Shown here piece after piece: positions 1 to 64,000 of a stretch of 64,000 bases of DNA. The notes under the pieces were generated by a model. That model saw only the letters and a program-made list of their open reading frames with translations, did no database searches and had not been told where the DNA came from. Positions within the stretch are counted from its first letter, which is position 1. Every line of letters starts with the position of its first letter. The position numbers and the translations under genes are program-made. Source of the stretch: a virus (taxonomy: Duplodnaviria > Caudoviricetes); the IMG/VR virus record IMGVR_UViG_3300009161_000021; one strand, 5' to 3'.

Positions 1-1827
1 CTGCAGCCTAGAGCTTACTCCGTAAGTCCGCGGATTCAGCGCGGTAGATTCTGGAAACGCCGCATCTGTTGAATTTTTTGATCTTTGAACTTGAGCGTTC
101 GATACCTCTATCGATATCTTTTCCAGTAAGAATGGGCTTCTTATCAAATCAGACATCTTCAGCAGCTGGGACGATGTAGCGTAATACTTGTTGTCTGCTG
201 GTGCGAACGCGGAGATGGTCGGCAATCCTACGTAAGAATTGTTTACCGCGTCATCGTAAAAAGGAGTATCATACTGATTTTCAGGCTTCACGAACATTTG
301 AACCATGCTCTGAGACCCTGTCGATCTGTAGAACTTTTTTAATCCGTTAACCACCTGTATTAAATCTGCGCAGATGTCAAAACTAATAGAACTCGCACGA
401 GATGATGGATCATTTAAGCCCTTGTATTCAAACTTTGATTCATCAAAATTAAAATATGCGACGCCGGTTCGATCAGCTGAATTTCCTCTGGACGTGAGAC
501 CAATTCCTAGTTGAAATTCACTAGAATTGACGATAGACTTTTGCAAAATAATTTTAGATCTTGCAGGAGCGCTGAACCCTGGCACAATATCGGGATCAGT
601 CCCGTTCAGGAAGAAATCCGTCGCAGGAATCGAGCGATTCTCATTGAACGGCCCGACGTTCTCAGTCGGTGAGTAATGCAAGTGATTCGGCTGTTGGAAT
701 GATCTGATCGGCAGCGAAGCGCTGATATCCGATTCCTGTCCGATGATGTCGACGGCCTGCGATGCGAACGAGCTGCCCTTCGGAAGCATCGTCGGGAAGA
801 CAATGTTCCCGGATTGGGAAAATACGATTGATGTGGCATCATTAAAATTTGATGATAGGGCACCTGTTCGGGTAGGATCGCCGGTGCGACGGACGGTCGA
901 GTATGATCCAGGAAGGTCATCGAGCTCACGGAGCATGAGGCGAGGAGAACGTGAGATGAAACCTGAGCTGCTGTTGAGTTCAAGACCACCTGATCTTGAT
1001 CCTGAATAGATCGCCGATACCTCTGCCGATGAGAGCTGCCGTCTCCAAATTCCAACTGCGTAGATATTTCCATCAACATCGGAGGTTGCATCGATGTTTC
1101 CAGAGCTGTTAATGTGAGCTCCAAGACGTGTTAATCCACTTGAGCCCGAGACTCCTGGGTAAGCCCCCACAGAAGCGTTATTCTCTGCTACCGATACACC
1201 ATCAACGTACATGGCAAAGCTATCAGTTGAAGAGTTTGCTATCACTCCATCGTAAGTTACAACAACATGATGCCATGCGCCATCTACGATAATGCCGCTA
1301 TTAGATCTGATGGACTTAAAAACACCTTCATTTGTTCCGTTCCCAAGACGAAAGTTGACCTGATTGCTCGAGTTAACGAAAAAATCAAGTTCTCTTTTCC
1401 CGGCTGCGTATTTTTCAAATATGACACTTACTGCCGAGGTGCTGTTCAGCTTAAACCACACAGAAATGCTAAATGGGACATCTCCAGTGCCATCGTTTCG
1501 ACGCATGACGTGATCTGGTAATTCTTTCGAAGACTCGACATAGTCAACCAAGTTGTTTGTCGTGTCAGACTTGAAAACTAAGCTAGTAGCAACTCTGCTT
1601 GCGATTATATTCGATTCCGGATTGTCGGATGAAATACCCGGACTCAGTCTCCCTGGTTTTAGGTAAAGATCATTGCCTCTTCCAGTTTCGTCTCGTAGTA
1701 TCCCGTTTGTCGCGTATGTCGGTCGGTAATAAGAGACTAAATCTTTGCTGACATCCCAGGTAGTCCCATTCAGAAGTGTGAACGGTCTCGAAAGGTTGAT
1801 CGGGATCTCTTGGTTTATTCTTGGCAT
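1..1827 (-). CDS. Virion structural protein with LamG/concanavalin-A-like domain (partial, runs off window start)
   Basis: ATG at 1827 directly after the stop of the upstream gene. Manual translation is open to position 1 (MPRINQEIPINLSRPF...). Contains LamG-type motifs FSISVWFK, GAWHHVVVTYDG, MYVDG, VGIWRRQLS. Missed by the ORF track because there is no stop in the window. Confidence 0.8.
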   Translation of the reverse strand, partial: MPRINQEIPINLSRPFTLLNGTTWDVSKDLVSYYRPTYATNGILRDETGRGNDLYLKPGRLSPGISSDNPESNIIASRVATSLVFKSDTTNNLVDYVESSKELPDHVMRRNDGTGDVPFSISVWFKLNSTSAVSVIFEKYAAGKRELDFFVNSSNQVNFRLGNGTNEGVFKSIRSNSGIIVDGAWHHVVVTYDGVIANSSTDSFAMYVDGVSVAENNASVGAYPGVSGSSGLTRLGAHINSSGNIDATSDVDGNIYAVGIWRRQLSSAEVSAIYSGSRSGGLELNSSSGFISRSPRLMLRELDDLPGSYSTVRRTGDPTRTGALSSNFNDATSIVFSQSGNIVFPTMLPKGSSFASQAVDIIGQESDISASLPIRSFQQPNHLHYSPTENVGPFNENRSIPATDFFLNGTDPDIVPGFSAPARSKIILQKSIVNSSEFQLGIGLTSRGNSADRTGVAYFNFDESKFEYKGLNDPSSRASSISFDICADLIQVVNGLKKFYRSTGSQSMVQMFVKPENQYDTPFYDDAVNNSYVGLPTISAFAPADNKYYATSSQLLKMSDLIRSPFLLEKISIEVSNAQVQRSKNSTDAAFPESTALNPRTYGVSSRLQ

Positions 1828-1828
1828 C

Positions 1829-2674
1829 TTACCTCTTCATCCCTGCGTATGCGATTGAATCTGTACCCGGAGAATCCTCCAAGTTAACCAGCTGCCCACT
1901 GCGAGCTGATATTGAACCTCGAGGGAAAAACTGTTCCGACGACTCTCTGCTCTGGTACAGTGCGCTTCTGATATCTCCCTGAAGCTCGAGAGCTGCGTCC
2001 TCCCGATCGGTTCCATCTTCGAATGGTGGCGCAAGATCCGAGGGATCGGAGAGATATGCGGGCTGCGGCAATCCGAGTGTGTCCTGTTCAAAGCACTCAT
2101 CAAGGTAAGGTTCGACCGGTCGATCGATCGGGAAAACGTAATCTACAATCATGTTCACACGACGTCTGACGTCCTCAGCGGCATTCGAGACTGCTCCACG
2201 TACGTCGTGTGGATCATAAGGCCAATCGATGGAGTTTCTGGATGCACGAGCTCGAATTGTGAGGGGCTCGATCACTCCGTCGTAGGAATCCGTATCTTTT
2301 GCGGAAAGATTCCAAAGCACCTGCGGATAGATGAGGGTTGATCCCTCATCCTGAATGAAGGTGACCGGGTTGAAGTTCGCCATATCTTCAAGTGTCGTGT
2401 CGTCCCTAAAGTCTTTCGGCATTCCAAATGAGAGAACTTCAAGCTCAAAATTTGGGAATTGCTCAACTTTTTTTGTTCCAACCTGGGTTGACAGATTCTC
2501 GTCAAACAGTTTGAGATTATCGATCCTCTGTCCGTCAACAATCATGACAGGAGAATTCAAGGGTCTTATCTTGGGCATCATGCCCTGATAGACCTGCCCG
2601 AAGGTTCTTAGCTCAACTCCCTGCAGGCTACCCGAGATTGACTCTGCGCCGATTGTTATCGCCTGTGATGCCAC
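1829..2674 (-). CDS. Hypothetical virion/tail-associated protein
   Basis: 281 aa ORF tightly coupled (1-nt gaps) within the baseplate operon; no recognisable motif. Confidence 0.6.
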   Translation of the reverse strand: MASQAITIGAESISGSLQGVELRTFGQVYQGMMPKIRPLNSPVMIVDGQRIDNLKLFDENLSTQVGTKKVEQFPNFELEVLSFGMPKDFRDDTTLEDMANFNPVTFIQDEGSTLIYPQVLWNLSAKDTDSYDGVIEPLTIRARASRNSIDWPYDPHDVRGAVSNAAEDVRRRVNMIVDYVFPIDRPVEPYLDECFEQDTLGLPQPAYLSDPSDLAPPFEDGTDREDAALELQGDIRSALYQSRESSEQFFPRGSISARSGQLVNLEDSPGTDSIAYAGMKR

Positions 2675-2675
2675 C

Positions 2676-5600
2676 TCAGATTCTCCTAACTGTTGCCGTC
2701 ACCTGACCGAGCTTGATAGTTCCGCGAAGACCGCGACGATCATTCTCACCGATGTATATTCCGCTCTGTAAGTAGTTAAATTTCGACCTTTCGAGCGAGT
2801 GGGGCTCAACAACGTAGTTTGATCCTAGAAATCTAGTGTTGCTGGGAATAAACTTCTCTATCATCGCGCCCATTGAAGCATCGAACCACTTGAAAAACTC
2901 GTAGAGCTGCTTCATCTTTATCTTCTCTGTCAGACGATTGAAGTAAACATCTCTCAGGGCGTCAAGACGAGGATAGTCAGGTGAGAATTGAAGCTCGGGC
3001 GACCCGATCGCATCGTCTATCTCATCCAGGGTCGCAAATATCTTGGAGATATCCTCGTCTAGAACTCTGGTCGCTGAGACCTCTATCGAGAATCTAAGGT
3101 CATCAACTGGAACCTCGGACCTTACGGTTTCATAAACAGGAGAGATCTCCGCATTGTCACGAATCGCCTGATCGTAATCCTGGAATCCTCGTATTCTTAT
3201 CTTGTTCGTGGTCTGCGCCTCGTCAAATTGCATCGAGATCACTGACGATGCGACCCTTTCATTAACGATCACCTGCTGTTGATTTCCGAAACCCGAACCG
3301 ATGAGATGAAGGTTGTTTTGCGAGAAGTCGATCAACCTAAGCGATCCACCAGCAGCCGATGATGTCAGCTCTTGGGTGCATGCAGCGTCAAATCTCAGCC
3401 TCTCCCATGATCCAGACATCGTGCGAACGAAGTTGTAGTTTGTGGCTGGATTTTCCACGCCGACGGATTCGACGTTTCTAGCATGCTCGAGAAGCTCATC
3501 GTTGGTGAGAGCTTTTGACCAGAACTTGATCCTTGAAATCTTTCCGCTGAACATCGACTCTTTCGCGTCTGCGGGAATCGACGTTGCGTTAAGGAGCTTC
3601 GAGCCTGCCTCGTACAAGGCCTGCGGACCAACGCAGAAGAACGCTCCTGATGTGTTGTATGACGAGATGGTGTCAACTACAGTACCAGCATCGAAGTAGG
3701 ATCCAGTGACACGCAGGTAGTCGGAAACACTTGGACCCTGGCGAGCAGCCCAGACGTAGTAGGATGAGCTCGGTTCATTCTCAGTCATGTCGCGACCGAA
3801 TGAGACATGCCACGTAGAACCGTCGAAAAGATCGCTTCCAGTCAAAGTAAGACGAAGGTATGGGTTTGATGATCCGTTCGAAGTTGCGACATAGAGATCG
3901 AGAGATGATGTCGCTATTCCGGACGTGGCGACAAGATTTGCGAAAACTCCGTGATGGTTGCTTGGAGATGAGGTTCCGGTGACATGAAACCGGGCCAAGC
4001 TCTGAACGGGCGCGTGATTTACTCCTGGCTCGAATTTGTAGAAAGCTTCGTATGACCATGAACCTGAGGTCATCAAGCCGTCTGAAACCGTGTTTGATTT
4101 TGTCGGAAGACCCGGTTCAACTCGTGAGGCGCTCAAGTATGAGCTTGAAACGAACGGAAGATAGTTCGGGATTCCAGTGATAGAATTGTAGCTGACTGCA
4201 CCTTCGAAGAGAGAACCGCTGAAATTCAGCATTCCCTGAACAACGGATTTGTTGGACCTGTTTGGAAGTATGTACCCGCTCTTTGTTCCGCCGTACTCTT
4301 TAAACTTTAGTATGCTGTCGGGTTCGATTCCAGCAGAACGAATCAGGCTCTTAACAGCGTGCAGGGTTCCTTTCGATTTCATGATGAAAGGAAACTCTTT
4401 GAGAACTCGCCTCCAAATCGTATTTTGAACAGCTTGATACGAAGCTTCTAGATCCATAACTTCGGAGGCCATTGATTCTCCAAGAACAAACCTTGAAGTT
4501 TCAACGTTCCTAAACATGTTCGGTAAGTTAAGACCGTAATGTTGAGCTAGAAATGGAAGCATCTGATCGGATATCGTTCCTGCATCAGAGTAATCCGTTG
4601 TTCTTAGCTTCGAGAAGTGATCAATGAAGCATTTTACCTCATCGAATTGCTTCGCCCAAACATAGAGCAACGAGCTTATGAGCTGAACAGACCCCAGCCT
4701 CGTGTCACGAGGGAGTGTGTTTCCAGAATCGATGCTGTCTCCGACACCTCCGTCTATCGAATCTAGAACGTAGAAGTCCTGCTCCCTGGTAAGATAGTGC
4801 TGCGGGATTAGCTTTGTGATAAGATTCGGGTTATTGGCATCGTATTGGGACGCTGAGGTCAGCAACGACGTGTTAAGAGAGACCACGTCCGGATGATCTG
4901 GGAAAAGAACCGGTGAGTGCTCTATCTTCTCAAAAGTTAAGGGTGATGCAGCGTGCGCCACTCGTTGCGAAGTCGAGTAATTGCTAATAGTGGCATGAAG
5001 TCCATTACCCGAGCTGTCGATAACCGTTGAGTTGTTCGTATACGATCCTGTAGGCTCGTTGAACCTATACAGCAATTTAAGAGATTGCTCAGAGTACACA
5101 GTCGATCGCATGCTGGAGCTTATCTCAAGAGCAGTTCTATTCCTGTGGAAGATACGAAGATCATCAATAGATCCTGAAAGCTTTGAGGCTGGTATGAACG
5201 TGTACGAGCTCCCAACACTGTGATTGGTGCCAGAACCTATCAAAAGAGGGCTCGACTTAAAATCTATCTGACCAATGTACGTTGAGTTGCTAGACGATGA
5301 AACTAGCTCTCCGTTCTTGAAGAGGTAAAGTCGATCGACGCCCGGGCTTCTGTTGAACTGTGCAGCAACAGATTGAAATGTGCCTTTGCTGACCTGCACC
5401 GATGAGGTCATGAAAGCCGATCCGGATGAGACGAAAAAATTTAGATTGCAGGTGCTTCTTGAAGAGCTCTGCGAAAGAGCTAGTGTGAACCCTTTATCAG
5501 AACCGCTTAGCTTTTGCAGAATTATTTGGTTTCCGTTGATCGCCGATGGGACGAACAGCTGCATCTCGACTGTCATCGATGATAAGCCCGGATCAAGTTT

Positions 5601-6062
5601 CGGAGCACCAGATTTGTCTCTCGACATCACGGGTATTTCAGAACCAGCACTGTCGACAACTTTAACGTAATTACTTGTGTCAAAGTTTAGATAACCGACG
5701 CTCTTCGGTGATGAGTCGAAAACGTATTTCTCGAAACCAGTTAAGTTATCAAAGAAAGTCTCAATCTCTAAGCGAGGACCATCGAAAGGAAACGAATTGA
5801 AGATAGTCTCAAAAGCTACGTTCGTTTTTGCCTGAGCTGAGTTAAAGAACGTGTGATTCTCAAAAAGAGACCAGTCAAGTGGCAGCTGCTGTGTGGACTT
5901 AAAACCGGAGCCCGGGGGATCAAAACGAAAAGATGAAGAAGTTGAGAGGTTCAGCTCTTCAACATCAGCAGCGGTGACATCGCGAATAACAGAGCTGTTA
6001 CCCTCCAGCTCTTTCGTAAGCTGCTCTTTGGCGAATCCGCCTGCGTAGAAGCTGTTAGGCAC
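2676..6062 (-). CDS. Large baseplate wedge/tail protein with two LamG-like domains
   Basis: 1128 aa. LamG-like segments (SMTVEMQLF...SGSIDDLRIFHR; WSYEAFYKF...WHVSFGRD...SGKISRIKFW) and a wedge-like LPFLAQHYGLNLP motif; adjacent to the gp6/gp25-like genes. Confidence 0.65.
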   Translation of the reverse strand: MPNSFYAGGFAKEQLTKELEGNSSVIRDVTAADVEELNLSTSSSFRFDPPGSGFKSTQQLPLDWSLFENHTFFNSAQAKTNVAFETIFNSFPFDGPRLEIETFFDNLTGFEKYVFDSSPKSVGYLNFDTSNYVKVVDSAGSEIPVMSRDKSGAPKLDPGLSSMTVEMQLFVPSAINGNQIILQKLSGSDKGFTLALSQSSSRSTCNLNFFVSSGSAFMTSSVQVSKGTFQSVAAQFNRSPGVDRLYLFKNGELVSSSSNSTYIGQIDFKSSPLLIGSGTNHSVGSSYTFIPASKLSGSIDDLRIFHRNRTALEISSSMRSTVYSEQSLKLLYRFNEPTGSYTNNSTVIDSSGNGLHATISNYSTSQRVAHAASPLTFEKIEHSPVLFPDHPDVVSLNTSLLTSASQYDANNPNLITKLIPQHYLTREQDFYVLDSIDGGVGDSIDSGNTLPRDTRLGSVQLISSLLYVWAKQFDEVKCFIDHFSKLRTTDYSDAGTISDQMLPFLAQHYGLNLPNMFRNVETSRFVLGESMASEVMDLEASYQAVQNTIWRRVLKEFPFIMKSKGTLHAVKSLIRSAGIEPDSILKFKEYGGTKSGYILPNRSNKSVVQGMLNFSGSLFEGAVSYNSITGIPNYLPFVSSSYLSASRVEPGLPTKSNTVSDGLMTSGSWSYEAFYKFEPGVNHAPVQSLARFHVTGTSSPSNHHGVFANLVATSGIATSSLDLYVATSNGSSNPYLRLTLTGSDLFDGSTWHVSFGRDMTENEPSSSYYVWAARQGPSVSDYLRVTGSYFDAGTVVDTISSYNTSGAFFCVGPQALYEAGSKLLNATSIPADAKESMFSGKISRIKFWSKALTNDELLEHARNVESVGVENPATNYNFVRTMSGSWERLRFDAACTQELTSSAAGGSLRLIDFSQNNLHLIGSGFGNQQQVIVNERVASSVISMQFDEAQTTNKIRIRGFQDYDQAIRDNAEISPVYETVRSEVPVDDLRFSIEVSATRVLDEDISKIFATLDEIDDAIGSPELQFSPDYPRLDALRDVYFNRLTEKIKMKQLYEFFKWFDASMGAMIEKFIPSNTRFLGSNYVVEPHSLERSKFNYLQSGIYIGENDRRGLRGTIKLGQVTATVRRI

Positions 6063-7574
6063 TTAGGACCCCACCGTGAATCTTACGTTTTTATCTTCGA
6101 CAATGTACTCCGATCCTTGATCGATTACCAGATAATCTACTGTCATTAGCTTACCAGCTGGTAAGCCGTCGGTGTAAAGATCAAAGAACAAACCTGAAGC
6201 ATCATTTGAAAGTCTTGTTCCACCTCGATCTCTCTCAAAAGGAACATAGACATTACTCTCTATGTCTCTTATCCTGTAGTACATCTCTGGAAGCGCGCTC
6301 TTAACGGGCTTGGGAACACGAACAGCAGACGGTTCGTAGTTCGAATCATACGCGAAGACTCGTAAGCGATGGGACGAATTAGCATCGTACTTCGACCTGA
6401 AGTTTGTTGTCTTAATCGAAAGTTGCCGCGGAACTGCACTCAGAGCTGTTCTCTCTGGCATCGAGCATGTTAGAAAAGTTGAGAGATAGACCACGCTTCC
6501 ATCTATCGATTGCCATTTTTCGCTGAAAGTGATGGACCCTGAGGCTCGCGCGTAATCAGAAATTTTGAGAGTCCCTGTTACGACCGAGCTGTCTTGCGCC
6601 GAGATGAAGAAGGATCCAACGTAAGAACCTGGTTTTTGGAACGAACTGACTGTCTGCTGTGAAGCAGAAATGATCTTTGTGAAAGATCCAGTGGAAAGAA
6701 CGATGCGCAAGCAGTTCGATCCCGTGATACTCTGGGAAGATGAAAGCAAGTTGCTCGCCACAGACCCGACCACGTTGTTGAGATATAAAGATCCAGAAGC
6801 ATCAAAGAAAGAAGATATATGCGCATCGAAGATTGCACTATTCGAGCTGACTTCTAAGTGAGGGACCAGCTCTTTGTTAGTCACATGCCTTGAAGCAAAC
6901 CTCTTGACGAACCTCGTCGTCTGATCAGTCTCCTGGCTGGATGTGAAAGCTACGACAAAACCATAGTTCGGTATCAAGTTTGAGATTGTTGCGGATACCA
7001 CGTCGGTTACGTCAACGAAAAGATCCTCATTACCAACAACAAACTGCTGCTTTGACTCAAGGCTTCTAAGTCCTAGACCGTCTTGAAGATTACCTGATGA
7101 GAAATAATCTACCCCGGTGTCTCCTACAGCTCCAGATCCGTAAGCTCCGGAGATCGACCATAGAACTCCAGATGAAGAGCTAAGATAGTTGCAAGAGTCG
7201 ATATCCGTGAATGAAGCTACATCACGACCGAAACCTTCACTAAAGTCTCTCGCGAGCGGAAAAACTGAGACGGTGAAATTTTGCGGAACAGGCAAGTTCG
7301 TTGCAACTGATCTCAATCTAAGACGTGCCGTGAAAGTGCTAGAATTCACGTCAAGAGACCCAGAAGAGAGAGAAACCAAACGAGAGATGTCAAACTTTAG
7401 GAGCAGTCGAGAGAGTTCTGTGTGTCCGCCTGTTGATCCAGAGAGAGTCTCGTCATAGAGCTTAAAAAGATCAAGAGTTCCCGCTCGTCCGACGTTAGCG
7501 TCTTTAACGCGAGATCCATCGACTATCTTATTCGTGATGTAAGTGTCAGCTGAAGCTGTTGCGATTATGTACAT
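6063..7574 (-). CDS. Virion structural protein, DNRLRE-like N-terminal domain
   Basis: 503 aa. ADTYI...ANVG...SRLLLKFD...ARLRL pattern resembles DNRLRE/CBM96-type beta-sandwiches; baseplate operon context. Confidence 0.5.
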   Translation of the reverse strand: MYIIATASADTYITNKIVDGSRVKDANVGRAGTLDLFKLYDETLSGSTGGHTELSRLLLKFDISRLVSLSSGSLDVNSSTFTARLRLRSVATNLPVPQNFTVSVFPLARDFSEGFGRDVASFTDIDSCNYLSSSSGVLWSISGAYGSGAVGDTGVDYFSSGNLQDGLGLRSLESKQQFVVGNEDLFVDVTDVVSATISNLIPNYGFVVAFTSSQETDQTTRFVKRFASRHVTNKELVPHLEVSSNSAIFDAHISSFFDASGSLYLNNVVGSVASNLLSSSQSITGSNCLRIVLSTGSFTKIISASQQTVSSFQKPGSYVGSFFISAQDSSVVTGTLKISDYARASGSITFSEKWQSIDGSVVYLSTFLTCSMPERTALSAVPRQLSIKTTNFRSKYDANSSHRLRVFAYDSNYEPSAVRVPKPVKSALPEMYYRIRDIESNVYVPFERDRGGTRLSNDASGLFFDLYTDGLPAGKLMTVDYLVIDQGSEYIVEDKNVRFTVGS

Positions 7575-9412
7575 CAGAGTGCCGTCCCGATAATGTCATT
7601 CTGGGGATATCTAAGCTCAAAAATACTTCCGGGTGGTCCAAAGACCACACCTCGCTTCGTGTACTGCTTGACGTTATGAGTCACGTTCGAGTACGTTCTT
7701 TCCTGAATCACCCCACTAAGACTTTCGACCTTAAGGTCGACTAGGGTCAATACCCCGGGGGTGTTGATTATGACGTTCTGCATGTCTGATAGCATGATCG
7801 GCTGATCGATCTGGAAGTTATTTACGGTCAGAATTCCAGTAAGTCTCGAAATAACGGACTGCAGTGTGGTTGATTTGTTGGCGTTAGGTGAAATGAAAAC
7901 AGTGAACTTAACGCGGAAGTTGATCACTTTAGCGTCAAGAACGTCTATCGCATCGCTGATCAGTCTATACTCATTAAGATAGACTCGTAGGTTCTTCTTA
8001 AGAGTATCAGGAGAGACCGTTAAGAATCCCGAGCTGTCCTTCGAACAGATGAAGAGTTGGCTTGCCAGAGGATTGTCTGGATTCGGCCTAACGGCAGCTC
8101 GATAGGCTCTCCCGAGCTTTGTTGGAAGCGTGTACACTCTAGAGATCAGGTCCTCTTTTGTAACGATTCTCTCTTGCTGATTTCTAGCGGCAGGAATCTG
8201 AGAACGAATTTCTTCGAGAGTCGGCGCATTGCTGCCTCCTGAAGCAGGCGAATCGTTTCTAACATCGAACGTGGTTCTGATGGAGGAAGCGACCGACGCA
8301 GGACATGCATCCGGAAATTCCATCTTAAGCGTCTGTATTCCACGAATTGTTCGCGCGGCAACGTTATGAGATGCTCCGCCTCCGTATCGATAAGTCACTG
8401 TTATTGTAGTATTCTCGGGTTTGACGCCCAAAGTTTTCGTGTTTAGAAGCGAGCTTGGGTCGATGCTAAAACGACTTAAAGTTGAAGTTCCGTAGAGCGG
8501 CAGAGCCAAAGTTTCAGGATCTGGAATCGCATCATCAGCCGTGGTAAGAGCAGTTCCACCCCCGAACTGTATCTTGGACTTTCTAGATGTCACATCGAAG
8601 TTATGAACAAATCTTCTTGGAGCCGGAATAACCTCGATGGATCTGGAAACTTCTTCGGAATCGACAGAAAGATTTGGGAAAGTTCTAAAAACGGTGTCCT
8701 GACTTAAAGTTTGAACTTCGTAGTAAACATTCCCTTCTGAGTCAACGACCTCCACAATTTCGCTCGGGTCAGAATTTCCAAGTGAAATTGTGAAAAATGG
8801 ATCTGGATTTGCTGCTATCTCGAAAGATTCGATCGCAATCTTTCCGGATACGCATGAGACGTCACGCTTCATTACGAAGCTTGAGGGATTTCCGGATGCG
8901 TCAACGTTTCCAACCACGTATTTCGACGCAAGCCCACCAAGTCGATTTTTCTCAGCAAAATCGACGTCCTCGGCAGTCGAGAATATGATTCCAGCTGATG
9001 ACGCCAAAAGCGTGCTCTGGAGAACTTTAGGAAGAGTGTCCTCATCTGGGACGTATTCCCCATCGATAAATCTTGAAGGAACTTCTACGAACATCGATAC
9101 TGTAGCGACCGAAGGAGAAGCTCCTTTCGGTTTGATTCCAGCTTCAGTTATCATCCTTGAAACGTTCGCGTTCTCGACAGCTGTCGACCATGACATTTCT
9201 CTGAACTGGTGATCGAGATAAAATGACATCGAGTCTGCCACGGAAGCAGCCATATCGAGCATCAAACCACCGACGCTTGCTTCCGAGAAGTCTTGTATTT
9301 TGTCTCCGAAATACGTTCTAGCGTATCTCAGGAGATCGCCTCTGAAAGAATCGAAATCTTTGTTAAGATACGTTCGATTTCTCAAGTTCTTAAGCTGCTG
9401 GTCACCCGCCAT
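7574..9412 (-). CDS. Baseplate wedge subunit (T4 gp6 / baseplate J-like)
   Basis: 612 aa. YLNKDFDSFRGDLLRYARTYF...DFSEASVGGLMLDMAA, VTYRYGGG, GGSNAPTLEEIRSQIP...RIVTKEDL motifs typical of gp6/J. Confidence 0.85.
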   Translation of the reverse strand: MAGDQQLKNLRNRTYLNKDFDSFRGDLLRYARTYFGDKIQDFSEASVGGLMLDMAASVADSMSFYLDHQFREMSWSTAVENANVSRMITEAGIKPKGASPSVATVSMFVEVPSRFIDGEYVPDEDTLPKVLQSTLLASSAGIIFSTAEDVDFAEKNRLGGLASKYVVGNVDASGNPSSFVMKRDVSCVSGKIAIESFEIAANPDPFFTISLGNSDPSEIVEVVDSEGNVYYEVQTLSQDTVFRTFPNLSVDSEEVSRSIEVIPAPRRFVHNFDVTSRKSKIQFGGGTALTTADDAIPDPETLALPLYGTSTLSRFSIDPSSLLNTKTLGVKPENTTITVTYRYGGGASHNVAARTIRGIQTLKMEFPDACPASVASSIRTTFDVRNDSPASGGSNAPTLEEIRSQIPAARNQQERIVTKEDLISRVYTLPTKLGRAYRAAVRPNPDNPLASQLFICSKDSSGFLTVSPDTLKKNLRVYLNEYRLISDAIDVLDAKVINFRVKFTVFISPNANKSTTLQSVISRLTGILTVNNFQIDQPIMLSDMQNVIINTPGVLTLVDLKVESLSGVIQERTYSNVTHNVKQYTKRGVVFGPPGSIFELRYPQNDIIGTAL

Positions 9413-9415
9413 TTA

Positions 9416-9916
9416 TCATCCCGTAAAGTTGAATGTGATTGATAGTGTCTGCTGCGTCAAGTTTGCGCGTGGCACAGAGTAAGTAATTGCTAATTTTATC
9501 TTTGAAAGAGCTGTTAGCCCAGCATCCTGGGGAGTTGCGATAAAATTTTCAAGAATTACGAACGGCATATACTTCGAGACAGCAGCGCTGATCCTTCTCA
9601 TTGCTTCCTGGTCACCGTCTTCTGAAGCAAGCTCATGTAGAATGGGCTTTAGATTAGCTCCGAAATCCACAAATCCGAGCCTCTCATTACGATTAGTGAG
9701 GATCAAGTTCGCTAGATTGTCTCTTATCTGGTCCCCAAGAGAACGATGCATCCTGAAGATTCCATCCTCGGTACTTCCAAGCTCTAGCGGAGTCTTAATT
9801 CCGATCGGAGGGGCGGTGACAACCGCTTTGCTGCGCTCATCAAAGTCAGATTTTTTTGTTCCGACACTGTTGAAGCTGTAAGATCTTGCTTGTGCCACCG
9901 GAGTTCCTCTCAACAT
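9416..9916 (-). CDS. Baseplate gp25/GPW-like sheath initiator (likely true start GTG near 9898)
   Basis: QIRDNLANLILTNRNERLGFVDFGANL...ISAAVSKYMPFV is the gp25 signature; GAGAGGA RBS precedes an internal GTG. Confidence 0.85.
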   Translation of the reverse strand: MLRGTPVAQARSYSFNSVGTKKSDFDERSKAVVTAPPIGIKTPLELGSTEDGIFRMHRSLGDQIRDNLANLILTNRNERLGFVDFGANLKPILHELASEDGDQEAMRRISAAVSKYMPFVILENFIATPQDAGLTALSKIKLAITYSVPRANLTQQTLSITFNFTG

Positions 9917-9954
9917 AAATAGAGCGATCCTCTATTTTCGTGAATCGCTTAGCG

Positions 9955-11427
9955 TCACTCTCCGTAGATGATCGTTGAACCAAGACCTATAGCTGCAGTC
10001 TTAAGCTGTACTTGTTTCGTCAGAATTGAAGCTTGCAAGCTCGTTGCTGCTACAGTCAATGTTGTTCCAGCGATAACTGCTCCAGGGACGGGACCTCCTG
10101 CATTCGCTGACGTCGTAAGAGAGCTTGCGACAGTTGTGAGCTGCGTGCAGAAATTGTTGATATCAGCCAGTATGCTATTAAGGAAATCGACGAGAACGCT
10201 GTACTTGACGTACGGTTCTTTTGCTCCTTTCGAAGCGTATGACATCAATCTAATTTGCTTTCCAGACAGATGTAGAACTCCAGTTTCATGAAGGATAACT
10301 GAAGCGCCGTCGAGCTTTGCCGCTCCAGACTCGTTCGTACTCGGTTCCTTCATGATTATGATTGAACCAGGATCTTTTTTCTCTCTGTTAAAAAGACCCT
10401 CGAACCCCTTCGCTTCAGGTAACGTTCTACTTCCCCTTGAAATTAAGCGAAGATTGTCAGCTTTTAAGACGGCGAACGATCCGTTGCTCTTCTTACTCGC
10501 AGGAAAACCTAGAAATCCAGCATCCGACGGAAGCTTAAGAGAAAGAAGATTGTCTGGATGATTCTTTTTGTCTTGTGAGGTTCCAGCAACTAGATAAAGT
10601 CGGGCTGCGTCCTCTTTGAAATCTGCATCGCCTTCGGTCGGTCTATTGGTTCGCTTATCGTTCTCTGGAGTATTCAAAAATGAATCTTTTATCTCAGTTG
10701 CAGCTGTAACTGGTCGACCGCCTCTACCGACAACGATGTCAATGGCTCCCATATTGGGATCAACGTCGTCGTCGTTTGCGCTAAACTTGATCGAATCAGA
10801 GTTAGCTGCAAAATGACCTCGAGCCTCTCCTAGCATTATCAACGTGTTGTTGGAACCTTGAAGGATCAAGTCACCAGCTCTCTTGTTGTAACGAGGAACT
10901 GCCTCAAATCTATGAGTTTCTTTCGCGTACTCAAGAACTTTGACCATTTCTTCAGGATCGGTCGTTGGGCTTTCTATCGTTGATTGATCATCAGACTCAT
11001 CTTCTTCATTAGAAAATTTTGCAGAGAGAGATTTTGGCTCTTTGACAGCGGGTTGTCCGTACGTTCTCTTAAAGAAAGTGAAGTTTGTGTCTTCAACGTG
11101 ATTAGGAGCACTGACTCTTGACATCCAATAGCCGACACCTCCACCCTTGTTGTCTGCATTCTCATACACGAACCAGACTTCTTCTCCGGGTTTAAGAGGA
11201 AGGCAAAAGTGAGAAGAGAAGAAAGGATAGCAAACAATCTCTCTATCACTCTGCTTTGACTCTCCCATCGAGATCGGCTTCACAACTGCTGAATTTCTTG
11301 GAATCTCTGCGTAAGCAGGTGTGAAGACAAGCGATTTATAGTCGCTAAGAGATCTTCTGCGATCAGTAAGTCCTGAAACTGTGTTAACAACATCAACGAC
11401 AAGACCGCGAAAGAAAACTGTCGACAT
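9955..11427 (-). CDS. Baseplate hub/spike protein (gp5/VgrG-like, no lysozyme domain)
   Basis: 490 aa. OB-fold-like YPFF...LPLKPGEEVWFV...YWMSR, GDLILQGSNNTLIMLG, C-terminal ANAGGPVPG; immediately precedes gp25. Confidence 0.6.
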   Translation of the reverse strand: MSTVFFRGLVVDVVNTVSGLTDRRRSLSDYKSLVFTPAYAEIPRNSAVVKPISMGESKQSDREIVCYPFFSSHFCLPLKPGEEVWFVYENADNKGGGVGYWMSRVSAPNHVEDTNFTFFKRTYGQPAVKEPKSLSAKFSNEEDESDDQSTIESPTTDPEEMVKVLEYAKETHRFEAVPRYNKRAGDLILQGSNNTLIMLGEARGHFAANSDSIKFSANDDDVDPNMGAIDIVVGRGGRPVTAATEIKDSFLNTPENDKRTNRPTEGDADFKEDAARLYLVAGTSQDKKNHPDNLLSLKLPSDAGFLGFPASKKSNGSFAVLKADNLRLISRGSRTLPEAKGFEGLFNREKKDPGSIIIMKEPSTNESGAAKLDGASVILHETGVLHLSGKQIRLMSYASKGAKEPYVKYSVLVDFLNSILADINNFCTQLTTVASSLTTSANAGGPVPGAVIAGTTLTVAATSLQASILTKQVQLKTAAIGLGSTIIYGE

Positions 11428-11789
11428 TACTTCTTGATCCTTTCAAAGATTTCTTCTTCTGAGATCTCAACGCTTGAGCTCTCTGATTCAGAGATTTGCT
11501 TTGATAAGTTAAGTAACTGCTCGTTGCTTTTTGACATACGCTCAAGGTACTTGGTTAAAGTTTGTCCAAGCGTTGCGTGATCAGCAGCCGACCCACCCAT
11601 CTGTGAATAAAGATCAGTGAAAAGAATGTGAGCGTTAGTTCGATCTACTACAGCATTCTCGTAGATTTCTTTCCAAAGCATCTTTTTCTTTTCTGAAGCA
11701 TTCTCGATTCCGTCCAAAATATCAGAAAACTGCTCGACTTTCTTGTCGTTTTCCTTCAGCTTCTCGAGCATCTTGTCTATCGTTCCCAT
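11427..11789 (-). CDS. Hypothetical helical/coiled-coil protein (possibly terminase small subunit-like)
   Basis: 120 aa helical, acidic C-terminus, translationally coupled to neighbours; function is a guess. Confidence 0.4.
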   Translation of the reverse strand: MGTIDKMLEKLKENDKKVEQFSDILDGIENASEKKKMLWKEIYENAVVDRTNAHILFTDLYSQMGGSAADHATLGQTLTKYLERMSKSNEQLLNLSKQISESESSSVEISEEEIFERIKK

Positions 11790-12508
11790 CAGAGAAACCC
11801 TCCAGTACCTTTAGTTATTGTCCTGTAGTGTTTCCTGATGACTGACATCGCAGATCCTAACTGCTTTTGATTCAAATTCGAGATGTTCTTGACGTAGACA
11901 AAGACAGCTCTCTTATTCAGGAAATCAAGATCGTCGATCTGCTCAAACACAGTTATGATAGCATCGATGCAAGCCTGCTCATGTGGTTGATTAAGAGACT
12001 TCTTGATCTTTCGAAGCATCTCAAGTATAGCATCTCGTTGTCCAGCACTTACTATCTGATCCTCTGGCGTTGATCCGATGAGAGTATTGTGGTACATCTC
12101 AGCTTCAGCTGATTTGCTTTCCTTCAGATCTTCTATCGATACGAATCTCTTAATCTTCTTCTGACGGTTCTTTGATGATATTACGAGCCAATTTCTAGCC
12201 ACAACGTTGAAGTACGAAAAAGCTTTTGTCCCGCGAGTCGCGTCAAATTTATGCAAAGACTCGTAGAGAAAAGTGACGCAGTCATTCTTCATGTGCTCAA
12301 TTGGCTCATTGGGACTAGCGAAACCGTAGATGAAGATCAAACTTTCAACCAGCTTATCAAAAGCTGGCATAATCTTCCTGAGATAAAGCTCGTGTCGAAT
12401 CTCATTCTCTGTAGCTAGCTGAAACAGCTCGATCGCTTTCTGAGTGTTAGCATCAAAGTATAGGGTTCCCGTTCCGTTACCCCTCTTTATTATTCTCTTC
12501 GTTCCCAC
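11789..12508 (-). CDS. Phage RNA polymerase sigma-70-like factor (region 2)
   Basis: DCVTFLYESLHKFDATRGTKAFSYFNVVARNWL resembles sigma region 2.2-2.4. Start refined to GTG 12508 after AGGAAG (track start 12610). Confidence 0.7.
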   Translation of the reverse strand: MGTKRIIKRGNGTGTLYFDANTQKAIELFQLATENEIRHELYLRKIMPAFDKLVESLIFIYGFASPNEPIEHMKNDCVTFLYESLHKFDATRGTKAFSYFNVVARNWLVISSKNRQKKIKRFVSIEDLKESKSAEAEMYHNTLIGSTPEDQIVSAGQRDAILEMLRKIKKSLNQPHEQACIDAIITVFEQIDDLDFLNKRAVFVYVKNISNLNQKQLGSAMSVIRKHYRTITKGTGGFL

Positions 12509-12791
12509 TGTCTTCTTCCTGTATTGAGGTAAGTTGATTTGCGACATACAGCACGGCTTCACGTGATTTTCTGATGTCTTCGACTGCCCTCTTGATCTCG
12601 GGAGAATCATAGAAGAGGGGAATTTTCAGTATCTTAGATATTGATTCGTAGCGTTTATCGAGAACATCAAGTGATTCCTCAATCGCATCTTGAACCCTAA
12701 AGATTGCTGACGCAGCTCGAAATGCAAAAATCGAGACAAACGCAAGCAAAACAGTTTCTAAGAAGATTATCGTACCAAGAGCCCAGATCAT
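12477..12791 (-). CDS. Small membrane protein with N-terminal transmembrane helix and coiled coil
   Basis: Hydrophobic MIWALGTIIFLETVLLAFVSIFAF followed by a heptad-rich segment. Confidence 0.6.
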   Translation of the reverse strand: MIWALGTIIFLETVLLAFVSIFAFRAASAIFRVQDAIEESLDVLDKRYESISKILKIPLFYDSPEIKRAVEDIRKSREAVLYVANQLTSIQEEDSGNEENNKEG

Positions 12792-13948
12792 GCTAAAAAT
12801 TGACCCAGCGCTCTTTCGTATTCTTCGTTGATAGCTTGAGGGCTGTGGCTTACCTTTAACTTCTCAGCAAGCTCTTGTGCCCACTGACGAGGAACATCCG
12901 GCGAAGACTTCAGCTTTCTTAGCTTTTTCTTAAAATCTTGCTCTCTAACATTTGCCCACTTTGATCCACGCATCCAGATGTGCTCATCGCATCTAGACTC
13001 ATGGACTTCTTCCAGGTCGTACTCAAATTTGACGAACTTTCCTAACTTCATGAAGTCCATGTGTCCAGTACCGTCAGTTGCCGCGACTGGGAGACCTGAT
13101 GCTGATGCCTCAAGAAGTGGTAGCCCGAAACCCTCTCCACGAGTTGGAGAAACAAGAGCTTTGATCTTTGGATGCTTGTAAAGACCAACAATCTCATCGT
13201 TAGACATCATTCCGTGAATAATATGAACTTTCGGGAACGGTCCTCGTCTGACCTCTGAGACAGCTTTCGAGATCATATTCTGAACTCCGTCCCAATCGAC
13301 ACGCGTTCCACGACCCACGTTGGTCTTAAGGACTATTCCAACGTCAGGATCATTCGCAAATTCCTCACAGAGCCACTTCAACGCAAAAAAGATATTCTTT
13401 CTGTCGTTGAAAGGGTTGTTCCCTGTCATAGTTCCTAAAATCAAGAAATTGAAATTTGTTTCAAGCTGCAAATCAAGCTTGTGATTTGATGTGATAACTT
13501 CGTTGGTGAAGCTTTCAGGAATCACAAGAACAGGTGTCCTCACGTTGCCTGAATTTCTTAAGGTCTTTTCACAAAACGTTGACGGCATAACGACGACATT
13601 CATTCTGTTGCAAGCATCGACCCAGCCAGAATAGCACTTGTCAGCTTCCACAAGTGCAGTGATTCCTACGTTAAAATTAGCTAGATTGGTGTCCCACTCG
13701 TTTGGGAGTTGAATCTGAAATGAAACATCAAATTTTTGGTCAACAGCTCCAGTTCTCTTCATGATCTCGCTGACAAGACCACCCTCGGCATCAGGATTCA
13801 CGTACCAGCTCGTGCTGCCCCAAGGAAGCACCTGAACCACTATCTGGTCCTCAGAGTGCTTGCTAAGTAACCAACGGAAAACTTGACGCGCATGATTTCC
13901 GTAACCAGACTCGCTAAGAAGCGGACCACGTACTAGAATCTTCTTCAT
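12788..13948 (-). CDS. Glycosyltransferase family 4 (GT-B)
   Basis: SGYGNHARQ N-terminal motif; SPTRGEGFGLPLLEASASGLPV donor-binding EX7E motif. Confidence 0.9.
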   Translation of the reverse strand: MKKILVRGPLLSESGYGNHARQVFRWLLSKHSEDQIVVQVLPWGSTSWYVNPDAEGGLVSEIMKRTGAVDQKFDVSFQIQLPNEWDTNLANFNVGITALVEADKCYSGWVDACNRMNVVVMPSTFCEKTLRNSGNVRTPVLVIPESFTNEVITSNHKLDLQLETNFNFLILGTMTGNNPFNDRKNIFFALKWLCEEFANDPDVGIVLKTNVGRGTRVDWDGVQNMISKAVSEVRRGPFPKVHIIHGMMSNDEIVGLYKHPKIKALVSPTRGEGFGLPLLEASASGLPVAATDGTGHMDFMKLGKFVKFEYDLEEVHESRCDEHIWMRGSKWANVREQDFKKKLRKLKSSPDVPRQWAQELAEKLKVSHSPQAINEEYERALGQFLA

Positions 13949-15186
13949 ATCGTGACTTTCTCCCAGGACTTGTAACGACTTTTCCAGTTTTCTATTGTCT
14001 CGTTCAGAGTTTCATGCCATCTATCAATCACATTTTGGTAAGAGAACTCGCTCTGAACGTATGCTCTTGCCTTTTGACCAAGCTTCTTTCTTTCGTCTGG
14101 ATCCATTCTGTACATCTTCTCTATCGCATCAGCCACAGTTTCATTTGAAACGTAGTCTTCGTAAATGTACGGAACAATTTGCGAGCCGACGCAAGTCTTG
14201 AATTCAACTGGAAGAGCTATTCCATTCTCAGTTCCATCTCGATGATCGACAACCTGCCTAGTCAGGCCTCCAGTTTTAACAGCGATAATCGGATTTCCAC
14301 ATTGCATAGCCTCAAGAGTCGGGAGACCGAATCCCTCTGCGTATGAGATGTTCATGCAAGCATCTGAGATGTTGTGCAGGACATTCATCTTTTCAAAGTC
14401 TATTCTGTCAGTTGAAAAGATAACGCTATCTTGAACTCCGAACATCTTGACAACTTCGTGAAGATTCGGGCCCTCTTGGTCGAAAGGATCTGTGTGCATG
14501 ATAAGAACTGCGTCTTTCTTACCTTGAGCGATCATTCTCTTAATGAAGATAGACCAAGCTTCGATCACATCAGAGGGTCTCTTACGACGGGCATTTCTGT
14601 TGACCCAAAAAAGAGTGAAGAAGTCCTTCTTGCTCTCTCCTAAAATTTCACGCTTGTTTATCTTGATCTGAGATTCTGGAAGCGGGTAAAAAAGCTGATC
14701 TGGAAGAGCGTGCGGAACGAAGTTTGTCTTCTCTGGAAAGTCTTGCTTACAGATTTCGTATGTAAGGTACGAGTGACAGTTGATTAGATCTGTCGATTTA
14801 TAGAAGGGAGCATTGAACGAAGGCTTCGGCCAGTTGTCCCAAACGTGCCACCATGCTATTGGACAGACCTGGTGTATCTCGTCTTCCATCTCAAAAAGCC
14901 ACGTAAAGAAACGCGGGTCCGTGAATATTAGGATAAGATCGGGCTTCTCTGTTGCTAGAGTGATCCTGAGCATCTCCTTCGTACCGAATCCGTCAATGGG
15001 TTTGATGATGAAATCTTCATTAACGACAATGGTTCGATAATCAGCGTGCTTCATCGCTGCTCCGAACTGCCTAAATGTCCATTCTCCCTTCTGGAGAAGT
15101 CCATTTATGAGATGCCTTGTTTGAGTTCCAACGCCAGACGTTGAAAGAGCATGATCTGATAGGACTAAAATCTTCTTCTTACGCAA
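13945..15186 (-). CDS. Glycosyltransferase family 4 (GT-B)
   Basis: SDHALSTSGVG, NRNARRKRP, SYAEGFGLPTLEAMQCGNPII. Start refined to TTG 15186 after AAGGAGG. Confidence 0.9.
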   Translation of the reverse strand: MRKKKILVLSDHALSTSGVGTQTRHLINGLLQKGEWTFRQFGAAMKHADYRTIVVNEDFIIKPIDGFGTKEMLRITLATEKPDLILIFTDPRFFTWLFEMEDEIHQVCPIAWWHVWDNWPKPSFNAPFYKSTDLINCHSYLTYEICKQDFPEKTNFVPHALPDQLFYPLPESQIKINKREILGESKKDFFTLFWVNRNARRKRPSDVIEAWSIFIKRMIAQGKKDAVLIMHTDPFDQEGPNLHEVVKMFGVQDSVIFSTDRIDFEKMNVLHNISDACMNISYAEGFGLPTLEAMQCGNPIIAVKTGGLTRQVVDHRDGTENGIALPVEFKTCVGSQIVPYIYEDYVSNETVADAIEKMYRMDPDERKKLGQKARAYVQSEFSYQNVIDRWHETLNETIENWKSRYKSWEKVTI

Positions 15187-15233
15187 GAAATTGCCTCCTT
15201 GAAGAAAACTATGATTTCTGCGCAATAAGTAAA

Positions 15234-16028
15234 TTAGGTGCAGTGTTCTGTGTTCACGTAAGGGCAGTACAAGCATGACTGTCGATTCTTGACTTTCACG
15301 CCCTTACGCATCCCAGCGATAGTGTTCGAGACAAGTTTGTTCGCTTTCTGCATCGCCACAGGTCCGACAGATACAGTGAAGAGTTCAACGCACTTTCCGG
15401 GTTTCGCTCCCTTCTTCAGAAGGATGTATCCACACTTAACATAGCGAGCGCCGTCAAAAAGATCCCTATGCTTGTTCATCAGGTAGGACTTGTAGAGAGC
15501 AACCTGCGCTAGGGTGAGTGGGTTCTGCTTCTTGTCTGCTGACCAGCCCCCTGCGCCCGCCGTCTTCCAGTCTAGAACCCAGAGATCGTAACCACCCTTC
15601 TCACGAGGAACCTTGATGATGCAGTCAACGAATCCCTTGAAGTAAGCATCTCGATCCTCAATCGACTCGTAGAGCGCTTCCTCGGCAGACACCGTCTCCC
15701 ACCCTGGGAAAGTCTCATCAAGCCATGCAGGAACTTCCTCGAGCGCATTCTTTGCCCATGTCGCCCACTTCTCAACCTCAGGGAATCCCTTGGAATCCCA
15801 AGCTGAAACGATGTCCATCAGGCAACGATCGACGTCCATGACTCGTGTCTTCAGGTAACCTTCACAGGCTGAGTGAACAGACGTTCCAAAATCAAGATGC
15901 TCACTCGGCTTATCGAGGTTGATCTTCTTGATCTGCTGGAGATAGTGCCTGAATGGACACTCATTCCAATTTCGGACTTCCGAGTACGAGACGTGAGCTT
16001 TACCAGTAGGTAGAAGAGTATCAGACAA
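15234..16028 (-). CDS. PD-(D/E)XK nuclease, RecB/AddB/Cas4-like with 4-Cys Fe-S staple
   Basis: SYSEVRNWNECP, FGTSVH, FKGFVDCI, VLDWKT, QVALY and C-terminal CLYCPYVNTEHC. Start refined to TTG 16028 after GGAGG. Confidence 0.85.
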   Translation of the reverse strand: MSDTLLPTGKAHVSYSEVRNWNECPFRHYLQQIKKINLDKPSEHLDFGTSVHSACEGYLKTRVMDVDRCLMDIVSAWDSKGFPEVEKWATWAKNALEEVPAWLDETFPGWETVSAEEALYESIEDRDAYFKGFVDCIIKVPREKGGYDLWVLDWKTAGAGGWSADKKQNPLTLAQVALYKSYLMNKHRDLFDGARYVKCGYILLKKGAKPGKCVELFTVSVGPVAMQKANKLVSNTIAGMRKGVKVKNRQSCLYCPYVNTEHCT

Positions 16029-17118
16029 GCTCCCTCCGCGACTTCTGCAGGGCGGATCCAACAACCTGATGCATGTCGTAGTACTTGTACTCGGCAAGAC
16101 GACCACCGAATATCACGTTTGACTCACTCTCAGCTGCTTCCTTGTACATTCGATAAACCTCATTGTTTTTTTCATCGCCGATTGGATAGTAGGGAGTCGC
16201 GTCTCGACTCCACGCGATCGGGTACTCTCTAGTATAGATCGTGCTTGTCAGCTTATCAAGACGTTCTGGGGTGAAATGCTTGTGCTCAGTGATCCGTGTG
16301 TATGGGATCCCAGCTTCACCGTAGTTGATGATAGCGTTGCCTTGGAAATCACCATCACGGCGTTCCTCCTCAAACCGAAGCGAACGATACTCGAGATCGC
16401 CGAACTTGTAATTGAAGAACTCGTCAATCTTTCCAGTGTATACGATACGCTTCGCCATCGAGTTCCAACGATCTCTATCCTTAAAGTAATCCTCGTTAAG
16501 AGCGAGATCGCATCCCTGCAGCATCGACTTGAAGATACTGGTGTATCCCTCCTTTGGAATTCCCTGGTACGTATCGTTGAAGTAGTTGTCATCAAAAGTC
16601 ATCCTAATCGGAAGACGCTTGATGATCGATGCAGGTAGATCTTTAGGATCGCGCATCCACTGCTTCATCGTGTAGCCTCGAATGAAGATCTCGTAAATTT
16701 CAGGACCAACTTGGGAGAGGATCCACTCCTCAAGATTACGAGGGTTCTCGCATGGAACACGAACCTCATTCAGCTTTTTGACTGCCTCATCCGGGCTGGT
16801 CACTCCCCACACCTGATGCAGGGTCATCAGGTTGATCGGGAACGAGTACAGCTTGTCCCCGTGCTTGACCTTCGGTCGCAACGTGAAATTGTTGAACTCA
16901 GTGAATTGATTCATGAACTTCCAGATCCGGTCATCGGATGTATGGAAGATGTGTGGGCCGTACTTGTGAACGTCAATTCCTTCACGACGCTCGCTGTAGC
17001 AGTTTCCGCCGATGTGCTCGCGTTTGTCTATCAGAAGAACCTGCTTGCCCTTACGACGAGCTTCATGAGCAAAAACACTTCCGAAAAGACCGGCGCCAAT
17101 AATGAGATAGTCGTACAT
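16021..17118 (-). CDS. glf: UDP-galactopyranose mutase
   Basis: IIGAGLFG, HIGGNCY, HKYGPHIFHT, YQGIPKEGY, YTGKIDEFF, RITEHKHF, PYYP, GRLAEYKYYDM. Confidence 0.95.
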   Translation of the reverse strand: MYDYLIIGAGLFGSVFAHEARRKGKQVLLIDKREHIGGNCYSERREGIDVHKYGPHIFHTSDDRIWKFMNQFTEFNNFTLRPKVKHGDKLYSFPINLMTLHQVWGVTSPDEAVKKLNEVRVPCENPRNLEEWILSQVGPEIYEIFIRGYTMKQWMRDPKDLPASIIKRLPIRMTFDDNYFNDTYQGIPKEGYTSIFKSMLQGCDLALNEDYFKDRDRWNSMAKRIVYTGKIDEFFNYKFGDLEYRSLRFEEERRDGDFQGNAIINYGEAGIPYTRITEHKHFTPERLDKLTSTIYTREYPIAWSRDATPYYPIGDEKNNEVYRMYKEAAESESNVIFGGRLAEYKYYDMHQVVGSALQKSRRELV

Positions 17119-17123
17119 GGCTT

Positions 17124-17152
17124 ATATTAAACCACGTACGACCACTTTTTAA
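17124..17152 (-). promoter_or_regulatory. Possible host sigma-70-type promoter upstream of glf
   Basis: TTAAAA-17 nt-TAATAT ending 5 nt before the ATG (would give a leaderless or near-leaderless mRNA). Confidence 0.35.
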
Positions 17153-17164
17153 GCTCCAGATCAG

Positions 17165-18043
17165 CTACTGCTTAAGATAGTCCTCTAGCACAACCTTCGG
17201 AGTCCAGCCGAGCTCCTCACGAGCTCGCATGTTGTTTGCTAGGGTCTCACGAGTCTCTCCGACTCTCTCAGCAACGTAGATACGGTCTCCTCCGATCATA
17301 ACGGCGAGATCATTGATAGAGTAGTTTCGACCCGTTCCGATGTTCACTGGACCAGTTACATTCAGCTTCTCTGCTGCTAACAAGTTCGCCTCAACAGCAT
17401 CGCTGATGTGTGTGAAATCCCGACGCTGCTTCCCGTCACCCACGATCGTCATCGGTTGTCCAGCTTCCTTCTGTCGTTTGAACAGGCCCATAACTGGTGC
17501 GTACTCACCCTTCAGAGGTTCACGAGGACCGTAGACATTGAAGTATCGCAGAGACACAGTCGAAAGACCGTACAACTTGGTGTAAAGATCGCAGACTTCT
17601 TCACCCTGCCATTTGGAAAGAGAATACGGGGTAGCGCAACCCTTTGGAGCATACTCAAGAAACGGTGGCAGCGATGCATGACCGTAGTAGGAAGATGAAG
17701 CTGAGTAAACAACTCTCTTCACGCCTGCTAACCTGCTGAGCTCCAGCACGCGCTGTGTTCCAAGAACATTGACAGAGAAACATTCCGAAGGATTGTTAAC
17801 GGTCGGTTGGATCCTGGATCGAGCAGCAAGATGAAACACAACGTCAACGCCATGATAAACGCTCTCGTCAAGATTGCGAATATCAGCGTTGATATTTGTC
17901 GCTGCATCATTCCAGTAGAATATCTGATTCTGAGGAGCAGACTTATCGTCAACGCAAATGACCTCATCACCGCGTGCGATTAGAGCATCAACCACATGGG
18001 AGCCGATGAATCCAGCTCCACCCGTTACAAGCGCTTTCATCAC
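17165..18043 (-). CDS. NAD-dependent epimerase/dehydratase (UDP-hexose 4-epimerase-like)
   Basis: TGGAGFIGSH, VFHLAA, SASSSYYG, YSLSK (YxxxK), LRYFNVYGP, RRDFTHI. Confidence 0.9.
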   Translation of the reverse strand: MMKALVTGGAGFIGSHVVDALIARGDEVICVDDKSAPQNQIFYWNDAATNINADIRNLDESVYHGVDVVFHLAARSRIQPTVNNPSECFSVNVLGTQRVLELSRLAGVKRVVYSASSSYYGHASLPPFLEYAPKGCATPYSLSKWQGEEVCDLYTKLYGLSTVSLRYFNVYGPREPLKGEYAPVMGLFKRQKEAGQPMTIVGDGKQRRDFTHISDAVEANLLAAEKLNVTGPVNIGTGRNYSINDLAVMIGGDRIYVAERVGETRETLANNMRAREELGWTPKVVLEDYLKQ

Positions 18044-19011
18044 TGCCTCCGCTTGCTGACTGCGCGACCGACCTGCTTCTCCCAGTCGCGATCATCAGGA
18101 CCACGAACCTCGAGATTCTTATCCCATGCAGCCTGCATAACAGTCGGATCAATGTCGTACTTACGAGCAACGCTCATGAGCGCGTTGATGTCTTTCGGGA
18201 AGCAGTGACCACCAAAACCTCGGACGTAACGACCATCATGCGTCGGGACGGGACCAGGAACGGACCAGTGCGTCTCACCGAGACGACGATCAACCTTGGC
18301 ATACTCGACCACCTTGTCGTAATCGATGTTGAGACCATCAGCATCAAGAGCCTCGCAAACCTGCGCGATCTCATTCGCAAACGAGACCTTCACTGCAAGC
18401 ATGCAGTTTGTCACGTACTTCACCATCTCCGCAGTGGTGGAGCTCGTCTTGATGATGGGAATCTTCGGAAACGCACGCTGGAATACGTTTCGGACGGTAT
18501 TGATATGCGGACGAGGTCCACCGAGAACAATTCGATTCTGCTCGCGCATGTCATTCACAGCGTTTGCCTCAGTCAGAAACTCGGGATTGAACACGACGTG
18601 GAGACCACGATCGTTGAACATCTTGTTCCAACACTCAGTCGAACCCGGTGGAACAGTTGACTTGATAACTGCAATTCGCTGAGGAGAGTCAGAGGAGTAC
18701 GGAGCCTCGCAAACAAGCTCAAGAACGTCCTCTACAATTGAGACGTCGGGAGAACCGTCCTCATACATAGGAGTTGGGACGCATAAGAAAAACACCCCCG
18801 AGAATCCAGACTTTCCTTCACACTGCTGAACAAACTCAGCGATAGATCCAGGGTAAAGAACTTTGGTCGAGTTGCTCTGCTTAAATCCGTTGATTCCGCC
18901 GGTTGCAAGCTTCCCAGCCTTGTCATACACGAAAACTGTCTCACCACGTTCGGAAAAAACGGTCGTAAGACTTCCACCGACAAATCCTTGACCAATTACG
19001 CCAATGCTCAT
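18040..19011 (-). CDS. UDP-glucose/GDP-mannose 6-dehydrogenase family protein (lacks the C-terminal domain)
   Basis: GQGFVG, LCVPTP, IKSTVPPG, FNPEFL, AEMVKYVTNCMLAVKVSFANE, GFGGHCFPKD. Confidence 0.88.
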   Translation of the reverse strand: MSIGVIGQGFVGGSLTTVFSERGETVFVYDKAGKLATGGINGFKQSNSTKVLYPGSIAEFVQQCEGKSGFSGVFFLCVPTPMYEDGSPDVSIVEDVLELVCEAPYSSDSPQRIAVIKSTVPPGSTECWNKMFNDRGLHVVFNPEFLTEANAVNDMREQNRIVLGGPRPHINTVRNVFQRAFPKIPIIKTSSTTAEMVKYVTNCMLAVKVSFANEIAQVCEALDADGLNIDYDKVVEYAKVDRRLGETHWSVPGPVPTHDGRYVRGFGGHCFPKDINALMSVARKYDIDPTVMQAAWDKNLEVRGPDDRDWEKQVGRAVSKRRQ

Positions 19012-19028
19012 TTTGACTCCATGCTCAA

Positions 19029-19057
19029 ATACTAGATCAGAAAATGAGCTTTTTCAA
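19029..19057 (-). promoter_or_regulatory. Possible sigma-70-type promoter upstream of the dehydrogenase gene
   Basis: TTGAAA-17 nt-TAGTAT followed by a GGAG RBS and ATG 19011. Confidence 0.45.
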
Positions 19058-19419
19058 TCTCCCTTTTTCAGACGAATAGAATCTTCTTCAAAGTGCTGAG
19101 TTGAAACCTCTAGCAGCTCTGAGTCTTCAATTGCTATCATCTGGTGTCTCATTCCAGTTGTGACATGAAAAACGTCACCCTTCTCAAGCATTAGAGTTTG
19201 AGCTTCCTGAAGGTCATCGCCATGAGAAACTTTAAGCTCTAACTTTCCGCTAAGAAGATAGAAAACTTCATCTTTGATGTTGTGATAGTGCCAGCTGCAC
19301 CTCTTACCAGCCTCAAAGCGAAGAATTTTCCCGCAGTACTTTTCAGAGTTAGCGACCCACTCTTCGTGTCCCCAGCCCTTCTTGTGAAATTCGCCCTTAC
19401 TCTTTGAAAAAGTTAACAT
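19054..19419 (-). CDS. Cupin protein (mannose-6-phosphate isomerase / lyxose isomerase-like)
   Basis: KKGWGHEEW, CSWHYHNIKDEVFY, GMRHQM. Start refined to ATG 19419 after AAAGGAG. Confidence 0.8.
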   Translation of the reverse strand: MLTFSKSKGEFHKKGWGHEEWVANSEKYCGKILRFEAGKRCSWHYHNIKDEVFYLLSGKLELKVSHGDDLQEAQTLMLEKGDVFHVTTGMRHQMIAIEDSELLEVSTQHFEEDSIRLKKGD

Positions 19420-19720
19420 CTGATTCTCCTTTGTCGTCAATGTAAATGTCAGCGGAAGGCTTGCCAAGAATTAGATCATGAAATTTCACGCCCCAGTCGC
19501 TCAATTGCTTTCTTGTCAAATCTTCAAACATGCTTTTAACTTTCGAAACGTCGCCGCCAGTTCTTCCCATACCTCTAGCAGTGAATATTGTAATGTGATT
19601 TCCGGATTCGAAAAGCTCATTCACTTTTGATATTCTCTTAAGATTTGGAACTGCCAGAGCGTAGTTACCCTCAGTGTTGTTACAAAGAGTTCCATCTAAA
19701 TCAAAGACAATTCTCATCAA
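19397..19720 (-). CDS. HAD-superfamily phosphatase (capsule-biosynthesis type)
   Basis: FDLDGTLC, IFTARG, GKPSADIYIDDK. Confidence 0.85.
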   Translation of the reverse strand: MMRIVFDLDGTLCNNTEGNYALAVPNLKRISKVNELFESGNHITIFTARGMGRTGGDVSKVKSMFEDLTRKQLSDWGVKFHDLILGKPSADIYIDDKGESDVNFFKE

Positions 19721-20090
19721 TTATCCTCGTACTTGAAAGATCTTTGATCCTATCAAAGAATTTTACGTCAACAATTTCGCTTCCGATCACTCTCTTATTT
19801 TGATAGTCCGAACCCACCACTATCAATTTAGCTCCTGACTCTTTGATCCTCTGGATCAACTCTTCATCGCTTGAGAAGCGAACGACCTCATCAACAAACT
19901 TCAACGAGGAGATAACTTTCATCCTCTGCTGCAAGCAATGAATGGGTCTGTTTTCTCCTTTTGACTTTTTCACACGTTCGTCAGTGTCAAGACCTACAAC
20001 AAGTCTGTCGCCCAGGCTGCGAGCGTATTGCAGCATTTCAACATGACCAGCGTGTATGAAATCAAAGCATCCGTTAGTCCAGACGGTCAT
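19701..20090 (-). CDS. RfaE/HldE domain II nucleotidyltransferase (heptose-1-phosphate adenylyltransferase-like)
   Basis: WTNGCFDFIHAGHVEML, LVVGLDTD...KG..RPI, VVGSDY, SSTRII. Start refined to 20090. Confidence 0.88.
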   Translation of the reverse strand: MTVWTNGCFDFIHAGHVEMLQYARSLGDRLVVGLDTDERVKKSKGENRPIHCLQQRMKVISSLKFVDEVVRFSSDEELIQRIKESGAKLIVVGSDYQNKRVIGSEIVDVKFFDRIKDLSSTRIIDENCL

Positions 20091-20838
20091 TTGGCGTTGA
20101 GACTCCTCGCTTCTGAACGACTTTTGTTGCGCAATCATTAGCAAACTTTAAGCATTCTGGAAGATCTTTTCCTGCCAAAATTTGAACTGCAAGAGCTGAG
20201 ATAAACGTGTCACCCGCGCCCGCAACGTCCTTAACGCTTACGCTATCAACGCTGAATTTCTGACATTGAAAAATGCATCCGTCTTTCCCAAGGGTGACAA
20301 TAAGCTTTTTCGAAAGTCTTTCGCTGATAACTGACTTTGTCTTAGAGTACTCGTCTCCGTTTATCTTAACGTATTTGACGTACTCGCACCAGTCACCAAG
20401 AATCTTTTTGCTATCGAGGAGCACGACATTATTCCTGGACGATATCTTGATGATATCGCTTTCCAATAAAAAGCCCTTATTGTAATCTGACAGAATTACA
20501 ACGTCATATTCTGAGACTTTCTCTAGCATCTCATCCGTGATTGCAATCCGACTGAATGCTTTATCATTGCAATCGACTCTAAGAAACATATGATTGGTTC
20601 TATCATCAATGTATCTGGTCTTTGTGATGCTTTCCCAATTTTCATTGGTCCAGATATCGCAATCCACTCCAAGAGAGTTCACATTGCGCTTAACATTCAT
20701 AGCCATCCCTGGATTCTCCGTCCTTGAAACTTCAAGGAACACAGGAGCAGGCGCTTCAGGTGCTAACCTGTTCGAGACTCCATAGACAAAAATGTCCTGG
20801 CAAGATTCACCGACAACCAGAACTTTACGATTAGACAT
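20074..20838 (-). CDS. RfaE/HldE domain I PfkB-family sugar kinase (heptose-7-phosphate kinase-like)
   Basis: VVGESCQD...RLAPEAPAPV, GMAMNV, LSDYNKG, VTLGKDG, DVAGAGDTF. Confidence 0.88.
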   Translation of the reverse strand: MSNRKVLVVGESCQDIFVYGVSNRLAPEAPAPVFLEVSRTENPGMAMNVKRNVNSLGVDCDIWTNENWESITKTRYIDDRTNHMFLRVDCNDKAFSRIAITDEMLEKVSEYDVVILSDYNKGFLLESDIIKISSRNNVVLLDSKKILGDWCEYVKYVKINGDEYSKTKSVISERLSKKLIVTLGKDGCIFQCQKFSVDSVSVKDVAGAGDTFISALAVQILAGKDLPECLKFANDCATKVVQKRGVSTPNDRLD

Positions 20839-20841
20839 CAG

Positions 20842-21858
20842 TTACCTCACAATGAAATTTTCTTCGGAGGATACTCTATCTCTCCAATAGTTGAGCAGAT
20901 CATTCATAGTTTTCTCAAAACTGATCTGCGGCTCCCATCCAGTATGGCTCTTGAACTTACGTGTGTCAGGTATCTGGAGATCGGCGTCAATGGGTCGTAG
21001 CCTCTCAGGATCAACTTCAACTTTGATATCCTTTCGCGTTGAGATGCTAAGAAGATAATCAAGCGTCTGCCTTACCGTGCAAGTGTAAGAACCACCAATA
21101 TTATAGTACTCACCAGCGATCGGATCCTTAGTCACAAGAGTATGATAAGCCCTAACAGCGTCTCTTACGTCTGACCATGTTCTAAGAGAATCAAGGTTAC
21201 CAACTTTTAGAACAGGTGGAATCTTACCTGCCTCAATAAGAGCGATCTGCTTCGCAAATGATGACTCTGCAAAAACGTCACCACGACGAGGACCAGTATG
21301 AGTGAACATCCTTGTTGTCATAACCTTCATACCGTAGGCTTCAGCGTAGAATCTACCGATAAGATCAGTCCCAACTTTGGATATCGCGTAGGGAGAAGCA
21401 GGATGAAAATTAACATCCTCGTGAATCGGTAGCTTCTCAGCAGGAACTCTTCCAAACACCTCGGAGCTTGCGCAAACATGAATCACGGTATTTTCGAGAT
21501 TTGTCTTTGAAACTCTCACAGCTTCAAGCAACGCGCAAGTTCCCATGATGTTAGTCTGAAGCGTCTCCAGCGGAGAATCGAAACTCGTCTTCGGATAACT
21601 CTGGGCTGCCAGGTGAAAGATAAAGTCAGGTTGAACCTTATTCACAAGCGAGATCAAGCTTGCGAAATCATTCAGGTCGGCGTTATGAAGAAAGACACGA
21701 TCTCTCTCGTTGATCCTACTTGCAAGATGATCGATGTTTTTCGTGCTATCAGCCCATCTCGTCATTCCATGAACATCCCAGTCGGTGTTCTCGAGAAGAT
21801 GATCTGCCAGATGAGAACCGACCATGCCCGTTATTCCTGTAATCAATGCTCTTTTCAC
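20842..21858 (-). CDS. gmd: GDP-mannose 4,6-dehydratase
   Basis: ITGITGMVGSHL, FHLAAQSY, ASSEVFG, PASPYAISK, RMFTHTGPRR, VGNLDSLRTWSDVRD, RLRPID. Confidence 0.85.
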   Translation of the reverse strand: MKRALITGITGMVGSHLADHLLENTDWDVHGMTRWADSTKNIDHLASRINERDRVFLHNADLNDFASLISLVNKVQPDFIFHLAAQSYPKTSFDSPLETLQTNIMGTCALLEAVRVSKTNLENTVIHVCASSEVFGRVPAEKLPIHEDVNFHPASPYAISKVGTDLIGRFYAEAYGMKVMTTRMFTHTGPRRGDVFAESSFAKQIALIEAGKIPPVLKVGNLDSLRTWSDVRDAVRAYHTLVTKDPIAGEYYNIGGSYTCTVRQTLDYLLSISTRKDIKVEVDPERLRPIDADLQIPDTRKFKSHTGWEPQISFEKTMNDLLNYWRDRVSSEENFIVR

Positions 21859-21870
21859 GTTGTCTCCAGT

Positions 21871-22602
21871 TCAGACAATTTTAGATGAATTTGGTGAATC
21901 GTAACGATCGAGCAACTCTCTCTTGGCAGTCCATCCAGGCCAGAATGGATCTCCTTCGTTGATATAAACGAAATACATCGTTCGACGCCAGCGGGTCGGA
22001 TGCTGATTCTTATTCGCTTTGTGGATAAGATGACCGTGCACGCAGAGAACGTCTCCTTTCTCGTATTTTAGCTGAAGAACGGGGAGATCCTTTGGAATTT
22101 CACAGTTGTTTCCGATCGGAGCTGAATTATACAGCCTTCCTGATTCGTCAACAGAAAAGTTGGCTTTCGGATTACACGGCAGATCGCCCAGCTTGTGACT
22201 TCCAGGTATGATCATAAGAGAACCGTTCTCTTCGTCAGCGTCGTCAAGAGAAAGCGTTAAATTAAGGTAAGATCCGAACGGAGCTTTACCGGCGTAATTG
22301 TCCTGATGCCAGGTTGAACCGTTTTCCAAAGAGTTGTTAGGCTTGCAGAAGAAAAAGATGCTTCCTATTGGAATCGCTCGATTCTTTAAGATGCTATCTC
22401 CGATATCACACATCTTCTTACCGGTATGAATCTTGCTAAAGACTTCATTCTTGTGCATATCAAGATAGTTCGTGTAGAAACCATTTGCGTGTTTTTCTGA
22501 CGCATCGATGGCTTCCTGACACTCTTCATCTGAAAAGACCTTCTTCAAATGAAGGTAACCGTTTTCTTTAAAGAAGCTGATCTGTGAATCAGTGAGCTGC
22601 AT
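21871..22602 (-). CDS. PhyH-family Fe(II)/2-oxoglutarate dioxygenase
   Basis: FFKENGYL, TWHQDN (HxD), ENGSLMIIPGSH, GDVLCVHGHLIHKA..N...WRR. Confidence 0.88.
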   Translation of the reverse strand: MQLTDSQISFFKENGYLHLKKVFSDEECQEAIDASEKHANGFYTNYLDMHKNEVFSKIHTGKKMCDIGDSILKNRAIPIGSIFFFCKPNNSLENGSTWHQDNYAGKAPFGSYLNLTLSLDDADEENGSLMIIPGSHKLGDLPCNPKANFSVDESGRLYNSAPIGNNCEIPKDLPVLQLKYEKGDVLCVHGHLIHKANKNQHPTRWRRTMYFVYINEGDPFWPGWTAKRELLDRYDSPNSSKIV

Positions 22603-23567
22603 CAGCGTGCCACATTCTTCCTATACCACAGCAACGTTTTGATGATACCCTCATCAAGAGAATGAGACGGAGACCAGCCAAGTACTCTCTTAGCTTTAGA
22701 GCAATCGAGGAAAAGAGAGGTAGGTATCGTGGGCTGTGACAGATCGTGAACAATCTGAAGGTCTCGGCCTGAGTGATCGACAATCTTTCGAACGAGATCC
22801 TTTATCTTGATCCCTTCTCCCAAGCCAACGTTAAACAGCTCGAACTTGCTCTCCTGCTTGTCAATTGCATCATTGACAAATCCAACAAGATCTTCAACAA
22901 AAAGAAGATCCCGAGCTTCCTCGCCAGTCCCCCAAACGTTAATCTTGCCATCCGCAGACGTCATGACCTTGGTCACCGTTGCTCCAAACACATGTGACTT
23001 CTCAAGATCATACTTGTCATGAGGACCGTACATGTTGGAGTGACGAATGACGGTGTGCTTTGTCGACCCAATTCGTGAGTAAAACTCGCACATCTTCTCA
23101 AGATAAACTTTCGTGTTTCCTGCTCCGAAATAGAACGGAAGAATTTCGTCGGAAGGATTGAAGTCATCTTCCTTTATCGCAGTTTCAGACTTCTGATACA
23201 TGATAGTGCAGCTAGGGAACACAAAATGCTCGATCTTCTTCTCGAATGCTTCCCTAAGAAGAAGAGAGTTCATAACAGCGTTGTCTGTTACGTGTATGTA
23301 GGGCTTTGAGACGATGTCCCTCGCTCCCGTTGTGGTAGCTGCAAACTGCAGAACAATATCAACTCCAGACAGAGCGCTTGAAACGTGTTCAGGATTTCTT
23401 AGATCGCAGTTGATCCACTCGACCCCATCGTAACCTTCAACTGCAGGTCTGCGAAAGTGAGTGGCTCTTATGTTGTACTTTCCCTGCTTATAATAGAAAT
23501 CAAGCAGATTTCTTCCAATAAACCCAGTCGCGCCGCAAATCAGTATCTTCTTCTTATTTTCTACCAT
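22602..23567 (-). CDS. NAD(P)-dependent epimerase/reductase (GDP-L-fucose synthase / ColC-like)
   Basis: GATGFIG, RHSNMYGPHDKY...SHV, VWGTGEEARDLLFVED; YxxxK-type YFGAGNTK. Confidence 0.8.
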   Translation of the reverse strand: MVENKKKILICGATGFIGRNLLDFYYKQGKYNIRATHFRRPAVEGYDGVEWINCDLRNPEHVSSALSGVDIVLQFAATTTGARDIVSKPYIHVTDNAVMNSLLLREAFEKKIEHFVFPSCTIMYQKSETAIKEDDFNPSDEILPFYFGAGNTKVYLEKMCEFYSRIGSTKHTVIRHSNMYGPHDKYDLEKSHVFGATVTKVMTSADGKINVWGTGEEARDLLFVEDLVGFVNDAIDKQESKFELFNVGLGEGIKIKDLVRKIVDHSGRDLQIVHDLSQPTIPTSLFLDCSKAKRVLGWSPSHSLDEGIIKTLLWYRKNVAR

Positions 23568-24132
23568 CTAGAATGAGCTCCCGATCTCTTTTTACGAATG
23601 AATCATACACTCTGTCTATCACGAAGTTTATGTCCATTGCGTTTTGTCTGTCGGGAGTAGTTTTTATGTTTGTAGGGTAGACATCGAGAACGTTCAAATT
23701 GTTGTTCTCTGACTTTAAGCTTTGCGAAAATCCTCTTAAACCCCACTTGGTAGCTGAGTACAGGGTCCTATTAGCTTTGATCTCAAGCCCGACCATAGAG
23801 TTGATGTTAATCACGTCCGATAGGTTTGGAAGAAGCTCATATGTCAAGACTACCGGAGCCGTAAGATTAACGGCAATCATGCTCTGAATCTCTGAGAGAT
23901 TGTAATCTTCTAATTTCTTTCCTGGGCATGTGATTGCAGCGTTGTTTACAAGAATTTTGACTCCCTGCGAACGAGCTTCACGTGCTAAAGACTCGACCTC
24001 TTCTATTTTGGAGAGATCGAAATGCTTCCGTCCTTCATGACGAAAAACTTCATGACCCTCTCTTTCGAATTTTGAAGAAAGGTAAACTCCAAGACCTGAG
24101 CTAGCTCCGGTTATAAAAACTTTTGATTTCAT
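23554..24132 (-). CDS. Short-chain dehydrogenase/reductase
   Basis: ITGASSGLG, LVNNAA, ININSMVG, YSATKWGLRGF. Confidence 0.88.
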   Translation of the reverse strand: MKSKVFITGASSGLGVYLSSKFEREGHEVFRHEGRKHFDLSKIEEVESLAREARSQGVKILVNNAAITCPGKKLEDYNLSEIQSMIAVNLTAPVVLTYELLPNLSDVININSMVGLEIKANRTLYSATKWGLRGFSQSLKSENNNLNVLDVYPTNIKTTPDRQNAMDINFVIDRVYDSFVKRDRELILDGRK

Positions 24133-25034
24133 CTCATCAACTCTCTTATTGTTTTTTCGTGATATCCAAAATCTGAACCCGGTCTAAATTCAGCTTTTCT
24201 GATTCCATCACCCCGAAAAACTGGAACCCCATCGATCAACTTCCACTCAAAATCTCTAACAAGAATTAACCTGACATCTATCGATATCTTAGTTGTTAGA
24301 TCTCGTTGTGATCTGTGAGCTGCAGCGTGTATGCATCTCGAATCGAACATCAGAATCGAGTTGTAGATATCGGAAGCTTCGGATGCGTTCTTGTATCCAA
24401 GAGACATGAAGTTCTTATCTCCACTAAAGCAGATCGACTTCCAGATCTCTCTGTCAAACTCAAGCTCCGAAAACCATCTTTTTGATGACTCAAAATTCTG
24501 AACCCAGAAATCTGAACGATCATTGTCAGTAATGCCGAACCAGATATTATACTCTCTGGGGTTGTGACCCAGGAAGCAATCTGAGTGCCAGGCTGGTAAA
24601 CTAAGATTACCTTCCGCACCGGGAGCGTGAAATCTGACCGTTGGTATCTTCTGAAAGAAGAAATCTTCTTTTATCACTTCATCATGAATCCACTTCATGA
24701 ACTGATGATATAGGTTCTCTTGCTCTGCAATAAAATCGAACACGATGTCGGCGATTATAGGACGTGAGTTGTTGTTTTGCCCCACGGTCTGATATTCAAG
24801 ATACTTTTGTTCAATCGTAGAATGTAATTGCCTGAGATCAGAATCAGATGACTCGCAGATTCCTTTGCTAACAAGAAATTTAGCAAGTTCATCGTGGAAT
24901 ATCTTGTTCCAGTGCTTGCTTTTAGAAGTTTGAACGTAAGCTATGTCACTTCCGAAAGTCTTTTGAAAGCTGCTTGTCTTGTCGTACTCGCTCTCTAAAA
25001 ACTCTCTTAGCTTAAGACTTGTTGAGCTTTCCAT
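24129..25034 (-). CDS. StrG-like putative Fe(II)/2OG oxygenase
   Basis: FFFQKIPTVRFHAP, WHSDCFLGH, YNIWFGIT, FDSRCIHAA, ISIDVRL: HxD...H...R double-stranded beta-helix pattern. Confidence 0.6.
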   Translation of the reverse strand: MESSTSLKLREFLESEYDKTSSFQKTFGSDIAYVQTSKSKHWNKIFHDELAKFLVSKGICESSDSDLRQLHSTIEQKYLEYQTVGQNNNSRPIIADIVFDFIAEQENLYHQFMKWIHDEVIKEDFFFQKIPTVRFHAPGAEGNLSLPAWHSDCFLGHNPREYNIWFGITDNDRSDFWVQNFESSKRWFSELEFDREIWKSICFSGDKNFMSLGYKNASEASDIYNSILMFDSRCIHAAAHRSQRDLTTKISIDVRLILVRDFEWKLIDGVPVFRGDGIRKAEFRPGSDFGYHEKTIRELMR

Positions 25035-25898
25035 TTACTCATTCTTCCATCGAACTTTTTCGATTTCTCTAACTTCGCACATGATGTCAGAGTAATGATA
25101 GAAAATATCGTCAGCTACTTTCTTCGCGACAGGTTCAATCATAGAAAAGTTCTCATCAACTGCCCATTTCTTAAAGAACTGGTCACGATTGAGACCGTTG
25201 ACAGTAACTTTCAGAGCGTTCTTGTTGTCAATTAGGTCTTCGTATCTAACTTTTGCTTGAAGAAGTCTAGAGTACCCAAATCTCACGCTAAGGATATGGG
25301 CAAGAGCAGCGCAAAGGAAAACAATATCTGCGCCCTTGTAATCATCATCAAAAAAATCTCGGATTGCCATCCACCATTTCTTAGTGCAGATGGGCAGCAT
25401 TTCATGATAATGATAAATGAGACGAGCTGGATCTCTCAAAATTGGCTTGTTTGCGCCGTTGAACGGGTCCCAAGCGGTCCTGAACTGTGATGTCAAAGCA
25501 TTAAGATTTCTTCCGAGCGGGTTTGTGGTGTGCAACATGAAGATTGCATCGTCAAACGCATCTTTCTTTTTTAGAATTTCAGAGTCCCAATTTCTTGAAA
25601 GTCCCCAAAAATCGTCAGTGACCGCCCAGACAAAGTAGTAATCATTTGACTCGATGAAGTCAAAGAAAGCTCTCATCATGAACGGAGAGTTCGGTCCTGC
25701 GTGTGGTGGATTCACGCAGACCACGTTCGAATATCTTGAGACTACCGATGAATAGAGATCTATCTGATCATCATCAATTAAAGCGAAAATGTCAAAGTTG
25801 TTGATAGAGCTGCAAGTCTCTATCAACATATCAACTGTTTTACCGAAAGATTCAGGGTTGCTCCTGGTCGGAATATAAACAGCTATATCCTTTGACAT
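25035..25898 (-). CDS. GT-A fold (GT2-like) glycosyltransferase
   Basis: AVYIPTRS, FALIDDD, VWAVTDDF; similar to the ORF at 32203-32937. Confidence 0.6.
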   Translation of the reverse strand: MSKDIAVYIPTRSNPESFGKTVDMLIETCSSINNFDIFALIDDDQIDLYSSVVSRYSNVVCVNPPHAGPNSPFMMRAFFDFIESNDYYFVWAVTDDFWGLSRNWDSEILKKKDAFDDAIFMLHTTNPLGRNLNALTSQFRTAWDPFNGANKPILRDPARLIYHYHEMLPICTKKWWMAIRDFFDDDYKGADIVFLCAALAHILSVRFGYSRLLQAKVRYEDLIDNKNALKVTVNGLNRDQFFKKWAVDENFSMIEPVAKKVADDIFYHYSDIMCEVREIEKVRWKNE

Positions 25899-25902
25899 AA
25901 AG

Positions 25903-26871
25903 TCACTTTCTCATTGACTTGAAAGCGTCAACGCTGCTATTGGCAACATTCTGATTCTTGACGTACCATTCGACCGTTTCTTTAATTCCATCTTCGATTG
26001 AGATCTTTGGAAAGAATCCAAGAGAATGAGCTCTAGTCATGTCAAAAACTCGACGAGCATCACCGGTCGGCTTTGTTGTGTCCCAGACAACTTCAACGCC
26101 AGCGATATTAGCGACAGCATCAGCAACCTGCTTTATTGTCACTCCGTCGCCAGACCCAAGGTTGACAGGCTGAGTTATCTTATTCTCGACAACAAAAAGC
26201 ATTCCCTCTGCAACGTCTCGAGCGTGAATGAAGTCTCTAACGGCCGAACCGTCTCCCCACACTTCCATCTTGTCACCCGAAAATGCCTTCCTGATCAGCG
26301 AAGGAACAACCATCGAGCTGTCAGGGTCAAAGTTGTCGTAAGGACCGTAGACGTTAGCAGGACGAACGATGCTGCACTTTCCTGCTCCGTACTGCTTCTC
26401 GTAAGCCTGACACTGAAGCTCTCCCATCCTCTTTGCCCAACCGCCGAACCAATCATTTCTAGACGGTTGAGTCTGCCAAACGTCGTCCTCACGAAGTACC
26501 TCTGCGGGCTGATACACGCCGACGGTGCTAGTGTACAGGTACCAGTCAACTCCTTCATTCATCGCAGCTTCAAGCATATTCGTGTTGAACTGCATCATAG
26601 GGCCCATGATATCAGCAGGTCTCTCTAAACAAACTTTTGGAGAGCACTTGATACCAACAAGATTGAAGACGTAGTTCATGCCCTTAACGATTTTCTTGCA
26701 ATCAGAAAAATCTCGAAGATCCGCTCTAACAAACTCGATGTTGCTCATATCGACCGGGTCCTTGATATCAGCAACCCTTACTTTCGCACCACGCTTCTGA
26801 AGGAGTGAGACAAGCTCTCTCCCAATCATGCCGCTACCACCAGTCACCAGTACATTCTTGTTCTCAAACAT
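25903..26871 (-). CDS. NAD-dependent epimerase (GDP-sugar epimerase/reductase-like)
   Basis: TGGSGMIG, FGGWAKRMGE, VRPANVYGPYDNFD, VWGDGSAVRDFIH, NLGSG. Confidence 0.85.
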   Translation of the reverse strand: MFENKNVLVTGGSGMIGRELVSLLQKRGAKVRVADIKDPVDMSNIEFVRADLRDFSDCKKIVKGMNYVFNLVGIKCSPKVCLERPADIMGPMMQFNTNMLEAAMNEGVDWYLYTSTVGVYQPAEVLREDDVWQTQPSRNDWFGGWAKRMGELQCQAYEKQYGAGKCSIVRPANVYGPYDNFDPDSSMVVPSLIRKAFSGDKMEVWGDGSAVRDFIHARDVAEGMLFVVENKITQPVNLGSGDGVTIKQVADAVANIAGVEVVWDTTKPTGDARRVFDMTRAHSLGFFPKISIEDGIKETVEWYVKNQNVANSSVDAFKSMRK

Positions 26872-28042
26872 TAGAGATCCTCTTGTTTAAAGCTTCACAA
26901 AGCGTCTTGACCCTGCTTGGGTTGACTTCACAGTGATTTCCGATGTATAAACCGAAATCATGGATGTGATCAACATTTTCCATGGGTCCTTCGATCCTAT
27001 GAGAATAATTCTCAAGATACGGTTGACGAGCTTGATTACCGCCGCCTGCCGTTCCTTTTCGATATTCTACTCCAAGAGACTCTAGAGTTCTGCAGATAGC
27101 GTGGAATTTTTCGCTGCTTTTTTCTCTAAGAATCAAAGGAAGAGAAAAATTGCTGCTGCCGGATCTATCAAAATCTGTGAAGAAATGATCCGAATCCAGA
27201 TTGTCAAGCCAAGCATTTAAGTTCTCTGTCCTTGCTTGAATCGCATCATCCAGTCTCTCCAGCTGCTCGAGACCGATTACTGCATTGATCTCAGTTCCTC
27301 TCATGTTGAATCCTGGAACTGCAAAGGTGAAGAGTGGATTTAAGCTGGGGTACTTCTGGGAAAAATGAGACTTTATCTCCTCACTAGAATCTCTTATCAT
27401 CCCGTGGGATCGATAAAGCTTGGCCAGATGATAGAGCTCAGTGTTGTCCGTGCAAATCATCCCCCCCTCTATCGTAGTCATGTGATGACCAAAATAGAAA
27501 GAGAAGTTTGACATATCACCAATTGTTCCGACCTTTCTTTCATTAAAAGTCGCGCCGTGTGACTCACAGCAATCCTCGATAAGCATCAAGTTATGCTCTT
27601 TAGCAATTTCTACGATCTTTTCATTGATGCCGTTGAAACCAAGGGTGTGAACGAGAACAATCGCGCGCGTCTTGTCAGTTATTGCAGCTCTTATTCCATC
27701 CTCAGTAATTGCCATATTCTCCATAGAGACATCGACAAAAACAGGAGTCATTCCGAAATTAACAACCGGCGCAATGTCAGAGACCCATCCAAGAGGCGGA
27801 ACGATAATTTCTCCGTTACCGCACTTATCTCGAATGATGGCAGTCATGATGTAGTTGGCAGAAGCTCCTGAGTTAACAAAAACGCTATGCTTCACGCCGA
27901 GCCACTTCGACCACTTGATCTCGAACTCTTCTACTTTTGCTCCCTGGGTAAGGCGAACATTTGGCTCTGAAAGAAACTTGATCAATGCGAGCTTGTCAGC
28001 TTCAGTCACGTTATCGTTGATCAACGGCCAAGAGTAATTCAT
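26864..28042 (-). CDS. PLP-dependent DegT/DnrJ-family enzyme, ColD-type GDP-4-keto-6-deoxymannose 3-dehydratase
   Basis: VFVNSGASAN, EDCCESHGA, SFYFGHHMTTIEGG (His in place of the Schiff-base Lys), RSHG, GFNMRGTEINAVIG; 392 aa without the RfbH Fe-S Cys insert. Confidence 0.78.
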   Translation of the reverse strand: MNYSWPLINDNVTEADKLALIKFLSEPNVRLTQGAKVEEFEIKWSKWLGVKHSVFVNSGASANYIMTAIIRDKCGNGEIIVPPLGWVSDIAPVVNFGMTPVFVDVSMENMAITEDGIRAAITDKTRAIVLVHTLGFNGINEKIVEIAKEHNLMLIEDCCESHGATFNERKVGTIGDMSNFSFYFGHHMTTIEGGMICTDNTELYHLAKLYRSHGMIRDSSEEIKSHFSQKYPSLNPLFTFAVPGFNMRGTEINAVIGLEQLERLDDAIQARTENLNAWLDNLDSDHFFTDFDRSGSSNFSLPLILREKSSEKFHAICRTLESLGVEYRKGTAGGGNQARQPYLENYSHRIEGPMENVDHIHDFGLYIGNHCEVNPSRVKTLCEALNKRISNV

Positions 28043-28524
28043 TATTTGTCCCTCAACTGTAGTATTGGATTTTCGCTAGGCCAATCTATCGCTATTCTAC
28101 TGTCGTTCCATCTTAAAGTGAATTGATCTGCAACGTCAGGGTACTTTCCTTCATATGACCACTTGTAATAGAAAACAGATTGCTCGCTTAGAGTGTAGAA
28201 GCCGTTTCCGAATCTGGGAGGAACGAGAACCATTCTCTTGTTGTGCTCAGAAAGTATTGTCCAATCCCATTGCAAATATGTTTCTGATTCGGGTCGATTG
28301 TCAACAACCACAAAATAGACTTCTCCGTGAAGACAAGTTATCAGCTTCGTTGATTTATTGTCTCCATGAATTCCACGAAGAACATTCTTTCTAGAAGAAG
28401 AGACTTTGTCATGATTGAAGTTAACCCCAGGACAAGTCTCTCCTTGCTTCCACAGTGTCCACAAATCGCCTCTGTAATCAGAATGAAAATCAGGATTTAT
28501 TACCTTGACTTCTTTGAACTTCAT
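28042..28524 (-). CDS. rmlC: dTDP-4-dehydrorhamnose 3,5-epimerase family protein
   Basis: SDYRG, SRKNVLRGIHGD, KLITCLHGEVYFVVVDNRPES, LVPPRFGNGF, YKWS. Confidence 0.88.
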   Translation of the reverse strand: MKFKEVKVINPDFHSDYRGDLWTLWKQGETCPGVNFNHDKVSSSRKNVLRGIHGDNKSTKLITCLHGEVYFVVVDNRPESETYLQWDWTILSEHNKRMVLVPPRFGNGFYTLSEQSVFYYKWSYEGKYPDVADQFTLRWNDSRIAIDWPSENPILQLRDK

Positions 28525-29426
28525 GATCTCAGAACCGAAAGAGACTTCTCAACAATTCTTTCACAATTCGGAGGAAATACGTCAACGTCCGGGTGGAAAC
28601 CTGCTGTTCTGTTCTCAATGCAAAGAGTGTGAACATCTTTCTTTGAGCTTAACATTAGCTGATGCGCGAGGCTTGAAGCCACCCCCTGCTCATAGTCATC
28701 ATCAAGAACTATCCCACCATACTTTGATCGTAGCAAAGCTTCAATTGACTTTTCCTTTGAGGAAAAGGGCTTAATCCACATCTGGTGGACAATATTCACT
28801 TTGTAGCCCAATTTCTCAAGAGCAGCTCTAGCTTCTTCAGCTGCGAATCGAGTGACTGAAATTGGGAGAAGCGTAATGTCTGCATCCTCATGAATGAAAT
28901 CTTCCAGCTCTCGAGTGTTGTCATAACTCTTTCTATGCTCGGAAACGTAATAAGGAACATCATCATTCATGAAGCTCTCATACACGCTCTCGTACTCATT
29001 CGGAGTCATAGGAGCAGCGATCTTAAGACCAGGCATCCTATCATACAGAGAATGATGGGAAGAACCAGCTACGGGTCCGACTCCACCTTCCATGGCGATG
29101 CTTCTTACGAAGATTGGGCAAGGAATTCCCCAAATATCGTTTGACTTTGCAGCGTAGTTGATAATAGACGGAGCGTTGTACCACTGAAAGCCTTGATATC
29201 GAACAACGTAGATCGGTCTTTCTCCAGCTAATGCGATTCCTGTGGCTATCGCTCCGCCAGCAACATCGGCCATAGAAAACTCGACCATTCCGTCTTCTTC
29301 ATAAAGCTCAGGCAAAGTTCCACCCACCCAACCAACTGCAGTGAGGCACTGCCCGAAGCATCTACCACCCTTCTCAAGGTGTGAACGAGTCAAGCTCTTT
29401 ATCGTCTCTCTAACCGTTCTTGCCAT
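28521..29426 (-). CDS. ThDP-dependent enzyme, E1-beta/transketolase C-terminal-like subunit
   Basis: EFSMADVA..IATGIALAGERP, AGSSH, PGLKIAAPMTP, YVSEHR. Confidence 0.8.
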   Translation of the reverse strand: MARTVRETIKSLTRSHLEKGGRCFGQCLTAVGWVGGTLPELYEEDGMVEFSMADVAGGAIATGIALAGERPIYVVRYQGFQWYNAPSIINYAAKSNDIWGIPCPIFVRSIAMEGGVGPVAGSSHHSLYDRMPGLKIAAPMTPNEYESVYESFMNDDVPYYVSEHRKSYDNTRELEDFIHEDADITLLPISVTRFAAEEARAALEKLGYKVNIVHQMWIKPFSSKEKSIEALLRSKYGGIVLDDDYEQGVASSLAHQLMLSSKKDVHTLCIENRTAGFHPDVDVFPPNCERIVEKSLSVLRS

Positions 29427-30232
29427 ATTTTTTCAACCCTTTGCTTGGTCTGTTGATCAATCTCTCTTGCAGAGTCACCGATAATTGACATTTCATTTTC
29501 GTATCTATCGAAAATGCTATCATCGTCAATTCCAGCGCCAGCATGCCAGAACTTTCTGTGAGTATTCACGTTTAAAAGCATTGGACCATCAAACGCTCCT
29601 TCCAATGCATCTTTAATTGTCATCGGATCATCGTCAATGTTCATGCCTTTCATGCCAAAAGACATGGCAACATCGTGCATTTCCCATGACCTTCTAATCT
29701 TTTTCTCAGTGAGAATTGAGAGATTGTTGTCTTCAACGATGAAAAGAATTGGAAGCTTCTTAGTTGCAGCCCAGCCAAGAGCTCCAAGAGCGTAGTCTTC
29801 CTCGGCAGATGCATCTCCCATGAAAACAACGGTGGGGTTCTTCGTTGAATAGCAGTGACCCACCGCTATTGGAACCTGGCTTCCCATCAGACCGTCATGT
29901 CCGAATATCTTCTTTTCTCTGGATTGTATGGAGGCTGAGCCTCCCATCCCATTAGAACAACCAGTCTTAAGACCCAAGAGCTCATCCGCCAGTTGCTCAA
30001 TTGGAGCGTCAAAAGACAGATACGTTGAATGACCACGGTGCTGTATGAATATGTTGGGTTCGATTCTCTTTTGAGAGAGAACCTCGGACAATGTTGAAGC
30101 AGTGTATTCCTGCCCAGCTGACAGATAAATTGGAAATTTGAAAGTCCCTGCTCGGATTAAGTCAAAAACTTTCTTCTCAAAATTTCTGCAGAGAGAAGCT
30201 CTTCTAAATACGTTCAGTCTAAAATCACTCAT
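29399..30232 (-). CDS. ThDP-dependent enzyme, E1-alpha-like subunit
   Basis: YLSAGQE, HRGH, GCSNGMGGS, FMGDASAEE...LFIVEDN (GDG..N ThDP motif), HAG. Confidence 0.85.
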   Translation of the reverse strand: MSDFRLNVFRRASLCRNFEKKVFDLIRAGTFKFPIYLSAGQEYTASTLSEVLSQKRIEPNIFIQHRGHSTYLSFDAPIEQLADELLGLKTGCSNGMGGSASIQSREKKIFGHDGLMGSQVPIAVGHCYSTKNPTVVFMGDASAEEDYALGALGWAATKKLPILFIVEDNNLSILTEKKIRRSWEMHDVAMSFGMKGMNIDDDPMTIKDALEGAFDGPMLLNVNTHRKFWHAGAGIDDDSIFDRYENEMSIIGDSAREIDQQTKQRVEKIWQERLERR

Positions 30233-30617
30233 GATTTTCCTCGATGTATCTCATTGTGCTCTCCCAGCTTTCAAATCTATAACCTTTATCGTCAATGTAC
30301 AGCTGGGCACGTGGCTTCTCGCTCGTTATCTCACGAATGCAAGACAGGACACCATGCTTGTCAAGCCACTCTGAAACAAGCTGATGTCCTGTCTTTCCGT
30401 CGACAAGCGGTCTATTCGGCTTCGCTTTTGCGGTGAAGATTACGATATTGAATCTCTTTGAGAGACTTCTCAAAGCGTCAAGAGAACCTGGTAAAGGATC
30501 TCCGTAGCATGTTCCATCATGCCACCCTTTACTAAAATCGTGAATCACACCATCAAAATCAATAGCGATGTTATCTACTTCACTCTCAAACCCAGGAGGA
30601 ACTTCCTTCTCTTTCAT
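30225..30617 (-). CDS. HAD-superfamily hydrolase
   Basis: IAIDFDGVIH, IFTA, EKPRAQLYIDDK. Confidence 0.8.
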   Translation of the reverse strand: MKEKEVPPGFESEVDNIAIDFDGVIHDFSKGWHDGTCYGDPLPGSLDALRSLSKRFNIVIFTAKAKPNRPLVDGKTGHQLVSEWLDKHGVLSCIREITSEKPRAQLYIDDKGYRFESWESTMRYIEENHE

Positions 30618-31282
30618 TACTCACCTTCGTGAGTCAATACTATTGTTCCTTCTTCGATTTTATCAAACACTTCAAGCAAACGATGAAGCACATTGCTCGA
30701 GACAATGTCACCAGGACTGGCCACTGCGACTCCGTACTCGGTCAAAAGACCACCCTTCAAGAACATTACATTTGACGAACTTGAGGCTTCTTTAAGATCA
30801 TCAATTGTTTTTATTCCAAGAACTTTGATCACTTGCCCATCAAAGTTATAGATTTCGCTTTTTCCTGGTTCTGGCTCTTTTATCCAAAGACACTCTGACT
30901 CTTTGGGGTACTCGTATGACTCGTCCTCGTAAGGCTGGCCGGTTCTGCCGTAACTGTCACGGAGCCTTACGAGATCATGCTTGTCAACAGGTGTCTCAAT
31001 CTCAAAGAGAGATAGATGTCCATGATGAGCTCTTGTCGAGTGGAAAAGACCCTTGCGAATCATGATCTTTTCAGAATTTGAGAGTTTAACGGAGTCAGCT
31101 AAAAATGATACTTCGGCTTGACCAGCGACGACCATCAGCCCCGTCGTCTTGTTCGGATGACAGTGCATGGAAGTTTGCTGGTCACGAAGAATCTTTAAAA
31201 ACCATAGAGCTACTTTATCGTTCTCATATGCGAGATACTCGTAGCCCCATGGCTTCTTAACTACGTTACTCTTGTAATTCAT
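30617..31282 (-). CDS. Cupin-domain protein (sugar isomerase-like)
   Basis: VKKPWGYEY, TSMHCHPNK, GLFHST, EIETP...DLVRLRDSYGR. Confidence 0.75.
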   Translation of the reverse strand: MNYKSNVVKKPWGYEYLAYENDKVALWFLKILRDQQTSMHCHPNKTTGLMVVAGQAEVSFLADSVKLSNSEKIMIRKGLFHSTRAHHGHLSLFEIETPVDKHDLVRLRDSYGRTGQPYEDESYEYPKESECLWIKEPEPGKSEIYNFDGQVIKVLGIKTIDDLKEASSSSNVMFLKGGLLTEYGVAVASPGDIVSSNVLHRLLEVFDKIEEGTIVLTHEGE

Positions 31283-31809
31283 TTGACTAGATCAATCGCT
31301 CGCTTCATCCAAGGTCCCATGTGCTTGTAATGAGGCGAAGTTACGATGTTATCGGAAACTACGGCTGCAGCATCGACATAACGAGCGCCAGCATTCTCAA
31401 TATCATCCTTGATGCTGTAGTAACCAGAGATGTCGCGGCCCTTAACGATCTTTGCAGAAATCAACAGCTGAGCACCGTGACAAATGCAGGCAATGACCTT
31501 GCCACGACGATTCCACTCAGCAATGAAATCGAGGACATTCTTCTCCTGACGAAGATACTCAAGTGCCTTGACACCGCCTGGAATAACGAGCATATCGTAC
31601 TCGAGCAACCGATCATGGATCTCTGGATTATCGAGATCCGTCGTTAGATGAGTTCCGTTCATGTAGGTCCCGAGGATTCCGTAGAAACGACCCCTCTTGT
31701 TTGACATAATCTCAACCTCATAATCGTCCTCAGTCAAACGATAATAAGGGTAGATGACCTCATGGTCCTGATAACCTTCGTGAGTTAGAAGAATAGCTTT
31801 CTTTGACAT
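31279..31809 (-). CDS. DJ-1/PfpI (type 1 glutamine amidotransferase-like) protein
   Basis: YQDHEVIYP, LVIPGG, ACICHGAQLL, VVSDNIVTS. Start refined to ATG 31809 (TAATG coupling). Confidence 0.88.
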   Translation of the reverse strand: MSKKAILLTHEGYQDHEVIYPYYRLTEDDYEVEIMSNKRGRFYGILGTYMNGTHLTTDLDNPEIHDRLLEYDMLVIPGGVKALEYLRQEKNVLDFIAEWNRRGKVIACICHGAQLLISAKIVKGRDISGYYSIKDDIENAGARYVDAAAVVSDNIVTSPHYKHMGPWMKRAIDLVK

Positions 31810-32210
31810 TACCAACTTACCTCCCAATCTTTGAAATCTGCAGCAAGACAATCAATCTTGTAATCCTTTCGACCACCCACAGCTTCCTGTATCTTGTTCT
31901 TCGCTGTGTTTCTGATCCCATTCAGTCCATGGGTCAGCTCAAGGTTATTGCCATCCTTGATGCCCTTTCGATAGTTAGACTCGTTATGCCAGATGTGAAG
32001 ATTCATCTGAGAAAGAACCACAATGGCTCTTACCGTGTCGGCGGTGATCTTACCATCGTTGCTGTCAAGGCACTCTTGGATATCATGACAGATGTCTCTG
32101 ATCTCCTGAGAGTATTCGTCCTTATGATCCGTGATGAAAACCTCTTTCAGCTGTGTGATAGAAAGACGATCTATCAGCTCAGCGAAAGTTGGCAAATACT
32201 TTCTACTCAT
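31809..32210 (-). CDS. Hypothetical helical protein (DUF4254-like)
   Basis: AELIDRLSITQLK, NLHIWHNE, NGIRN pattern recalled from DUF4254-type proteins of glycan loci. Confidence 0.45.
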   Translation of the reverse strand: MSRKYLPTFAELIDRLSITQLKEVFITDHKDEYSQEIRDICHDIQECLDSNDGKITADTVRAIVVLSQMNLHIWHNESNYRKGIKDGNNLELTHGLNGIRNTAKNKIQEAVGGRKDYKIDCLAADFKDWEVSW

Positions 32211-32937
32211 TGTTTTCCTCTATGAATTTGATCAATTTTAGACGATCTTCATTGCGTTTTGCAACAAGCTCAGGAGTATTGTAAAGAAAGTGCCCATTTT
32301 GTTTATCAGCCAAAGCTCTAGTCTTCAAATGAGTCTCATCCTTCTCCATTTTACCAGCTTCAACGTGCATGTGCTCTAGGAAAAGATGCTCTCTATTAGG
32401 TACGAAAATTCCTCGTCCTATCGAAACAGCGATTTCCTGATTCCACTTGTCGGTCCAGTCGGCAACAAAGTAGGGAGGATTAACGTACCCAAGAGCTTTG
32501 ACCCAGTTTCTGTGGACAAAAGTGTGAGAAGCAAGCTCTCCGTTCCACAGACCATCATCTGACCAAAGAAGAATTATCTTATCTTTGAAAAGACCAAAAG
32601 CTTCACGAGCGACAACATCCCAGTTCTGGGATCTGAAAACAACGTCATCGGCAACGTTCGCAACGATATCACCCTTTGCGATGGAGAAGCAAAGATTTGC
32701 AAAATTGCTCATCTTCTCGCCGGGCTCAAATAGCTTCACTGCTATTCTTTCGTCTCCAAATCGAAGCTTGAGTTCGTCAGCAACTTCAAGCGCAGCTGTG
32801 TCGTTGTTGTCGATTCCAAAAACAATTTCCATCATTGACGGATCAGAGCAATTCTTGAAAACAAACTCTGCAAAACGTCTCTGCAGCTCTGGTCTCTTGT
32901 GGGTCGGACAAAGAACACTAATAAACTCTTTACTCAT
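32203..32937 (-). CDS. GT2-like glycosyltransferase
   Basis: ISVLCPTHKRP, VFGIDNND, NVADDVVF, FVHRNWV..LG, FLEHMH. Confidence 0.75.
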   Translation of the reverse strand: MSKEFISVLCPTHKRPELQRRFAEFVFKNCSDPSMMEIVFGIDNNDTAALEVADELKLRFGDERIAVKLFEPGEKMSNFANLCFSIAKGDIVANVADDVVFRSQNWDVVAREAFGLFKDKIILLWSDDGLWNGELASHTFVHRNWVKALGYVNPPYFVADWTDKWNQEIAVSIGRGIFVPNREHLFLEHMHVEAGKMEKDETHLKTRALADKQNGHFLYNTPELVAKRNEDRLKLIKFIEENNE

Positions 32938-34699
32938 TCATCACGCTCTTGATTGTGTTATAGATCTGTTCGTCAGTGTTCCAGAAGCTCTTCTTGACAA
33001 TCTCAAAATTTTCTTTGATGTAATCCATACGAGAATAGTAATCATCTTCCGTCAGATTTTCGAGGATACTGTCAAGTTCTTCTAAAGAATTAAAGTGAAT
33101 GATTCCTCTTTCATTGAAATGTTCATTCACTTTCTGGCTGCCCCAGAAAATTGGAACTGTCCCAGTTATCATAGAATCCGCTATTTTTGCGAACCAAGTA
33201 TCCATCTTTACGTTCTCAATCACAATGGAGAACATGTAATCTTTTAGAGCATTAACAGCACCATGAACTGGGAATGGGTTATAACCGCTTCCCCAAAGAT
33301 CTATCCCGTGCTTTTCAGATAGCTTTTTTGCGATCTCATGACGAAGAGCGTGACCCTCCGTTATGATCTTGTTGCTTGCTATCATAGAAACTCTCTTGCT
33401 CTTATTATGAATTTTCCACTCTTCTTCTTTAATTCTAACGTGAGAGAGGGGCATGAGACGGCAATTTTTGTACTTGTCGATCAACCTCTGATCGAACGTG
33501 AAGACATAATCAAAGTCTTCAATCATTCCGATCAGATTCTGGTAAGCGAAACCATGAATTTCAGGAGGCTCCATGATCCAGGCTATCTTGGTCTTACAAT
33601 CGATAGAATTTACAAATTCTTTGTTAATGAAGTGATCTGTGAAAATTGTAATTCCAGAATAGTCTCTAAAGCTTTGATGATACGGTTGATATATGATCTT
33701 CTTTGTACGAGGGATAGGTTCTCCATTCGCAGAGACAAACCCGTAGTCCGGCAAGTTTACCGTATGGATAAAATGCTTGTCAAAAAGATTGACAATCATC
33801 GGTTGCTCTACCCCCGCGTAAGCAGGATCAGGCTTCTCGTACATCCTATAAAACTCTCGCCAGTTTGAGGGAGAAGCCTCATGCGGCGGCATGTATTTCG
33901 GATGAAAGCTGAATCCACCTAAATCATAGAAATGAGGAACAGGTTGAGGCCCTCCCCACATTCCCCACTGAAGCTGACTTTCTGTGTAAAATCCCTTCAT
34001 TAGCAGGTCAATTATTGCCTCAAATGACAGTCCAAGAACGTTCACTCTGCCTGGGCACTGCCTCGAGACCGAACCCTTATTGACCCATCTCGAGGGAACT
34101 TTTTCGAAAGTCGGGTCAGCGGTTCCATAAACTTCTTCTTTGAAAGTTGACGAAAGGTAGCTGCCGTCAATCTCAAAGTTCCATGGAGACCAATCATGCT
34201 CAAGGAACTTGAGCAGGTAATCTTTTCTCCACAGAGCTGGTTGAGTGCTGATTCTGTAGAGAGCTCCCTTGTCTATTGAGATTATACCGTATCCGTCCCT
34301 CATCTCAACGAGCTTATGGGAGCAGTAATTAAATGCATCGTAGCTAAGGCAAAATCTTCCGATGTTACTGTTATCTTTCATCTTTTCTACGATAACAGAG
34401 AACATCTGCTCATCAAGCGAGCAGCATGGGAAAAAATCATCCAGCGAGAAGATCAAAAATTCGTCAGTCACACTATTGACGTACTCAGCGATATATCTCG
34501 TCCACTTCTTAGATCCTCCCTCTTGCTTCGGAGCAATCGAGATGAACCTGTGATTTTCTGGAAGAGTGTAGCTTGGATGAGAGAACCCGATAAAATCGAT
34601 CTCATGACCAGGCCAGTACTTCTCGAACAGATAAGAGGTGACCCTTACGGCGTCTAGAGTTTCATCGCATAGCGGTATAATGTGCCTGATTTTTGTCAT
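32930..34699 (-). CDS. Two-domain glycosyltransferase: N-terminal GT-A-like plus C-terminal GT10 (fucosyltransferase-like)
   Basis: N-terminal LDDFF, YRISTQPALW, SPWNFEIDG; C-terminal WIMEPP, SMIASNK, YMFSIVIEN, GTVPIFWG. Confidence 0.7.
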   Translation of the reverse strand: MTKIRHIIPLCDETLDAVRVTSYLFEKYWPGHEIDFIGFSHPSYTLPENHRFISIAPKQEGGSKKWTRYIAEYVNSVTDEFLIFSLDDFFPCCSLDEQMFSVIVEKMKDNSNIGRFCLSYDAFNYCSHKLVEMRDGYGIISIDKGALYRISTQPALWRKDYLLKFLEHDWSPWNFEIDGSYLSSTFKEEVYGTADPTFEKVPSRWVNKGSVSRQCPGRVNVLGLSFEAIIDLLMKGFYTESQLQWGMWGGPQPVPHFYDLGGFSFHPKYMPPHEASPSNWREFYRMYEKPDPAYAGVEQPMIVNLFDKHFIHTVNLPDYGFVSANGEPIPRTKKIIYQPYHQSFRDYSGITIFTDHFINKEFVNSIDCKTKIAWIMEPPEIHGFAYQNLIGMIEDFDYVFTFDQRLIDKYKNCRLMPLSHVRIKEEEWKIHNKSKRVSMIASNKIITEGHALRHEIAKKLSEKHGIDLWGSGYNPFPVHGAVNALKDYMFSIVIENVKMDTWFAKIADSMITGTVPIFWGSQKVNEHFNERGIIHFNSLEELDSILENLTEDDYYSRMDYIKENFEIVKKSFWNTDEQIYNTIKSVMNE

Positions 34700-35553
34700 T
34701 AGATCAGTTCCATGATTTCTTGCAAAGTGAATCTCTCAACATCGTTTGAGCTTGGACCCTGCTCGAGTATCTTCTCGTGAAGATTCTCTCCTTGCTGGAG
34801 ACCGATCGTCTTGACGTCTATCGTAGTACCAGCTTTAGCGTACTTCTTGATCATCGCATCAAGAAGATCTCCAACACTCATCGCTTTCATCTCAGGAACC
34901 CAAGGACTGGAATTCTTGGCCTCTCTTAAGCACTGAAAGATCAGATCGATGGCTTGCTCTCGAGTCCAGAAAAAACGAGTTGCAGTGGGCTCCGTTACTA
35001 TTACCTGTTCACCATTCTGGATCTTATCCTTCCACTTACAAAGCACCGAACCAGTAGAGTAGAGGACGTTTCCATACCGGACGATTCGGTACTTAGTGTC
35101 AGGATTTAGCTCTTCAAACTGAAGGAAAAGTCTTTCCATGAGAAGCTTTGTAGCTCCGTAGGTTCCAGAGACTTGGGCCGCCTTATCAGTGCTAATTCCA
35201 ATCACAAAATCAAACTTATTCCGCAAAGACTCATTGAGAATGTTGATAGTTCCGACAACATTGCTTCTAGTGCACTCAAGACCGTGCTTCTCAGCCATCC
35301 CAACATGCTTGTAAGCAGCTAAATGGTAAACCGCGTTGACTCCCTTGCACGCTTGATGCGAGTCAAATTCATTCGCGATATCACCGGTAAAAATTTCGAT
35401 GCTTGGGAATCGCTCCTTGAGCATAATGAGCTTTCCCTCGTTTCTTGAGATAATTCTCACTCTATCTCCTTGAGAAAGGAGCTTCTCAACTAACTTTTCG
35501 CCAAGAAAACCGGTTCCGCCAGTGACTAAAATAAGCTTCTGGTCTTTTTGCAT
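34699..35553 (-). CDS. UDP-GlcNAc 4,6-dehydratase-like (PseB/CapD, Polysacc_synt_2 family)
   Basis: TGGTGFLG, HLAAYKHV, ISTDKA, YGATKLLME, VRYGNVLYSTGSV, TRFF, GENLHE. Start refined to ATG 35553 after AAGGAG. Confidence 0.85.
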   Translation of the reverse strand: MQKDQKLILVTGGTGFLGEKLVEKLLSQGDRVRIISRNEGKLIMLKERFPSIEIFTGDIANEFDSHQACKGVNAVYHLAAYKHVGMAEKHGLECTRSNVVGTINILNESLRNKFDFVIGISTDKAAQVSGTYGATKLLMERLFLQFEELNPDTKYRIVRYGNVLYSTGSVLCKWKDKIQNGEQVIVTEPTATRFFWTREQAIDLIFQCLREAKNSSPWVPEMKAMSVGDLLDAMIKKYAKAGTTIDVKTIGLQQGENLHEKILEQGPSSNDVERFTLQEIMELI

Positions 35554-35631
35554 GCTTCTCCTTTGTTTGGATATTTTCATTCAACTCTACAACGACAAAG
35601 CTGGTTGTTCCGTTGTTTTGCTGATTATCTC

Positions 35632-36378
35632 TCAGATCTTATCGTACGGCTTCCTTGATCTGATCAGAGCCTCATTCGAGAGCTGCTCATTTCTTGAGCT
35701 CAGATGCTCGGCTGCGGGATTCATGCGATTGTAGCAAAGAAGAATGTTCGGTATGAAGCAAGATCTCTCCCTTGCCATCTCGATCAGAGGAAACATGATC
35801 GCTAGATCGCAGCTTGCCATAAAGTAATTGCCGTTGTTGTCTTTGAAATCCTCATCTCTAATCTTTGACCACAGATGGGACTTGTACGTCCTTAGATGCG
35901 ACGTGCTCCACTGAGCCTTTCTGTAATTGCCGCTGAGATGAAGGCTAGGGTCGATTGGTGTGCTAAACTTTCCAACCTCTCCAAAGGGCCACTCAACGTA
36001 ACTTCCCCACGTAACCAGACATCCAGTTGATCTGTAAGCATAATCTAAGATGTGAAGGACTGCGGGGCTATAGAGCCAGTCATCTCCGTCCAGGTTGATG
36101 AGAACAGCTTCAGGAAAGCTTTCACAAGATTGCATCTTGTATCCTTCGATAAAGTTTCTCATTATTCCAAGACGTGAGCTGTTTCTTTTCATAAGAAACT
36201 TTTTCGAGAGATCAGGTCCAAGAAGATTGATGTAGGAAACTATTTTTTCCCATGTGTCATCGGTCGATGCATCATCGATCACAGCGCAGGTCCAGTCTCC
36301 TTCATACTGCTGACTTGCAACCGAGTCAAGGCATCTCTGTATCCAGGGACCTGCATTTCTCACCGGGACAGTTATCAT
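35632..36378 (-). CDS. GT2 family glycosyltransferase
   Basis: ITVPVRNA..WIQRCLDSV, IDDASTD, NLDGDDWL, SHLRTYK, CDLAIMFP. Start refined to 36378. Confidence 0.88.
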   Translation of the reverse strand: MITVPVRNAGPWIQRCLDSVASQQYEGDWTCAVIDDASTDDTWEKIVSYINLLGPDLSKKFLMKRNSSRLGIMRNFIEGYKMQSCESFPEAVLINLDGDDWLYSPAVLHILDYAYRSTGCLVTWGSYVEWPFGEVGKFSTPIDPSLHLSGNYRKAQWSTSHLRTYKSHLWSKIRDEDFKDNNGNYFMASCDLAIMFPLIEMARERSCFIPNILLCYNRMNPAAEHLSSRNEQLSNEALIRSRKPYDKI

Positions 36379-36386
36379 GAACCGAG

Positions 36387-37298
36387 TCAAGATACAAACT
36401 CCAAAGTTCTCTTCCAAAAAACTTCTCTTCTATTATAGAGCCACTGAAGAGTGAAGTTCACATCAGGATTCTCAAGCCACTCCTCTCCGACATGTTGGAC
36501 GTTCTCGTTAGTAACGATCTGACATCCAAGAAGACGCGCTTCGGTTACCATTCGATTTGAAACGTCAGCACCACGAGGAAGGCAAACAAAACCTTCAGAG
36601 TTTGCCATCAGCTCAAGGACTTGATCAGGTGATAGGTTCTTGATCAGAGTGTGTTCTTTATTGTTTTCTACCAGCCACTTCTTAGCATCATCAGTTCCCT
36701 TGATCCAAGAATCAGAGTCGAGAGTCAACCACCCAGCTTTCTTTCTGGAAGGTATCGACTCGATAAGAGGAACAATCTTGAGAAAAAAGTCCTCTCCAAA
36801 TACTGCAGATAGAACTTCACAGTTAGCTGTTTTTAGACTTGGAAATCTGTCAAAATACCGCTGCATATGACGCTGGGAACAGAACCAGACTTGCTTCGCG
36901 TTAATGTAGAATCTCTCAATGAGCTTGCCCCAGATCTCAGACTCACAGTGACATTCCTCTCCTCCCTCGGTCAGATGCCTCTCTACCGATCTCCATCTAC
37001 AAAACTTATAGTCATGCTCGAATACGGAGTAGCTAATTTTAGACACTGAAAAGTACTGGATAAGTGCTGGATTCAGTTGAGCAAAATTCCCAAAAACCCA
37101 GTGACAGTCCCGGTGAGTCTCTATCATCTCCAGGGTGACCTGACCTGACCTGATCCCAGCAAATGGGACTGGAGCTGATCTATGAAGAGCGTCCATCGAC
37201 AACTCAGCTCCTCCGACAAGATCAGAGAGAAAAAAGTCTTGGACAAATACTATCTTAAACTCAGGCTTCTTCGGCTCTGTAAATGGGCTGCTGAACAT
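36387..37298 (-). CDS. GT-B fold glycosyltransferase-like protein
   Basis: GGAELS N-terminal motif; FVCLPRGADVSNRMVTEARLLGC resembles the GT4 donor-binding motif. Start refined to ATG 37298. Confidence 0.7.
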   Translation of the reverse strand: MFSSPFTEPKKPEFKIVFVQDFFLSDLVGGAELSMDALHRSAPVPFAGIRSGQVTLEMIETHRDCHWVFGNFAQLNPALIQYFSVSKISYSVFEHDYKFCRWRSVERHLTEGGEECHCESEIWGKLIERFYINAKQVWFCSQRHMQRYFDRFPSLKTANCEVLSAVFGEDFFLKIVPLIESIPSRKKAGWLTLDSDSWIKGTDDAKKWLVENNKEHTLIKNLSPDQVLELMANSEGFVCLPRGADVSNRMVTEARLLGCQIVTNENVQHVGEEWLENPDVNFTLQWLYNRREVFWKRTLEFVS

Positions 37299-37303
37299 GA
37301 ACA

Positions 37304-37312
37304 ATTATAGCA
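37304..37312 (-). promoter_or_regulatory. Extended -10 promoter heading the glycosylation island (leaderless mRNA)
   Basis: Perfect TGcTATAAT, 5 nt upstream of ATG 37298, no SD; lies just downstream of a terminator. Confidence 0.6.
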
Positions 37313-37323
37313 AGCCTCTTCAC

Positions 37324-37353
37324 AAATGAAAACGGCCGGTGGTTAGCCGGCCG
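37324..37353 (-). terminator. Rho-independent terminator after the tail-fibre operon
   Basis: CGGCCGG-ctaacca-CCGGCCG followed by TTTTCATTT. Confidence 0.75.
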
Positions 37354-37372
37354 AGATCATATCAGGTTTCGA

Positions 37373-39481
37373 TCACCTGCTCTCATCAAGCTCCGGAACT
37401 CTCTCAAGGAGGAACTTGTATCTCTTACCGTTCTTGTTGAAGCGGATGGAGAGGAAGTCAGGTTCCTCGATTAGGGTGTAGTCACCACGCTCATTGCGAA
37501 GGTGCAAGTCTCCGGTGTATATGTGAGCCCAGCGGAAGTCTGAAGAACCCAGTGTGTGGGTGACATCAGCCGCAGGGAGGATATTGGAGTTAACAGTTGC
37601 GTTGAAAGTAACTCGATCGCTTGCAGAACGTCCCAGAGTCGTCGATCCAGAGACCGTAAGAGTTCCGGAAACGTGAGCTCCTGAGTCCTCGTAAACTCTG
37701 AACTGGCTGACGTTGTTCCAGTTCGCGATATCAAAGTAATGACCTGTACCATCATTGTTGATGTCAAGCTTCGAAACAATGTTTCCGCTTGAGATGAGAG
37801 TGATCGGAGTGCCATTTCCTTGAACTGCGAGGTTACCAGTTCCCAGGAAAAGATCATTGTTGATCGTTGTTCTTCCGGTAAGAGCTCCGATGCTGACCGT
37901 GGTTGCGCTTCCAGTACCGATGTTGATCGTGGTCGGAATCGTGGGCCCAAGGTTTAACGTTGTGTTTGAACCCTGCGAGTCAAGCGAGACAACGTTCGAT
38001 GACGGAGACCACGTCTTGAACAAATCGGACCCGGCACTCTGAACAACGAAGCCGTTGGATCCGACAGTATTGGCGTAGACGGTCGAGCCGCTGACGATCG
38101 TATTCTTTGCACTTGCCGCTTCAAGAACCAAGGAGGTTGCGCTGAGACCACGTAGGATTGCGGTGTTTCCTTCACCAGCCGCCGAACCGCCGGTTCCTGC
38201 AGTGATAGAACCCGAGAGCAGTCGAACGTAGTTTCCACCCTGTATTGTCTTGATGGTGAAGTTGTTTCCAGCATCGTGCTGAACGACCGCGGTGCTACCG
38301 CTGAGGTTGACGTTGCCTGCCGCTCTCAGGGTGAGATCGTATGTGCTCTGTCCAGTTATATTGACATTGCTTCCTGCAAGACCGACATTGAGGAAGTTGG
38401 TGCCATTGCTGTAGTGGTTCGTACCCGCAACATCCGCAAAGAGTTCAACCTGCGAGCCGCTTAGCTGGATCGAAGTGCCGTTACCCTTCAGCTCTGCAGT
38501 CGAACCGCTGACCTGGAACCTAGAAGCCCTGATCGGCTGGAGGTCGGCTACGTTAAACGTGGTTGACGTAGAGTCAGAATTTGTCTTAGTAGCTACGAAC
38601 GCCGTGTTCGAAAGAGAGTATCCGAAAGCAACGTTGCTGTTACCAGATCCGGTGTACCCGCCGATGAACCCGCGGTCTCCAGTGCTGCTTGCCGGAAAAG
38701 CTCCGGAAGCAAATCCAAATCCAACGAGAGGGTCTTTGATGATTAGGTTACTGGAAGATACGGTTGTTGTCACTCCCTGGACTTCGAGATCACCAGGGAT
38801 TACAACCCTACCGGTGCTTGAACCGAGGTTAACTGTTGTAGCGGAAGAAGCTACGTTGAACGTTCCAGCGGTGGTTGTTATGTCTCCACCGTTGACGGCA
38901 ACGTCTCCCGTGACTGTGACATTTCCAATCAGAGCGCTTGTTCCCTGGACGGACAGGTTTCCGGCGGACTGAAGGCCAGAGCCGCTGATGACACCCAAAC
39001 CGTCGATACTAGCTACAGGAAGACCCGAAAAAATATCTTTGAGAGTGAACGACCCAGAGCCTACGATCGGACCGGAGAACACGGACGTGTTGACGGCTGG
39101 GTTGCTGCTTGAAACTGCAAAGAATACGTCTGATCCTTTGGAGTTAGCCGCAGAGCTGAAACCGATCGCGATGGACGACGTCGTGTAAGCTGCAGCTGCG
39201 CTAGCTTCGCTGAAGACTGTAGGTGCACCGCCGCCACCGCCGCCTGTCGATGCGATGGTGACCGAGCCGTCCGAGCCCGTTGTGAGCGTGATGTTGCTGC
39301 CCGGCTTGAGGTACTCTCCCCCACCCGCAAGTCTTGTAAGCGAGCCCGTTATATTCGTTGCGTAAACGGTTTGCCACTTATTCGCCGAAGAGCCGATGTC
39401 ATTCGTTGCAGACACAGGAATCAGTGAACCAGTTACTGCGATGGTTCCCAGCGAACCAGATAAACTACCTACGAAAGCCAT
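37373..39481 (-). CDS. Tail fibre protein A (Ser/Gly/Thr-rich) with conserved C-terminal module
   Basis: 702 aa, beta-strand-rich; ends RWAHIYTGDLHLRNERGDYTLIEE...NKNGKRYKF, a module typical of aquatic phage fibres. Confidence 0.75.
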   Translation of the reverse strand: MAFVGSLSGSLGTIAVTGSLIPVSATNDIGSSANKWQTVYATNITGSLTRLAGGGEYLKPGSNITLTTGSDGSVTIASTGGGGGGAPTVFSEASAAAAYTTSSIAIGFSSAANSKGSDVFFAVSSSNPAVNTSVFSGPIVGSGSFTLKDIFSGLPVASIDGLGVISGSGLQSAGNLSVQGTSALIGNVTVTGDVAVNGGDITTTAGTFNVASSATTVNLGSSTGRVVIPGDLEVQGVTTTVSSSNLIIKDPLVGFGFASGAFPASSTGDRGFIGGYTGSGNSNVAFGYSLSNTAFVATKTNSDSTSTTFNVADLQPIRASRFQVSGSTAELKGNGTSIQLSGSQVELFADVAGTNHYSNGTNFLNVGLAGSNVNITGQSTYDLTLRAAGNVNLSGSTAVVQHDAGNNFTIKTIQGGNYVRLLSGSITAGTGGSAAGEGNTAILRGLSATSLVLEAASAKNTIVSGSTVYANTVGSNGFVVQSAGSDLFKTWSPSSNVVSLDSQGSNTTLNLGPTIPTTINIGTGSATTVSIGALTGRTTINNDLFLGTGNLAVQGNGTPITLISSGNIVSKLDINNDGTGHYFDIANWNNVSQFRVYEDSGAHVSGTLTVSGSTTLGRSASDRVTFNATVNSNILPAADVTHTLGSSDFRWAHIYTGDLHLRNERGDYTLIEEPDFLSIRFNKNGKRYKFLLERVPELDESR

Positions 39482-39527
39482 GATATCACTCCAATTTCAG
39501 TTCATCTCTAACTATCAACGAATACGG

Positions 39528-40439
39528 TTATTCGTCGATTAATTGCATCAACATCTTGTAGTTTTTTCCAGTCTTGTTGTTTACAATTCTGAGGAAGTCG
39601 TTTTCCTCGATCACAGTCCAGTCGCCGCGCTCGTTTCGAAGGTGAAGGTCGCCTGTGTATATGTGAGCCCAACGTATCGCATCAGTTCCAAGAGTGTATG
39701 TGTTGTGAGCGTCAGGAACGATGGATCCTTTCATTCCGACTGAACCGGTGATGTACAAGGAACCCGACATATAAATGTTGGAAGTCCCAGCTGTGTCAGT
39801 CGTCCCGATCCTGATATTTGTTGTCGACCCTTGATCTCCGCCCTGACCGATGTTAATGTTCTTTATGAGACCTGAGACCGTCGCCCCAGTAGCCAGATTA
39901 ATACCAATCGAGCCAGTCCTGCTTGCTGCAACGTTGAGCGTGAATCCGTTAGCGTTGCTGGAATTTCCGAACGATATTGTTGAAGCAGCCCCACCGATCG
40001 CAACCGAGCTCACTCCTGTCGCAAATATTGTGGTTGATGATGCTGAGCTCGTGATGTCGCCGCCGTCAACTGCAAGATCTCCCGAGATTGTTAATGAGTT
40101 TGATCCCGTTGCGAATACAAGACCAGAAGAAGCTCCAAGAACTCCATTGTCATTAAACTGTATCTGTGTGTTTGATCCCGTTGGAGGGGAAACAAACTCG
40201 ATTAAGTTGGCGTCAGCTACACCATCACGATACCAGTACTTTTTTGAGGATCCGCTGACGATGAGTCGAACTTCCATCGACTTAAATCTAAGAGCGGATG
40301 GAATGCCAGCGTTTGCTGCGGTGAGAGCAGATGGAACGGTGTCGGCGGAACCAGTGAATGGTCCCGAGTACGAGTCAACTGGAACAGCATTGACTGGCTG
40401 GATTCCATATGGTAGCTGAAGTCCGGGAGTTACTGGCAT
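39528..40439 (-). CDS. Short tail fibre protein B
   Basis: 303 aa; GSNTQIQFND and GDLAVDGGDIT motifs; same C-terminal module as fibre A. Confidence 0.7.
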   Translation of the reverse strand: MPVTPGLQLPYGIQPVNAVPVDSYSGPFTGSADTVPSALTAANAGIPSALRFKSMEVRLIVSGSSKKYWYRDGVADANLIEFVSPPTGSNTQIQFNDNGVLGASSGLVFATGSNSLTISGDLAVDGGDITSSASSTTIFATGVSSVAIGGAASTISFGNSSNANGFTLNVAASRTGSIGINLATGATVSGLIKNINIGQGGDQGSTTNIRIGTTDTAGTSNIYMSGSLYITGSVGMKGSIVPDAHNTYTLGTDAIRWAHIYTGDLHLRNERGDWTVIEENDFLRIVNNKTGKNYKMLMQLIDE

Positions 40440-40451
40440 GCTGCTCTCTAA

Positions 40452-43400
40452 TTATGCCCTTACGATCGAGTGACGGTGACTCGAGGCGTACGGGGAAGCG
40501 ATTGTCATAGTGTAGACCTTGTACGAAACAGCAGTACCACCACCATCATTCACGTTGAACGTGGAGAGCACGTAGCTCGATGTGATGTCAGCGTTCAAGG
40601 CGTCCAGATCGGTTACGGAAGAGATGGTGTCTGATGCCGCAACCGTGGTTGGCAGCGCCATGGTGAAGTTGACTTGGGTATTTCCAGTATCAAGCTGCGT
40701 GGTGCCACCGGCGCTCACCAGCGTCTTTGTTCCAAGTGCTCTGACGTTTGCAGAGTTCACTGGGGCGGAAGCGGAAGGACCGTAGAAGATTCCGTACTGG
40801 AACGTGATTGTTGTGCTTCCTGATGTTGAAGTCTGGTAAGCATCAACAACTTGGACTCTGTAGAGCAACGACGTGGACGTGTTGAGAGAAGAGTCGTTGT
40901 GGCTTGTCGAAGGAATTGAGATTGAGGATGGGTTACCCGAGACAGGAACTGCGCTCAAACCTGGAACGTCTGTCCAACCTCCCGTTCCATTGACCTGATA
41001 CTGAACAGAGTAACTTGAAATTGGCGCGTTCGACCTGTTCCTGGTAATGGTGCCGGTGATTGTTGAACCGACATTTCCACGCTCTCGAAGCGTGTTTGTC
41101 TCGTTTGAGAACCCACCACCTGTCGTGGTCGTGACAGTGAGCGCCATTGTCGGAGCGGCATAAGCTTGTGGAGTCAAGTTCACGGCAGTTGTGAGCGTAG
41201 CTCCCGCGCTGTCAGTTATGATGTACTGGTAGTTGAGAATTGTGGTGAAGAAAGAACCAACCGTGAAAGTGTGATCGTAGTACAGAGGATTTGTCGTTGC
41301 GCTTGTCAGAGTCGTCCAAGCCCCTGTTGAGCCGCTTCTGAACTGAAGCGCTGCTGTCGAGACTGTTGCGCCGAGAGTGTTGATCGTATAACTTCCAGTG
41401 ATGGATGTTGTGATTGACCCGGAGATACCGAATGTGGAAGTGATCGGGTTTGTTGGAGTAAGATTCACGGTCGGATTGATAGGCTCTGCAATTGCAAGGA
41501 GGATGACTTCCGCAGGTGTCTTTCCAGTTGCTGGGATCGTGGTACCGGTTGCGTATCTTCCAAAAGTTCTTCCACCAGTCAAAGAAACTGAAAGATCACT
41601 CGGGAAAACGTAAGAGTTAACAGTGACCTGACCGTTGGCGGATCCCGAAGTAATCGAGATGCTTCCTGTCTGTGCCATGGCGCTGGATGAGCTTGCAACA
41701 AGGTAAGGTGTACCGTCCGTTAAGCTTCTGAGTGATCCGCTCAATCCACCAGTTGCTTTGATCGTGACACCAGTCAGAGTATCAGTCGTCTTATTGTAAG
41801 TTAGACCGCTGTCACCACCGAATGTTGTTCCACCATCATTAAATTGAACGTAAGTGTCGGATCCACCCGGAGACCCACCGCCACCGCCTGAAGCAGTGAG
41901 TTCCCACTGTCCGGAAGAATTGTAGTTGACGGTTACACCGCTTCCGGTGATGAAATCAAGACCGCCAGTAGTCTTTCTAAGAGACCCAGTTATATTCTGC
42001 GCAATAAGTGAGCCTGTTACCTGAACGCTTGAACCGCTGATCGTTACAGCAGAGTCGCTATTGATAGAGAGGCTCTTACCAGTGTAAGCGCTGATGGTAG
42101 CGTTCTGTCCTGAGCCGCTAACAACACTCAAAAACTGAGAGTTGTCTTTCTCAAATCCAATTCCCTGAGAGCCTGCAGTGATTGATAGCAAGCTACCGGT
42201 TAGCTTGGTTAAACCCGTTCCGCCGATCTGAAACGTCTTACCGGCTGCAGCTGCGAGTGATGTAAGATCTCCCGATCCGCTGCTAATTGTTGCGAAATTA
42301 GTTCCATGACGCTGGAAGTTGATAACACCAGCGCCGTGATTAATAGAGACTGTTGAACCGCTTAGCTGAGTCGAAGCTGTTCCGCCAACGCTTAAGTTTA
42401 GGGATTGAGCTGAGATGACAGAGTCACTTGCGCCGTCGTAGGTCGCTCGAAGAAACTCTGAAGCTCCGCGATAAAGTAAGATTTGACCGTCGTTAGATCC
42501 AAGCGTTAGGGTAGATCCACTAATCGTGAGATTTACCGGTGTTCCTGACTGTAATCTTCCAAGTATCTTTGGGCTGAATAAGTTGGAGCTATCAACCGCA
42601 AGTCCGCCGTTGGAATTCGAATCAAACCATGTAAGACCAGAGTACGAATCAATGTGGACTGAGCTGCCAGAGAGATACAACGACGGAAAAGCAGCTTCTG
42701 TCGATCGAATGAGAGCTGATGAACCACCAGATCTTGAAAAAGAGATGTACTCAGACTCAGCTTCAAAGAATTTAACCGTATTTCCAGAAGCAGCTTTCAG
42801 CTGGACTGCAGTTCCGCTGGCAACTAGCGTCGAACCGTCTGAAGACGTAATAAAAGCTGTTGTTCCGTTGACTTGAAGAGATGAAGCTCTGATCGGCTGC
42901 AAGCTGCTAACAGCAATTGCAGTTGCGCCGGGAGTGGATGTTGTCTTTGTGGCGACAAATGACCCGCTGTTGTTCGACCATGCAAAAGCGACATTGTTAC
43001 CAGCTCCCGTGATACCACCGATGAATCCACGATCTCCAGCTGATCCAGCCACCGATCCGGTGGTGAAACCAAGACCTATGAGCGGATCTTCAACCGTGAT
43101 ATTGGAAGCGTCAACAGTTACAGTCGTTCCCTGGACTTCAAGATCGCCCGGAACTACGACCCTGCTTGTGCTTGATCCGAGGTTGAGAGTTGTTGCTGAA
43201 GTTGCAAGGTTAAACGTTGACGCAGTTGTGGTAATATCTCCACCGTCGACCGCAACGTCACCCGAAAATTGAGCGTTTGTTCCCGTTACGTTACCAATTA
43301 CGTAATGTGATCCAGAGATGACGACATCGCCACCGAACACAGACTTTCTAGCAGTAGCATCAGTAATGCCAGATGTTCCGCTGACAAAGAAGAATACATC

Positions 43401-43805
43401 GGAACCGGCGTTCTGGGCTGCGTAACTTGACCCCAGAGCTCCCGCAATGGATACTGAAGCGGTTGAGTTGAGACGTGGGGATGGGGAAAGCTCATTCCAG
43501 TTGCTTGTGCCTCCGCCCCCTCCTCCGACAGAATATGACGCGCCCGCTGAGTTGTAGATTGTACCTGAAATGACGACGTCACCCTTGAAAGTGACAACTC
43601 CACGAGATGATGAATTTTTAGAACCTGCAGTTCCTGAAATGAAAAGCCAGGTATCAGATCCGGTCGTGAAATGTGATGCGAAGAACCCACCTGACTGATC
43701 CGTTGCAGAACCAAGCCCATAGATCAGAAGCGGTGAAGATGCAGTGCTTCCAGAGTTGATGATCTGGTTAACGCGTATCTGTCTTGCGCGAAAATCTGCT
43801 GACAT
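40452..43805 (-). CDS. Long tail fibre/adhesin protein C
   Basis: 1117 aa, Ser/Thr/Gly-rich; shares an approximately 120-aa module with fibre A; GGSDTYVQFND motif; Ig/FN3-like C-terminal half. Confidence 0.7.
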   Translation of the reverse strand: MSADFRARQIRVNQIINSGSTASSPLLIYGLGSATDQSGGFFASHFTTGSDTWLFISGTAGSKNSSSRGVVTFKGDVVISGTIYNSAGASYSVGGGGGGTSNWNELSPSPRLNSTASVSIAGALGSSYAAQNAGSDVFFFVSGTSGITDATARKSVFGGDVVISGSHYVIGNVTGTNAQFSGDVAVDGGDITTTASTFNLATSATTLNLGSSTSRVVVPGDLEVQGTTVTVDASNITVEDPLIGLGFTTGSVAGSAGDRGFIGGITGAGNNVAFAWSNNSGSFVATKTTSTPGATAIAVSSLQPIRASSLQVNGTTAFITSSDGSTLVASGTAVQLKAASGNTVKFFEAESEYISFSRSGGSSALIRSTEAAFPSLYLSGSSVHIDSYSGLTWFDSNSNGGLAVDSSNLFSPKILGRLQSGTPVNLTISGSTLTLGSNDGQILLYRGASEFLRATYDGASDSVISAQSLNLSVGGTASTQLSGSTVSINHGAGVINFQRHGTNFATISSGSGDLTSLAAAAGKTFQIGGTGLTKLTGSLLSITAGSQGIGFEKDNSQFLSVVSGSGQNATISAYTGKSLSINSDSAVTISGSSVQVTGSLIAQNITGSLRKTTGGLDFITGSGVTVNYNSSGQWELTASGGGGGSPGGSDTYVQFNDGGTTFGGDSGLTYNKTTDTLTGVTIKATGGLSGSLRSLTDGTPYLVASSSSAMAQTGSISITSGSANGQVTVNSYVFPSDLSVSLTGGRTFGRYATGTTIPATGKTPAEVILLAIAEPINPTVNLTPTNPITSTFGISGSITTSITGSYTINTLGATVSTAALQFRSGSTGAWTTLTSATTNPLYYDHTFTVGSFFTTILNYQYIITDSAGATLTTAVNLTPQAYAAPTMALTVTTTTGGGFSNETNTLRERGNVGSTITGTITRNRSNAPISSYSVQYQVNGTGGWTDVPGLSAVPVSGNPSSISIPSTSHNDSSLNTSTSLLYRVQVVDAYQTSTSGSTTITFQYGIFYGPSASAPVNSANVRALGTKTLVSAGGTTQLDTGNTQVNFTMALPTTVAASDTISSVTDLDALNADITSSYVLSTFNVNDGGGTAVSYKVYTMTIASPYASSHRHSIVRA

Positions 43806-44131
43806 TAACTTAGAACCTCAATCGCATGGATATGGACAGAATCGCTAGTCGGAGTGGAAGCTTTTAAAGTGACGCTTGAAGCCGAAATACTTACGATATA
43901 CACGCTGAAGTTCGCAGTTGCTCCTTTTGGAGTAACAGTAACTTTCGGTGGAAGAGAAAACTTGCCAGTAGGAAAGCTATACGTAAGCTCATCGCTACCG
44001 CCAAAAGTAGCGATTGCAGCGTCTATATTCACATTAGCCAAGTCAGACTCCGTCAGGAAGTAATTTCTGGGTTCACGACGCAGGAATGGATACGTCTTTT
44101 TGTAGCGTTGTAGATCGATCCTCGTCGGCAC
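43805..44131 (-). CDS. Hypothetical small beta-rich virion protein
   Basis: 108 aa, GTG start after GGAGG; heads the fibre operon. Confidence 0.55.
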   Translation of the reverse strand: MPTRIDLQRYKKTYPFLRREPRNYFLTESDLANVNIDAAIATFGGSDELTYSFPTGKFSLPPKVTVTPKGATANFSVYIVSISASSVTLKASTPTSDSVHIHAIEVLS

Positions 44132-44160
44132 AGCCCGCCTCCAGCACTAAGTATTCTGAG

Positions 44161-45468
44161 CTAGAGCATCTGACCTGCGAGAGTCGCGAGTTCCGACCGT
44201 TCTCCTCTCTCAAGAGTAATATGACTTGTGAGATGAGAAGTCTTTAGCTTTTCAACAGAAATAGTCAAACCGTTAGAGTAGCTGTCAATGTAAGGAGTGT
44301 CAATCTGATCAGTGTCTCCAAGGAGAACGATCTTGCTGTTCTTACCAGTTCTCGTGATGATCGTCTTCAACTCATGAATTGTCGTGTTCTGAGCCTCATC
44401 AACAATGATGAAAGCATCAGCGAATGTTCGACCACGAATGAAAGAGAGCGGAGCAACGTCAATATCACCTCGGGCTCTCATCATCTCAAAGAATGTTGAT
44501 TCTCCAAACGCTTGCCTGAAGTTGTCGACAATCGGAGATAGCCACGGAGCCATCTTGTCGTTGATATCACCGGGTAGGAAGCCAAGCTCCTTACCGACGG
44601 GCTCAATTGATCTTGTGATGATGATACGCTTGTACGTCTTCTCACTGAAACCCTGCATTCCAGCTGCGAGAGTAAGGAAAGTCTTACCGGATCCAGCAAG
44701 ACCTGAAAGAGAGACGAGGGGAATCTCTGGATCAAGCAGAGCGTGAAGAGCAAACTTTTGCTCTTTGCTCCTAGCATTGATGCTGTTGCACTTGTAGTTT
44801 AAGGGCAGAAGCTTTCCGTTCTTATGGATTGCAAGAAAAGACTTCTTTGGATCAAGATCGGAGACAGCGTACACAAACTGATTCGGAAAGAGCTCAGGCA
44901 TCCATTCCTCGACCTCAAGCTCCTTCCTGGAGTAGAAGGTATCAATGTCACGATCAGCGAGCTCAATCGTCTCCTGACCTGAGTACATCTGGCGACCTTC
45001 CTTCACACTCCTGATGTGATCGCGGAAGTAATCCTCCGCGATAAGACCCAGCGCGTCGCACTTCACTCTAAGGTTAATGTCCTTCGTTACGACCTTCACA
45101 GGCACCCCTGGGTGTCTCTGCTTTAGGCCCAGGGCCACGATAACAAGTTGGTTATCACCTTTGGATGAATCGAGGCCAGAGGGCATCTGGATGCCCATAG
45201 GGCTCATCTCATTCTCAACCCGAATGGTCTGGTCCCCCGGCACCTGGACACCATCGTGAAGGTGACCTCCCTGCTGACGGAGCTGATCGAGGTACCTGTT
45301 CACGTATCGAGCTGACGATCCGAGTAGGTCTTGACGCTCCTTGAATCGATCCAACTCCTCAAGCACCACTAACGGAAGAATCACATCATTTCCGGGAAAT
45401 GAGTGAATGCTCTGCATGTCATGAAGGAGAACCGACGTATCAACTACAAGAATCTTTCTGGTACTCAA
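44161..45468 (-). CDS. phoH: PIN-PhoH fusion protein (PhoH2/YlaK-like)
   Basis: VVDTSVLL, VVLEELD, DNQL, VTKDINLRVK (PIN); GLAGSGKT, IRGRTF, IVDEAQN, VLLGDTDQID (PhoH). Confidence 0.92.
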   Translation of the reverse strand: MSTRKILVVDTSVLLHDMQSIHSFPGNDVILPLVVLEELDRFKERQDLLGSSARYVNRYLDQLRQQGGHLHDGVQVPGDQTIRVENEMSPMGIQMPSGLDSSKGDNQLVIVALGLKQRHPGVPVKVVTKDINLRVKCDALGLIAEDYFRDHIRSVKEGRQMYSGQETIELADRDIDTFYSRKELEVEEWMPELFPNQFVYAVSDLDPKKSFLAIHKNGKLLPLNYKCNSINARSKEQKFALHALLDPEIPLVSLSGLAGSGKTFLTLAAGMQGFSEKTYKRIIITRSIEPVGKELGFLPGDINDKMAPWLSPIVDNFRQAFGESTFFEMMRARGDIDVAPLSFIRGRTFADAFIIVDEAQNTTIHELKTIITRTGKNSKIVLLGDTDQIDTPYIDSYSNGLTISVEKLKTSHLTSHITLERGERSELATLAGQML

Positions 45469-45540
45469 CTTTTCCTATCGAGGTTGAAAATACTCGCCTC
45501 TCAAGTAAAGATATCATCTAAGAGACAAAGGTAACATCAA

Positions 45541-45795
45541 ATGGAGAACAAATTGACAGATACCGTGATTGGCACCACTTGCTTTGCTGAGCATGAAAAG
45601 CGTGGAGCGCAATGTCAGAAGAAGGGATGCAGGCAGTGGATGAATTCATCCTGTCACATGAACTGCGCGATCATCGCTGCATCCCAGAATGATGAAGGTA
45701 TGACTCTTCAGCAGATTGGAGATATATTCAACATCACGAGAATGAGAGTCTGTCAACTAGAAAAGGCCTCACTCCAGAAGATATCTGTGGAGTGA
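45541..45795 (+). CDS. Stand-alone sigma-70 region 4 HTH protein with Cys-rich N-terminus
   Basis: MTLQQIGDIFNITRMRVCQLEKASLQKI matches sigma region 4.2; preceded by C..C...C..C..C. Confidence 0.75.
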   Translation: MENKLTDTVIGTTCFAEHEKRGAQCQKKGCRQWMNSSCHMNCAIIAASQNDEGMTLQQIGDIFNITRMRVCQLEKASLQKISVE

Positions 45796-45817
45796 GGCCT
45801 CGCCTATAATTTCGCGA

Positions 45818-46165
45818 TTAAGACTTGCTTGCAGCTGTCAAAAGAGCGATGATATCAGCCTTTGTGCTTGTGGGAGAGACGGTAAGACCCATCGAAACTG
45901 CCGCTTCGGTCAACTGCGCTTTGGTCCAAGTCGGATCCCAAGACACAACAGGAGCAGTCTCAACAACGTTTGCGTCGATCGGCTCAGGTGCGGGGGTCGT
46001 ATCGGTCTGAACCGGAACGCTTTCTACCACCTCGGTTACAAGCTCTTTGATCTCTATAGGAGCTTGCTCCACGGGGGCTTCAACAATTTCTTGAGTTGCC
46101 TGGTCGTCGGTCGAAACCTCAGCAAAATGCGGCTTTCCAGCAAGTCGATAGAGAGATGCTGGCAT
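45818..46165 (-). CDS. Acidic Pro-rich protein with C-terminal HeH/LEM/Rho-N-like helical domain
   Basis: WTKAQLTEAAVSMGLTVSPTSTKADIIALL. Start refined to ATG 46165. Confidence 0.5.
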   Translation of the reverse strand: MPASLYRLAGKPHFAEVSTDDQATQEIVEAPVEQAPIEIKELVTEVVESVPVQTDTTPAPEPIDANVVETAPVVSWDPTWTKAQLTEAAVSMGLTVSPTSTKADIIALLTAASKS

Positions 46166-46166
46166 G

Positions 46167-46370
46167 TTACTCTGCAGCCTTCCTGCTCTTCTCAACCTCG
46201 ACCATGGACTTGATAAGAGTCGCAGCTTCTTTCTTCAGAAGTCTGAGTCCACGACGAGCACGAACACCAGCAGACGCGTTTCCGCCTGCATTCTTCTGGA
46301 TGTCAAGATCCATCGACTCGATTAGGGTCTTAACACGATTCCAAGTCTCAGCGATTGCTTCATTTGCCAT
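46167..46370 (-). CDS. Histone H1-like nucleoid protein (Hc1 family)
   Basis: GNASAGVRARRGL...L.K matches the Hc1 core GNK(A/S)AG.R.RK..L of Chlamydiae/Bacteroidetes proteins; 67 aa. Confidence 0.72.
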   Translation of the reverse strand: MANEAIAETWNRVKTLIESMDLDIQKNAGGNASAGVRARRGLRLLKKEAATLIKSMVEVEKSRKAAE

Positions 46371-46373
46371 TTT

Positions 46374-46610
46374 TTACTCCGTTGTTATGATGTTTGAAGA
46401 AACTTGCGCTCCTTCGAGCGCTTCTTTGGCAACTGTAGAGATGACCATTAGGGCTTCTCTGTCTTCCAGCTCCATTGCCAAAAGCTTAATGATATTTAGA
46501 ATTTGACGCTGATTTACGCCAAACTTCAATATTTCAGAGACAATTTGTCTTGATTTTAGAGTTTCCTGCGCCCACTTCTCAGTCTCTGTTTGTCCAACTT
46601 TCTCAGTCAT
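46374..46610 (-). CDS. Hypothetical protein
   Basis: 78 aa ORF coupled within the operon. Confidence 0.55.
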   Translation of the reverse strand: MTEKVGQTETEKWAQETLKSRQIVSEILKFGVNQRQILNIIKLLAMELEDREALMVISTVAKEALEGAQVSSNIITTE

Positions 46611-47053
46611 TAGAACGCCTCTATCCTGAACTTTCCGTCATCTACAAAAATTAATCTCTTACCGTGCAGGTCACCCACCTCGTCTTCCTCTTTAGCTAGT
46701 GTTATCCACTGATCCCAAGATTTAGTGAGATAAATCCACTCGGCCTGCTCCCATGTAGCAATGTCACATTGGTAAGATTCTAAGACTCTGATAAGATCTT
46801 GAGATATTGAAAATTTTATGTCTTCAATATTCGGAAGAGATTTTGCATCTTCTTTTGAGGTCAACTCTGATTTACAGATATCTGTGATTTTATGAATGAC
46901 ACCACAGTTATTGCATTGAGCAAATTTCGGTTGGACAGTGTCAGAATCATCAATCACAGAAAAAACTGCAAACTTATGAAATACGGGATCAGCAGCATTC
47001 TTAAACTGTGGAAGAATGCAATGACATTGAATTAAGTGCTTGATCCCTTGCAA
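46610..47053 (-). CDS. Hypothetical protein with putative Zn-binding Cys motifs
   Basis: QCHC and CNNCG...C motifs. Confidence 0.55.
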   Translation of the reverse strand: MQGIKHLIQCHCILPQFKNAADPVFHKFAVFSVIDDSDTVQPKFAQCNNCGVIHKITDICKSELTSKEDAKSLPNIEDIKFSISQDLIRVLESYQCDIATWEQAEWIYLTKSWDQWITLAKEEDEVGDLHGKRLIFVDDGKFRIEAF

Positions 47054-47056
47054 GTT

Positions 47057-47311
47057 TCACCCGAAGAGCTTGTTCTTCTTGGGAGCATCAGACTCTTTCT
47101 GAATTTCTTTGAAAAGCGAGATGTACTGATTAACGCCGTTGTACCCCACACTCTCAATCGTTGACTTTACGATGCTTGTCGCACGAACAACCTGATCGTC
47201 CGAAAGCTTCATCTCGTTCTTTAGGACCAAGGTCAAGTTAGCCGTTACGTTATCAGAAATTGCACCGAGAACGTCATGCGTTACTCTACCGACATCAGAT
47301 TCAAGACTCAT
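47057..47311 (-). CDS. Hypothetical protein
   Basis: Start refined to ATG 47311 after GGAGAGG. Confidence 0.5.
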   Translation of the reverse strand: MSLESDVGRVTHDVLGAISDNVTANLTLVLKNEMKLSDDQVVRATSIVKSTIESVGYNGVNQYISLFKEIQKESDAPKKNKLFG

Positions 47312-47358
47312 TTTTTCCTCTCCATTAAAATTCACAATAAAGCTCAAAAAAGTAAAGG

Positions 47359-47802
47359 TTATTTTGTGAGTCTGTCAGCTATTGTTGCAGCAGCCCAAGC
47401 GTCTGGCTTGATTGTCGGAGAGAATCCCATACCAGAAATGTAATTCTGAGCTATTTTTGCGACCCGATTAGACTTGTTCTTGGGATTCGACGCGATATCA
47501 GCGTGAACGTGTATTTGAAGATTAGGATTCATCTTTCTTATCTGATCGGCTACAGTAACTGAGCTGTGAACTTCAGACAGGAGCCTGTCCTCAAGACACG
47601 CGTAAGTTGATCTAACTCTTTTGTCTCTTTTGAAGAAATACTTACCGCCCCGTCCGGGCCAGTAGAGACAAATGACCGAGGCAAAGACCCAAGAACCTGA
47701 CGAAAGCTGGGAATCCGATCCCACAAACACCTGGCACTCGTTGTCAATTTGAGAAATTATCTGTGAGAAATCGTTTTGATTTCCGCTCGGGTCTAACCAC
47801 AT
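47359..47802 (-). CDS. YkuK/DUF458 RNase H-like protein
   Basis: VFVGSDSQ, GRGGKYFF, RLLSEVHSS, VHADI, IKPDAWAAATIAD. Confidence 0.8.
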   Translation of the reverse strand: MWLDPSGNQNDFSQIISQIDNECQVFVGSDSQLSSGSWVFASVICLYWPGRGGKYFFKRDKRVRSTYACLEDRLLSEVHSSVTVADQIRKMNPNLQIHVHADIASNPKNKSNRVAKIAQNYISGMGFSPTIKPDAWAAATIADRLTK

Positions 47803-49025
47803 TTGTCAACCTCCAAAATGGTGCTACACTTGGTCAGAATAGAAATGAAAGATTTAGAGCTCGATGTTCCAGCTTTTAAAGCTGAGAATGGAAGAAGCGT
47901 GCCGGAGTAATTAACTACGCCGGAAGACATGCACGATTTTGCGTATCGAAGTCCAAAATCAACACGATCTCTTTGAATACCGGAAAGTGACTTCTTGTCA
48001 GCACCGATCTTTATTGTTACGAGACCAGAACCAAGTGCGCCAAGACGACGCCGGATGAGATCTGACTGATCTTGATCGCAGCTTGATAATTTTGATGCTA
48101 ATCTAGAAACAACGTTAGAAACTCTATTCTCTTTAAACTCAATCTCAGTAGATGACAAGTTACAGACAATTTGATCAGCAGCAACGCAGGAATCTAGATC
48201 AACCGATGAGATAAGCTGTCCTTTGTCCGCCGATACAGGTTCCGCGCCAAAGCAATTCGCAAGATCTGCCATCCCATTCACTCCAACTTCATCGAATGGA
48301 ATCACCACAGGAACCACTCGTGCCGTCTGTCTCTTGATGTTGACGGCTGAGGTCGCGATGACCTCTTCGTTAAATCCTCTTGCGAAGATAACAACGGGAA
48401 TTTTTTTGTCGTAAGAGTCTTGAAATATCCTATGACACTCTGAGACGCTTTCAATGATTCCATCGATAAAGACTATTTTGCAATTCTGGACTGCAATTTT
48501 AGATTGACCCGCAGCTGCAAAAAAATCTGACGGTGGATGCCATCGACATGATTGCGTTCCGTAGGTGATCTCTGTCTTTTGAACGTCACTAGAGTCTAAG
48601 ACGATCTTTCCGTTTCTCCCAGCTATCGAAATTGAATCAACCACAATGTCAGAGACTATTTGGTCAGATAGAGACAGCAGACTCTTCCTAAGATCATCCA
48701 CACTGAACCTATGACCAAAGTCCAGATCTAAGTTTTTTGATCTAGCGATCTCAGAAAGAGCAACAAAAGAACCACCAGCGCTTTGCTGCTCAGCGTCAAG
48801 CAAGCATTTTAGAAGGAGGTTCCTGGTGGGAGACTCAGGAACAGTTTCTGAAATAGCTCTAATACTCTCACATTCGCAAAGAGAGATTGAAGAATCTCCA
48901 AGATTTACGAAAATACTTCTTTCTTTTAACTTTCTAAGAAGATCAGAAGCAAAAGATCTCCAGAGCTTTTGGCTGTTTTCGGGATTTTTTGTGAGTCTGC
49001 GCTTCATCGTTTGAATTGTACTCAT
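47793..49025 (-). CDS. Degenerate GroEL/Cpn60-like chaperonin
   Basis: Apical-domain-like IVFIDGIIES...PVVIFARGFNEEV, DLANCFGAE, RLGALGSGLVTIKIGA, DRVDFGL. The GDGTTT ATP motif is replaced by GGSFVA. Confidence 0.7.
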   Translation of the reverse strand: MSTIQTMKRRLTKNPENSQKLWRSFASDLLRKLKERSIFVNLGDSSISLCECESIRAISETVPESPTRNLLLKCLLDAEQQSAGGSFVALSEIARSKNLDLDFGHRFSVDDLRKSLLSLSDQIVSDIVVDSISIAGRNGKIVLDSSDVQKTEITYGTQSCRWHPPSDFFAAAGQSKIAVQNCKIVFIDGIIESVSECHRIFQDSYDKKIPVVIFARGFNEEVIATSAVNIKRQTARVVPVVIPFDEVGVNGMADLANCFGAEPVSADKGQLISSVDLDSCVAADQIVCNLSSTEIEFKENRVSNVVSRLASKLSSCDQDQSDLIRRRLGALGSGLVTIKIGADKKSLSGIQRDRVDFGLRYAKSCMSSGVVNYSGTLLPFSALKAGTSSSKSFISILTKCSTILEVDKCG

Positions 49026-49056
49026 TCGATGGTTAAGAGATAAACGATGGTGAACG

Positions 49057-49488
49057 TTATGTTGATCTATTCTTAACGGTCGACTCTGCCCAGTCGATAG
49101 CTCCCAGAAGATAAGGATAGCATCTTCTTCTCATTTCGTCCCAAGTGAGCCAATGATAGCCATCGTGCTCGTACTGCTTTGTTTCGGGATTCATGAGTAT
49201 CTCCGGCTCCTGATCCGTAGATGCGATGTAGACGATAACATCTTTGTGAGGGCGTTCGGAAACGAAATAATGGTTCCCCCACAGCATGTCAGATGAAGAA
49301 ACATTGATACCAGCTTCTTCTCTGCACTCTCTCACTGCAGCATCAATATCACTTTCTCCAACCTCAACGTGTCCTTTTGGGATATCAATCTTTCCCCACA
49401 CTCTGAGACCGAGTACTTCCCACGTTGTACCGTTTCTTCGAACAATTACGAAACCAGCTGATCTTTCTTTTTGTTTTTTCGCTTTCAT
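49057..49488 (-). CDS. Nudix hydrolase (Ap4A hydrolase-like)
   Basis: Nudix box DIPKGHVEVGESDIDAAVRECREEAGI; EHDGYHW. Confidence 0.92.
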   Translation of the reverse strand: MKAKKQKERSAGFVIVRRNGTTWEVLGLRVWGKIDIPKGHVEVGESDIDAAVRECREEAGINVSSSDMLWGNHYFVSERPHKDVIVYIASTDQEPEILMNPETKQYEHDGYHWLTWDEMRRRCYPYLLGAIDWAESTVKNRST

Positions 49489-49549
49489 AATGACCTAAAG
49501 TTAAATAGATCTTATAAACAACTTCCGAACAAGTTCAGATGCAGGGAAC

Positions 49550-50023
49550 TTAACGGTAAATTTTATCCTTACCAACTTTCTGCGCAAAGTAGCTGAGCAA
49601 TGAACCACCGGCAATGTTAGCTTGCCATTCTATCGGACTAAGGTGGTGAGGTTTCGTTATTTTTTCAGGGACAAGACCTAATTCGTGCTGTCTGAGATGA
49701 AAAACCTCATGAGCGATAGATCTTAGCATATCAGCCAAAGATCTCCCATGACAGTAGATCTTGATTCTATTTTCGCTGAATGAGCAAATTGCAGTTGTTA
49801 CGATGTGCGATCTCTTCCTATTTGCGCTGAGAAAGCATTTATACTCTCCCTCAAGTTCTAAAGAGTCGACGCAAAGAGACAGAAAATCTCTAATGATTTT
49901 CTGGTCCTTCTTTTCAATCTTAAGGCCCTTGTCAATAAAAATAGAAAAATTCGAGGTCTTATTGATCTCAACCCCGTCTTCCAGTTTGGACATTAGGCTT
50001 TTGACAAGCTGCGATGTTTTCAT
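49550..50023 (-). CDS. Putative zincin-like metalloprotein
   Basis: LRSIAHEVFH (HExxH) with a downstream E (IEWQAN). Confidence 0.55.
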   Translation of the reverse strand: MKTSQLVKSLMSKLEDGVEINKTSNFSIFIDKGLKIEKKDQKIIRDFLSLCVDSLELEGEYKCFLSANRKRSHIVTTAICSFSENRIKIYCHGRSLADMLRSIAHEVFHLRQHELGLVPEKITKPHHLSPIEWQANIAGGSLLSYFAQKVGKDKIYR

Positions 50024-50035
50024 GCATCTTAAATA

Positions 50036-50527
50036 TCACGACTTGGACTTAAGCGCATCAACGAGTGTGGAAGACGATTGAACTTTTCCTCCTCCAACAT
50101 TGAAAATCACTTGAGTTCCCATTTGCTCGCAAAGGTCAAACTCGGGAACGTTCGAGGCTGCGTCCCTGTCTCCCCCTTTTGTGAATGCGAAGGGTTTCAA
50201 AATAGCCAGGGCACCCGTGACAGTCTGACTTCCATCGTCCCATGGAACAACGTAATCGACCCCCTTCACACCTGCGATGATCTCCATCCTTTCGGATGCT
50301 GGCATGAATGCGTATCCTTTCTTGCGCAGAAGAAAGCCGTCACCATTGACGATGACGGCTAGTTTGGTCCTTCCACCGATCTTCTGCGCAAGACTAGCAG
50401 ACTCTATTAAGCAACGTAAATGACCGACGTGCATCGGATCAAATCCACCTGATGTGACGATGAGTCGCTCGCTCTTTATGTCTGCAAGAATGCGAAGATC
50501 ATCGACTGAATCAAGAATCTCTGACAA
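50036..50527 (-). CDS. Cytidylyltransferase-like (HIGH) nucleotidyltransferase
   Basis: SGGFDPMHVGH, VIVNGD..L.RKKG, ERMEI, FTKGGDR, GGKVQSSS. Confidence 0.85.
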   Translation of the reverse strand: MSEILDSVDDLRILADIKSERLIVTSGGFDPMHVGHLRCLIESASLAQKIGGRTKLAVIVNGDGFLLRKKGYAFMPASERMEIIAGVKGVDYVVPWDDGSQTVTGALAILKPFAFTKGGDRDAASNVPEFDLCEQMGTQVIFNVGGGKVQSSSTLVDALKSKS

Positions 50528-50535
50528 AGTATCTC

Positions 50536-52164
50536 CTAAGTTTTGTGAATAGACTCGCGGAACGACTCAGGAAACATGTCCCGCTGCTGTCCGTAAAATC
50601 TATCCCAATCAGAGTCCAAGATATAGGAGATTGCATGATCATCTGCAGAGCGGATTGAACGACCGAGTGATTGGATGATGGTCTTTGCAGTCTGAAGAGG
50701 GTACCACCAGCTCCACTTTCGCATGCGCTTCTGGACCAGCTTGTCACCAAGGTAAGGATACGGCACCTTACAGATGATCTGGAATCGACTTAGGTCTCCC
50801 TTGAGGTCAACTCCTTCAGTCATCGATGGGGTTACGAGAACCGTCGGCTCCTTGCTGCTGATGTGCTGGTTGAGAACATCCTCACGATCCTCGGACTTGT
50901 GAGTCAAGAGACGCTTACTCCTGATGTTCTTCATGATGTAGCTGGACACCTTGTAAGAATGGCAGTGGATGATGCCCTTCTCGTTCGGGTGAGCGGCGAG
51001 GATCTGCCGGACCGCCTCGGCAAGCTTCGGAAGAGTGTTGTCAATCTCCGCAGCACTCATCTTACCGATCGAGCTCACGAGAACGGGTCGATTCTCAACC
51101 GGGAAGGGAGACGGAAGGCTGATGAAAGCCGTCTGCTCGAGTGGAATGCCGAGACTTTCACAGAATGCACGCTGATTGAGGATCGTGGCGGAGAGCATGA
51201 GAACCTTTCGACCGAACTTGAACAGCGACTGCTCCGAGTACGGAGAGATATCGATGGGCTTGAACTCGAGCCGACGGGTCTTTCGATCTTCAGTCTCGGT
51301 GATGTTAAAGACCCAGTTGTCCTCATCGAAAAGATCGATGAATCGATTCACCTTGCACATGTGCTTGTCAAGCATCTCAATCTGACGCGATAGAGCGTCG
51401 AACTCCTTCACCTTCTCACGAAGACCAGCATGCTGCTCGAACATCGCCTCGATATGCTTTAGATGAGAGGTGAGCTTCGTGATGTAGACGTTTTTGATCC
51501 AGTCGAATGCAGCTCGCTCGCTGTTGAGAGTCTTCGGCATCTGGAGGTTCAGAACAGTCTGGGCAAACTTCTCAGAAACTGAGACCTCGATAAACTTGCT
51601 GAGCTCGGAATCTGAGTTGTGAGCCTCATCGATAACAAGAACATCACGGGGAAGAAGCTTGCCCGCGTAGGTCGTTTCAGCCATGAAGTAGGAGAAGTTA
51701 GTGATGGACTCCGGAGATTCCATGAACTTTCCCTTTGCTTCCTTGTAATTGCAGCTGAACGAGCAGGTACGGAAAAACTTGGAGGTCTTGTCCTGCTCGA
51801 GCTTGAGAAGCCGCTGCGACTCACCACAAGACTGCTTCTTGTGGTACTTGCACTGGTAGTTCGAACTCGACTTAATCGAGGTCATCGGGCCCTTGCAACC
51901 GCCGAAGTCATCAAGGTACTGCTCCTGCAGGATCTTCTGGGTCGTGAGGAAGTAAGACCCTCGCTTGTAGTCCTCCTGATGGGGAAGCCAGTTCGAAAGA
52001 GCTCGAGAGATGCAGACACCGATGGCGGATTTGCCGACACCGGTCCCTGCCTCGACAATAACGAACCTCTTTCCGCTCTCAAACTCGCTGAGAGCGAACT
52101 CGATCGCCTCACGCTGCTGGTCACGGATTGCGCCAAACGGGAAGAAGCTCTCGTACGAAATCAT
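50536..52164 (-). CDS. DinG/XPD-family SF2 helicase with Fe-S cluster
   Basis: EAGTGVGKS, Cys cluster (C..C..C..C), DEAH, LSAT, SPFP, GVDL, QSLGRSIRSADD. Confidence 0.92.
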   Translation of the reverse strand: MISYESFFPFGAIRDQQREAIEFALSEFESGKRFVIVEAGTGVGKSAIGVCISRALSNWLPHQEDYKRGSYFLTTQKILQEQYLDDFGGCKGPMTSIKSSSNYQCKYHKKQSCGESQRLLKLEQDKTSKFFRTCSFSCNYKEAKGKFMESPESITNFSYFMAETTYAGKLLPRDVLVIDEAHNSDSELSKFIEVSVSEKFAQTVLNLQMPKTLNSERAAFDWIKNVYITKLTSHLKHIEAMFEQHAGLREKVKEFDALSRQIEMLDKHMCKVNRFIDLFDEDNWVFNITETEDRKTRRLEFKPIDISPYSEQSLFKFGRKVLMLSATILNQRAFCESLGIPLEQTAFISLPSPFPVENRPVLVSSIGKMSAAEIDNTLPKLAEAVRQILAAHPNEKGIIHCHSYKVSSYIMKNIRSKRLLTHKSEDREDVLNQHISSKEPTVLVTPSMTEGVDLKGDLSRFQIICKVPYPYLGDKLVQKRMRKWSWWYPLQTAKTIIQSLGRSIRSADDHAISYILDSDWDRFYGQQRDMFPESFRESIHKT

Positions 52165-52226
52165 TCTGATGTCCTCATGGGTGTGTAGTCAATTGTAAAC
52201 TGCACAGCAGGTATGAACAGAAAGAT

Positions 52227-52529
52227 TTACTTGAATTTTGGCTTGTTCGGATCGAAACCCGGAGAGTTTAGCAGACTCTTGTAGGCTCGATCAGCTTTGT
52301 CACGTGCCCAAAACATCGCATCATTCTCCGACTTGAAACGACGCGATGGTGTCGAGAGCGAATCATCATCATCAACTTTAACCTGGGCGATGTAGACCCC
52401 GCCGACCGGATCAGCAGTGATCATAACGTGGACACCAGGGTAATCTTTCCATGTGAGCGGGTCGGGTCGAGGAGACTTCAGGTCACGCCCAAGCTCCTCA
52501 CGTATCAATTTTCTGAGAAGCTCAATCAT
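52227..52529 (-). CDS. Hypothetical protein with N-terminal LRKLIREE motif
   Basis: 100 aa; starts MIELLRKLIREELG. Confidence 0.6.
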   Translation of the reverse strand: MIELLRKLIREELGRDLKSPRPDPLTWKDYPGVHVMITADPVGGVYIAQVKVDDDDSLSTPSRRFKSENDAMFWARDKADRAYKSLLNSPGFDPNKPKFK

Positions 52530-52690
52530 CGCAGCTGGGACTCCGCAATCTTAACCTCACGGGATGCACTCCGGAGCCTCTGGAGCACCGCGGCATCCTG
52601 TAGGTCCAGTAACCTGGCTGCCTGCTCCAGATCCTTTAGCGCCCTCCGGAGTAGCTGTTGCGCCCTTATTTTTTGGTCATCCGTTGCCAA
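52526..52690 (-). CDS. Small hypothetical protein
   Basis: Start refined to TTG 52690 after GGAG; preceded by an ATACTTAA motif. Confidence 0.45.
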   Translation of the reverse strand: MATDDQKIRAQQLLRRALKDLEQAARLLDLQDAAVLQRLRSASREVKIAESQLR

Positions 52691-52761
52691 GGTTTCGTCT
52701 CCATCCTTAAGTATGCCCCAGAAACAGTTTGGGCTCGCCGAAGCGAGCCCAAACACTATCA

Positions 52762-53280
52762 TCAATCGATCATAATTTTTTCCATGAGCTTGACACGCTC
52801 ACGTGCTTTTCGCTCCTTGTGTTTCGGGCGTTCGATCTCCTTGCAGAAAGCGAGAGCGTGCTGAGTAGCAGTTCCTTCACTTTCTTCGAGAGCCATCACA
52901 CGCTCGTTCTTTCGAACAGCTTTTGCGATACGATCTACCGATGTGACCACATCTCTCATCTCTTCCTTCGTCATGTTGTGGCCAAGACCTTTCGGGTTGA
53001 GCTGAAAGATGCCACGCTCACCAGCTTTGCCAACAACAGAAACATCAAGACCACTCTCGGCATAAGCGTTGACAAGTGCTCCGATAATGAGCTCATTTGA
53101 GAATCCATGCTCTCTCAAACGCTCCTCAACTTGATGAGCTACAGCTTCTTGATCTGAGTCAAGAATGAACAATGAAGTTACAGGGAATGGATTAGGAGCA
53201 GGCTGCGGTGGGACCGCAACCTTAGATGGCCAAAGAAAAACTCCTAAACAACAGGCCAGCAGAAGGGCCCTACTCATCAT
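52762..53280 (-). CDS. Lysozyme/lytic-transglycosylase-like muramidase with N-terminal hydrophobic anchor
   Basis: NAYAESGLD (catalytic Glu) and ERGIFQL (GxFQ) motifs; LLLACCLGVFLW N-terminus. Confidence 0.6.
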   Translation of the reverse strand: MMSRALLLACCLGVFLWPSKVAVPPQPAPNPFPVTSLFILDSDQEAVAHQVEERLREHGFSNELIIGALVNAYAESGLDVSVVGKAGERGIFQLNPKGLGHNMTKEEMRDVVTSVDRIAKAVRKNERVMALEESEGTATQHALAFCKEIERPKHKERKARERVKLMEKIMID

Positions 53281-53581
53281 TATCCGTGAGCTGATTCCCC
53301 GTGGCCTGAGCGATAGACCACGCGCGGGCTCGAATGTCGAGCATCACCTCGCTGCGACGCCGACGCGGATTCCACCGATTACGAAACTTGGGATTGCTGC
53401 GCTGACGAAGGAGCTTGCGAAACTTGCGCTTGCAGACGCGTGCTTCTCTCTCTGACATGGAGGCGAGTGCCTCGTCGATGCTCTTCGGACGATCGTCCTT
53501 CGATGCGCATGCGACTGTCGGGTGGACAATCCCAAGCTGCAGGGCGACCAGATCGCTGAAAATTTCGATTTGCCTGTACAT
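53270..53581 (-). CDS. Hypothetical basic protein
   Basis: Strong RBS AGGAGG; Arg/Lys-rich. Confidence 0.6.
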   Translation of the reverse strand: MYRQIEIFSDLVALQLGIVHPTVACASKDDRPKSIDEALASMSEREARVCKRKFRKLLRQRSNPKFRNRWNPRRRRSEVMLDIRARAWSIAQATGNQLTDNDE

Positions 53582-53594
53582 GTTTACCTCCTAG

Positions 53595-53636
53595 AAAAAA
53601 CCGCCGGGCCCCGATAAATATTCGGCGACCCGGCGG
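53595..53636 (-). terminator. Rho-independent terminator ending the tRNA-array transcript
   Basis: CCGCCGGG...CCCGGCGG stem followed by TTTTTT. Confidence 0.7.
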
Positions 53637-53851
53637 ATGTTTACTGACCCCCAGTACCGTGAGGACGTTCAACTGGTCAAACAACGGTCTGGTCACTGAA
53701 GCTGATCGGTACGACCTGCGTGTTATAAGACCGGAGAGACCTCGGTCCCAATCTCGAGCGCTCAGACCCGTGGATTGCAATAAGTTTGTGCCTCTCGAGC
53801 GCGCAACCCCATGATTTTGCACGCTACTGCAGTTGACGAATCAACAGCATC

Positions 53852-53926
53852 TGGTGATCCCACTGGGAGTTGAATCCAGCTTACGAGATTGAAAGTCTCG
53901 AGTCCTAACCGATAGACGATGGGATC
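53852..53926 (-). tRNA. tRNA-Glu(UUC)
   Basis: Cloverleaf GATCCCA...TGGGATC-ACCA; anticodon arm CGAGA-CTTTCAA-TCTCG. Confidence 0.9.
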
Positions 53927-53930
53927 GATG

Positions 53931-54004
53931 TGGTTGGGGCGCAAGGATTCGAACCTTAATTCGCGGGGTCAAAGCCCGCTGTCCTACCGTTGAACGACGC
54001 CCCA
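53931..54004 (-). tRNA. tRNA-Gln(UUG)
   Basis: TGGGGCG/CGCCCCA acceptor; GCGGG-CTTTGAC-CCCGC; GGTTCGAATCC; CCA encoded. Confidence 0.93.
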
Positions 54005-54046
54005 ACATGGTTCCGTTTTTTGGAAGGGTTTCCTGAAACCTTCAGA

Positions 54047-54325
54047 TGGTGGGCCCTGTGGGAATCGAACCCACAACCTTGGGATTACATACCACTTCGA
54101 CTTTCGTCGCCTTTGCAGTTCGTGGTCTGGACTATACCATCACCCTCGTCTTTCTCGTTAGGGTGCAGCCCCTCTAGTCTCTACACGTTCCCTTTCGGGC
54201 TTCGCTCGGGATTGTCATCAGCATTACCTGTTAAGAGTTCCCCGAATTTGGGCTGTGTTCGACAGAGATTTCTCCCTGAAGCTTCCATTGAAAGTCCCTT
54301 GCTCTGCCAGTTGAGCTAAAGGCCC
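54047..54325 (-). tRNA. tRNA-Lys(UUU) interrupted by a group I intron (exon 1 at 54291-54325, exon 2 at 54047-54087)
   Basis: Joined exons give a 76-nt cloverleaf with loop CTTT|TAA and encoded CCA. Confidence 0.9.
54088..54290 (-). ncRNA. Group I self-splicing intron (203 nt, no internal ORF)
   Basis: P1 CUUU|c-aau-g-GAAG with U.G at the splice site; P3 CAGCCC/GGGCTG; P4 TTCGGG/CCCGAG; P7 GACTA/TAGTC; P8 CACCCT/AGGGTG; P9 ACCAC/GTGGT; terminal G. Confidence 0.92.
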
Positions 54326-54996
54326 GTTAAATTTTCTTTTAACTTTTTCGCTCTGAAGTAGTTTGCACCTTTAGGAGCTAAACCAACTTTAATCAGCGCC
54401 TGACGAATTGACAAGCTGCTTTTTAGTGCTTCTGAAAGATCTTCATCACTCACTCTTTTTCTAGAGTTACTTTTGCTTTTATTTCTGCCTCTCCACGTGT
54501 GAGTTAGAGAATGGCAATTTGGGCAAAGAAGCTCTAGGTTCGATCTGTCATTATTATTTGTGTTTCCATCGCGATGTTCAAGCTCTAGAGTTATTTTTTG
54601 TCCGAGCCAGTTTTCTAATCCGCAATGGTTACATTTACCAGATTGTTCACGGAAAATTTTTTCTCTTTTCAAGATGATTGAAAGTTCTTCAAATGAAGCA
54701 TTTAGCTTGACTTCCAATCTGTTTTGATTATATCTTTCGCGTTCAAGCTTTGCATCATTTTTATCGCAATTTGACTTGTGCCCTATCAGAGCCATCTTCG
54801 AACCGAATTTTTTACCGCACCCATCACACTCAAAATCTTTGGGACATTCTCTACCAGACAAAGACTTTGAGACTTTTTCATTTATCTCTTTTCTCTTCGA
54901 TCTAGTCGAAAATGACCTCGAACATTTTGCGCTGCAGAATCTTCCGCTTCCATACGAGGCATCATGAGAGATTGAGCAATTTTCGCATTCGAACAT
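54316..54996 (-). mobile_element. Free-standing HNH homing endonuclease gene 1 (stop inside tRNA-Lys)
   Basis: CNHCG...ELEHRDGNTNNNDRSNLELLCPNCH; N-terminal YGSGRFCS..C zinc modules; visibly AT-rich. Confidence 0.85.
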
Positions 54997-55046
54997 AAGT
55001 TAATCCTCTTGTTTTAGATATTAACCTGAGTTCGAATTTGTGATCT

Positions 55047-55643
55047 TTATTTCGGCTTCACGCCACTTTTTAGCACAATCTCGCAGATGTGATCGAGACG
55101 CTCAACGTGCTCAAAAGCTGACCACGGATCACCAGCGACTGCGCAGACCCCGTGATTCGCTTGCCCTACGATATCATACTGGAGCGACCCGTCCGGTAGG
55201 CACCCCAGATGCACCCCAGTCATATCGCCCAGTTCACGTGATGTTGCCGGCAGGGCAGGTACGTTAGGCCCTACTCGGGTGTACCGGTTCACTTCTGGAA
55301 ACTGTCTGGCGAGCTCCTGAAGGTCCCAACCTGCAAACATTGCTGCAACCACATGGGTCGCGTGAACATGAACGACGGCGCGGGTTTTTGTGAAATCCTT
55401 CTGAATGAGCCAGTGCATATGAAGCTCACCGCTTGCGGTTTGTCCGGAAGGAGCGATTACGCCGTCATCGACAAGCTTGCACTTCACGATATGCTCTGGG
55501 TGGATGATAGTCTTCCTCCAGCCTGAAGGCGTGATGTACAGAGTCTTCGAGTTATTACGACACAGTGAGATATTTCCGTCACGATTTGTGATCCATCCAC
55601 GATCGTAGCACTTCCTCATCACGTCGCCAATTGCAGTTAGCAT
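55047..55643 (-). CDS. Class II aldolase/adducin family protein
   Basis: RDGNISL, YITPSG, SGELHMH, VVHVHATH, ANHG. Start refined to ATG 55643. Confidence 0.88.
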   Translation of the reverse strand: MLTAIGDVMRKCYDRGWITNRDGNISLCRNNSKTLYITPSGWRKTIIHPEHIVKCKLVDDGVIAPSGQTASGELHMHWLIQKDFTKTRAVVHVHATHVVAAMFAGWDLQELARQFPEVNRYTRVGPNVPALPATSRELGDMTGVHLGCLPDGSLQYDIVGQANHGVCAVAGDPWSAFEHVERLDHICEIVLKSGVKPK

Positions 55644-55719
55644 GCTAATTTTCTCCGCTCGTAAATATGAAAACGGCTGGCAACCAGTGCCAGCCGTCGC
55701 TCTATTTTGAGCTTTAGGA

Positions 55720-55827
55720 TCACTCGGCCGTAGTGGCAGAGCTCGTATCAGTGCCGGTATCGTCCTTACCACCGGTGCAACCACCGAGGAAGAGAGAACC
55801 GAGAACTGCAAGAATGACGAACTTCAT
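55720..55827 (-). CDS. 35-aa lipoprotein (not in ORF track)
   Basis: AAGGAG RBS; MKFVILAVLGSLFLGG-C-TGGKDDTGTDTSSATTAE with a lipobox. Confidence 0.7.
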   Translation of the reverse strand: MKFVILAVLGSLFLGGCTGGKDDTGTDTSSATTAE

Positions 55828-55883
55828 TGTGCTTCTCCTTTGAGACGTTAATTTTAACTCTTTTACTGAGACTATAAACAGAG

Positions 55884-55959
55884 TGGTGCCCCGGGCGGGA
55901 TTCGAACCCGCCCTACAGAGATTTTAAGTCTCCTGACTCTGCCGCTGGTCTACCGGGGC
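55884..55959 (-). tRNA. tRNA-Leu(UAA) with short variable loop
   Basis: 76 nt; GGAGA-CTTAAAA-TCTCT; discriminator A; CCA encoded. Confidence 0.85.
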
Positions 55960-56013
55960 CAACAGAAAGACTATACTGGTGACGAGTTCAATTTGCAACG
56001 AATATTTAACAAG

Positions 56014-57048
56014 ATGAACGGAAACCTAAGAAAGCTGATACGCTTGATGCTGGAATCGGACGCCACCGCGCCACTACCAGCCCACCATGTCCCAGCAGAT
56101 CCGTTTGTGCAGAGACGAGCGAAGATGGAAAGTGTGGCCAAAGATGTCGCAGAAGAGATGGGATTGGCCGACGTTCGATACCTGTCAAGATCCAAGAGGC
56201 TGTACGGAGCTTACACATTCTCAGCCGTCGACGAGAGAAATGAAAACGTAATTCTTAAGATTCAGCCCCTGAATGAGATCGAGAGCTACAAACGCGCCCA
56301 GCAAGCGATTGTCAGACTACCAGACCGGGTTGCTCGCCATATGCCAGTGATCTATAAGATCAGAACGCTAGAGGACCTGGGAGTTCCGCTTCCAACTGAT
56401 GACTTTGGAAGTCCAGAGAATCTGGGTGTCATTGTCATGGAGAGACTCGAGGAGCTACCGGGAAATATGTTCGATCTCATTACCCAGCCAGCGACTCGAT
56501 CCATCCACTCTTTAGGCTCTCTTGTTAGCGATCGTGAAGCTTTCTCAGCAGTCGTTGATGAGGCAATGAGCAGATCGAAGCGCGCGGTCGACGCAGCGAT
56601 TGCCGGTGCTCCAAGAAAATCAGACCCAGCCGAAGAATTCAGCAGACTTAAGAAAATGCTGGTCTCCGCATCTTATGACCCTGAGGTAACAGATCAAGGT
56701 AGTGGAATAATGCTCTCGGCCATTGACGGACTAAGATCGGCGATTGGAAAGAAAGTTGAGCTCTGGTGCCGCGCGCTTGGAATCACCAGACCTGGTTCAA
56801 TACAGTCGTTGAATCAGATGATAATGAGCTCAATAACGAGCTTGCTCGGACGTCGAGCGGTTCCGAAAGAGCCGACGAAAGAAGTCCCTGGACCGCTTGG
56901 AAGAATCAAGGGAGTCCGGGAACTCGTGAGCGCACTTGAGGATCTAAAGTCAATGAACATCAATCCGTCTGACGTTCACGGAAACAACATCATGCTAAGG
57001 CCGGAGACAGGTGAGCTTGTTCTGGCTGATCTAGGTCACTTCACCTAA
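56014..57048 (+). CDS. Protein kinase-like (APH/RIO-like) protein
   Basis: VILKI, VIYKI, IVMERLE, SDVHGNNIM (catalytic loop), LADLG. Start refined to ATG 56014. Confidence 0.7.
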   Translation: MNGNLRKLIRLMLESDATAPLPAHHVPADPFVQRRAKMESVAKDVAEEMGLADVRYLSRSKRLYGAYTFSAVDERNENVILKIQPLNEIESYKRAQQAIVRLPDRVARHMPVIYKIRTLEDLGVPLPTDDFGSPENLGVIVMERLEELPGNMFDLITQPATRSIHSLGSLVSDREAFSAVVDEAMSRSKRAVDAAIAGAPRKSDPAEEFSRLKKMLVSASYDPEVTDQGSGIMLSAIDGLRSAIGKKVELWCRALGITRPGSIQSLNQMIMSSITSLLGRRAVPKEPTKEVPGPLGRIKGVRELVSALEDLKSMNINPSDVHGNNIMLRPETGELVLADLGHFT

Positions 57049-57268
57049 TCATCTCATCGATAATTTCCTCTATCATCTCGCGAAGCCTCATCTGCTTGAA
57101 GTATTTTGCGATCTTACGACGAACGTCAGGTTCCACCATGAGACCCGGCGCGTCAAGCATGTCAGGCTCGTGACCATAAGTCGGGTCATGTGGTGCCTTT
57201 GTCTTCGCGCGCGGCTCCGAGAGTTTATGCCTCCCGGCTGGTGACTCACCTGACGTTCTCCATCTCAT
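57041..57268 (-). CDS. Hypothetical protein
   Basis: 75 aa, ATGA-coupled; ends LREMIEEIIDEMIR. Confidence 0.55.
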   Translation of the reverse strand: MRWRTSGESPAGRHKLSEPRAKTKAPHDPTYGHEPDMLDAPGLMVEPDVRRKIAKYFKQMRLREMIEEIIDEMIR

Positions 57269-57414
57269 TTCTTTTCATCCTTTGTGTACCACAGAAATGA
57301 TGCGCACGCAATTAGCAACGTGACATCTGAGATCCAGAAAAATGTTCGACCCATCGGATCAAGCAGCATCCACATGAAGAGCCTGAACCAGTAGTCGACA
57401 ATCTTAAAAATCAT
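57265..57414 (-). CDS. 49-aa membrane protein (not in ORF track)
   Basis: MIFKIVDYWFRLFMWMLLDPMGRTFFWISDVTLLIACASFLWYTKDEKK; ATGA overlaps at both ends. Confidence 0.55.
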   Translation of the reverse strand: MIFKIVDYWFRLFMWMLLDPMGRTFFWISDVTLLIACASFLWYTKDEKK

Positions 57415-58592
57415 CTACAGCTGCCGTAAAGATCGGTCGTAGCCCCTCCAGGAACGTTGACTTCAACAAACGGCTCATAGCAACCTTCCGAGTTGACGTT
57501 TCTAGTGTCAGTCCAGATGAGAGAGCCTCCAAGATACACACTCACCGTAACGTCGTTCTGACCCATGTAGACGGAACCTGGGTAGTCGTGCACGTAGACC
57601 GTGTAGGTCCCTCGTGCCGGTGAGTCGATGTTGATGTTCTCGGGACCAGTTCCCATGATGTCATCGAGATCGAGAACGGGGTTGTCAGCAGTGCCTGCGG
57701 CGCCCCAGTTAAGTCCGCCCCAGGTGCAGTTCGCGTAATAGCAGTCGGATGTTCCCGTCAGGACCCCACCGTCATCCAGGAGGTGAAGGTCCATGTCATC
57801 TCCCGAGTAGGTCCAGAACATCTCGATCCAGAGACCGCTACCAGCGGTGGCGTTCAAGGTCGCCTGACACGGCTCCGACTCTAGGCCATCGTTGTCGACC
57901 ACTACAAGCTCTCCGATGTATTCTCCAGCGACATCAGGAACAAAGTTACGACGATTCGCAGTTCCAGCTGGCGTTGTTGCTGTTGCACCCGCTGGTGACG
58001 AGATCAACGTCCAGCGATAATCAACGATTGAACCATCTGAATCGTATGAAGAATTTCCGACCCAATCGGCTGATCCGTGAATCGCCTCCACCTCAATCGG
58101 ATCAACGGAGCAGACTGCAACGGGTTGCGAAAGTGGCGGTGCAGTATCGCCTGTCTCTCCCGTATCGACATTGATCTCTGCGTGAGCTAGCAGAGGCACA
58201 CTAGTATTAGGATGGCTAGGATCGTTAGAAAGGATTTGAAGGACACCGCTTGTTTCACTCCCATCTGAATTGTAAGTGATCGTTAGCTCAACAGAATCAT
58301 CAGGCTCATATGTTCCCGTCAATGGCTCAAGGAGCGTGAACGTCTCTCGTCCCTCTCCTATCTGCATCGCTGTCACATTGAGAGCGACAGAACCCACCGA
58401 TGACATCGTTATGATGCTAGCTGAGCTCTCACCCGCTGGAACGATCCCAAAGTCAATTGACTCCGGGTCGACCTGGATCGCAGGCGTCCCATCCGGAGGC
58501 GGATCTTTAACCGGATGAAGCTCAGAATCCATGCAGCCGTTCTCGAGTGGCAGCAGAAGGGCGAAAAGTAGTAAACGTGGGATTCTGTTCAT
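57411..58592 (-). CDS. Exported probable lipoprotein with Ig-like (ASH/choice-of-anchor D), PKD-like and YfaP/DUF2135-like domains
   Basis: Signal peptide ending NGC; DPESIDFG..., YRWTLISSP, FVPDVAGEYIGELVV, DMDLHL...DCYYANC...LDLDD...GPENINI. Confidence 0.65.
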   Translation of the reverse strand: MNRIPRLLLFALLLPLENGCMDSELHPVKDPPPDGTPAIQVDPESIDFGIVPAGESSASIITMSSVGSVALNVTAMQIGEGRETFTLLEPLTGTYEPDDSVELTITYNSDGSETSGVLQILSNDPSHPNTSVPLLAHAEINVDTGETGDTAPPLSQPVAVCSVDPIEVEAIHGSADWVGNSSYDSDGSIVDYRWTLISSPAGATATTPAGTANRRNFVPDVAGEYIGELVVVDNDGLESEPCQATLNATAGSGLWIEMFWTYSGDDMDLHLLDDGGVLTGTSDCYYANCTWGGLNWGAAGTADNPVLDLDDIMGTGPENINIDSPARGTYTVYVHDYPGSVYMGQNDVTVSVYLGGSLIWTDTRNVNSEGCYEPFVEVNVPGGATTDLYGSCR

Positions 58593-58621
58593 TGTCGCTC
58601 CTCTTCTAACTATAGGAGGAG

Positions 58622-59194
58622 CTAGGGACGATTTAATGTCTCTGACGGGTCAACGACAATAATATCATCGAAACCCTCTTCTCGTGTCGGTAGTTCCAGA
58701 CGATTAAACATGCTTTGCATGATTGCAGGGCTCAAGTTTTTGTCCTGGAGCTCTGCAGCACGGAGATCGACCGATCGTTGCACTTTGCTCTCCATCCCGC
58801 GATAGTCAAAGAAGACAGCAATCTTCTCATATTCTCTCTCACGTCCCGCGATGGCTTTCAGAGCGCTCTTTCTGGAACCGACCCCCATATTTGTCATGTC
58901 AACGACTATATCCTGACCCGACTGGGCTGCTCCCGCGACACGATTACGAAATTCTCTATCAACTTCCTTTGAGATGTGACGACCCGCTGGGCCAAACGTG
59001 TCATTGTATTTGATTCCGTGAGGAGCTCGAACTGCATCAACAATGTCATCCCTGCTGATGATATAAGCGTCACGCACGTTCTGTCGAACCCAGTGCGACT
59101 TTCCGACTCCGGGAGGTCCGACAAGAACGTAAATTTTGGGTCGAGAGATGCTCTCACGAATAAGCTGGCGAAGGAGAGTCGGTGTAGAGCTCAT
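58622..59194 (-). CDS. P-loop kinase (AAA_33 / polynucleotide kinase-like)
   Basis: VLVGPPGVGKS, ISRDDIV, IVVDMTN, R motif, EEGFD. Confidence 0.8.
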   Translation of the reverse strand: MSSTPTLLRQLIRESISRPKIYVLVGPPGVGKSHWVRQNVRDAYIISRDDIVDAVRAPHGIKYNDTFGPAGRHISKEVDREFRNRVAGAAQSGQDIVVDMTNMGVGSRKSALKAIAGREREYEKIAVFFDYRGMESKVQRSVDLRAAELQDKNLSPAIMQSMFNRLELPTREEGFDDIIVVDPSETLNRP

Positions 59195-59206
59195 AATTTT
59201 CTCCTG

Positions 59207-59506
59207 CTACCTCTTGATATGGGACAAGTAGACCTTGTATCGAATTTTTCCGCCCTTTGTCTTCCCAAGTTTCTTATATCCATCACCGTGATCATCGCTT
59301 ATATCATATCTCGCGCTGTGATCGTCGATAGCTTTCGTCTGAGCTTTCTGGATAGCATCAGCGATCTCCTCATCATGATCATGCGGCCGGTGCGGGACCT
59401 CAACTTCGTAAGAAATTTCAGCCGGAGGGTCGTTATCCTTCGACTCACGAAACAATTCTTCTTTGATGATCTGGCGGAGCTTGATTTCTGATATGTGAAT
59501 TGCCAT
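59207..59506 (-). CDS. Hypothetical protein with N-terminal LRQIIKEE motif
   Basis: 99 aa; MAIHISEIKLRQIIKEEL. Confidence 0.6.
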   Translation of the reverse strand: MAIHISEIKLRQIIKEELFRESKDNDPPAEISYEVEVPHRPHDHDEEIADAIQKAQTKAIDDHSARYDISDDHGDGYKKLGKTKGGKIRYKVYLSHIKR

Positions 59507-59666
59507 TTGTTCTTGTCCTGATGCCGTTAAGTATGTATCAGATAAAAGAAAAGCGGCTTTTGGAATACCTCCAGAGCCGCGAACTGTGCCAACCTACGAT
59601 TTGGACGGGATTTCGCCATGCGAGCATGGTCCCGTGTATACGATCTCTGATCAGGAGCCGTTAGTA

Positions 59667-59753
59667 CGGAGACGGCAGGATTCGAACCTGCGACCAACTT
59701 TCGCCGGTGGTCCCTTAGCAAGGGACTGGTTTGAGCCACTCACCCACGTCTCC
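59667..59753 (-). tRNA. tRNA-Ser(GCU), CCA not encoded
   Basis: GGAGACG/CGTCTCC-G; GTCCC-TTGCTAA-GGGAC; long variable arm. Confidence 0.92.
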
Positions 59754-59758
59754 AAAGT

Positions 59759-60748
59759 TCAGAAGGAAGCTGGATTTCCCTTTGTGGACCCGAGAAAGCT
59801 CACAATATCAGTCACCTGCTCAGGGGTGAGAGACTTACCAAGCTGGTGCTTTCCCATCATGTAGACGGCTGCGCCCAGGCTCTCGGAAGATGCATCGTGG
59901 AAGTAGGGTGCCGTCTCAGTGGAATTGCGAAGGGAAGACACCTTGAAGACCATCCGATCGGTTTCCTGTCCCGTCACTCCGAATCGCCCCTGGTCTGCCT
60001 GGTTGGGCCAAGGCTCCACAGCACCGAGCTTCATGAAAGACGCACCACCGAGAAGAGTGCCGTTATGACATGCCGTGCAACCGACCTCCATGAAGGTATT
60101 GAGGCCCCGCTTCTCGTCGTTGGTGAGAGCGGCATCGTCACCCTGGAGGAAAGCGTCCCACCTGGAGGGTGTGACCAGCGTTCGCTCGTAGGCACCGATG
60201 GCGACACCGACGTTCTCAAAAGTGAGGGGATCCTTCTCACCCGGGAATGCCTTCGCGAACTCAACAACGTAGGTGGGATCCTCCTTGAGGACGCGGGCAA
60301 CGGTCTCGGCATCCGGCATCGCCATCTCACCCGCAGCGAGGATAGGACCGAGTGCCTGCTCCTCGACCGTCTTTGCTCGACCGTCCCAAAACTGGGAAGC
60401 CTGTCCTGCTGCGTTGAAGACCGTCGGAGAGTTACGACCTGCCGGCGTCATCTTGTGACCCGGGGAGAGCTTATGCTCATCAGCGCCGTCCTTCGCAACA
60501 TTATGACAGGTGGAGCATGACATGTTGGCGTCGGCCGAGAGCTGGGTCTCAAAGAAGAGACGGCGACCGAGAAAGATCAGATCAGGAGAAGGCTCCGCTC
60601 CCGCAATGAAGAAGTTTTCCGGGAGCGGCTGGAACGCTCCAAGCTTAGTACGATCAACCGTGACAGCATCCGTGATCTGCGGATTTACGGGCTCCGCAAC
60701 GTTGCTGGCATCGGAGCATGCGATGAGCAGGGAAAGAATCGCGATCAT
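59759..60748 (-). CDS. Di-heme cytochrome c peroxidase (CcpA/MauG family), lipoprotein
   Basis: Two CxxCH motifs (CSTCH, CTACH); LGRRLFFE, RNSPTVFNA, QFWDGRA, FKVSSLRN, APYFHD; signal MIAILSLLIA-C. Start refined to 60748. Confidence 0.92.
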   Translation of the reverse strand: MIAILSLLIACSDASNVAEPVNPQITDAVTVDRTKLGAFQPLPENFFIAGAEPSPDLIFLGRRLFFETQLSADANMSCSTCHNVAKDGADEHKLSPGHKMTPAGRNSPTVFNAAGQASQFWDGRAKTVEEQALGPILAAGEMAMPDAETVARVLKEDPTYVVEFAKAFPGEKDPLTFENVGVAIGAYERTLVTPSRWDAFLQGDDAALTNDEKRGLNTFMEVGCTACHNGTLLGGASFMKLGAVEPWPNQADQGRFGVTGQETDRMVFKVSSLRNSTETAPYFHDASSESLGAAVYMMGKHQLGKSLTPEQVTDIVSFLGSTKGNPASF

Positions 60749-60752
60749 TTTA

Positions 60753-61100
60753 TCAACCCTCGGTGGAGGTGTCGGTAGAGGAACCCGTATCAGAGGAGCC
60801 AGTGTCAGGGGGAACCTCACCGCCCGTGTCACCGGTATCAGGGCACGCCATCTCGGTCTGAGCGACCGTTCCATCCTCCTGGCAAGAGCAGGAGTTGCAG
60901 CCATCCTCGCAGGTCCACGTGGCGCCGACGTCGTAGGTGCCCGTGGCGTCGGTGCAGGTGACAGTCACAGCAGTATCGACCGAGCTGGTATCACCCTCAC
61001 CGCAAGCTGCGGTATCAACGGTGCTGGTCTTGTCATCATCTCCGCCGCATGCTGCAAGGGTGAGGAGAGGAAGAAGAAGTAGGACATTAGCGAGCTTCAT
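60753..61100 (-). CDS. Lipoprotein with pacifastin-like Cys-rich domain and DT-rich tail
   Basis: MKLANVLLLLPLLTLAA-C; C...YDVGATWTCEDGCNSCSCQEDG...TEMAC. Start refined to 61100. Confidence 0.7.
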   Translation of the reverse strand: MKLANVLLLLPLLTLAACGGDDDKTSTVDTAACGEGDTSSVDTAVTVTCTDATGTYDVGATWTCEDGCNSCSCQEDGTVAQTEMACPDTGDTGGEVPPDTGSSDTGSSTDTSTEG

Positions 61101-61134
61101 GTTGATTGTTCCTTTGTTGTTGATTGCTATCATC

Positions 61135-61166
61135 AAAAAAGCCGGCATCTATTATTAGATGCCGGC
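61135..61166 (-). terminator. Rho-independent terminator
   Basis: Perfect 10-bp stem GCCGGCATCT/AGATGCCGGC plus TTTTTT, downstream of tRNA-Thr. Confidence 0.85.
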
Positions 61167-61170
61167 CGTG

Positions 61171-61244
61171 TGGTGCCCCCTGTCGGAATCGAACCAACAA
61201 AGCCTGATTACAAAACAGGTATTTTACCATTAAATTAAGGGGGC
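61171..61244 (-). tRNA. tRNA-Thr(UGU)
   Basis: GCCCCCT/AGGGGGC-ACCA; CCTGT-TTTGTAA-TCAGG. Confidence 0.88.
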
Positions 61245-61248
61245 AAGA

Positions 61249-61337
61249 TGGCGGAGAGCGTGGGACTCGCACCCACAACGGGCTCTTAACCCGCGACAGT
61301 TTTCAAGGCTGTTTCCTCATCTGGCCGGATGCTCTCC
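61249..61337 (-). tRNA. tRNA-Ser(UGA)
   Basis: GGAGAGC/GCTCTCC-GCCA; loop CTTGAAA; long variable arm; atypical T-loop TGCGAGT. Confidence 0.85.
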
Positions 61338-62068
61338 ATATTCTTGATGTAATGATTATATCTTCTGCTGAAGCAATGTTCAAGATAAAAATCAGGCATT
61401 AGTGAGCGAACTCTACGACCGACGACTTGTGGATGTTCATTACAACGTTCAGCTAATAACTGAACCCATCCATACTTTGAAAAGTCAATCTCTTTAGATT
61501 GATGAAGCTCATTCACTTTTTGAATAAACCTTTCCTGAAAGTTAATCTTAGTTTTTTCAAACTCTCGAAAAACTTTCTTCTTATCACGTTTTATCTCAGT
61601 CGTCTGAGCTTTCTTCGTTTCAATTTTGAGTTGTCGTTCAAATCTCTTCGCTTCTTGGGTCTTGTGCCTTTCATTATAACCAGCATTACCCGGTCTTAGT
61701 GATGAAGCATGCTTTTCGTTTCCTTTGTTCGACCAATTTCGATATTTTGGAGTTAGAGCGTGACAGTTTGGGCAAAGAATGCGAAGGTTACTTAAAGAGT
61801 TATTATCATGATTTCCATCGATGTGATCAACTTCAAGTATCGAAGCACCGCACTCTCGTGTTTTTTCGTATCCACATGACGTGCATTTGTAATTTGACTT
61901 CCAAAGTAAGAACGAGCGAATCGCTCTTTGTGGGAAATCTTCCCAATTGGAAGTGATTACGTCATCGAACTTTTCAAAGAAAGAGATTCCGCTGCCGTGA
62001 TTTGCTGCGTAATGACTCCTTAAAGTTCTAAGAGAATCTGTCAAAAACTCACAGTCGCATGAAAACAT
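61286..62068 (-). mobile_element. Free-standing HNH homing endonuclease gene 2 (stop inside tRNA-Ser)
   Basis: CTSCG...LEVDHIDGNHDNNSLSNLRILCPNCH; AT-rich. Confidence 0.85.
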
Positions 62069-62135
62069 TCGAACTCTCGGTTCTAAATATACTCATACGA
62101 TTGATTCAGGTTAATCAACTTTCTAATTTTATAGG

Positions 62136-62219
62136 TGGTGCGCGAAGAGGGACTTGAACCCTCAAGCCGTCAGGCACAGGCTTCTAAGACCTGCGTGTAT
62201 ACCATTCCACCATCCGCGC
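62136..62219 (-). tRNA. tRNA-Leu(UAG)
   Basis: CAGGT-CTTAGAA-GCCTG; long variable arm; CCA encoded. Confidence 0.92.
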
Positions 62220-62225
62220 GTCATG

Positions 62226-62302
<77 letters not shown>

Positions 62303-62306
62303 AATG

Positions 62307-62381
<75 letters not shown>

Positions 62382-62382
62382 A

Positions 62383-62458
62383 TGGTGGCACTAACTTGAT
62401 TCGAACAAGTGACCGAGTGTGTATGAAACGCTAGCTCTACCGACTGAGCTATAGTCCT
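62383..62458 (-). tRNA. tRNA with CAU anticodon (Met or Ile2), degenerate acceptor stem
   Basis: Good D and T arms; loop TTCATAC; acceptor GG-ACTA vs TAGTGCC (1-nt deficit) and a C.A mismatch in the anticodon stem. Confidence 0.6.
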
Positions 62459-62462
62459 TCGA

Positions 62463-62554
62463 TGGTGGGAGAGGTCAGATTCGAACTGACAGTGTTTGCC
62501 CTGAGGGAACGGGTTTACAGCTCGTCGCTAGACCACCGCCCTAGCAGCTCTCCC
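62463..62554 (-). tRNA. tRNA-Tyr(GUA)
   Basis: GGGAGAG/CTCTCCC-ACCA; loop CTGTAAA; long variable arm. Confidence 0.88.
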
Positions 62555-62562
62555 AAAATCTG

Positions 62563-62871
62563 TTAGGGAGCCGAGGTGTCGGTGCCGCCGGAACCAGTGT
62601 CGCTGGAAGCGCCAGTATCAGTTGCGCCGGTGTCGCTACCAGCACCAGTGTCAGCCCCGGTATCCTGGGACGCCGTATCCTGCGGAGTCGAAGTATCGGC
62701 AGTATCGCCACCGCTGGTGTCCGCGGTGTCAACCGGATCGGTCACGGCAGTGTCCTGACCAGCAGTATCCTGAGGGCAGGTAACAGTGTCGTCGTCCTTG
62801 TCATCGTCATGATGGCAGCCAGCAAGGGCCAGAGCTGCGACTGCAAAAGCAGAGATCGTGAAGTTACGCAT
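62563..62871 (-). CDS. Lipoprotein composed of acidic DT(A/S/G) low-complexity repeats
   Basis: MRNFTISAFAVAALALAG-C lipobox; about a dozen DT dipeptides in the 84-residue mature part. Confidence 0.8.
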   Translation of the reverse strand: MRNFTISAFAVAALALAGCHHDDDKDDDTVTCPQDTAGQDTAVTDPVDTADTSGGDTADTSTPQDTASQDTGADTGAGSDTGATDTGASSDTGSGGTDTSAP

Positions 62872-62909
62872 TTTTCTCCTTGATTGTGCACTCTCGTGCG
62901 ATTGTTGAA

Positions 62910-62984
62910 TGGTGGACCGTACCGGAATCGAACCGGTCCTTCAGGCTTGCAAAGCCCGTGTGCCCCCGACAACACTTACAGCCC
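62910..62984 (-). tRNA. tRNA-Ala(UGC) with non-canonical D arm
   Basis: GGGCTGT/ACGGTCC with the G3.U70 identity pair; CGGGC-TTTGCAA-GCCTG; CCA encoded. Confidence 0.85.
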
Positions 62985-63516
62985 ATTTATCATTGATGTA
63001 TTTCTGAACTTTATCTTGTATTTCGATTTTGTATCTGCTATGCATGTACTGATGATGAGTTGGACAAAGAGGAACTAGATTTTTTGGATCATTATTGTCG
63101 TGATTCTCATCACAATGATGAACAGCTACAATCTTATTTTCGTCGCAAACGCAGCAAACTTTATCATGGTATTTCCACGCAATAGCTACGTAATGCTTCG
63201 GTTCATTGATCCTGTATTTTTCTGATTTTGCTTTTCCGCCTAAAGAATTTGCGCAGCTTCTTGAGCAAAAGTATTTTTCTTTAGACGGAAATTTCTTTGC
63301 TCTCTCTTTAATCATAAAGAGTTTGGAGCAAGTCTCGCAAAAGACTTCAAATTCTTGAATCGGCCCAAGTCTTTTTTCTACTGAAAGTGACTGCGCGAGT
63401 TTTAAGCTCTCAGTGTTTTCTTTTTTTGGATTTTTTTCGCACCATCTAGAGTGATTAGCTTTATCAGACAAAGAATCAAACTCAAAATTATTCTTGCAAT
63501 GTTTGCATGTCCACAT
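62941..63516 (-). mobile_element. Free-standing HNH homing endonuclease gene 3 (stop inside tRNA-Ala)
   Basis: CCVC...VAVHHCDENHDNNDPKNLVPLCPTHH; N-terminal CKHC and KYFCSRSC modules. Start refined to ATG 63516. Confidence 0.8.
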
Positions 63517-63567
63517 AAACCTAATTATTCTGGGAGAGCAAATAAATTGCAATCAAATTTGAAGTTT

Positions 63568-63588
63568 TCCCAGCTGAGCTACGCCCCC
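63568..63588 (-). pseudogene. Orphan 5-prime fragment of a canonical tRNA (Ala-like)
   Basis: GGGGGCGTAGCTCAGCTGGGA, followed by an abrupt switch to AT-rich HNH leader sequence. Confidence 0.6.
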
Positions 63589-63685
63589 TCTACTTTGACT
63601 TTCCGAAGCACCTCAGAGCGCGGTGAATCGCTCTCACAAGCTGGTAAATTACTGATAGAAGTTTCATCGTAAACCTTCAACGAAA

Positions 63686-63762
63686 TGGCCTCACCAATTG
63701 GATTCGAACCAATGACCCGCAGCTTAGAAGGCTGCTGCTCTATCCAGCTGAGCTATGGTGAG
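63686..63762 (-). tRNA. tRNA-Arg(UCU)
   Basis: CTCACCA/TGGTGAG-GCCA; GCAGC-CTTCTAA-GCTGC. Confidence 0.95.
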
Positions 63763-63879
63763 ATGAAGTTCCCTGTCTTTCCAGAGTGTCAGATCGGATT
63801 CCATTAGCTGGATCATAGTATTGCCCTGTTAATTCAGGAGAACCCATCTAATGGAATCAGGCCTTACGATCATTGGCAT

Positions 63880-63955
63880 TGGTAGGCGGGGTGGGGATTG
63901 AACCCACGACCGGGTGGATATAAGCCACCTGCTCTGACCGCTGAGCTACCCGCCT
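63880..63955 (-). tRNA. tRNA-Ile(UAU)
   Basis: AGGCGGG/CCCGCCT-ACCA; GGTGG-CTTATAT-CCACC; canonical D and T arms. Confidence 0.88.
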
Positions 63956-64000
63956 ATAATGGTAGTGGTCATCTAATGAGCAGATTCTTAGTGGCGTCCG

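Follow-up and report, generated by a model that had tools for sequence, protein, structure and literature searches.

The minus strand of a giant freshwater phage, between positions 20842 and 30232 of the analysed window (a stretch of 64,000 nucleotides), carries a compact group of genes that, on balance, appears to form the core of a nucleotide-sugar operon of the phage. Judging from the sequence, this operon would use a heptose scaffold, pass through a 3,6-dideoxy-4-keto intermediate and add a two-carbon branch by means of a ThDP-dependent E1 pair. The gene content, catalytic motifs, closest characterised relatives and conserved neighbourhood are observed directly. The genes between 20842 and 30232 in Table 1 are real, co-oriented and mostly overlapping open reading frames (ORF calls, Pfam and NCBIfam), and their coordinates indicate translational coupling within the cassette. 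The gene list of the original prediction was confirmed by the minus-strand ORFs and by Pfam and NCBIfam, with several labels corrected below; the PhyH-family protein, the 301-aa oxygenase-like protein and the 287-aa GT-A protein lie within the span and were absent from it.

Table 1. Predicted products of the cassette and of adjacent genes
Predicted product	Coordinates	Strand	Length (aa)	Features
Small metallo-cupin	19054..19467	-	about 120-137	PF07883
Small HAD phosphatase	19397..19720	-	107	TIGR01689 capsule biosynthesis phosphatase, E 6e-10
HldC/cytidylyltransferase-fold nucleotidyltransferase	19701..20144	-	147	TIGR02199 rfaE_dom_II 126 bits, cut-off 181.5
PfkB kinase, heptose-7-phosphate-kinase-like	20074..20838	-	254	TIGR02198 rfaE_dom_I 136 bits, cut-off 345
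NDP-heptose-type 4,6-dehydratase	20842..21858	-	338	S-S-E and YxxxK present
PhyH-family 2OG/Fe(II) oxygenase	21871..22602	-	243	PF05721 E 7e-23; PDB PHYHD1 40 bits
Extended SDR	22602..23567	-	321	PF01370; invariant Y-x-G-x4-K (Tyr seven residues before Lys)
Short classical SDR	23554..24132	-	192	PF00106 E 6e-26; TGxxxGxG, NNAA, YxxxK intact
2OG-Fe(II)-oxygenase-like, accessory	24129..25034	-	301	TIGR04324, E 8e-6, below cut-off
GT-A fold glycosyltransferase	25035..25898	-	287	No Pfam match; IDDDQ and DDF motifs
GFS-fold extended SDR	25903..26871	-	322	E. coli GFS 133 bits
ColD-type PLP/PMP 3-dehydratase, DegT family	26864..28042	-	392	His186-His187
RmlC-fold C3/C5 (or C5) epimerase, GDP-heptose type	28042..28524	-	160	
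E1-beta-like subunit	28521..29426	-	301	PF02779 and PF02780; 28-nt overlap with alpha gene
E1-alpha-like ThDP subunit	29399..30232	-	277	GDA-x26-NN diphosphate/Mg motif, conserved His230
Small HAD-like phosphatase	30225..30617	-	130	DxDG motif; PF06941 weak; directly upstream of E1-alpha
Metallo-cupin	30617..31282	-	221	PF01050 E 6e-5, weak phosphomannose-isomerase C-terminal match
DJ-1/PfpI-family protein	31279..31809	-	176 from ATG	PF01965 E 1e-35; Cys-His nucleophile elbow
Protein with C-terminal GT10 (fucosyltransferase-like) domain	32930..34699	-	589	PF00852 38.4 bits, cut-off 23.9, residues 431-577

Heptose-type enzymes and the carrier nucleotide

The 4,6-dehydratase had been labelled Gmd. 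This label has to be withdrawn, as the protein scores 193.6 bits on the Gmd model (cut-off 415) and its PDB matches are about 200 bits nearer to the C. jejuni GDP-heptose 4,6-dehydratase 7US5 (363 bits) than to Gmd (162 bits). The name RmlC is appropriate for the fold of the epimerase, but the score on the rmlC model is below the cut-off (107.8 vs. 155.75 bits), and the C. jejuni GDP-heptose epimerases score higher (162-177 bits) than dTDP RmlC (92 bits), the best PDB matches being the GDP-D-glycero-4-keto-D-lyxo-heptose 3,5-epimerase structures 8DB5/8DCO at 177 bits. The kinase, the HldC-like nucleotidyltransferase and the HAD phosphatase lie directly downstream of the dehydratase, each gene being 3 nt away from its neighbour or overlapping it; the best PDB match of the kinase is HldA 4E84 (55 bits), and the nucleotidyltransferase matches ethanolamine-phosphate cytidylyltransferase (103 bits). 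Since the dehydratase and epimerase are of the heptose type and a heptose-7-phosphate kinase/nucleotidyltransferase/phosphatase module follows them, a heptose scaffold seems more likely than a mannose one.

The GDP-3,6-dideoxy-heptose pathway of C. jejuni HS:5/HS:11 consists of a 4,6-dehydratase, a PLP-dependent C3-dehydratase, a C5-epimerase and a C4-reductase (Ghosh, Xiang and Raushel 2023, PMC10440746). The phage has a cluster of the same four enzyme types, the C3-dehydratase being of the ColD-like His type in both, and no solved structures come closer to the phage dehydratase and epimerase than those from C. jejuni. On the other hand, the phage activation genes resemble HldA/HldC and not HddA/HddC, with no GmhA in the window or in the phage relatives; the GFS-like "reductase" of the phage lacks the catalytic Tyr; and the phage has further SDRs, two 2OG oxygenases and an E1 alpha/beta pair, none of which belongs to the C. 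jejuni pathway.

A GDP carrier, as originally predicted, is consistent with the GT10-like domain and with the nearest characterised relatives of four of the enzymes. It is possible, if somewhat doubtful, that the chemistry is the same but starts from ADP-, CDP- or UDP-beta-D-heptose, supplied by the phage HldA/HldC-like enzymes, the tailoring enzymes having shifted their nucleotide specificity. Enzymes of the HldC-like class, including viral heptose nucleotidyltransferases, are reported to make ADP-, CDP- or UDP-beta-heptose and not GDP-alpha-heptose (PMC11573728). The sole sugar nucleotidyltransferase of the window and of two complete relatives has the HldC/cytidylyltransferase fold, and no ManC/HddC-type enzyme was found in any of these three. 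However, the closest characterised relatives of the four tailoring enzymes are GDP-sugar enzymes, two of them at very high scores; GT10 enzymes use GDP-fucose as the donor; and the HddA-like kinase of the GDP-alpha-heptose route occurs among the cassette variants, one of which has a GHMP kinase of this type instead.

Predicted 3-deoxygenation and the reductase-like proteins

The PLP enzyme contains the string SFYFGHHMTTIEGG, whose first His aligns with ColD His188 (HMMER against 2GMS; 3B8X has N and 2R0T has K at this position). Neither of the two His residues varies among 62 homologues. The length is close to that of ColD (390 aa) and differs from that of E1/RfbH (437 aa), the ColD alignment has no large insert, and the score is 200 bits against ColD 2GMS and 168 bits against E1/RfbH. 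Thus the claims that His replaces the catalytic Lys and that the Fe-S insert is absent both hold, and 3-deoxygenation of the ColD type (His, no Fe-S) is a well-founded prediction.

Of the two GFS-like reductases proposed originally, one indeed has GFS as its best solved relative; the other, the 321-aa extended SDR, does not, its PDB matches being weak and GalE/GFS-like. Moreover, the GFS-like protein does not look like a canonical reductase: S107 and C109 of GFS correspond to T116 and G118, Y136 falls at a Gly/Ala position and H179 is replaced by Met, so that the catalytic Tyr and the epimerase Cys and His are missing. The family motif is [FY]-[GA]-G-W-A-K-R, with F and Y interchanging. The additional SDR of the original prediction is the short classical one; it is found in 17 related loci, and its intact motifs make it the best candidate for a ketoreductase.

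The colitose/yersiniose frame suggested originally implies a hexose made from GDP-mannose by Gmd and ColD, followed by colitose reduction or by YerE/YerF-like formation of a GDP-yersiniose analogue. Such a route seems unlikely, although the GDP-L-colitose pathway (Gmd, ColD, ColC) does share with the phage a ColD-type His 3-dehydratase without Fe-S, and the closest relatives use GDP. Indeed, among solved structures the PLP enzyme is closest to ColD, GDP-mannose is common in hosts, the phage relatives have no GmhA, the 221-aa cupin weakly resembles a phosphomannose isomerase domain, and a GT10-like domain is present. However, the dehydratase is not Gmd by the cut-off and its gene is directly adjoined by those for the heptose kinase and nucleotidyltransferase, the epimerase belongs with the GDP-heptose enzymes, and the GFS/ColC-like protein lacks the catalytic residues.

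Yersiniose A is made from CDP-4-keto-3,6-dideoxyglucose, the product of E1/E3, by YerE and then YerF, and ErwE/MygE are involved in related acyl-branched sugars (PMC9306805). The logic resembles that predicted for the phage: PMP-dependent 3-deoxygenation to a 3,6-dideoxy-4-keto NDP-sugar, ThDP-dependent alkylation at C4, and a reductase for the branch. The carrier (CDP), the sugar (a hexose) and the Fe-S E1 needing E3 are different. YerE itself has to be dropped as a relative: YerE and ErwE are single-chain, acetolactate-synthase-like flavo-ThDP enzymes of the decarboxylase superfamily, whereas the phage pair has the alpha/beta architecture of PDH E1 (alphaKADH2).

The E1 pair and its neighbourhood

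The alpha subunit matches PF00676 (E 1e-18) and PF02775, with 110 bits on TIGR03182 (cut-off 394) and 55 bits against PDH E1-alpha in PDB. In the beta subunit, alignment to 3DUF_B and a Rhizobium E1-beta places Asp54 at the position of the cofactor-activating Glu. This Asp is shared without exception by 79 family members, in contrast to the ThDP-activating Glu of every canonical E1. In agreement with the original prediction of a pair without E2/E3, a search of all frames of the 64-kb window for signature motifs of lipoyl domains, E2 and E3 gave no match, and such partners are likewise missing from five related phage records, of which two are 100% complete.

Sugar C2-branching enzymes of the alphaKADH2 type, with pyruvate as the donor, are known from actinomycete antibiotic pathways: AviB1/AviB2, Plm8/Plm9 = Pau11/Pau12, AlmD (AlmDI/DII) and KbDH (KbDH-alpha/beta). 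Branching by E1-type enzymes has both genetic and in vitro precedent, the reaction of KbDH having been tested in vitro (PMC12247030, PMC4802897, PMC4753412). They resemble the phage pair in architecture: two subunits with E1_dh and Transket_pyr/Transketolase_C domains and no E2/E3, encoded inside an NDP-ketosugar pathway with a separate ketoreductase at hand. In avilamycin synthesis, a 2OG "hydroxylase", AviO2, acts alongside the AviB pair, and the phage also has PhyH-type oxygenases. On the other hand, the known enzymes belong to the secondary metabolism of Gram-positive bacteria and have dTDP/NDP deoxyhexoses or pentoses as substrates, whereas the phage-type pair occurs in phage and in Gram-negative or streamlined aquatic bacteria, beside a ColD-type 3-dehydratase and heptose enzymes; the phage subunits are also short (277 and 301 aa), with Asp replacing the cofactor Glu.

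Among 95 related loci, the 10 kb around the E1-alpha gene include E1-beta in 90 and a His-type ColD in 72, these two being less than 100 nt apart in 20 loci. A distant E2-less E1 pair (25-28% identity) on an Azospirillum lipoferum plasmid is directly followed by an S-H-H DegT enzyme; a similarly distant pair in Rhizobium is adjoined by E2 and E3. The pairing with ColD, together with this independent recurrence in Azospirillum, supports the prediction that the E2/E3-less pair acts on a ColD-derived 4-keto sugar. The statement that no such pathway has been described in a phage is correct for GenBank phages, but the pair is carried by 69 IMG/VR phage contigs, and the same putative cassette is common in uncultured phages and SAR11-type water bacteria.

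The genes upstream of the pair are also conserved. The HAD-like phosphatase is present in 28 of the 95 loci (59-74% identity). The metallo-cupin, found in 76, has invariant His40, His42 and His81 and a generic cupin/bicupin fold (AF2 pLDDT 90), and belongs to virus-dominated clusters in Atlas. The DJ-1/PfpI protein, also in 76, scores 134.7 bits on TIGR01382 (cut-off 139). As the pair is tied more constantly to these last two genes than to ColD, and lacks a ColD within 10 kb at loci L002 and L003, it may serve to make a precursor. The end product would then be a heptose that has no branch and is of the 3,6-dideoxy- or 6-deoxy- type known from C. jejuni capsules, with the pair, DJ-1/PfpI, metallo-cupin and HAD proteins making or reshaping a sugar-phosphate or keto-acid precursor by DXS/transketolase-like carboligation; the PMI-like cupin could stand in for the missing GmhA, and Asp54 is unusual. 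This is quite improbable, as the alpha subunit matches E1_dh and not the transketolase/DXS N-terminal families, the Azospirillum cluster combines the E2-less E1 and the His-type DegT enzyme with no DJ-1 or cupin genes, E1-type branching has the precedents cited, and, because the GFS-like protein lacks the Tyr, no obvious canonical C4 reductase is left if there is no branch.

Transferases and the predicted route

The AF2 model of the 287-aa protein (pLDDT 74) indicates that it is a GT-A glycosyltransferase, the best Foldseek matches being the GDP-fucose fucosyltransferase WrtF, RmlT and SpsA (E about 1e-7 to 1e-6). The protein with the GT10-like domain is a candidate GDP-L-sugar transferase, and a GT10-like ORF adjoins the cassette in 15 of the 95 loci. 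The 301-aa oxygenase-like protein has homologues in only three related loci; the model that it matches below the cut-off, TIGR04324, is named "sporadic carbohydrate cluster 2OG-Fe(II) oxygenase".

From these observations we infer the substrate, carrier nucleotide, order of steps, branch and acceptor of the branched-heptose route. A D-glycero-D-manno-type heptose, supplied by the host or activated by the products of the neighbouring genes (PfkB kinase, HAD phosphatase and HldC-like nucleotidyltransferase), would enter as an NDP-sugar, most likely with GDP. The 4,6-dehydratase would convert it to the 6-deoxy-4-keto-heptose, from which the ColD-type enzyme, using PMP and glutamate, would remove the C3 hydroxyl to give the 3,6-dideoxy-4-keto-heptose; the RmlC-fold enzyme would then epimerise C5 and/or C3. 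The E1 pair would form hydroxyethyl-ThDP from pyruvate and add it at the C4 ketone, yielding a tertiary alcohol with an acetyl branch at C4, and the short classical SDR would reduce this branch to 1-hydroxyethyl. Further tailoring may be the task of both 2OG oxygenases and of the extended SDRs, which are both atypical, and the product would be transferred by the GT-A enzyme encoded within the span, by the GT10-like protein, or by both.

A candidate branched heptose and the phage island that encodes it

The phage, together with many uncultured aquatic phages and SAR11, SAR116 and OM43-type bacteria, may make a nine-carbon 3,6-dideoxy-4-C-(1-hydroxyethyl or acetyl)-heptose by means of a miniature E1 alpha/beta carboligase with Asp for the cofactor-activating Glu, and use it for its own virion or for remodelling of the host surface. 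We offer this reading tentatively, as possible rather than probable. The carriers comprise giant aquatic phages and bacteria that rank among the most abundant in water. If the reading is true, the glycan repertoire of bacteria and viruses would gain a new sugar. The compact ThDP carboligase, which would accept ketones, would be of interest for biocatalysis, and there would be a handle on the glycosylation targets of large phages.

The window is part of a large T4-like phage. Nearly every ORF lies on the minus strand, and the PHROG matches include baseplate wedge, PhoH and a DNA helicase whose best GenBank relatives belong to jumbo phages (about 30% identity). The region had no megablast match among GenBank phages. 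The window is contained almost intact in freshwater metagenome runs. Four of these contain at least 97% of the sampled words, and three of the four may be its source; no RNA run is listed among the matches.

The genes under study lie within a single minus-strand sugar island (approximately 12.8-37.3 kb). Neighbouring genes either have gaps of no more than 12 nt or overlap (E1-alpha/E1-beta by 28 nt, E1-beta/epimerase by 4, epimerase/ColD-like by 1, ColD-like/GFS-like by 8), so that the span forms one translationally coupled unit. All genes named in the original prediction, which proposed a colitose- or yersiniose-like GDP-sugar pathway, were recovered here by ORF and Pfam/NCBIfam analysis; two oxygenase-like genes and the gene of a 287-aa protein had been overlooked. 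No flippase, polymerase or export genes were seen in the scanned ORFs of the island. Among the genes around the cassette, that of the 133-aa protein is conserved best (67-85% identity across 33 phage loci), and its placement relative to the cassette differs between loci.

Features of the sugar island and of related loci
Feature	Record	Position	Strand	Remarks
Island flanks	window	12788-19011, 32203-37304	-	UDP-galactopyranose mutase, GalE-like epimerase, PseB-like 4,6-dehydratase, UDP-glucose-dehydrogenase-like protein (truncated at 323 aa), two GT4 and two or three GT2 enzymes; a PD-(D/E)XK nuclease gene wedged among the sugar genes
HldC-like nucleotidyltransferase	window	19701-20144	-	
PfkB kinase	window	20074-20838	-	
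4,6-Dehydratase	window	20842-21858	-	
PhyH 2OG oxygenase	window	21871-22602	-	not in the original prediction
Extended SDR (SDR321)	window	22602-23567	-	
Short SDR	window	23554-24132	-	192 aa, classical
Second 2OG-oxygenase-like protein	window	24129-25034	-	not in the original prediction
287-aa protein	window			not in the original prediction
GFS-like extended SDR	window	25903-26871	-	322 aa
ColD-like PLP enzyme	window	26864-28042	-	392 aa
Epimerase	window	28042-28524	-	
E1-beta	window	28521-29426	-	
E1-alpha	window	29399-30232	-	
DJ-1/PfpI	window	31279-31851	-	ORF listing begins at TTG; the ATG at 31809, 14 codons downstream, adjoins the stop codon of the gene before it and is the likelier start
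133-aa protein	window	31809-32210	-	no Pfam match; Atlas clusters nearly all viral; weak DUF6165 lead
Fused E1 alpha-beta	L002	6522-8591		one chain
B12-binding radical SAM enzyme	L068	7938-9458		about 506-512 aa, as in the next two records
B12-binding radical SAM enzyme	L051	6834-8372		
B12-binding radical SAM enzyme	L012	8467-9987		Pelagibacteraceae
Distant E1 pair and neighbours	L096	36650-55399		Azospirillum lipoferum 4B plasmid AZO_p6

The predicted dideoxyheptose enzymes

The PLP enzyme belongs to PF01041 (E 1e-68) and has the DegT/aspartate-aminotransferase fold, with His in place of the PLP-binding Lys. The predicted motif SFYFGHHMTTIEGG is present. In a HMMER alignment to ColD its first His (His186) falls opposite His188, being paired with the Asn of the H188N entry and the Lys of the H188K entry. 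Both His residues of the motif are invariant in 62 homologues. The protein has nearly the length of ColD (392 and 390 aa, compared with 437 aa for the Fe-S enzyme E1), and its alignment, which spans ColD residues 28-375, has no large insert; the predicted lack of an Fe-S insert is thus borne out. The alignment that had been proposed favours ColD (200 bits) over the Fe-S enzyme E1 (168 bits), and the score with the RfbH model is 235 against a cut-off of 423. By sequence, the enzyme has the features of a ColD-type dehydratase: His for Lys, no [2Fe-2S] insert and no E3 partner.

The dehydratase was originally labelled Gmd, and this identity was rejected: the TIGR01472 score is 193.6 bits and the cut-off is 415. 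It aligns over residues 2-330 with the characterised GDP-heptose 4,6-dehydratase of the DmhA/WcbK/7US5 type (E 1e-107) and retains the S-S-E and Y-x-x-x-K catalytic motifs. This similarity and these motifs make it a predicted GDP-heptose 4,6-dehydratase of that type. The label RmlC fared no better. The epimerase scores 107.8 with TIGR01221 (cut-off 155.75), and its best matches are the GDP-heptose 3,5- and 3-epimerases of C. jejuni, at 162-177 bits compared with 92 for RmlC.

Immediately downstream, the dehydratase is followed by a PfkB kinase most closely related to heptose-7-phosphate kinases and by a nucleotidyltransferase with the HldC/cytidylyltransferase fold. A small HAD phosphatase and a cupin belong to the same downstream group. 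In C. jejuni HS:5 and HS:11, GDP-3,6-dideoxy-heptoses are made by a 4,6-dehydratase, a ColD-like C3-dehydratase, an RmlC-like C5-epimerase and a C4-reductase (PMC10440746). The phage span matches this enzyme set, and the pathway is one of the two closest known systems. Given the relatives of the dehydratase and epimerase, the adjoining heptose-type genes and the C. jejuni precedent, the scaffold is probably a heptose rather than mannose.

As regards the carrier nucleotide, the tailoring enzymes resemble GDP-sugar enzymes. The only nucleotidyltransferase of the window and of two complete relatives is nevertheless HldC-like, and neither ManC/HddC nor GmhA was found in these three. The reported products of viral HldC-type enzymes are ADP-, CDP- or UDP-beta-heptose. 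Either the GDP-sugar comes from the host, or the specificity of the phage enzymes is different. The 221-aa cupin is only a lead as a substitute for GmhA, since its model (pLDDT 90) has generic cupin and bicupin matches in the fold search, with phosphomannose isomerase at rank 36. The Atlas clusters of this cupin are virus-dominated and have no function attached.

Proposed carbon branching and tailoring

The ThDP enzyme consists of two chains, one with the E1_dh domain and the other with Transket_pyr/Transketolase_C. Pyruvate dehydrogenase E1 was rejected as its identity: the pair scores far under the cut-offs of the models (TIGR03182, 110 against 394; NF006667, 52 against 321), and the E2/E3 partners are absent from the window and from five related phage records. 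Solved pyruvate dehydrogenase E1 subunits give 55 and 48 bits. The original prediction had described the pair as having no E2/E3, and no lipoyl-lysine, E2 or E3 signatures occur in the six frames of the 64-kb window. The test of genome-level absences also covered related phage records, and no 2-oxoacid_dh (PF00198) or lipoyl (PF00364) domains were found in five of them, two of which are rated 100% complete.

E1-alpha retains the diphosphate/Mg motif (GDA-x26-NN) together with the conserved His230. In E1-beta, Asp54 occupies the position of the cofactor-activating Glu in two independent alignments and is invariant in 79 family members. The same subunit has Glu49 where canonical enzymes have Asp, so that the segment reads E-F-S-M-A-D versus the canonical D-T-P-I-x-E.

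YerE, to which the pair was originally compared, is a member of the decarboxylase superfamily that resembles acetolactate synthase (PMC9306805). A YerE-type enzyme would be a single TPP_enzyme_N/M/C chain, and the two-chain architecture does not agree with it; a true ALS-like gene is found in SAR11 loci and not in the window. The correct comparators, by architecture and gene context, are the alphaKADH2 enzymes, the other closest known system. These PDH-E1 alpha/beta-type enzymes, among them AlmD, AviB1/B2, Plm8/9 (= Pau11/12) and KbDH-alpha/beta, put a pyruvate-derived C2 unit on C3 or C4 of NDP-ketosugars, and KbDH-alpha/beta couples pyruvate with ketones in vitro (PMC12247030, PMC4802897, PMC4753412). 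The phage enzyme is likewise a two-subunit E1 with the ThDP/Mg motif, although its beta subunit carries Asp instead of the cofactor Glu; it has no E2, E3 or lipoyl partner in the window or the five phage records; and it lies inside an NDP-ketosugar pathway, with gene overlaps to the epimerase and ColD-like genes, a ColD homologue within 10 kb in 72 of 95 loci, and the same association in Azospirillum.

Single-chain fusions of E1 alpha and beta, from this family or one next to it, were observed in metagenomes and a Rickettsiales MAG (database proteins P0128, 628 aa, and P0162, 619 aa; locus L002), with the split pair alongside.

The two GDP-fucose-synthase-like reductases of the original prediction hold at the level of the fold, but the catalytic motifs of both extended SDRs are rebuilt. 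The best solved relative of the 322-aa protein is E. coli GDP-fucose synthase (133 bits). In the alignment Lys140 is kept, whereas Ser107 is replaced by Thr, Tyr136 by Gly or Ala, Cys109 by Gly and His179 by Met. The residue neighbouring the Tyr136 position switches between Phe and Tyr among close orthologues and thus cannot be the catalytic Tyr. With the triad Tyr and the Cys109/His179 pair missing, and an NF047922 score of 165 against a cut-off of 500, GDP-L-fucose synthase/ColC was rejected as its identity. The other extended SDR has an invariant Y-x-G-x4-K, where Tyr is seven residues ahead of Lys, not four. A third extended-SDR paralogue, in related phages, has Y-R-G-V-G-W-M-K. Fully canonical motifs occur only in the 192-aa SDR. 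The missing canonical C4 reductase would be no problem if formation of the C-C bond consumes the C4 ketone.

The PhyH protein weakly matches PDB 4XAA, which we take to be an orthosomycin oxygenase. The 287-aa protein has no Pfam match and models as a GT-A glycosyltransferase, the top structural neighbours of the model being GDP-fucose fucosyltransferase, RmlT and SpsA.

We infer the following pathway. The dehydratase would convert an NDP-heptose to the 6-deoxy-4-keto sugar, from which the ColD-like enzyme, with glutamate as amino donor, would produce the 3,6-dideoxy-4-keto sugar, to be epimerised by the RmlC-fold enzyme. The E1 pair would form hydroxyethyl-ThDP from pyruvate and add it to C4, yielding a 4-C-acetyl sugar, whose branch may be reduced to 4-C-(1-hydroxyethyl) by the short SDR. 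The atypical SDRs and the 2OG oxygenases may tailor the sugar further, and the embedded GT-A protein, a GT10-like protein or both would transfer it. The logic is shared with the yersiniose and colitose pathways of the original prediction, but membership tests place the phage genes outside those families.

Each proposed chemical step has a characterised precedent, in C. jejuni 3,6-dideoxy-heptoses or in actinomycete E1-type C-branching. The combination, the predicted product and its carriers are not known to have been described; no paper on this cassette in phages or SAR11 was found in the literature.

Related loci in phages and bacteria

The E1-alpha protein has 2534 database homologues at E <= 1e-10. 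At 90% identity there are at least 120 clusters that are at least 69% identical to the window protein, which holds for all of the best 120; at 50% identity and E <= 1e-30 the family forms 61 clusters. No close homologue was found in GenBank phages. Synechococcus phage ACG-2014f has ColD-like genes (about 39% identity).

A search for related loci and tblastn provided 95 loci for comparison, 69 on IMG/VR phage contigs and 26 in bacterial genomes (Pelagibacteraceae single-cell genomes, SAR116, OM43/Methylopumilus, Methylococcaceae, Rickettsiales and Marinimicrobia MAGs). Neighbours were counted at 35% identity and 50% coverage or more, at most 10 kb from E1-alpha. E1-beta is present in 90 loci, and the pair is accompanied more faithfully by DJ-1/PfpI and the 221-aa metallo-cupin (76 each) than by the ColD homologue, which starts within 100 nt of E1-beta in 20 loci. 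Less frequent are the epimerase (41), the GFS-like protein (31), HAD130 and the heptose-type dehydratase (28 each), the PfkB kinase (24), SDR321 (22) and the short SDR (17). In 15 loci GT10-like ORFs lie beside the cassette. The nearest relatives (L027-L029, E1-alpha identity 75-76%) have the gene order of the window minus the GT-A protein and the 301-aa oxygenase.

A minimal cassette (L065-L094) consists of cupin, B12-radical-SAM, DJ-1, E1-alpha, E1-beta, GHMP kinase, ColD and SDR genes; in L068 it adjoins a UvsW helicase. The best model of the GHMP kinase is HddA (126 bits, far below the cut-off). The B12-binding radical SAM genes lie directly upstream of DJ-1/E1-alpha, and their best model, HpnJ-like, also scores far below its cut-off. 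An erwiniose-like octose, formed by methylation of a heptose by such an enzyme, was considered and rejected: a long keto-acid donor explains erwiniose, and the island of the window contains no radical SAM gene.

Two further components appear in SAR11 loci: an ALS-like ThDP enzyme and a second E1-like pair, also split. As many as three ThDP systems occur together in Pelagibacteraceae (L012, L013, L024, L026), namely a 566-aa acetolactate-synthase-like enzyme, the E1 alpha/beta pair and the split pair of 200 and 178 aa, adjoining a His-type ColD and an epimerase.

On the Azospirillum lipoferum 4B plasmid, a distantly related E1 pair (25-28% identity) lacks E2/E3, and the gene right after it encodes a DegT enzyme that has an S-H-H motif and 34% identity to that of the window; glycosyltransferase, HAD and oxidoreductase genes surround them. 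This pairing of E1 with a His-type DegT enzyme is an independent recurrence. In Rhizobium, an E1 pair about as distant is adjoined by E2 and E3. The Azospirillum locus, which also has GT41, HAD hydrolases, a methyltransferase and sulfotransferases nearby, comes from a cultured bacterium and could serve as a tractable model for the chemistry.

Follow-up and report, generated by a model that had tools for sequence, protein, structure and literature searches.

How does a phage tRNA-Lys gene come to carry a group I intron within its anticodon, and does the intron still splice? The question is raised by a 64,000-nt stretch of viral DNA (hereafter the window), in which a first-pass annotation had proposed that a group I intron interrupts the anticodon of a tRNA-Lys(UUU) gene at 35/36. 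The sequencing runs that contain the window DNA are freshwater and lake metagenomes. The window has 13 uninterrupted tRNA genes on the same strand elsewhere, and at the tRNA-Lys locus itself (54047-54325, minus strand) neither default ARAGORN nor the Rfam tRNA model made a call. The Rfam covariance model for group I introns, RF00028 (Intron_gpI), gave one match in the 64-kb window, at 54106-54302 on the minus strand, with a score of 56.6 bits (E 1e-11 for the window), above the gathering threshold of 50 bits. Excision of 203 nt left a 35-nt 5' exon (54291-54325, minus strand; tRNA positions 1-35, ending in C32 U33 U34 U35) and a 41-nt 3' exon (54047-54087, minus strand; positions 36-76, with an encoded CCA at 54049-54047). 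When joined, the exons were recognised by ARAGORN as a tRNA-Lys(ttt) of 76 nt with a 7-nt CUUUUAA loop, as the first-pass annotation had predicted. The intervening sequence (54088-54290, minus strand) is a group I intron, as judged by RF00028 and covariation, and has an IC3-like build; it begins with C (54290), ends with G (54088) and contains no ORF. A plus-strand ORF of 109 aa (53990-54319) is antisense to the tRNA and intron and was taken as spurious. When introns were allowed, ARAGORN reported a tRNA-SeC(tca) with a 185-nt intron; this candidate was rejected, as it does not give a 7-nt anticodon loop and conflicts with the intronless allele described below. The earlier expectation that standard tRNA scans would miss or misannotate this gene was thus borne out.

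The position of the intron was fixed by comparison with an uninterrupted tRNA-Lys gene on an IMG/VR contig, L485, which scores 70.9 bits on the tRNA model and matches the joined exons at 76/76 positions. This places the intron between U35 and U36, and the junction predicted in the first-pass annotation, GGGACTTT/TAATCCCA, occurs letter for letter in the uninterrupted allele. In the corresponding P1 (54282-54294, minus strand), read from the sequence, exon C32-U35 and intron C1 pair with the guide G5-G9 (GGAAG) across a 3-nt loop, AAU, and the U35.G6 wobble sits at the 5' splice site. All five P1 pairs are retained in 10/10 related introns, and the terminal G, which at 54088 precedes UAAUCC, is found in all relatives. 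The Rfam alignment instead places the P1 wobble at U33. We rejected this register because it leads to a 5-nt or 9-nt anticodon loop and conflicts with the intronless allele; no G-terminated intron gives a 7-nt loop in it. The intron follows the fourth anticodon-loop base of a tRNA-Lys (CUUU / c...g / UAA), with U at -1 and G at the omega position, and the L485 gene equals the joined exons. It was therefore assigned to the Lys.4Ug setting.

Lys.4Ug is a known bacterial setting. Williams 2020 (bioRxiv 10.1101/2020.01.27.920355) raised the four classical bacterial tRNA settings to 21, and the seed alignment of that study includes Mpe6.Lys.4Ug (CUUU/...g/UAA; P1 starts CUUU/U), at the same site as the intron in the window, as well as Lys.3Ug, Lys.2Ug, Asn.4Ug, Tyr.4Ug and Asp.4Ug. 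Sphingomonas cremea G124 has a tRNA-Lys(UUU) with a 220-nt intron at 35/36 (L297:7134-7429), and genes near-identical to it are present in five soil metagenome contigs. The first-pass annotation had called the combination of tRNA and site uncommon with reference to Leu, fMet, Ile and Arg as the known hosts. The combination is indeed uncommon, but that list is out of date: intron insertion at 35/36 of tRNA-Lys(UUU) is already known in bacteria, and the phage host is what is new. As a separate observation, the Sphingomonas cremea Lys.4Ug intron (L297:6900-7700) scores below the RF00028 gathering threshold, so Rfam-based annotation would miss the bacterial class.

A class-specific pattern identified four metagenome contigs with the same intron: L441, L409, L424 and L422. 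In L441 and L409 the exons are 100% identical to those of the window and the intron is 93.1% identical, whereas in L424 and L422 the exons are 76.3% and the intron 96.1% identical. The contrast between exon and intron identity in L424 and L422 was highly significant (Fisher p = 3e-6), with the exon differences spread over the acceptor, D, anticodon and T stems. High similarity between the window and L424 stops ~6 nt away on each side of the insertion site. Since the exon and intron histories disagree, the intron has moved recently between diverged tRNA-Lys genes. The tRNA-Lys genes of L424 (2033-2318) and L422 (88-373) also have an unusual T loop, AUCGUUC, in which U54/A58 appear swapped to A54/U58, and the gene order of L424 is Lys, Glu, Gln.

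A search for intron-less alleles, suggested as a check in the first-pass annotation, recovered a second uninterrupted tRNA-Lys(UUU) besides that of L485, on the IMG/VR contig L446, which matches the joined exons of the window at 75/76 positions. The gene order of L485 is that of the window, namely aldolase, tRNA-Lys, tRNA-Gln, tRNA-Glu and then two shared ORFs. Within this one gene order, three states were observed: neither the intron nor a neighbouring HNH endonuclease gene (L485), the intron only (L409), and both HNH gene and intron (window and L441). At the DNA level, the comparison of these alleles shows the intron to be mobile and dispensable. The region had no Megablast match among GenBank phages, and a search in distant mode yielded only core pieces from introns of unrelated phages and one intronless tRNA-Lys. 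In IMG/VR, there were 0 matches to an exact 21-mer of the intron core and 0 to a class-specific P1 pattern. A D-arm/anticodon-arm pattern gave only chance matches and tRNA-Gln genes there, and an 'ACTTT ... J3/4-P4' pattern gave, among the matches listed, tRNA-Leu and tRNA-Gln introns and no Lys intron. The intron-bearing Lys relatives all came from metagenome contigs, none from the IMG/VR scans.

The L446 record (IMGVR_UViG_3300043449_002450) holds, together with its intron-less tRNA-Lys(UUU), a tRNA-Asn(GUU) split by a 195-nt group I intron (L492:1478-1749; CUGU / intron / UAA). This intron is taken as the closest relative of the one in the window, is ~70% identical to it and occupies the same loop position (4). 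Its guide is GGCAG rather than GGAAG, matching G34, such that the U34-A7 pair is replaced by G34-C7. The phage Asn intron grouped with the four phage Lys introns in a maximum-likelihood tree (support 100/98). Their clade lay apart from the bacterial Lys clade (97/96) and from the tRNA-Leu/Gln introns. The shared clade, and a guide change that matches tRNA-Asn, show that the phage intron lineage has switched its host tRNA. The phage and bacterial Lys.4Ug introns have P1 and the 3' end in common at ~65% intron identity; the three tree clades are separate, with the sister relation not resolved.

The HNH gene is a candidate source of this mobility. It is free-standing, encodes 226 aa (54316-54996, minus strand; phrog_14736, E 1.5e-28) and could specify a trans-acting homing enzyme. 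The gene lies directly upstream of tRNA-Lys, and its TAG stop codon (54316-54318) coincides with tRNA-Lys positions 8-10. L441 and L422 also have the gene (93% and 60% aa identity, respectively), abutting an intron-plus tRNA in both. The gene is missing from L409 and L485, where an unrelated ~70-nt spacer follows the aldolase gene. In L424, the tRNA and intron are as in L422 and only ~50 nt of the HNH 3' end is left, which indicates that the gene was lost. The HNH gene and the intron therefore come and go independently among relatives, as neither element, intron only, HNH with intron, or decayed HNH with intron. An HNH gene next to an intron-less tRNA-Lys allele was not seen among the seven loci of the close lineage.

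By this analysis, the allele states fit collaborative homing, in which an ORF-less intron is paired with a free-standing endonuclease aimed at the insertion site, as described in two phages (PMC3984707); T4 mobE and the nrdB intron are a related homing case (PMC2790892). When phages co-infect a cell, the adjacent HNH nuclease may cut a tRNA-Lys gene that lacks the intron, and repair would then copy the intron and sometimes the HNH gene too. The intron would meanwhile shield the carrier's own tRNA-Lys gene from the nuclease. The first-pass annotation proposed that the intron takes away an endonuclease target in the anticodon DNA, a plausible idea given the free-standing HNH gene directly upstream. 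We regard HNH-driven homing of the intron as somewhat less likely than not. A broader reading, in which the intron and the HNH gene docked on the 5' end of the tRNA are a collaborative-homing pair acting on tRNA-Lys anticodon DNA, the first in a tRNA gene, and in which the lineage moves between Lys UUU and Asn GUU by single-pair guide changes, is unlikely as a whole. If true, it would make phage tRNA clusters an arena of intron and nuclease conflict.

There is slightly less than an even chance that the intron spreads without the HNH nuclease, either by reverse splicing into tRNA transcripts, reverse transcription and recombination or by plain homologous recombination between co-infecting phages, and that the HNH gene is a selfish element of the tRNA cluster with no link to the intron. 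The intron-plus alleles of L409 and L424 exist without an HNH gene, hardly any flanking sequence was co-converted in the case of the window and L424, as judged from the loss of similarity within ~6 nt of the site on both sides, and a guide match of just 4-5 nt is enough for a move from Lys to Asn. Of 80 HNH-homologue loci, 70 lie inside tRNA clusters, next to a wide variety of tRNAs. Homologues at a greater distance (37-41% identity) adjoin intron-less, very divergent tRNA-Lys(UUU) genes (L216 and L288) and other tRNAs, which means that the intron site need not be what this family targets. On the other hand, the HNH gene ends at or inside the first bases of the tRNA in three independent intron-plus loci (window, L441 and L422), the ~50-nt remnant in L424 speaks for a gene that was lost rather than never present, and the close lineage yielded no allele combining an HNH gene with an intron-less tRNA-Lys. 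A truncated 87-aa remnant in L215 (2919-3279) is the closest IMG/VR match to the HNH protein (68% identity). This remnant lies just after a 91-nt tRNA-Lys(UUU)-like gene, seemingly with a long extra arm. In L216, the tRNA-Lys(UUU)-like gene right after the HNH homologue (3544-3617) has a CCUUUAA loop, with C instead of U at position 33, and its body is very divergent.

The intron could also be kept because it protects the phage, rather than as a mere selfish passenger, if the split anticodon DNA is immune to tRNA-gene-cutting nucleases from rival phages or mobile elements. The abundance of HNH genes in tRNA clusters would suit such a role; the cluster in the window alone has three (54316-54996, minus strand, 61286-62068 and 62941-63552), in addition to the 70/80 homologue loci. 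We nevertheless consider protection rather unlikely: intron-less alleles persist in otherwise very similar phages (L485 and L446), and the intron leaves the mature RNA as it was, which gives no escape from RNA-level anticodon nucleases such as PrrC. The first-pass annotation had pointed to tRNA-Lys as the target of PrrC. Nothing in the present data bears on that nuclease, and since the spliced tRNA has an ordinary CUUUUAA loop, the intron cannot shield the mature RNA.

Whichever way the intron spreads, its fold appears to be maintained. The same structure was obtained by hand, by MFE folding and from the Rfam alignment. P2 (54264-54277, minus strand) is a 5-bp helix with a GAAA tetraloop, found in the MFE fold and with compensatory changes in 4/5 pairs. 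The P4-P5-P6 domain (54185-54245, minus strand) comprises P4 (i46-51/i80-85), P5/P5a, P6 (i86-88/i104-106) and P6a with a GAAA loop, and is backed by the Rfam alignment, MFE folding and covariation. P7 (54130-54179, minus strand), the guanosine-binding helix, pairs i112-116 with i157-161 (GACUA/UAGUC) and encloses P8 (54141-54165, minus strand) and the 3' strand of P3 (54166-54171). The 5' strand of P3 is at 54250-54255 (minus strand); P3 forms a pseudoknot with P7 and has a compensatory change in 5/6 pairs. P9 (CCAC/GUGG; 54092-54125, minus strand), seen in covariation and the MFE fold, surrounds a small hairpin and a GAAA-capped hairpin and is followed by UAUG with the terminal G. Hence all of the core helices reported in the first-pass annotation (P1 with its U.G wobble, P3, P4, P6, P7, P8, P9 and the terminal G) are present, together with P2 and P5, and are backed by covariation. 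P5 has a conserved U-U mismatch. The build is compact, with P2 present, no P5abc extension and GAAA loops on P2 and P9; this layout, which is shared with the small IC3 introns of the Williams seed alignment, and 71-72% identity to Leu.3Ug introns suggest a placement in IC3.

Covariation was examined in an alignment of 10 introns from three lineages (4 phage Lys, 1 phage Asn, and 5 bacterial or soil Lys). Standard pairs occupied 479/510 pair cells (94%), and 22/51 pairs had double-sided changes, the guide-exon pair included. For example, the other nine introns all have C-G in place of the P6 pair G88-C104 of the window, and the bacterial clade has U-A in place of the P7 pair A116-U157. The introns of the window and of L424, its nearest copy, show 8 differences, 8/8 of which fall in helices with pairing kept; among them are full compensatory swaps in three helices (P2, P5 and P6) and two shifts between G-C and G-U. 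In comparison with L441 and with L409, 10/14 differences are in helices and 10/10 of these retain pairing; the other four are in loops and joiners of the P9 region, with one in the P5a loop in L409. P3, P4 and P7 have zero changes among these close copies. The retained pairing among close copies and the compensatory changes across the 10 introns indicate, at the level of sequence, that the fold is under purifying selection, a pattern expected of an active ribozyme. The MFE z-score of the intron alone was not significant (-1.05), and the Rfam score is modestly above the cut-off; three relatives also score above it (55.7-62.8 bits).

It is very improbable that the intron is a decayed, non-splicing relic within a tRNA-Lys pseudogene whose tRNA is supplied by the host: the near-threshold Rfam score and the lack of an ORF would agree with a relic, but the core helices, the U.G wobble and the terminal G are all intact, substitutions among close relatives all keep pairing or fall in peripheral loops, the exons are intact and the same as a working-looking intronless gene, and the arrangement persists in five contigs from different samples. 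We instead consider it highly probable that the locus as a whole encodes a pre-tRNA-Lys(UUU) in which a 203-nt, ORF-less, IC3-like ribozyme of the Lys.4Ug setting separates U35 from U36, and that this intron is mobile and dispensable and may home with the help of the HNH nuclease.

Such an intron is very probably self-splicing, as predicted from its structure. The guide GGAAG would pair with C32-U35 and C1 to form P1 and set the U35.G6 wobble at the cleavage site, where free guanosine bound in P7 would attack after U35. The terminal G (54088) would next occupy the same pocket, allowing U35 to attack the 3' splice site. The expected ligated junction is ...GGGACUUU/UAAUCCC... P10 is absent from the intron, and the exons are probably held in its place by the intact 5-bp anticodon stem, as happens in other tRNA introns. 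The anticodon stem is likewise said to hold the exons of the Anabaena tRNA-Leu intron, according to a title cited in PMC3984707. The product would be an ordinary 76-nt tRNA-Lys with an encoded CCA, and the insertion would therefore cost the phage little. Contigs of two RNA libraries (X18 and X20), which were read as contigs, without ends or strands, join 54087 to 54291 and omit exactly 203 nt. We rejected these contigs as evidence for splicing. They lack both tRNA-Gln and the HNH gene and thus come from other relatives, and they may reflect intron-less DNA, alleles of which are known. In the part of the contigs corresponding to 53926-54047 of the window, tRNA-Lys is followed by tRNA-Glu with 4-5 other letters between them and no tRNA-Gln, indicating that the gene content of the cluster varies among close relatives.

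Split tRNA genes were also seen in other viral contigs. A 230-kb record (IMGVR_UViG_3300032332_001787; L055:5373-5640) has a tRNA-Gln(UUG) split at 34/35 by a 195-nt group I intron, and ARAGORN misses the gene. At least six viral contigs (L019, L026, L034, L051, L074 and L095) carry a tRNA-Leu(UAA) with an IC3-type intron of 202-258 nt at the classical 34/35 site, and the introns of these six form their own clade in the intron tree. A 210-kb record (IMGVR_UViG_3300038361_000164; L166, minus strand from 551) has a tRNA 5' half ending ...CCGGACTTT, then AT-rich sequence that is unlike a tRNA or a group I intron; this may be another kind of split tRNA-Lys gene. With at least six Leu, at least one Gln and one Asn case in IMG/VR, group I introns are not so much rare in phage tRNA genes as under-described. 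Standard tools leave the phage of the window without a tRNA-Lys and miss split Asn, Gln and Leu genes in other viral contigs, so tRNA counts and codon-usage arguments for large phages are biased. The alleles described here also form a natural series (none, intron only, intron with HNH gene, HNH gene decayed, and intron in diverged exons or another tRNA), which offers a way to test intron mobility and possible collaborative homing at tRNA genes on synthetic DNA, though the phage is uncultured.

How does this intron compare with known systems? According to a 2014 review, every phage intron seen until then lay in a protein-coding gene, although phages have many tRNA genes (PMC3984707), and we found no later paper on group I introns in phage tRNA genes in the literature searched. 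The closest likeness is to the bacterial Lys.4Ug introns, which have the same tRNA and site (CUUU/intron/UAA), U at -1 and a terminal G. They also share the P1 pairing of CUUUC with GGAAG, the 3' end (GGUAUG/UAAUC in Sphingomonas cremea), the helix plan and the GAAA loops on P2 and P9. The intron in the window differs from them in its phage host, its sequence (~65% intron identity) and its length, 203 nt rather than 217-220 nt, with shorter P6a, P8 and P9a.

The classical IC3 introns, in tRNA-Leu(UAA) of cyanobacteria and plastids (Leu.3Ug) and in tRNA-Ile(CAU) of Azoarcus (Ile2.5Ug), are likewise small ORF-less ribozymes in the anticodon loop. The conserved J3/4-P4 (AAAUUCGGGGAA), P7 (GACUA/UAGUC) and P9 layout of the window intron are as in the seed alignment of Williams, and ~71-72% identity over 175-177 nt was found to 3/4 of the alphaproteobacterial Leu.3Ug introns compared. 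In contrast to the classical introns, it interrupts another tRNA, at 35/36 rather than 34/35 or 36/37, and its guide differs accordingly.

The known collaborative homing systems resemble the present locus in having an ORF-less intron, an HNH gene beside the interrupted gene, independent presence and absence of the two, and intron-less target alleles. However, the known cases are in protein-coding genes with mapped cleavage sites, whereas here the interrupted gene encodes a tRNA and the pairing of intron and nuclease is proposed from gene distribution. Finally, phage group I introns in general (T4 td, nrdB, sunY and others) are self-splicing, as is predicted here, and are also mobile, dispensable and found in large lytic phages. 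The intron in the window differs from these in being located in a tRNA gene and in being of the probable bacterial tRNA (IC3) type. It thereby adds a tRNA-borne group I intron, probably of bacterial type, to those of phages.

Follow-up and report, generated by a model that had tools for sequence, protein, structure and literature searches.

Free-standing HNH endonuclease genes ending within tRNA genes of a freshwater phage: probable nuclease-tRNA cassettes

INTRODUCTION

The homing endonuclease SegB of phage T4 cleaves inside the tRNA genes of phages which do not carry segB (PMC2330249). In the same paper, it was proposed that the cut made in segB mRNA during tRNA-Arg maturation falls between the last codon and the stop codon, thus lowering expression, and a similar idea is mentioned for the F-Tfl enzymes of phage T5 (PMC2330249). 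The notion that stop codon removal by RNase P limits the expression of a nuclease is, therefore, not new, having been put forward for T4 segB in 2008. In T4, promoters embedded in endonuclease genes are thought to favor the retention of these genes (PMC2988022).

Here, we describe a freshwater phage in which three HNH genes, designated HNH1, HNH2, and HNH3, lack a stop codon of their own, each ending within the next tRNA gene. The window referred to throughout is the whole stretch of DNA analyzed, comprising 64,000 nt, for which no near-identical phage records were found.

RESULTS

Three HNH genes terminate within adjacent tRNA genes

The HNH1 stop codon, TAG (54318-54316), represents positions 8 to 10 of tRNA-Lys(UUU), which starts at 54325, the final 10 nt of the gene being identical with positions 1 to 10 of the tRNA (Table 1). 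HNH2 terminates at a TAA (61288-61286) located 52 nt into tRNA-Ser(UGA), which encodes the last 17 codons of the gene in addition to its stop, and HNH3 terminates at a TGA (62943-62941) located 44 nt into tRNA-Ala(UGC), which encodes a 13-aa tail and the stop; positions +1 and +2 of this tRNA are the last two bases of a conserved HNH3 Trp codon (TGG). These positions confirm the earlier note on this DNA, according to which the three genes end 10, 52, and 44 nt inside their respective tRNAs.

Table 1. Coordinates of the HNH genes, tRNA genes, and associated features in the window; all mapped features are located on the minus strand
Feature	Position	Strand	Remarks
tRNA-Lys(UUU) exon 2	54047..54087	-	CCA encoded
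Group I intron, ORF-less	54088..54290	-	203 nt, between anticodon positions 35 and 36; Rfam RF00028, 56.6 bits
tRNA-Lys(UUU) exon 1	54291..54325	-	35 nt; identical to 5' part of intron-less tRNA-Lys of L086
HNH1	54316..54996	-	Free-standing HNH homing endonuclease gene, 226 aa
tRNA-Ser(GCU)	59666..59754	-	Comparison case
Peroxidase gene	59759-60904	-	Comparison case; stops 4 nt before tRNA-Ser(GCU)
Intrinsic-terminator-like hairpin	61140..61167	-	After tRNA-Thr; consensus match only
Variant tRNA-Ser(UGA)	61249..61337	-	Non-canonical D arm; copy with same D arm in L172
HNH2	61286..62068	-	HNH homing endonuclease gene, 260 aa
Sigma-70-like promoter match (10 of 12)	61355..61383	-	Inside HNH2 3' end, ~10 nt upstream of tRNA-Ser +1; consensus match only
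tRNA-Tyr	62463..62554	-	Comparison case
DT-rich lipoprotein gene	62563-62871	-	Comparison case; stops 8 nt before tRNA-Tyr
Variant tRNA-Ala(UGC)	62910..62984	-	G3:U70, unusual D arm
HNH3	62941..63516	-	HNH homing endonuclease gene, 191 aa; ATG at 63516
Orphan 5' fragment of canonical tRNA-Ala	63568..63588	-	Broken in D loop

The translations of all three genes display the His/Asn motif and Cys pairs of HNH (beta-beta-alpha metal) nucleases and match PHROG HNH endonuclease families; no GIY-YIG catalytic domain was found in any of them. HNH2 passes the Pfam cutoff for HNH, the Pfam match of HNH3 (HNH_2) is sub-threshold, and that of HNH1 is confined to a zinc finger. The GC content of the three genes (0.36-0.40) is lower than that of their flanks (0.5-0.6). 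Each gene is free-standing, being located outside any intron or intein, and lies directly upstream of a co-oriented tRNA within a tRNA cluster, which is the arrangement known for segB.

Stops within tRNA genes are frequent among HNH relatives

Within a set of 190 non-redundant HNH relatives from IMG/VR, 64 stop inside a co-oriented tRNA, compared with 22 of the 517 other ORFs of these loci (odds ratio 11.4, p = 5e-23), as judged from tRNA calls by ARAGORN, which misses variant and intron-bearing tRNAs; another 31 of the 190 stop 0-9 nt before a co-oriented tRNA. Where the comparison is restricted to ORFs ending within 60 nt of a tRNA, the stop lies inside the tRNA in 64/108 HNH relatives and 22/74 others (p = 1.4e-4), and in the HNH3 family in 35/40 (p = 3e-9). 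These frequencies uphold the view of the earlier note that a three-of-three overlap is not due to chance, and HNH homologs with a nearby co-oriented tRNA do not usually stop before it. The same note had held that ordinary genes stop before tRNAs; this is the case for the peroxidase and lipoprotein genes of the window, but it is not general, as approximately 30% of the other ORFs ending within 60 nt of a tRNA end inside it, including ordinary genes specifying RF-1 domain, RNase H-like, and hemerythrin proteins. Part of the pattern is thus attributable to general compaction. Unrelated nuclease families show the same feature in relative L085, where a NUMOD3-type ORF runs 24 nt into tRNA-Ser(UGA) and one of the GIY-YIG type runs 10 nt into tRNA-Asn. 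None of the distant homologs examined in the cultured phages Yersinia fHe-Yen9-04, Agrobacterium Atu_ph07, Serratia BF, and Vibrio nt-1 ends inside a tRNA.

It may be asked whether compaction accounts for the entire pattern as a neutral by-product, a tRNA triplet such as U8-A9-G10 serving, a few codons further on, as a backup once mutation or deletion has removed the original stop codon, and weakly constrained selfish genes accumulating such losses. The overlap depths in the window are as expected of a random reading frame (median, 35 nt), the other ORFs fall into the same shallow classes (stops ending 10 or 15 nt into the tRNA), and the ordinary genes of the window stop just short of their tRNAs, all of which would be consistent with such a process. 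Against it stand the strong enrichment over neighboring ORFs, the finding that overlap is the rule in the HNH3 family, and the retention of the tRNA-encoded tails in homologs at 50-80% identity, the junction frame being kept down to approximately 50% identity and tails and variant tRNAs being conserved as units. We consequently regard neutral compaction as an unlikely explanation for the HNH genes.

The overlaps further display an early-stop bias, 48 of the 64 ending within 15 nt of the tRNA start compared with an expected 47%. Canonical bases are less frequent in overlapped than in other tRNAs (A14, 66% versus 81%, p = 0.007; T8, 74% versus 85%, p = 0.02), a modest effect in a test which is biased because the tRNAs that deviate the most are missed by ARAGORN.

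HNH1 is co-inherited with an intron-bearing tRNA-Lys

The tRNA-Lys gene escapes detection by ARAGORN because a group I intron splits its anticodon (in intron mode, the program miscalled it as a SeC tRNA), and its boundaries were, therefore, derived from the Rfam alignment and by comparison with relative L086, with whose intron-less tRNA-Lys the joined exons are 100% identical. In both L085 and L086, the HNH1 site is empty, the aldolase gene being separated from an intron-less tRNA-Lys by a spacer of ~75 nt; this comparison was confined to the flank boundaries, as a gapped global alignment broke up within the spacer. The HNH1 homologs of L255 to L258 all end within exon 1 of an intron-bearing tRNA-Lys and are followed by the same intron. 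Gene and intron are accordingly both present in four contexts (the window, L255, L256/L257, and L258) and both absent in two relatives. No exact match to the exon 1/intron junction was found in IMG/VR. With its end 25 nt short of the 5' splice site, HNH1 is not encoded within the intron; it is a free-standing gene which adjoins, and is co-inherited with, an ORF-less intron, as in collaborative homing. Contigs from four freshwater DNA runs matched the window as fragments only, with one weak joint (X4, 54078 to 54297) which fits the intron-less tRNA-Lys of a co-occurring relative and says nothing on transcripts.

HNH2 is linked to a variant tRNA-Ser(UGA)

Although missed by ARAGORN and scored by Rfam at only 35 bits, with the Sec model, tRNA-Ser(UGA) possesses a perfectly paired acceptor stem of 7 bp as well as anticodon, variable, and T arms, and its copy in L172 exhibits compensatory acceptor changes. 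A single-sequence scan of IMG/VR returned no close HNH2 relatives, and these were found by a profile scan. The tRNA-Ser tail is common to 13 HNH2 homologs, and five more read the same tRNA in another frame. The hairpin downstream of tRNA-Thr would, as a consensus match in the terminator scan, end a unit composed of HNH2, tRNA-Ser, and tRNA-Thr; the promoter scan likewise reports consensus matches only.

HNH3 and its variant tRNA-Ala replaced a resident tRNA

An alignment of 12 HNH3-linked tRNA-Ala genes revealed pairing in 95% of cells, compensatory changes at 15 of 20 pairs, and an invariant G3:U70, showing that the HNH3-fused tRNA-Ala genes are under structural selection. The HNH3 tail of the window is common to 14 homologs, and 43 homologs end no more than 3 residues from a conserved Lys-Trp. 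Within this lineage, unusual bases in most partner tRNAs create a TAG or TGA at positions 6-11. Together with the early-stop bias and the overlaps in ordinary genes, these bases suggest that a working stop codon is selected.

An annotation artifact, with pseudogenes mistaken for tRNAs or with translation of the ORFs not reaching the stops in question, might be suspected given that ARAGORN missed two of the three tRNAs and that tRNA-Ser and tRNA-Ala have non-canonical D arms. The compensatory covariation and invariant G3:U70, the identity of the spliced tRNA-Lys to an intact relative, the intact HNH motifs, and the conservation of the ORFs in hundreds of homologs render such an artifact highly improbable.

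The origin of the orphan fragment upstream of HNH3 is apparent from two syntenic relatives. In L085, a large ORF is followed, after a spacer, by a canonical tRNA-Ala, and no HNH3 cassette is present at this site. L090 harbors the same ORF (78% aa identity), the same spacer (80% nt identity), and 23 nt of tRNA-Ala, followed by an HNH3 cassette with the variant tRNA-Ala. Judging from this synteny, the orphan is a remnant of the resident tRNA-Ala, and the comparison shows, at the level of sequence, that the HNH3 unit was inserted in the D loop of a canonical tRNA-Ala, replacing the resident with its own variant tRNA. The truncation of the resident gene in the D loop is an indirect footprint only of site-specific cleavage or gene conversion, and conservation of the cassette within one phage clade (the window and L090) could reflect vertical descent instead of repeated homing. 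Both the HNH1 and HNH3 cassettes vary in presence between syntenic genomes, as do free-standing homing endonucleases.

The orphan fragment, together with the group I intron in tRNA-Lys, might also be taken to indicate that the ORFs are intron-encoded endonucleases, the upstream fragment and downstream tRNA part being exons of one spliced tRNA. For HNH3, this was rejected, since the orphan acceptor strand pairs with the downstream 3' strand at only 3/7 positions and the downstream tRNA-Ala forms a full cloverleaf whose own acceptor stem covaries. With HNH1 preceding exon 1 and thus falling outside the intron, which measures 203 nt and contains no ORF, and with no group I core found around HNH2 or HNH3, such an origin of the three genes is extremely unlikely.

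DISCUSSION

We consider it probable that HNH1, HNH2, and HNH3 are free-standing HNH homing endonuclease genes which live in the tRNA array as endonuclease-plus-tRNA cassettes. Comparison of the related loci shows that the arrangement is inherited, widespread, and family specific, HNH1 being paired with an intron-bearing tRNA-Lys, HNH2 with a variant tRNA-Ser(UGA), and HNH3 with a variant tRNA-Ala. The cassettes are insertions, one of which landed in, and replaced, a resident canonical tRNA-Ala. The cassette concept of the earlier note is thus supported, the units recurring far beyond chance and being conserved in homologs. So is its suggestion that the mobile gene is tied to a tRNA kept by selection, in light of the spliced tRNA-Lys identical to that of L086, the tRNA-Ala covariation, and the L085/L090 synteny.

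The following sequence of events is envisaged. With each gene flush against a co-oriented tRNA, translation would end at the first in-frame stop triplet within the tRNA. In phages lacking the cassette, the nuclease would cut the resident tRNA gene, in the manner of T4 SegB, and repair would copy in the nuclease gene together with a tRNA allele which is no longer a target because of its variant 5' half or its intron. In the HNH1 unit, the 5' half of tRNA-Lys is unchanged, and any immunity would, therefore, have to come from the intron. Because the 5' part of the tRNA lies inside the ORF, nuclease and tRNA would be inseparable by recombination, and deletion of the selfish gene would destroy a tRNA on which the phage now depends. 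Where gene and tRNA share a transcript, a secondary consequence would be that RNase P, by cleaving at tRNA +1, strips the nuclease mRNA of its stop; each transcript would then yield either protein or tRNA, which may keep nuclease levels low. Stop removal of this kind is predicted from the anatomy of the loci only if gene and tRNA are co-transcribed; target choice, immunity of the variant tRNA, and transcript fate are what we infer for these genes.

It is possible, if doubtful, that this effect is itself the reason for the overlap, which would then constitute a selected expression brake, as in the model of the earlier note: after RNase P cleavage at tRNA +1, tmRNA would rescue the non-stop mRNA, the product, once tagged, would be degraded, and a toxic nuclease would remain scarce. 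This proposal is compatible with the cassette explanation and differs from it in offering the brake as the cause of the overlap. In its favor, any shared transcript must, given the anatomy, serve for one product or the other, and no space is left downstream of the ORF from which the tRNA could be transcribed separately. Convergence of unrelated nuclease families on tRNA overlap is a further point, as are the related idea published on segB of T4 and the F-Tfl genes of T5 and the discussion of transcript processing as a brake on T4 endonucleases. However, promoter-like sites within HNH2 and HNH1 could give rise to mRNA-independent tRNA transcripts, and, of the 108 HNH relatives that have a co-oriented tRNA no more than 60 nt away, 44 stop before it. 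Furthermore, ordinary genes overlap tRNAs as well, and the early-stop bias and the stop-creating bases of the tRNA-Ala partners imply that normal termination matters, observations which weaken stop removal by RNase P as the main reason for the overlap.

A more far-reaching reading joins all of these elements: several endonuclease families would spread as fused units, destroy the resident tRNA, and install a cleavage-immune variant whose 5' half lies in the ORF, with the phage becoming dependent on it and RNase P removing the stop to give self-limited expression. As a whole, this is improbable; if true, it would represent a drive that replaces tRNA genes and carries its own means of retention and dosage control.

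Phage tRNA arrays turn over fast, for reasons which are debated. The present data point to homing endonucleases as one driver, in that whole tRNA genes appear to be replaced by variants which travel, physically interlocked, with a nuclease gene. Such replacement would help to explain odd, hard-to-detect phage tRNAs, two of three having been missed here by standard finders, and would provide a clear example of a selfish gene making its own deletion costly. HNH-tRNA units also offer a natural system in which to test the competition of tRNA processing and translation on one transcript. For annotation, ORFs running into tRNAs should not be trimmed or discarded automatically.

Comparison with known systems

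T4 segB, located between tRNA-Ile and tRNA-Arg, resembles the HNH genes in being free-standing, in residing in a phage tRNA cluster, and in lying directly upstream of a co-oriented tRNA. Since SegB is a GIY-YIG enzyme, its likeness to the HNH proteins is one of functional analogy and not of family membership. In the T4 record, the segB ORF ends 5 nt before tRNA-Arg and thus lacks the sequence overlap, and neither a variant replacement tRNA nor an orphan fragment, as seen for HNH3, has been described for it. The T5 F-Tfl enzymes, cited here at second hand, are likewise HNH endonucleases encoded in tRNA gene regions, and the C-terminal half of HNH1 is ~42% identical to genes annotated as F-TflIV; unlike the HNH genes of the window, the F-TflIV-type gene of phage BP32 ends 6 nt before tRNA-Leu, with no overlap in that record.

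With collaborative, or trans, homing (F-CphI and the psbA intron; mobE and the nrdB intron), HNH1 shares the juxtaposition of a free-standing endonuclease with a gene containing an ORF-less group I intron (PMC2790892, PMC6083498, PMC2988022), a likeness in gene arrangement; it differs in that its host gene is a tRNA and its ORF overlaps exon 1. Finally, the T4 endonuclease genes which contain promoters of essential neighbors correspond to HNH1, HNH2, and HNH3 in that a selfish gene embeds a sequence needed by its host, making deletion costly (PMC2988022). Whereas the T4 genes embed a promoter for a protein gene, those described here embed the 5' part of a tRNA, possibly with a tRNA promoter.

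HNH genes that end inside tRNAs

The window belongs to a tailed phage, as indicated by the baseplate wedge protein it encodes, and the sequencing runs which contain it are freshwater metagenomes. The HNH genes considered here lie in a tRNA array whose genes are all on the - strand. ARAGORN called 13 tRNAs in the window, to which Rfam added a group I intron match (54106-54302) and a weak tRNA-like match (61252-61338). The products of all three genes are HNH endonucleases, and the genes form AT-rich islands with a GC content of 0.36-0.40, compared with 0.5-0.6 in their flanks. Reading of the sequence confirmed that each of the three ORFs takes its stop codon from the tRNA downstream, as claimed in the earlier note. 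The associated claim that ordinary genes stop before their tRNAs holds for the peroxidase and the DT-rich lipoprotein (stops 4 and 8 nt before the respective tRNA), but not for related loci, in which ordinary genes also overlap tRNAs.

Features of the three HNH-tRNA units in the window
Feature	Coordinates	Strand	Remarks
HNH1	54316-54996	-	stop TAG = U8-A9-G10 of tRNA-Lys(UUU)
tRNA-Lys(UUU), split	54047-54325 (start 54325)	-	spliced exons identical to intron-less tRNA-Lys of a relative
Group I intron, ORF-less, 203 nt	54088-54290	-	splits tRNA-Lys(UUU) between positions 35 and 36
HNH2	61286-62068	-	stop TAA 52 nt into tRNA-Ser(UGA)
tRNA-Ser(UGA)	61337-61249	-	unusual D arm; acceptor, anticodon, variable and T arms intact
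HNH3	ATG 63516, stop TGA 62943-62941	-	stop 44 nt into tRNA-Ala(UGC)
tRNA-Ala(UGC)	62984-62910	-	full acceptor stem with G3:U70
Orphan tRNA-Ala 5' fragment	63568-63588	-	18/21 positions match relatives' tRNA-Ala

Stop sharing among HNH relatives

Loci encoding relatives of the HNH1-3 proteins were taken from IMG/VR, and for each HNH ORF the closest co-oriented tRNA called by ARAGORN was identified along with the position of the first in-frame stop. Among 190 non-redundant intact HNH ORFs, the stop lay inside a tRNA in 64, 0-9 nt before one in 31 and 10-59 nt before one in 13, the remaining 82 having no tRNA call within 60 nt; since ARAGORN overlooks variant and intron-bearing tRNAs, the overlap counts represent lower bounds. 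The remaining ORFs of these loci with a length of 100 aa or more (517 in total) formed the control set, which contains other nucleases and ordinary genes (encoding an RF-1 domain protein, a hemerythrin and RNase H-like proteins); 22 of the 517 have their stop within a tRNA, and a further 52 have it at most 60 nt upstream of one. The resulting odds ratio for a stop inside a tRNA is 11.4 overall (p = 5e-23) and 3.4 (p = 1.4e-4) when only ORFs ending within 60 nt of a tRNA are counted, while in the HNH3 family 35 of the 40 ORFs near a tRNA stop inside it (odds ratio, 16.5; p = 3e-9). The earlier suspicion that the overlap exceeds chance is thus borne out, and HNH relatives do not usually stop ahead of the tRNA, 64 of the 108 with one within 60 nt stopping inside it. 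Endings inside tRNAs are general among HNH relatives, beyond the window.

The borrowed stops are recurrent tRNA triplets, namely, TA plus G1, TAG at 6-8 of a variant tRNA-Ala, U8-A9-G10, TAA or TAG at 13-15, TAG in the D loop, and TAA or TGA in the anticodon loop. One is the UAA anticodon itself (TAA of tRNA-Leu(UAA), locus L014, ~3401-3438), and another, in locus L004, is a TAA overlapping the end of the tRNA-Thr(UGU) anticodon; the borrowed stop of the tRNA-Thr of L004 and L012 lies in the anticodon loop. Under a random-frame model, 23% of ORFs entering a tRNA would end within its first 10 nt and 63% within its first 45 nt, and 29% would cross it entirely, with a median depth of 35 nt, so that the depths observed in the window (10, 44 and 52 nt) are unremarkable and the absence of an own stop is the non-random feature. 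The overlaps are shallower than this model predicts, 48 of 64 falling within 15 nt versus 47% expected (p = 1.3e-5). Shallow stop sharing is in part a general trait of compact phage tRNA arrays, as ordinary genes in the control set show it too.

These data bear on the explanation offered in the earlier note, according to which the overlap exists as a brake on expression, RNase P cleavage at tRNA +1 removing the stop codon of the nuclease and the non-stop mRNA being tmRNA-tagged. Such removal follows logically from the anatomy whenever ORF and tRNA share a transcript, and a closely related effect of tRNA processing was proposed for T4 segB in 2008, in a paper that also mentions a similar one for the F-Tfl enzymes of T5 (PMC2330249). 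However, ordinary genes also overlap tRNAs, and of the 108 HNH relatives that have a co-oriented tRNA no more than 60 nt away, 44 retain their own stop. Early stops are moreover favoured, some even arising from non-canonical bases of their tRNA-Ala partner, which suggests that normal termination matters. We therefore rank the hypothesized brake as a possible side effect and not as the cause of the overlap.

The HNH3 unit and its replaced tRNA-Ala

The conserved body of the HNH3 family closes with Lys-Trp, bases 2 and 3 of the Trp codon coinciding with tRNA +1 and +2. The 13-residue tail of the window's HNH3 is present in 14 of the 120 homologs listed, down to 57% identity; 43 of those listed end at most 3 residues from Lys-Trp, and 4 continue beyond the tRNA-Ala anticodon region. 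The short-tail class is borne out by DNA contexts such as that of locus L087, where the ORF ends TGG GGA TAG and the stop represents tRNA-Ala positions 6-8. Twelve tRNA-Ala genes linked to HNH3-family ORFs fold as a cloverleaf with 95% of cells paired, compensatory changes at 15 of 20 pairs and an invariant G3:U70, and no shuffled or slid register came near the real one. The pairing, the compensatory changes and the invariant G3:U70 show that the ORF-embedded sequences are real tRNAs under selection.

Two related phages, represented by the IMG/VR contigs L085 and L086, encode a peroxidase 81-83% identical to that of the window, and the HNH1, HNH2 and HNH3 families are absent from the 21 kb examined of both. 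At the HNH3 site, L085 harbors a 733-aa ORF, a spacer and an intact canonical tRNA-Ala (8168-8243). A third relative, L090, possesses the orthologous ORF (78% amino acid identity) and spacer (80% nucleotide identity to that of L085), after which just the first 23 nt of the canonical tRNA-Ala remain, broken in the D loop (~2640-2665); downstream of this remnant lie a short leader, the gene for an HNH3 homolog (67-69% identity) and a variant tRNA-Ala of the window type. The window matches the L090 layout. L085 and L090 constitute a syntenic before-and-after pair for insertion of the HNH3 cassette. That the orphan and the downstream part are exons of an intron-split tRNA-Ala was ruled out, as the orphan acceptor strand is unable to pair with the downstream 3' strand, which points to replacement and not to an intron.

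Similar orphan tRNA-Ala 5' pieces occur upstream of HNH3-family genes in loci L104, L108 and L109. Many of loci L092-L112 also carry, ~20-60 nt upstream of the HNH3-family start codon, a small ATTGCA/TGCAAT hairpin, a TATAAATA motif similar to T4 late promoters, and ACTCC...GGAG segments whose pairing could mask the ribosome-binding site. These features are reminiscent of the regulation reported for intron endonucleases of T4. In the window, the HNH3 copy is without the TATAAATA motif.

The HNH1 unit and its intron

At the HNH1 site, L085 and L086 carry an aldolase gene, a spacer of ~75 nt and an intron-less tRNA-Lys, without HNH1. Homology with the window breaks at the aldolase stop and restarts 3-14 nt before tRNA +1, which indicates that the spacer was replaced by HNH1, whose ORF crosses the junction into resident tRNA sequence. 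ARAGORN called no tRNA at the split tRNA-Lys, in which the 5' splice site comes after a U paired with G in P1. Contigs L255, L256/L257 and L258 encode HNH1 homologs of 50%, 82% and 60% identity, respectively, and in every case a tRNA-Lys(UUU) follows that is interrupted by the same group I intron at an unchanged position; the exons differ among these contigs, and the ORFs end inside exon 1, at TAG 8-10 or TAG 16-18. The ORF-less intron travels together with HNH1. The phage tRNA cluster of L015 contains a further match to group I introns (6195-6363; 57 bits, running off the locus end), and in L004 (2820-2950) the Rfam tRNA match immediately upstream of an HNH1 homolog spans 131 nt, which implies an insertion of ~58 nt.

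The HNH2 unit

The tRNA-Ser(UGA) downstream of HNH2 is undetected by ARAGORN owing to its unusual D arm. Its encoded tail is present in 13 HNH2 homologs retrieved from a large protein collection, and 5 others carry the same tRNA-Ser 5' sequence in a different frame, with a TGA in the D loop as stop; conservation in these tails is of nucleotides and not of peptide. The HNH2 homolog of locus L172 (52% identity) is followed by a tRNA that shares this odd D arm and whose acceptor stem carries a compensatory change.

In L172, tRNA-Thr-like and tRNA-Ser(UGA)-like genes (~1340-1440 and 2184-2270) are legible by eye and uncalled by ARAGORN; the tRNA arrays of this phage clade contain tRNAs overlooked by standard finders. 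A good sigma-70-like consensus match lies within the HNH2 3' end (61355-61383), ~10 nt upstream of tRNA-Ser +1, and this putative promoter could give the tRNA a separate transcript. A consensus scan also identified a strong terminator-like hairpin after tRNA-Thr (61140-61167).

Proposed origin of the units

The existence of HNH-tRNA cassettes, as put forward in the earlier note, is supported by the conserved tRNA-encoded tails, the covarying tRNAs and the insertions at the HNH1 and HNH3 sites. On this comparative evidence, the nuclease genes and tRNAs form conserved, inserted units, one of which destroyed and replaced a resident tRNA. Unrelated homing-endonuclease families converge on the arrangement and occupy the same kind of site, as in L085 a NUMOD3-type ORF (9086-9796) extends 24 nt into tRNA-Ser(UGA) and a GIY-YIG ORF (2139-2879) extends 10 nt into tRNA-Asn.

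By analogy with the biology of free-standing homing endonucleases and with SegB, an enzyme that cleaves within the tRNA genes of phages lacking it (PMC2330249), we propose that the HNH enzyme would cut the canonical tRNA gene of a naive phage. Repair would then copy in the nuclease gene plus an allele no longer targetable, presumably a tRNA with a different 5' half for HNH2 and HNH3 and an intron-split tRNA for HNH1. Location of the tRNA 5' part within the ORF would provide zero-distance linkage, and deletion of the selfish gene would cost the phage a tRNA.

Comparison with known systems

A literature search of incomplete coverage retrieved no report of endonuclease ORFs routinely ending inside tRNAs, nor of conserved endonuclease-plus-variant-tRNA units. 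The known system most similar to these units is that of T4 segB, whose free-standing endonuclease is encoded in a tRNA cluster and has targets in tRNA genes. SegB, however, is a GIY-YIG enzyme, whereas HNH1-3 are HNH enzymes; in the T4 record the segB ORF stops 5 nt short of tRNA-Arg, whereas those of HNH1-3 end inside the tRNA; and no replacement tRNA is known for segB, while the HNH3 cassette carries one. HNH1 is related to genes annotated F-TflIV; a gene of this kind terminates 6 nt ahead of tRNA-Leu in T4-like coliphages. Together with the tRNA-Lys intron, HNH1 resembles in gene arrangement the collaborative or trans homing pairs of psbA and nrdB. The tRNA 5' part embedded in the HNH ORFs is analogous to the promoters embedded in T4 endonuclease genes, which are thought to favour retention of those genes (PMC2988022).
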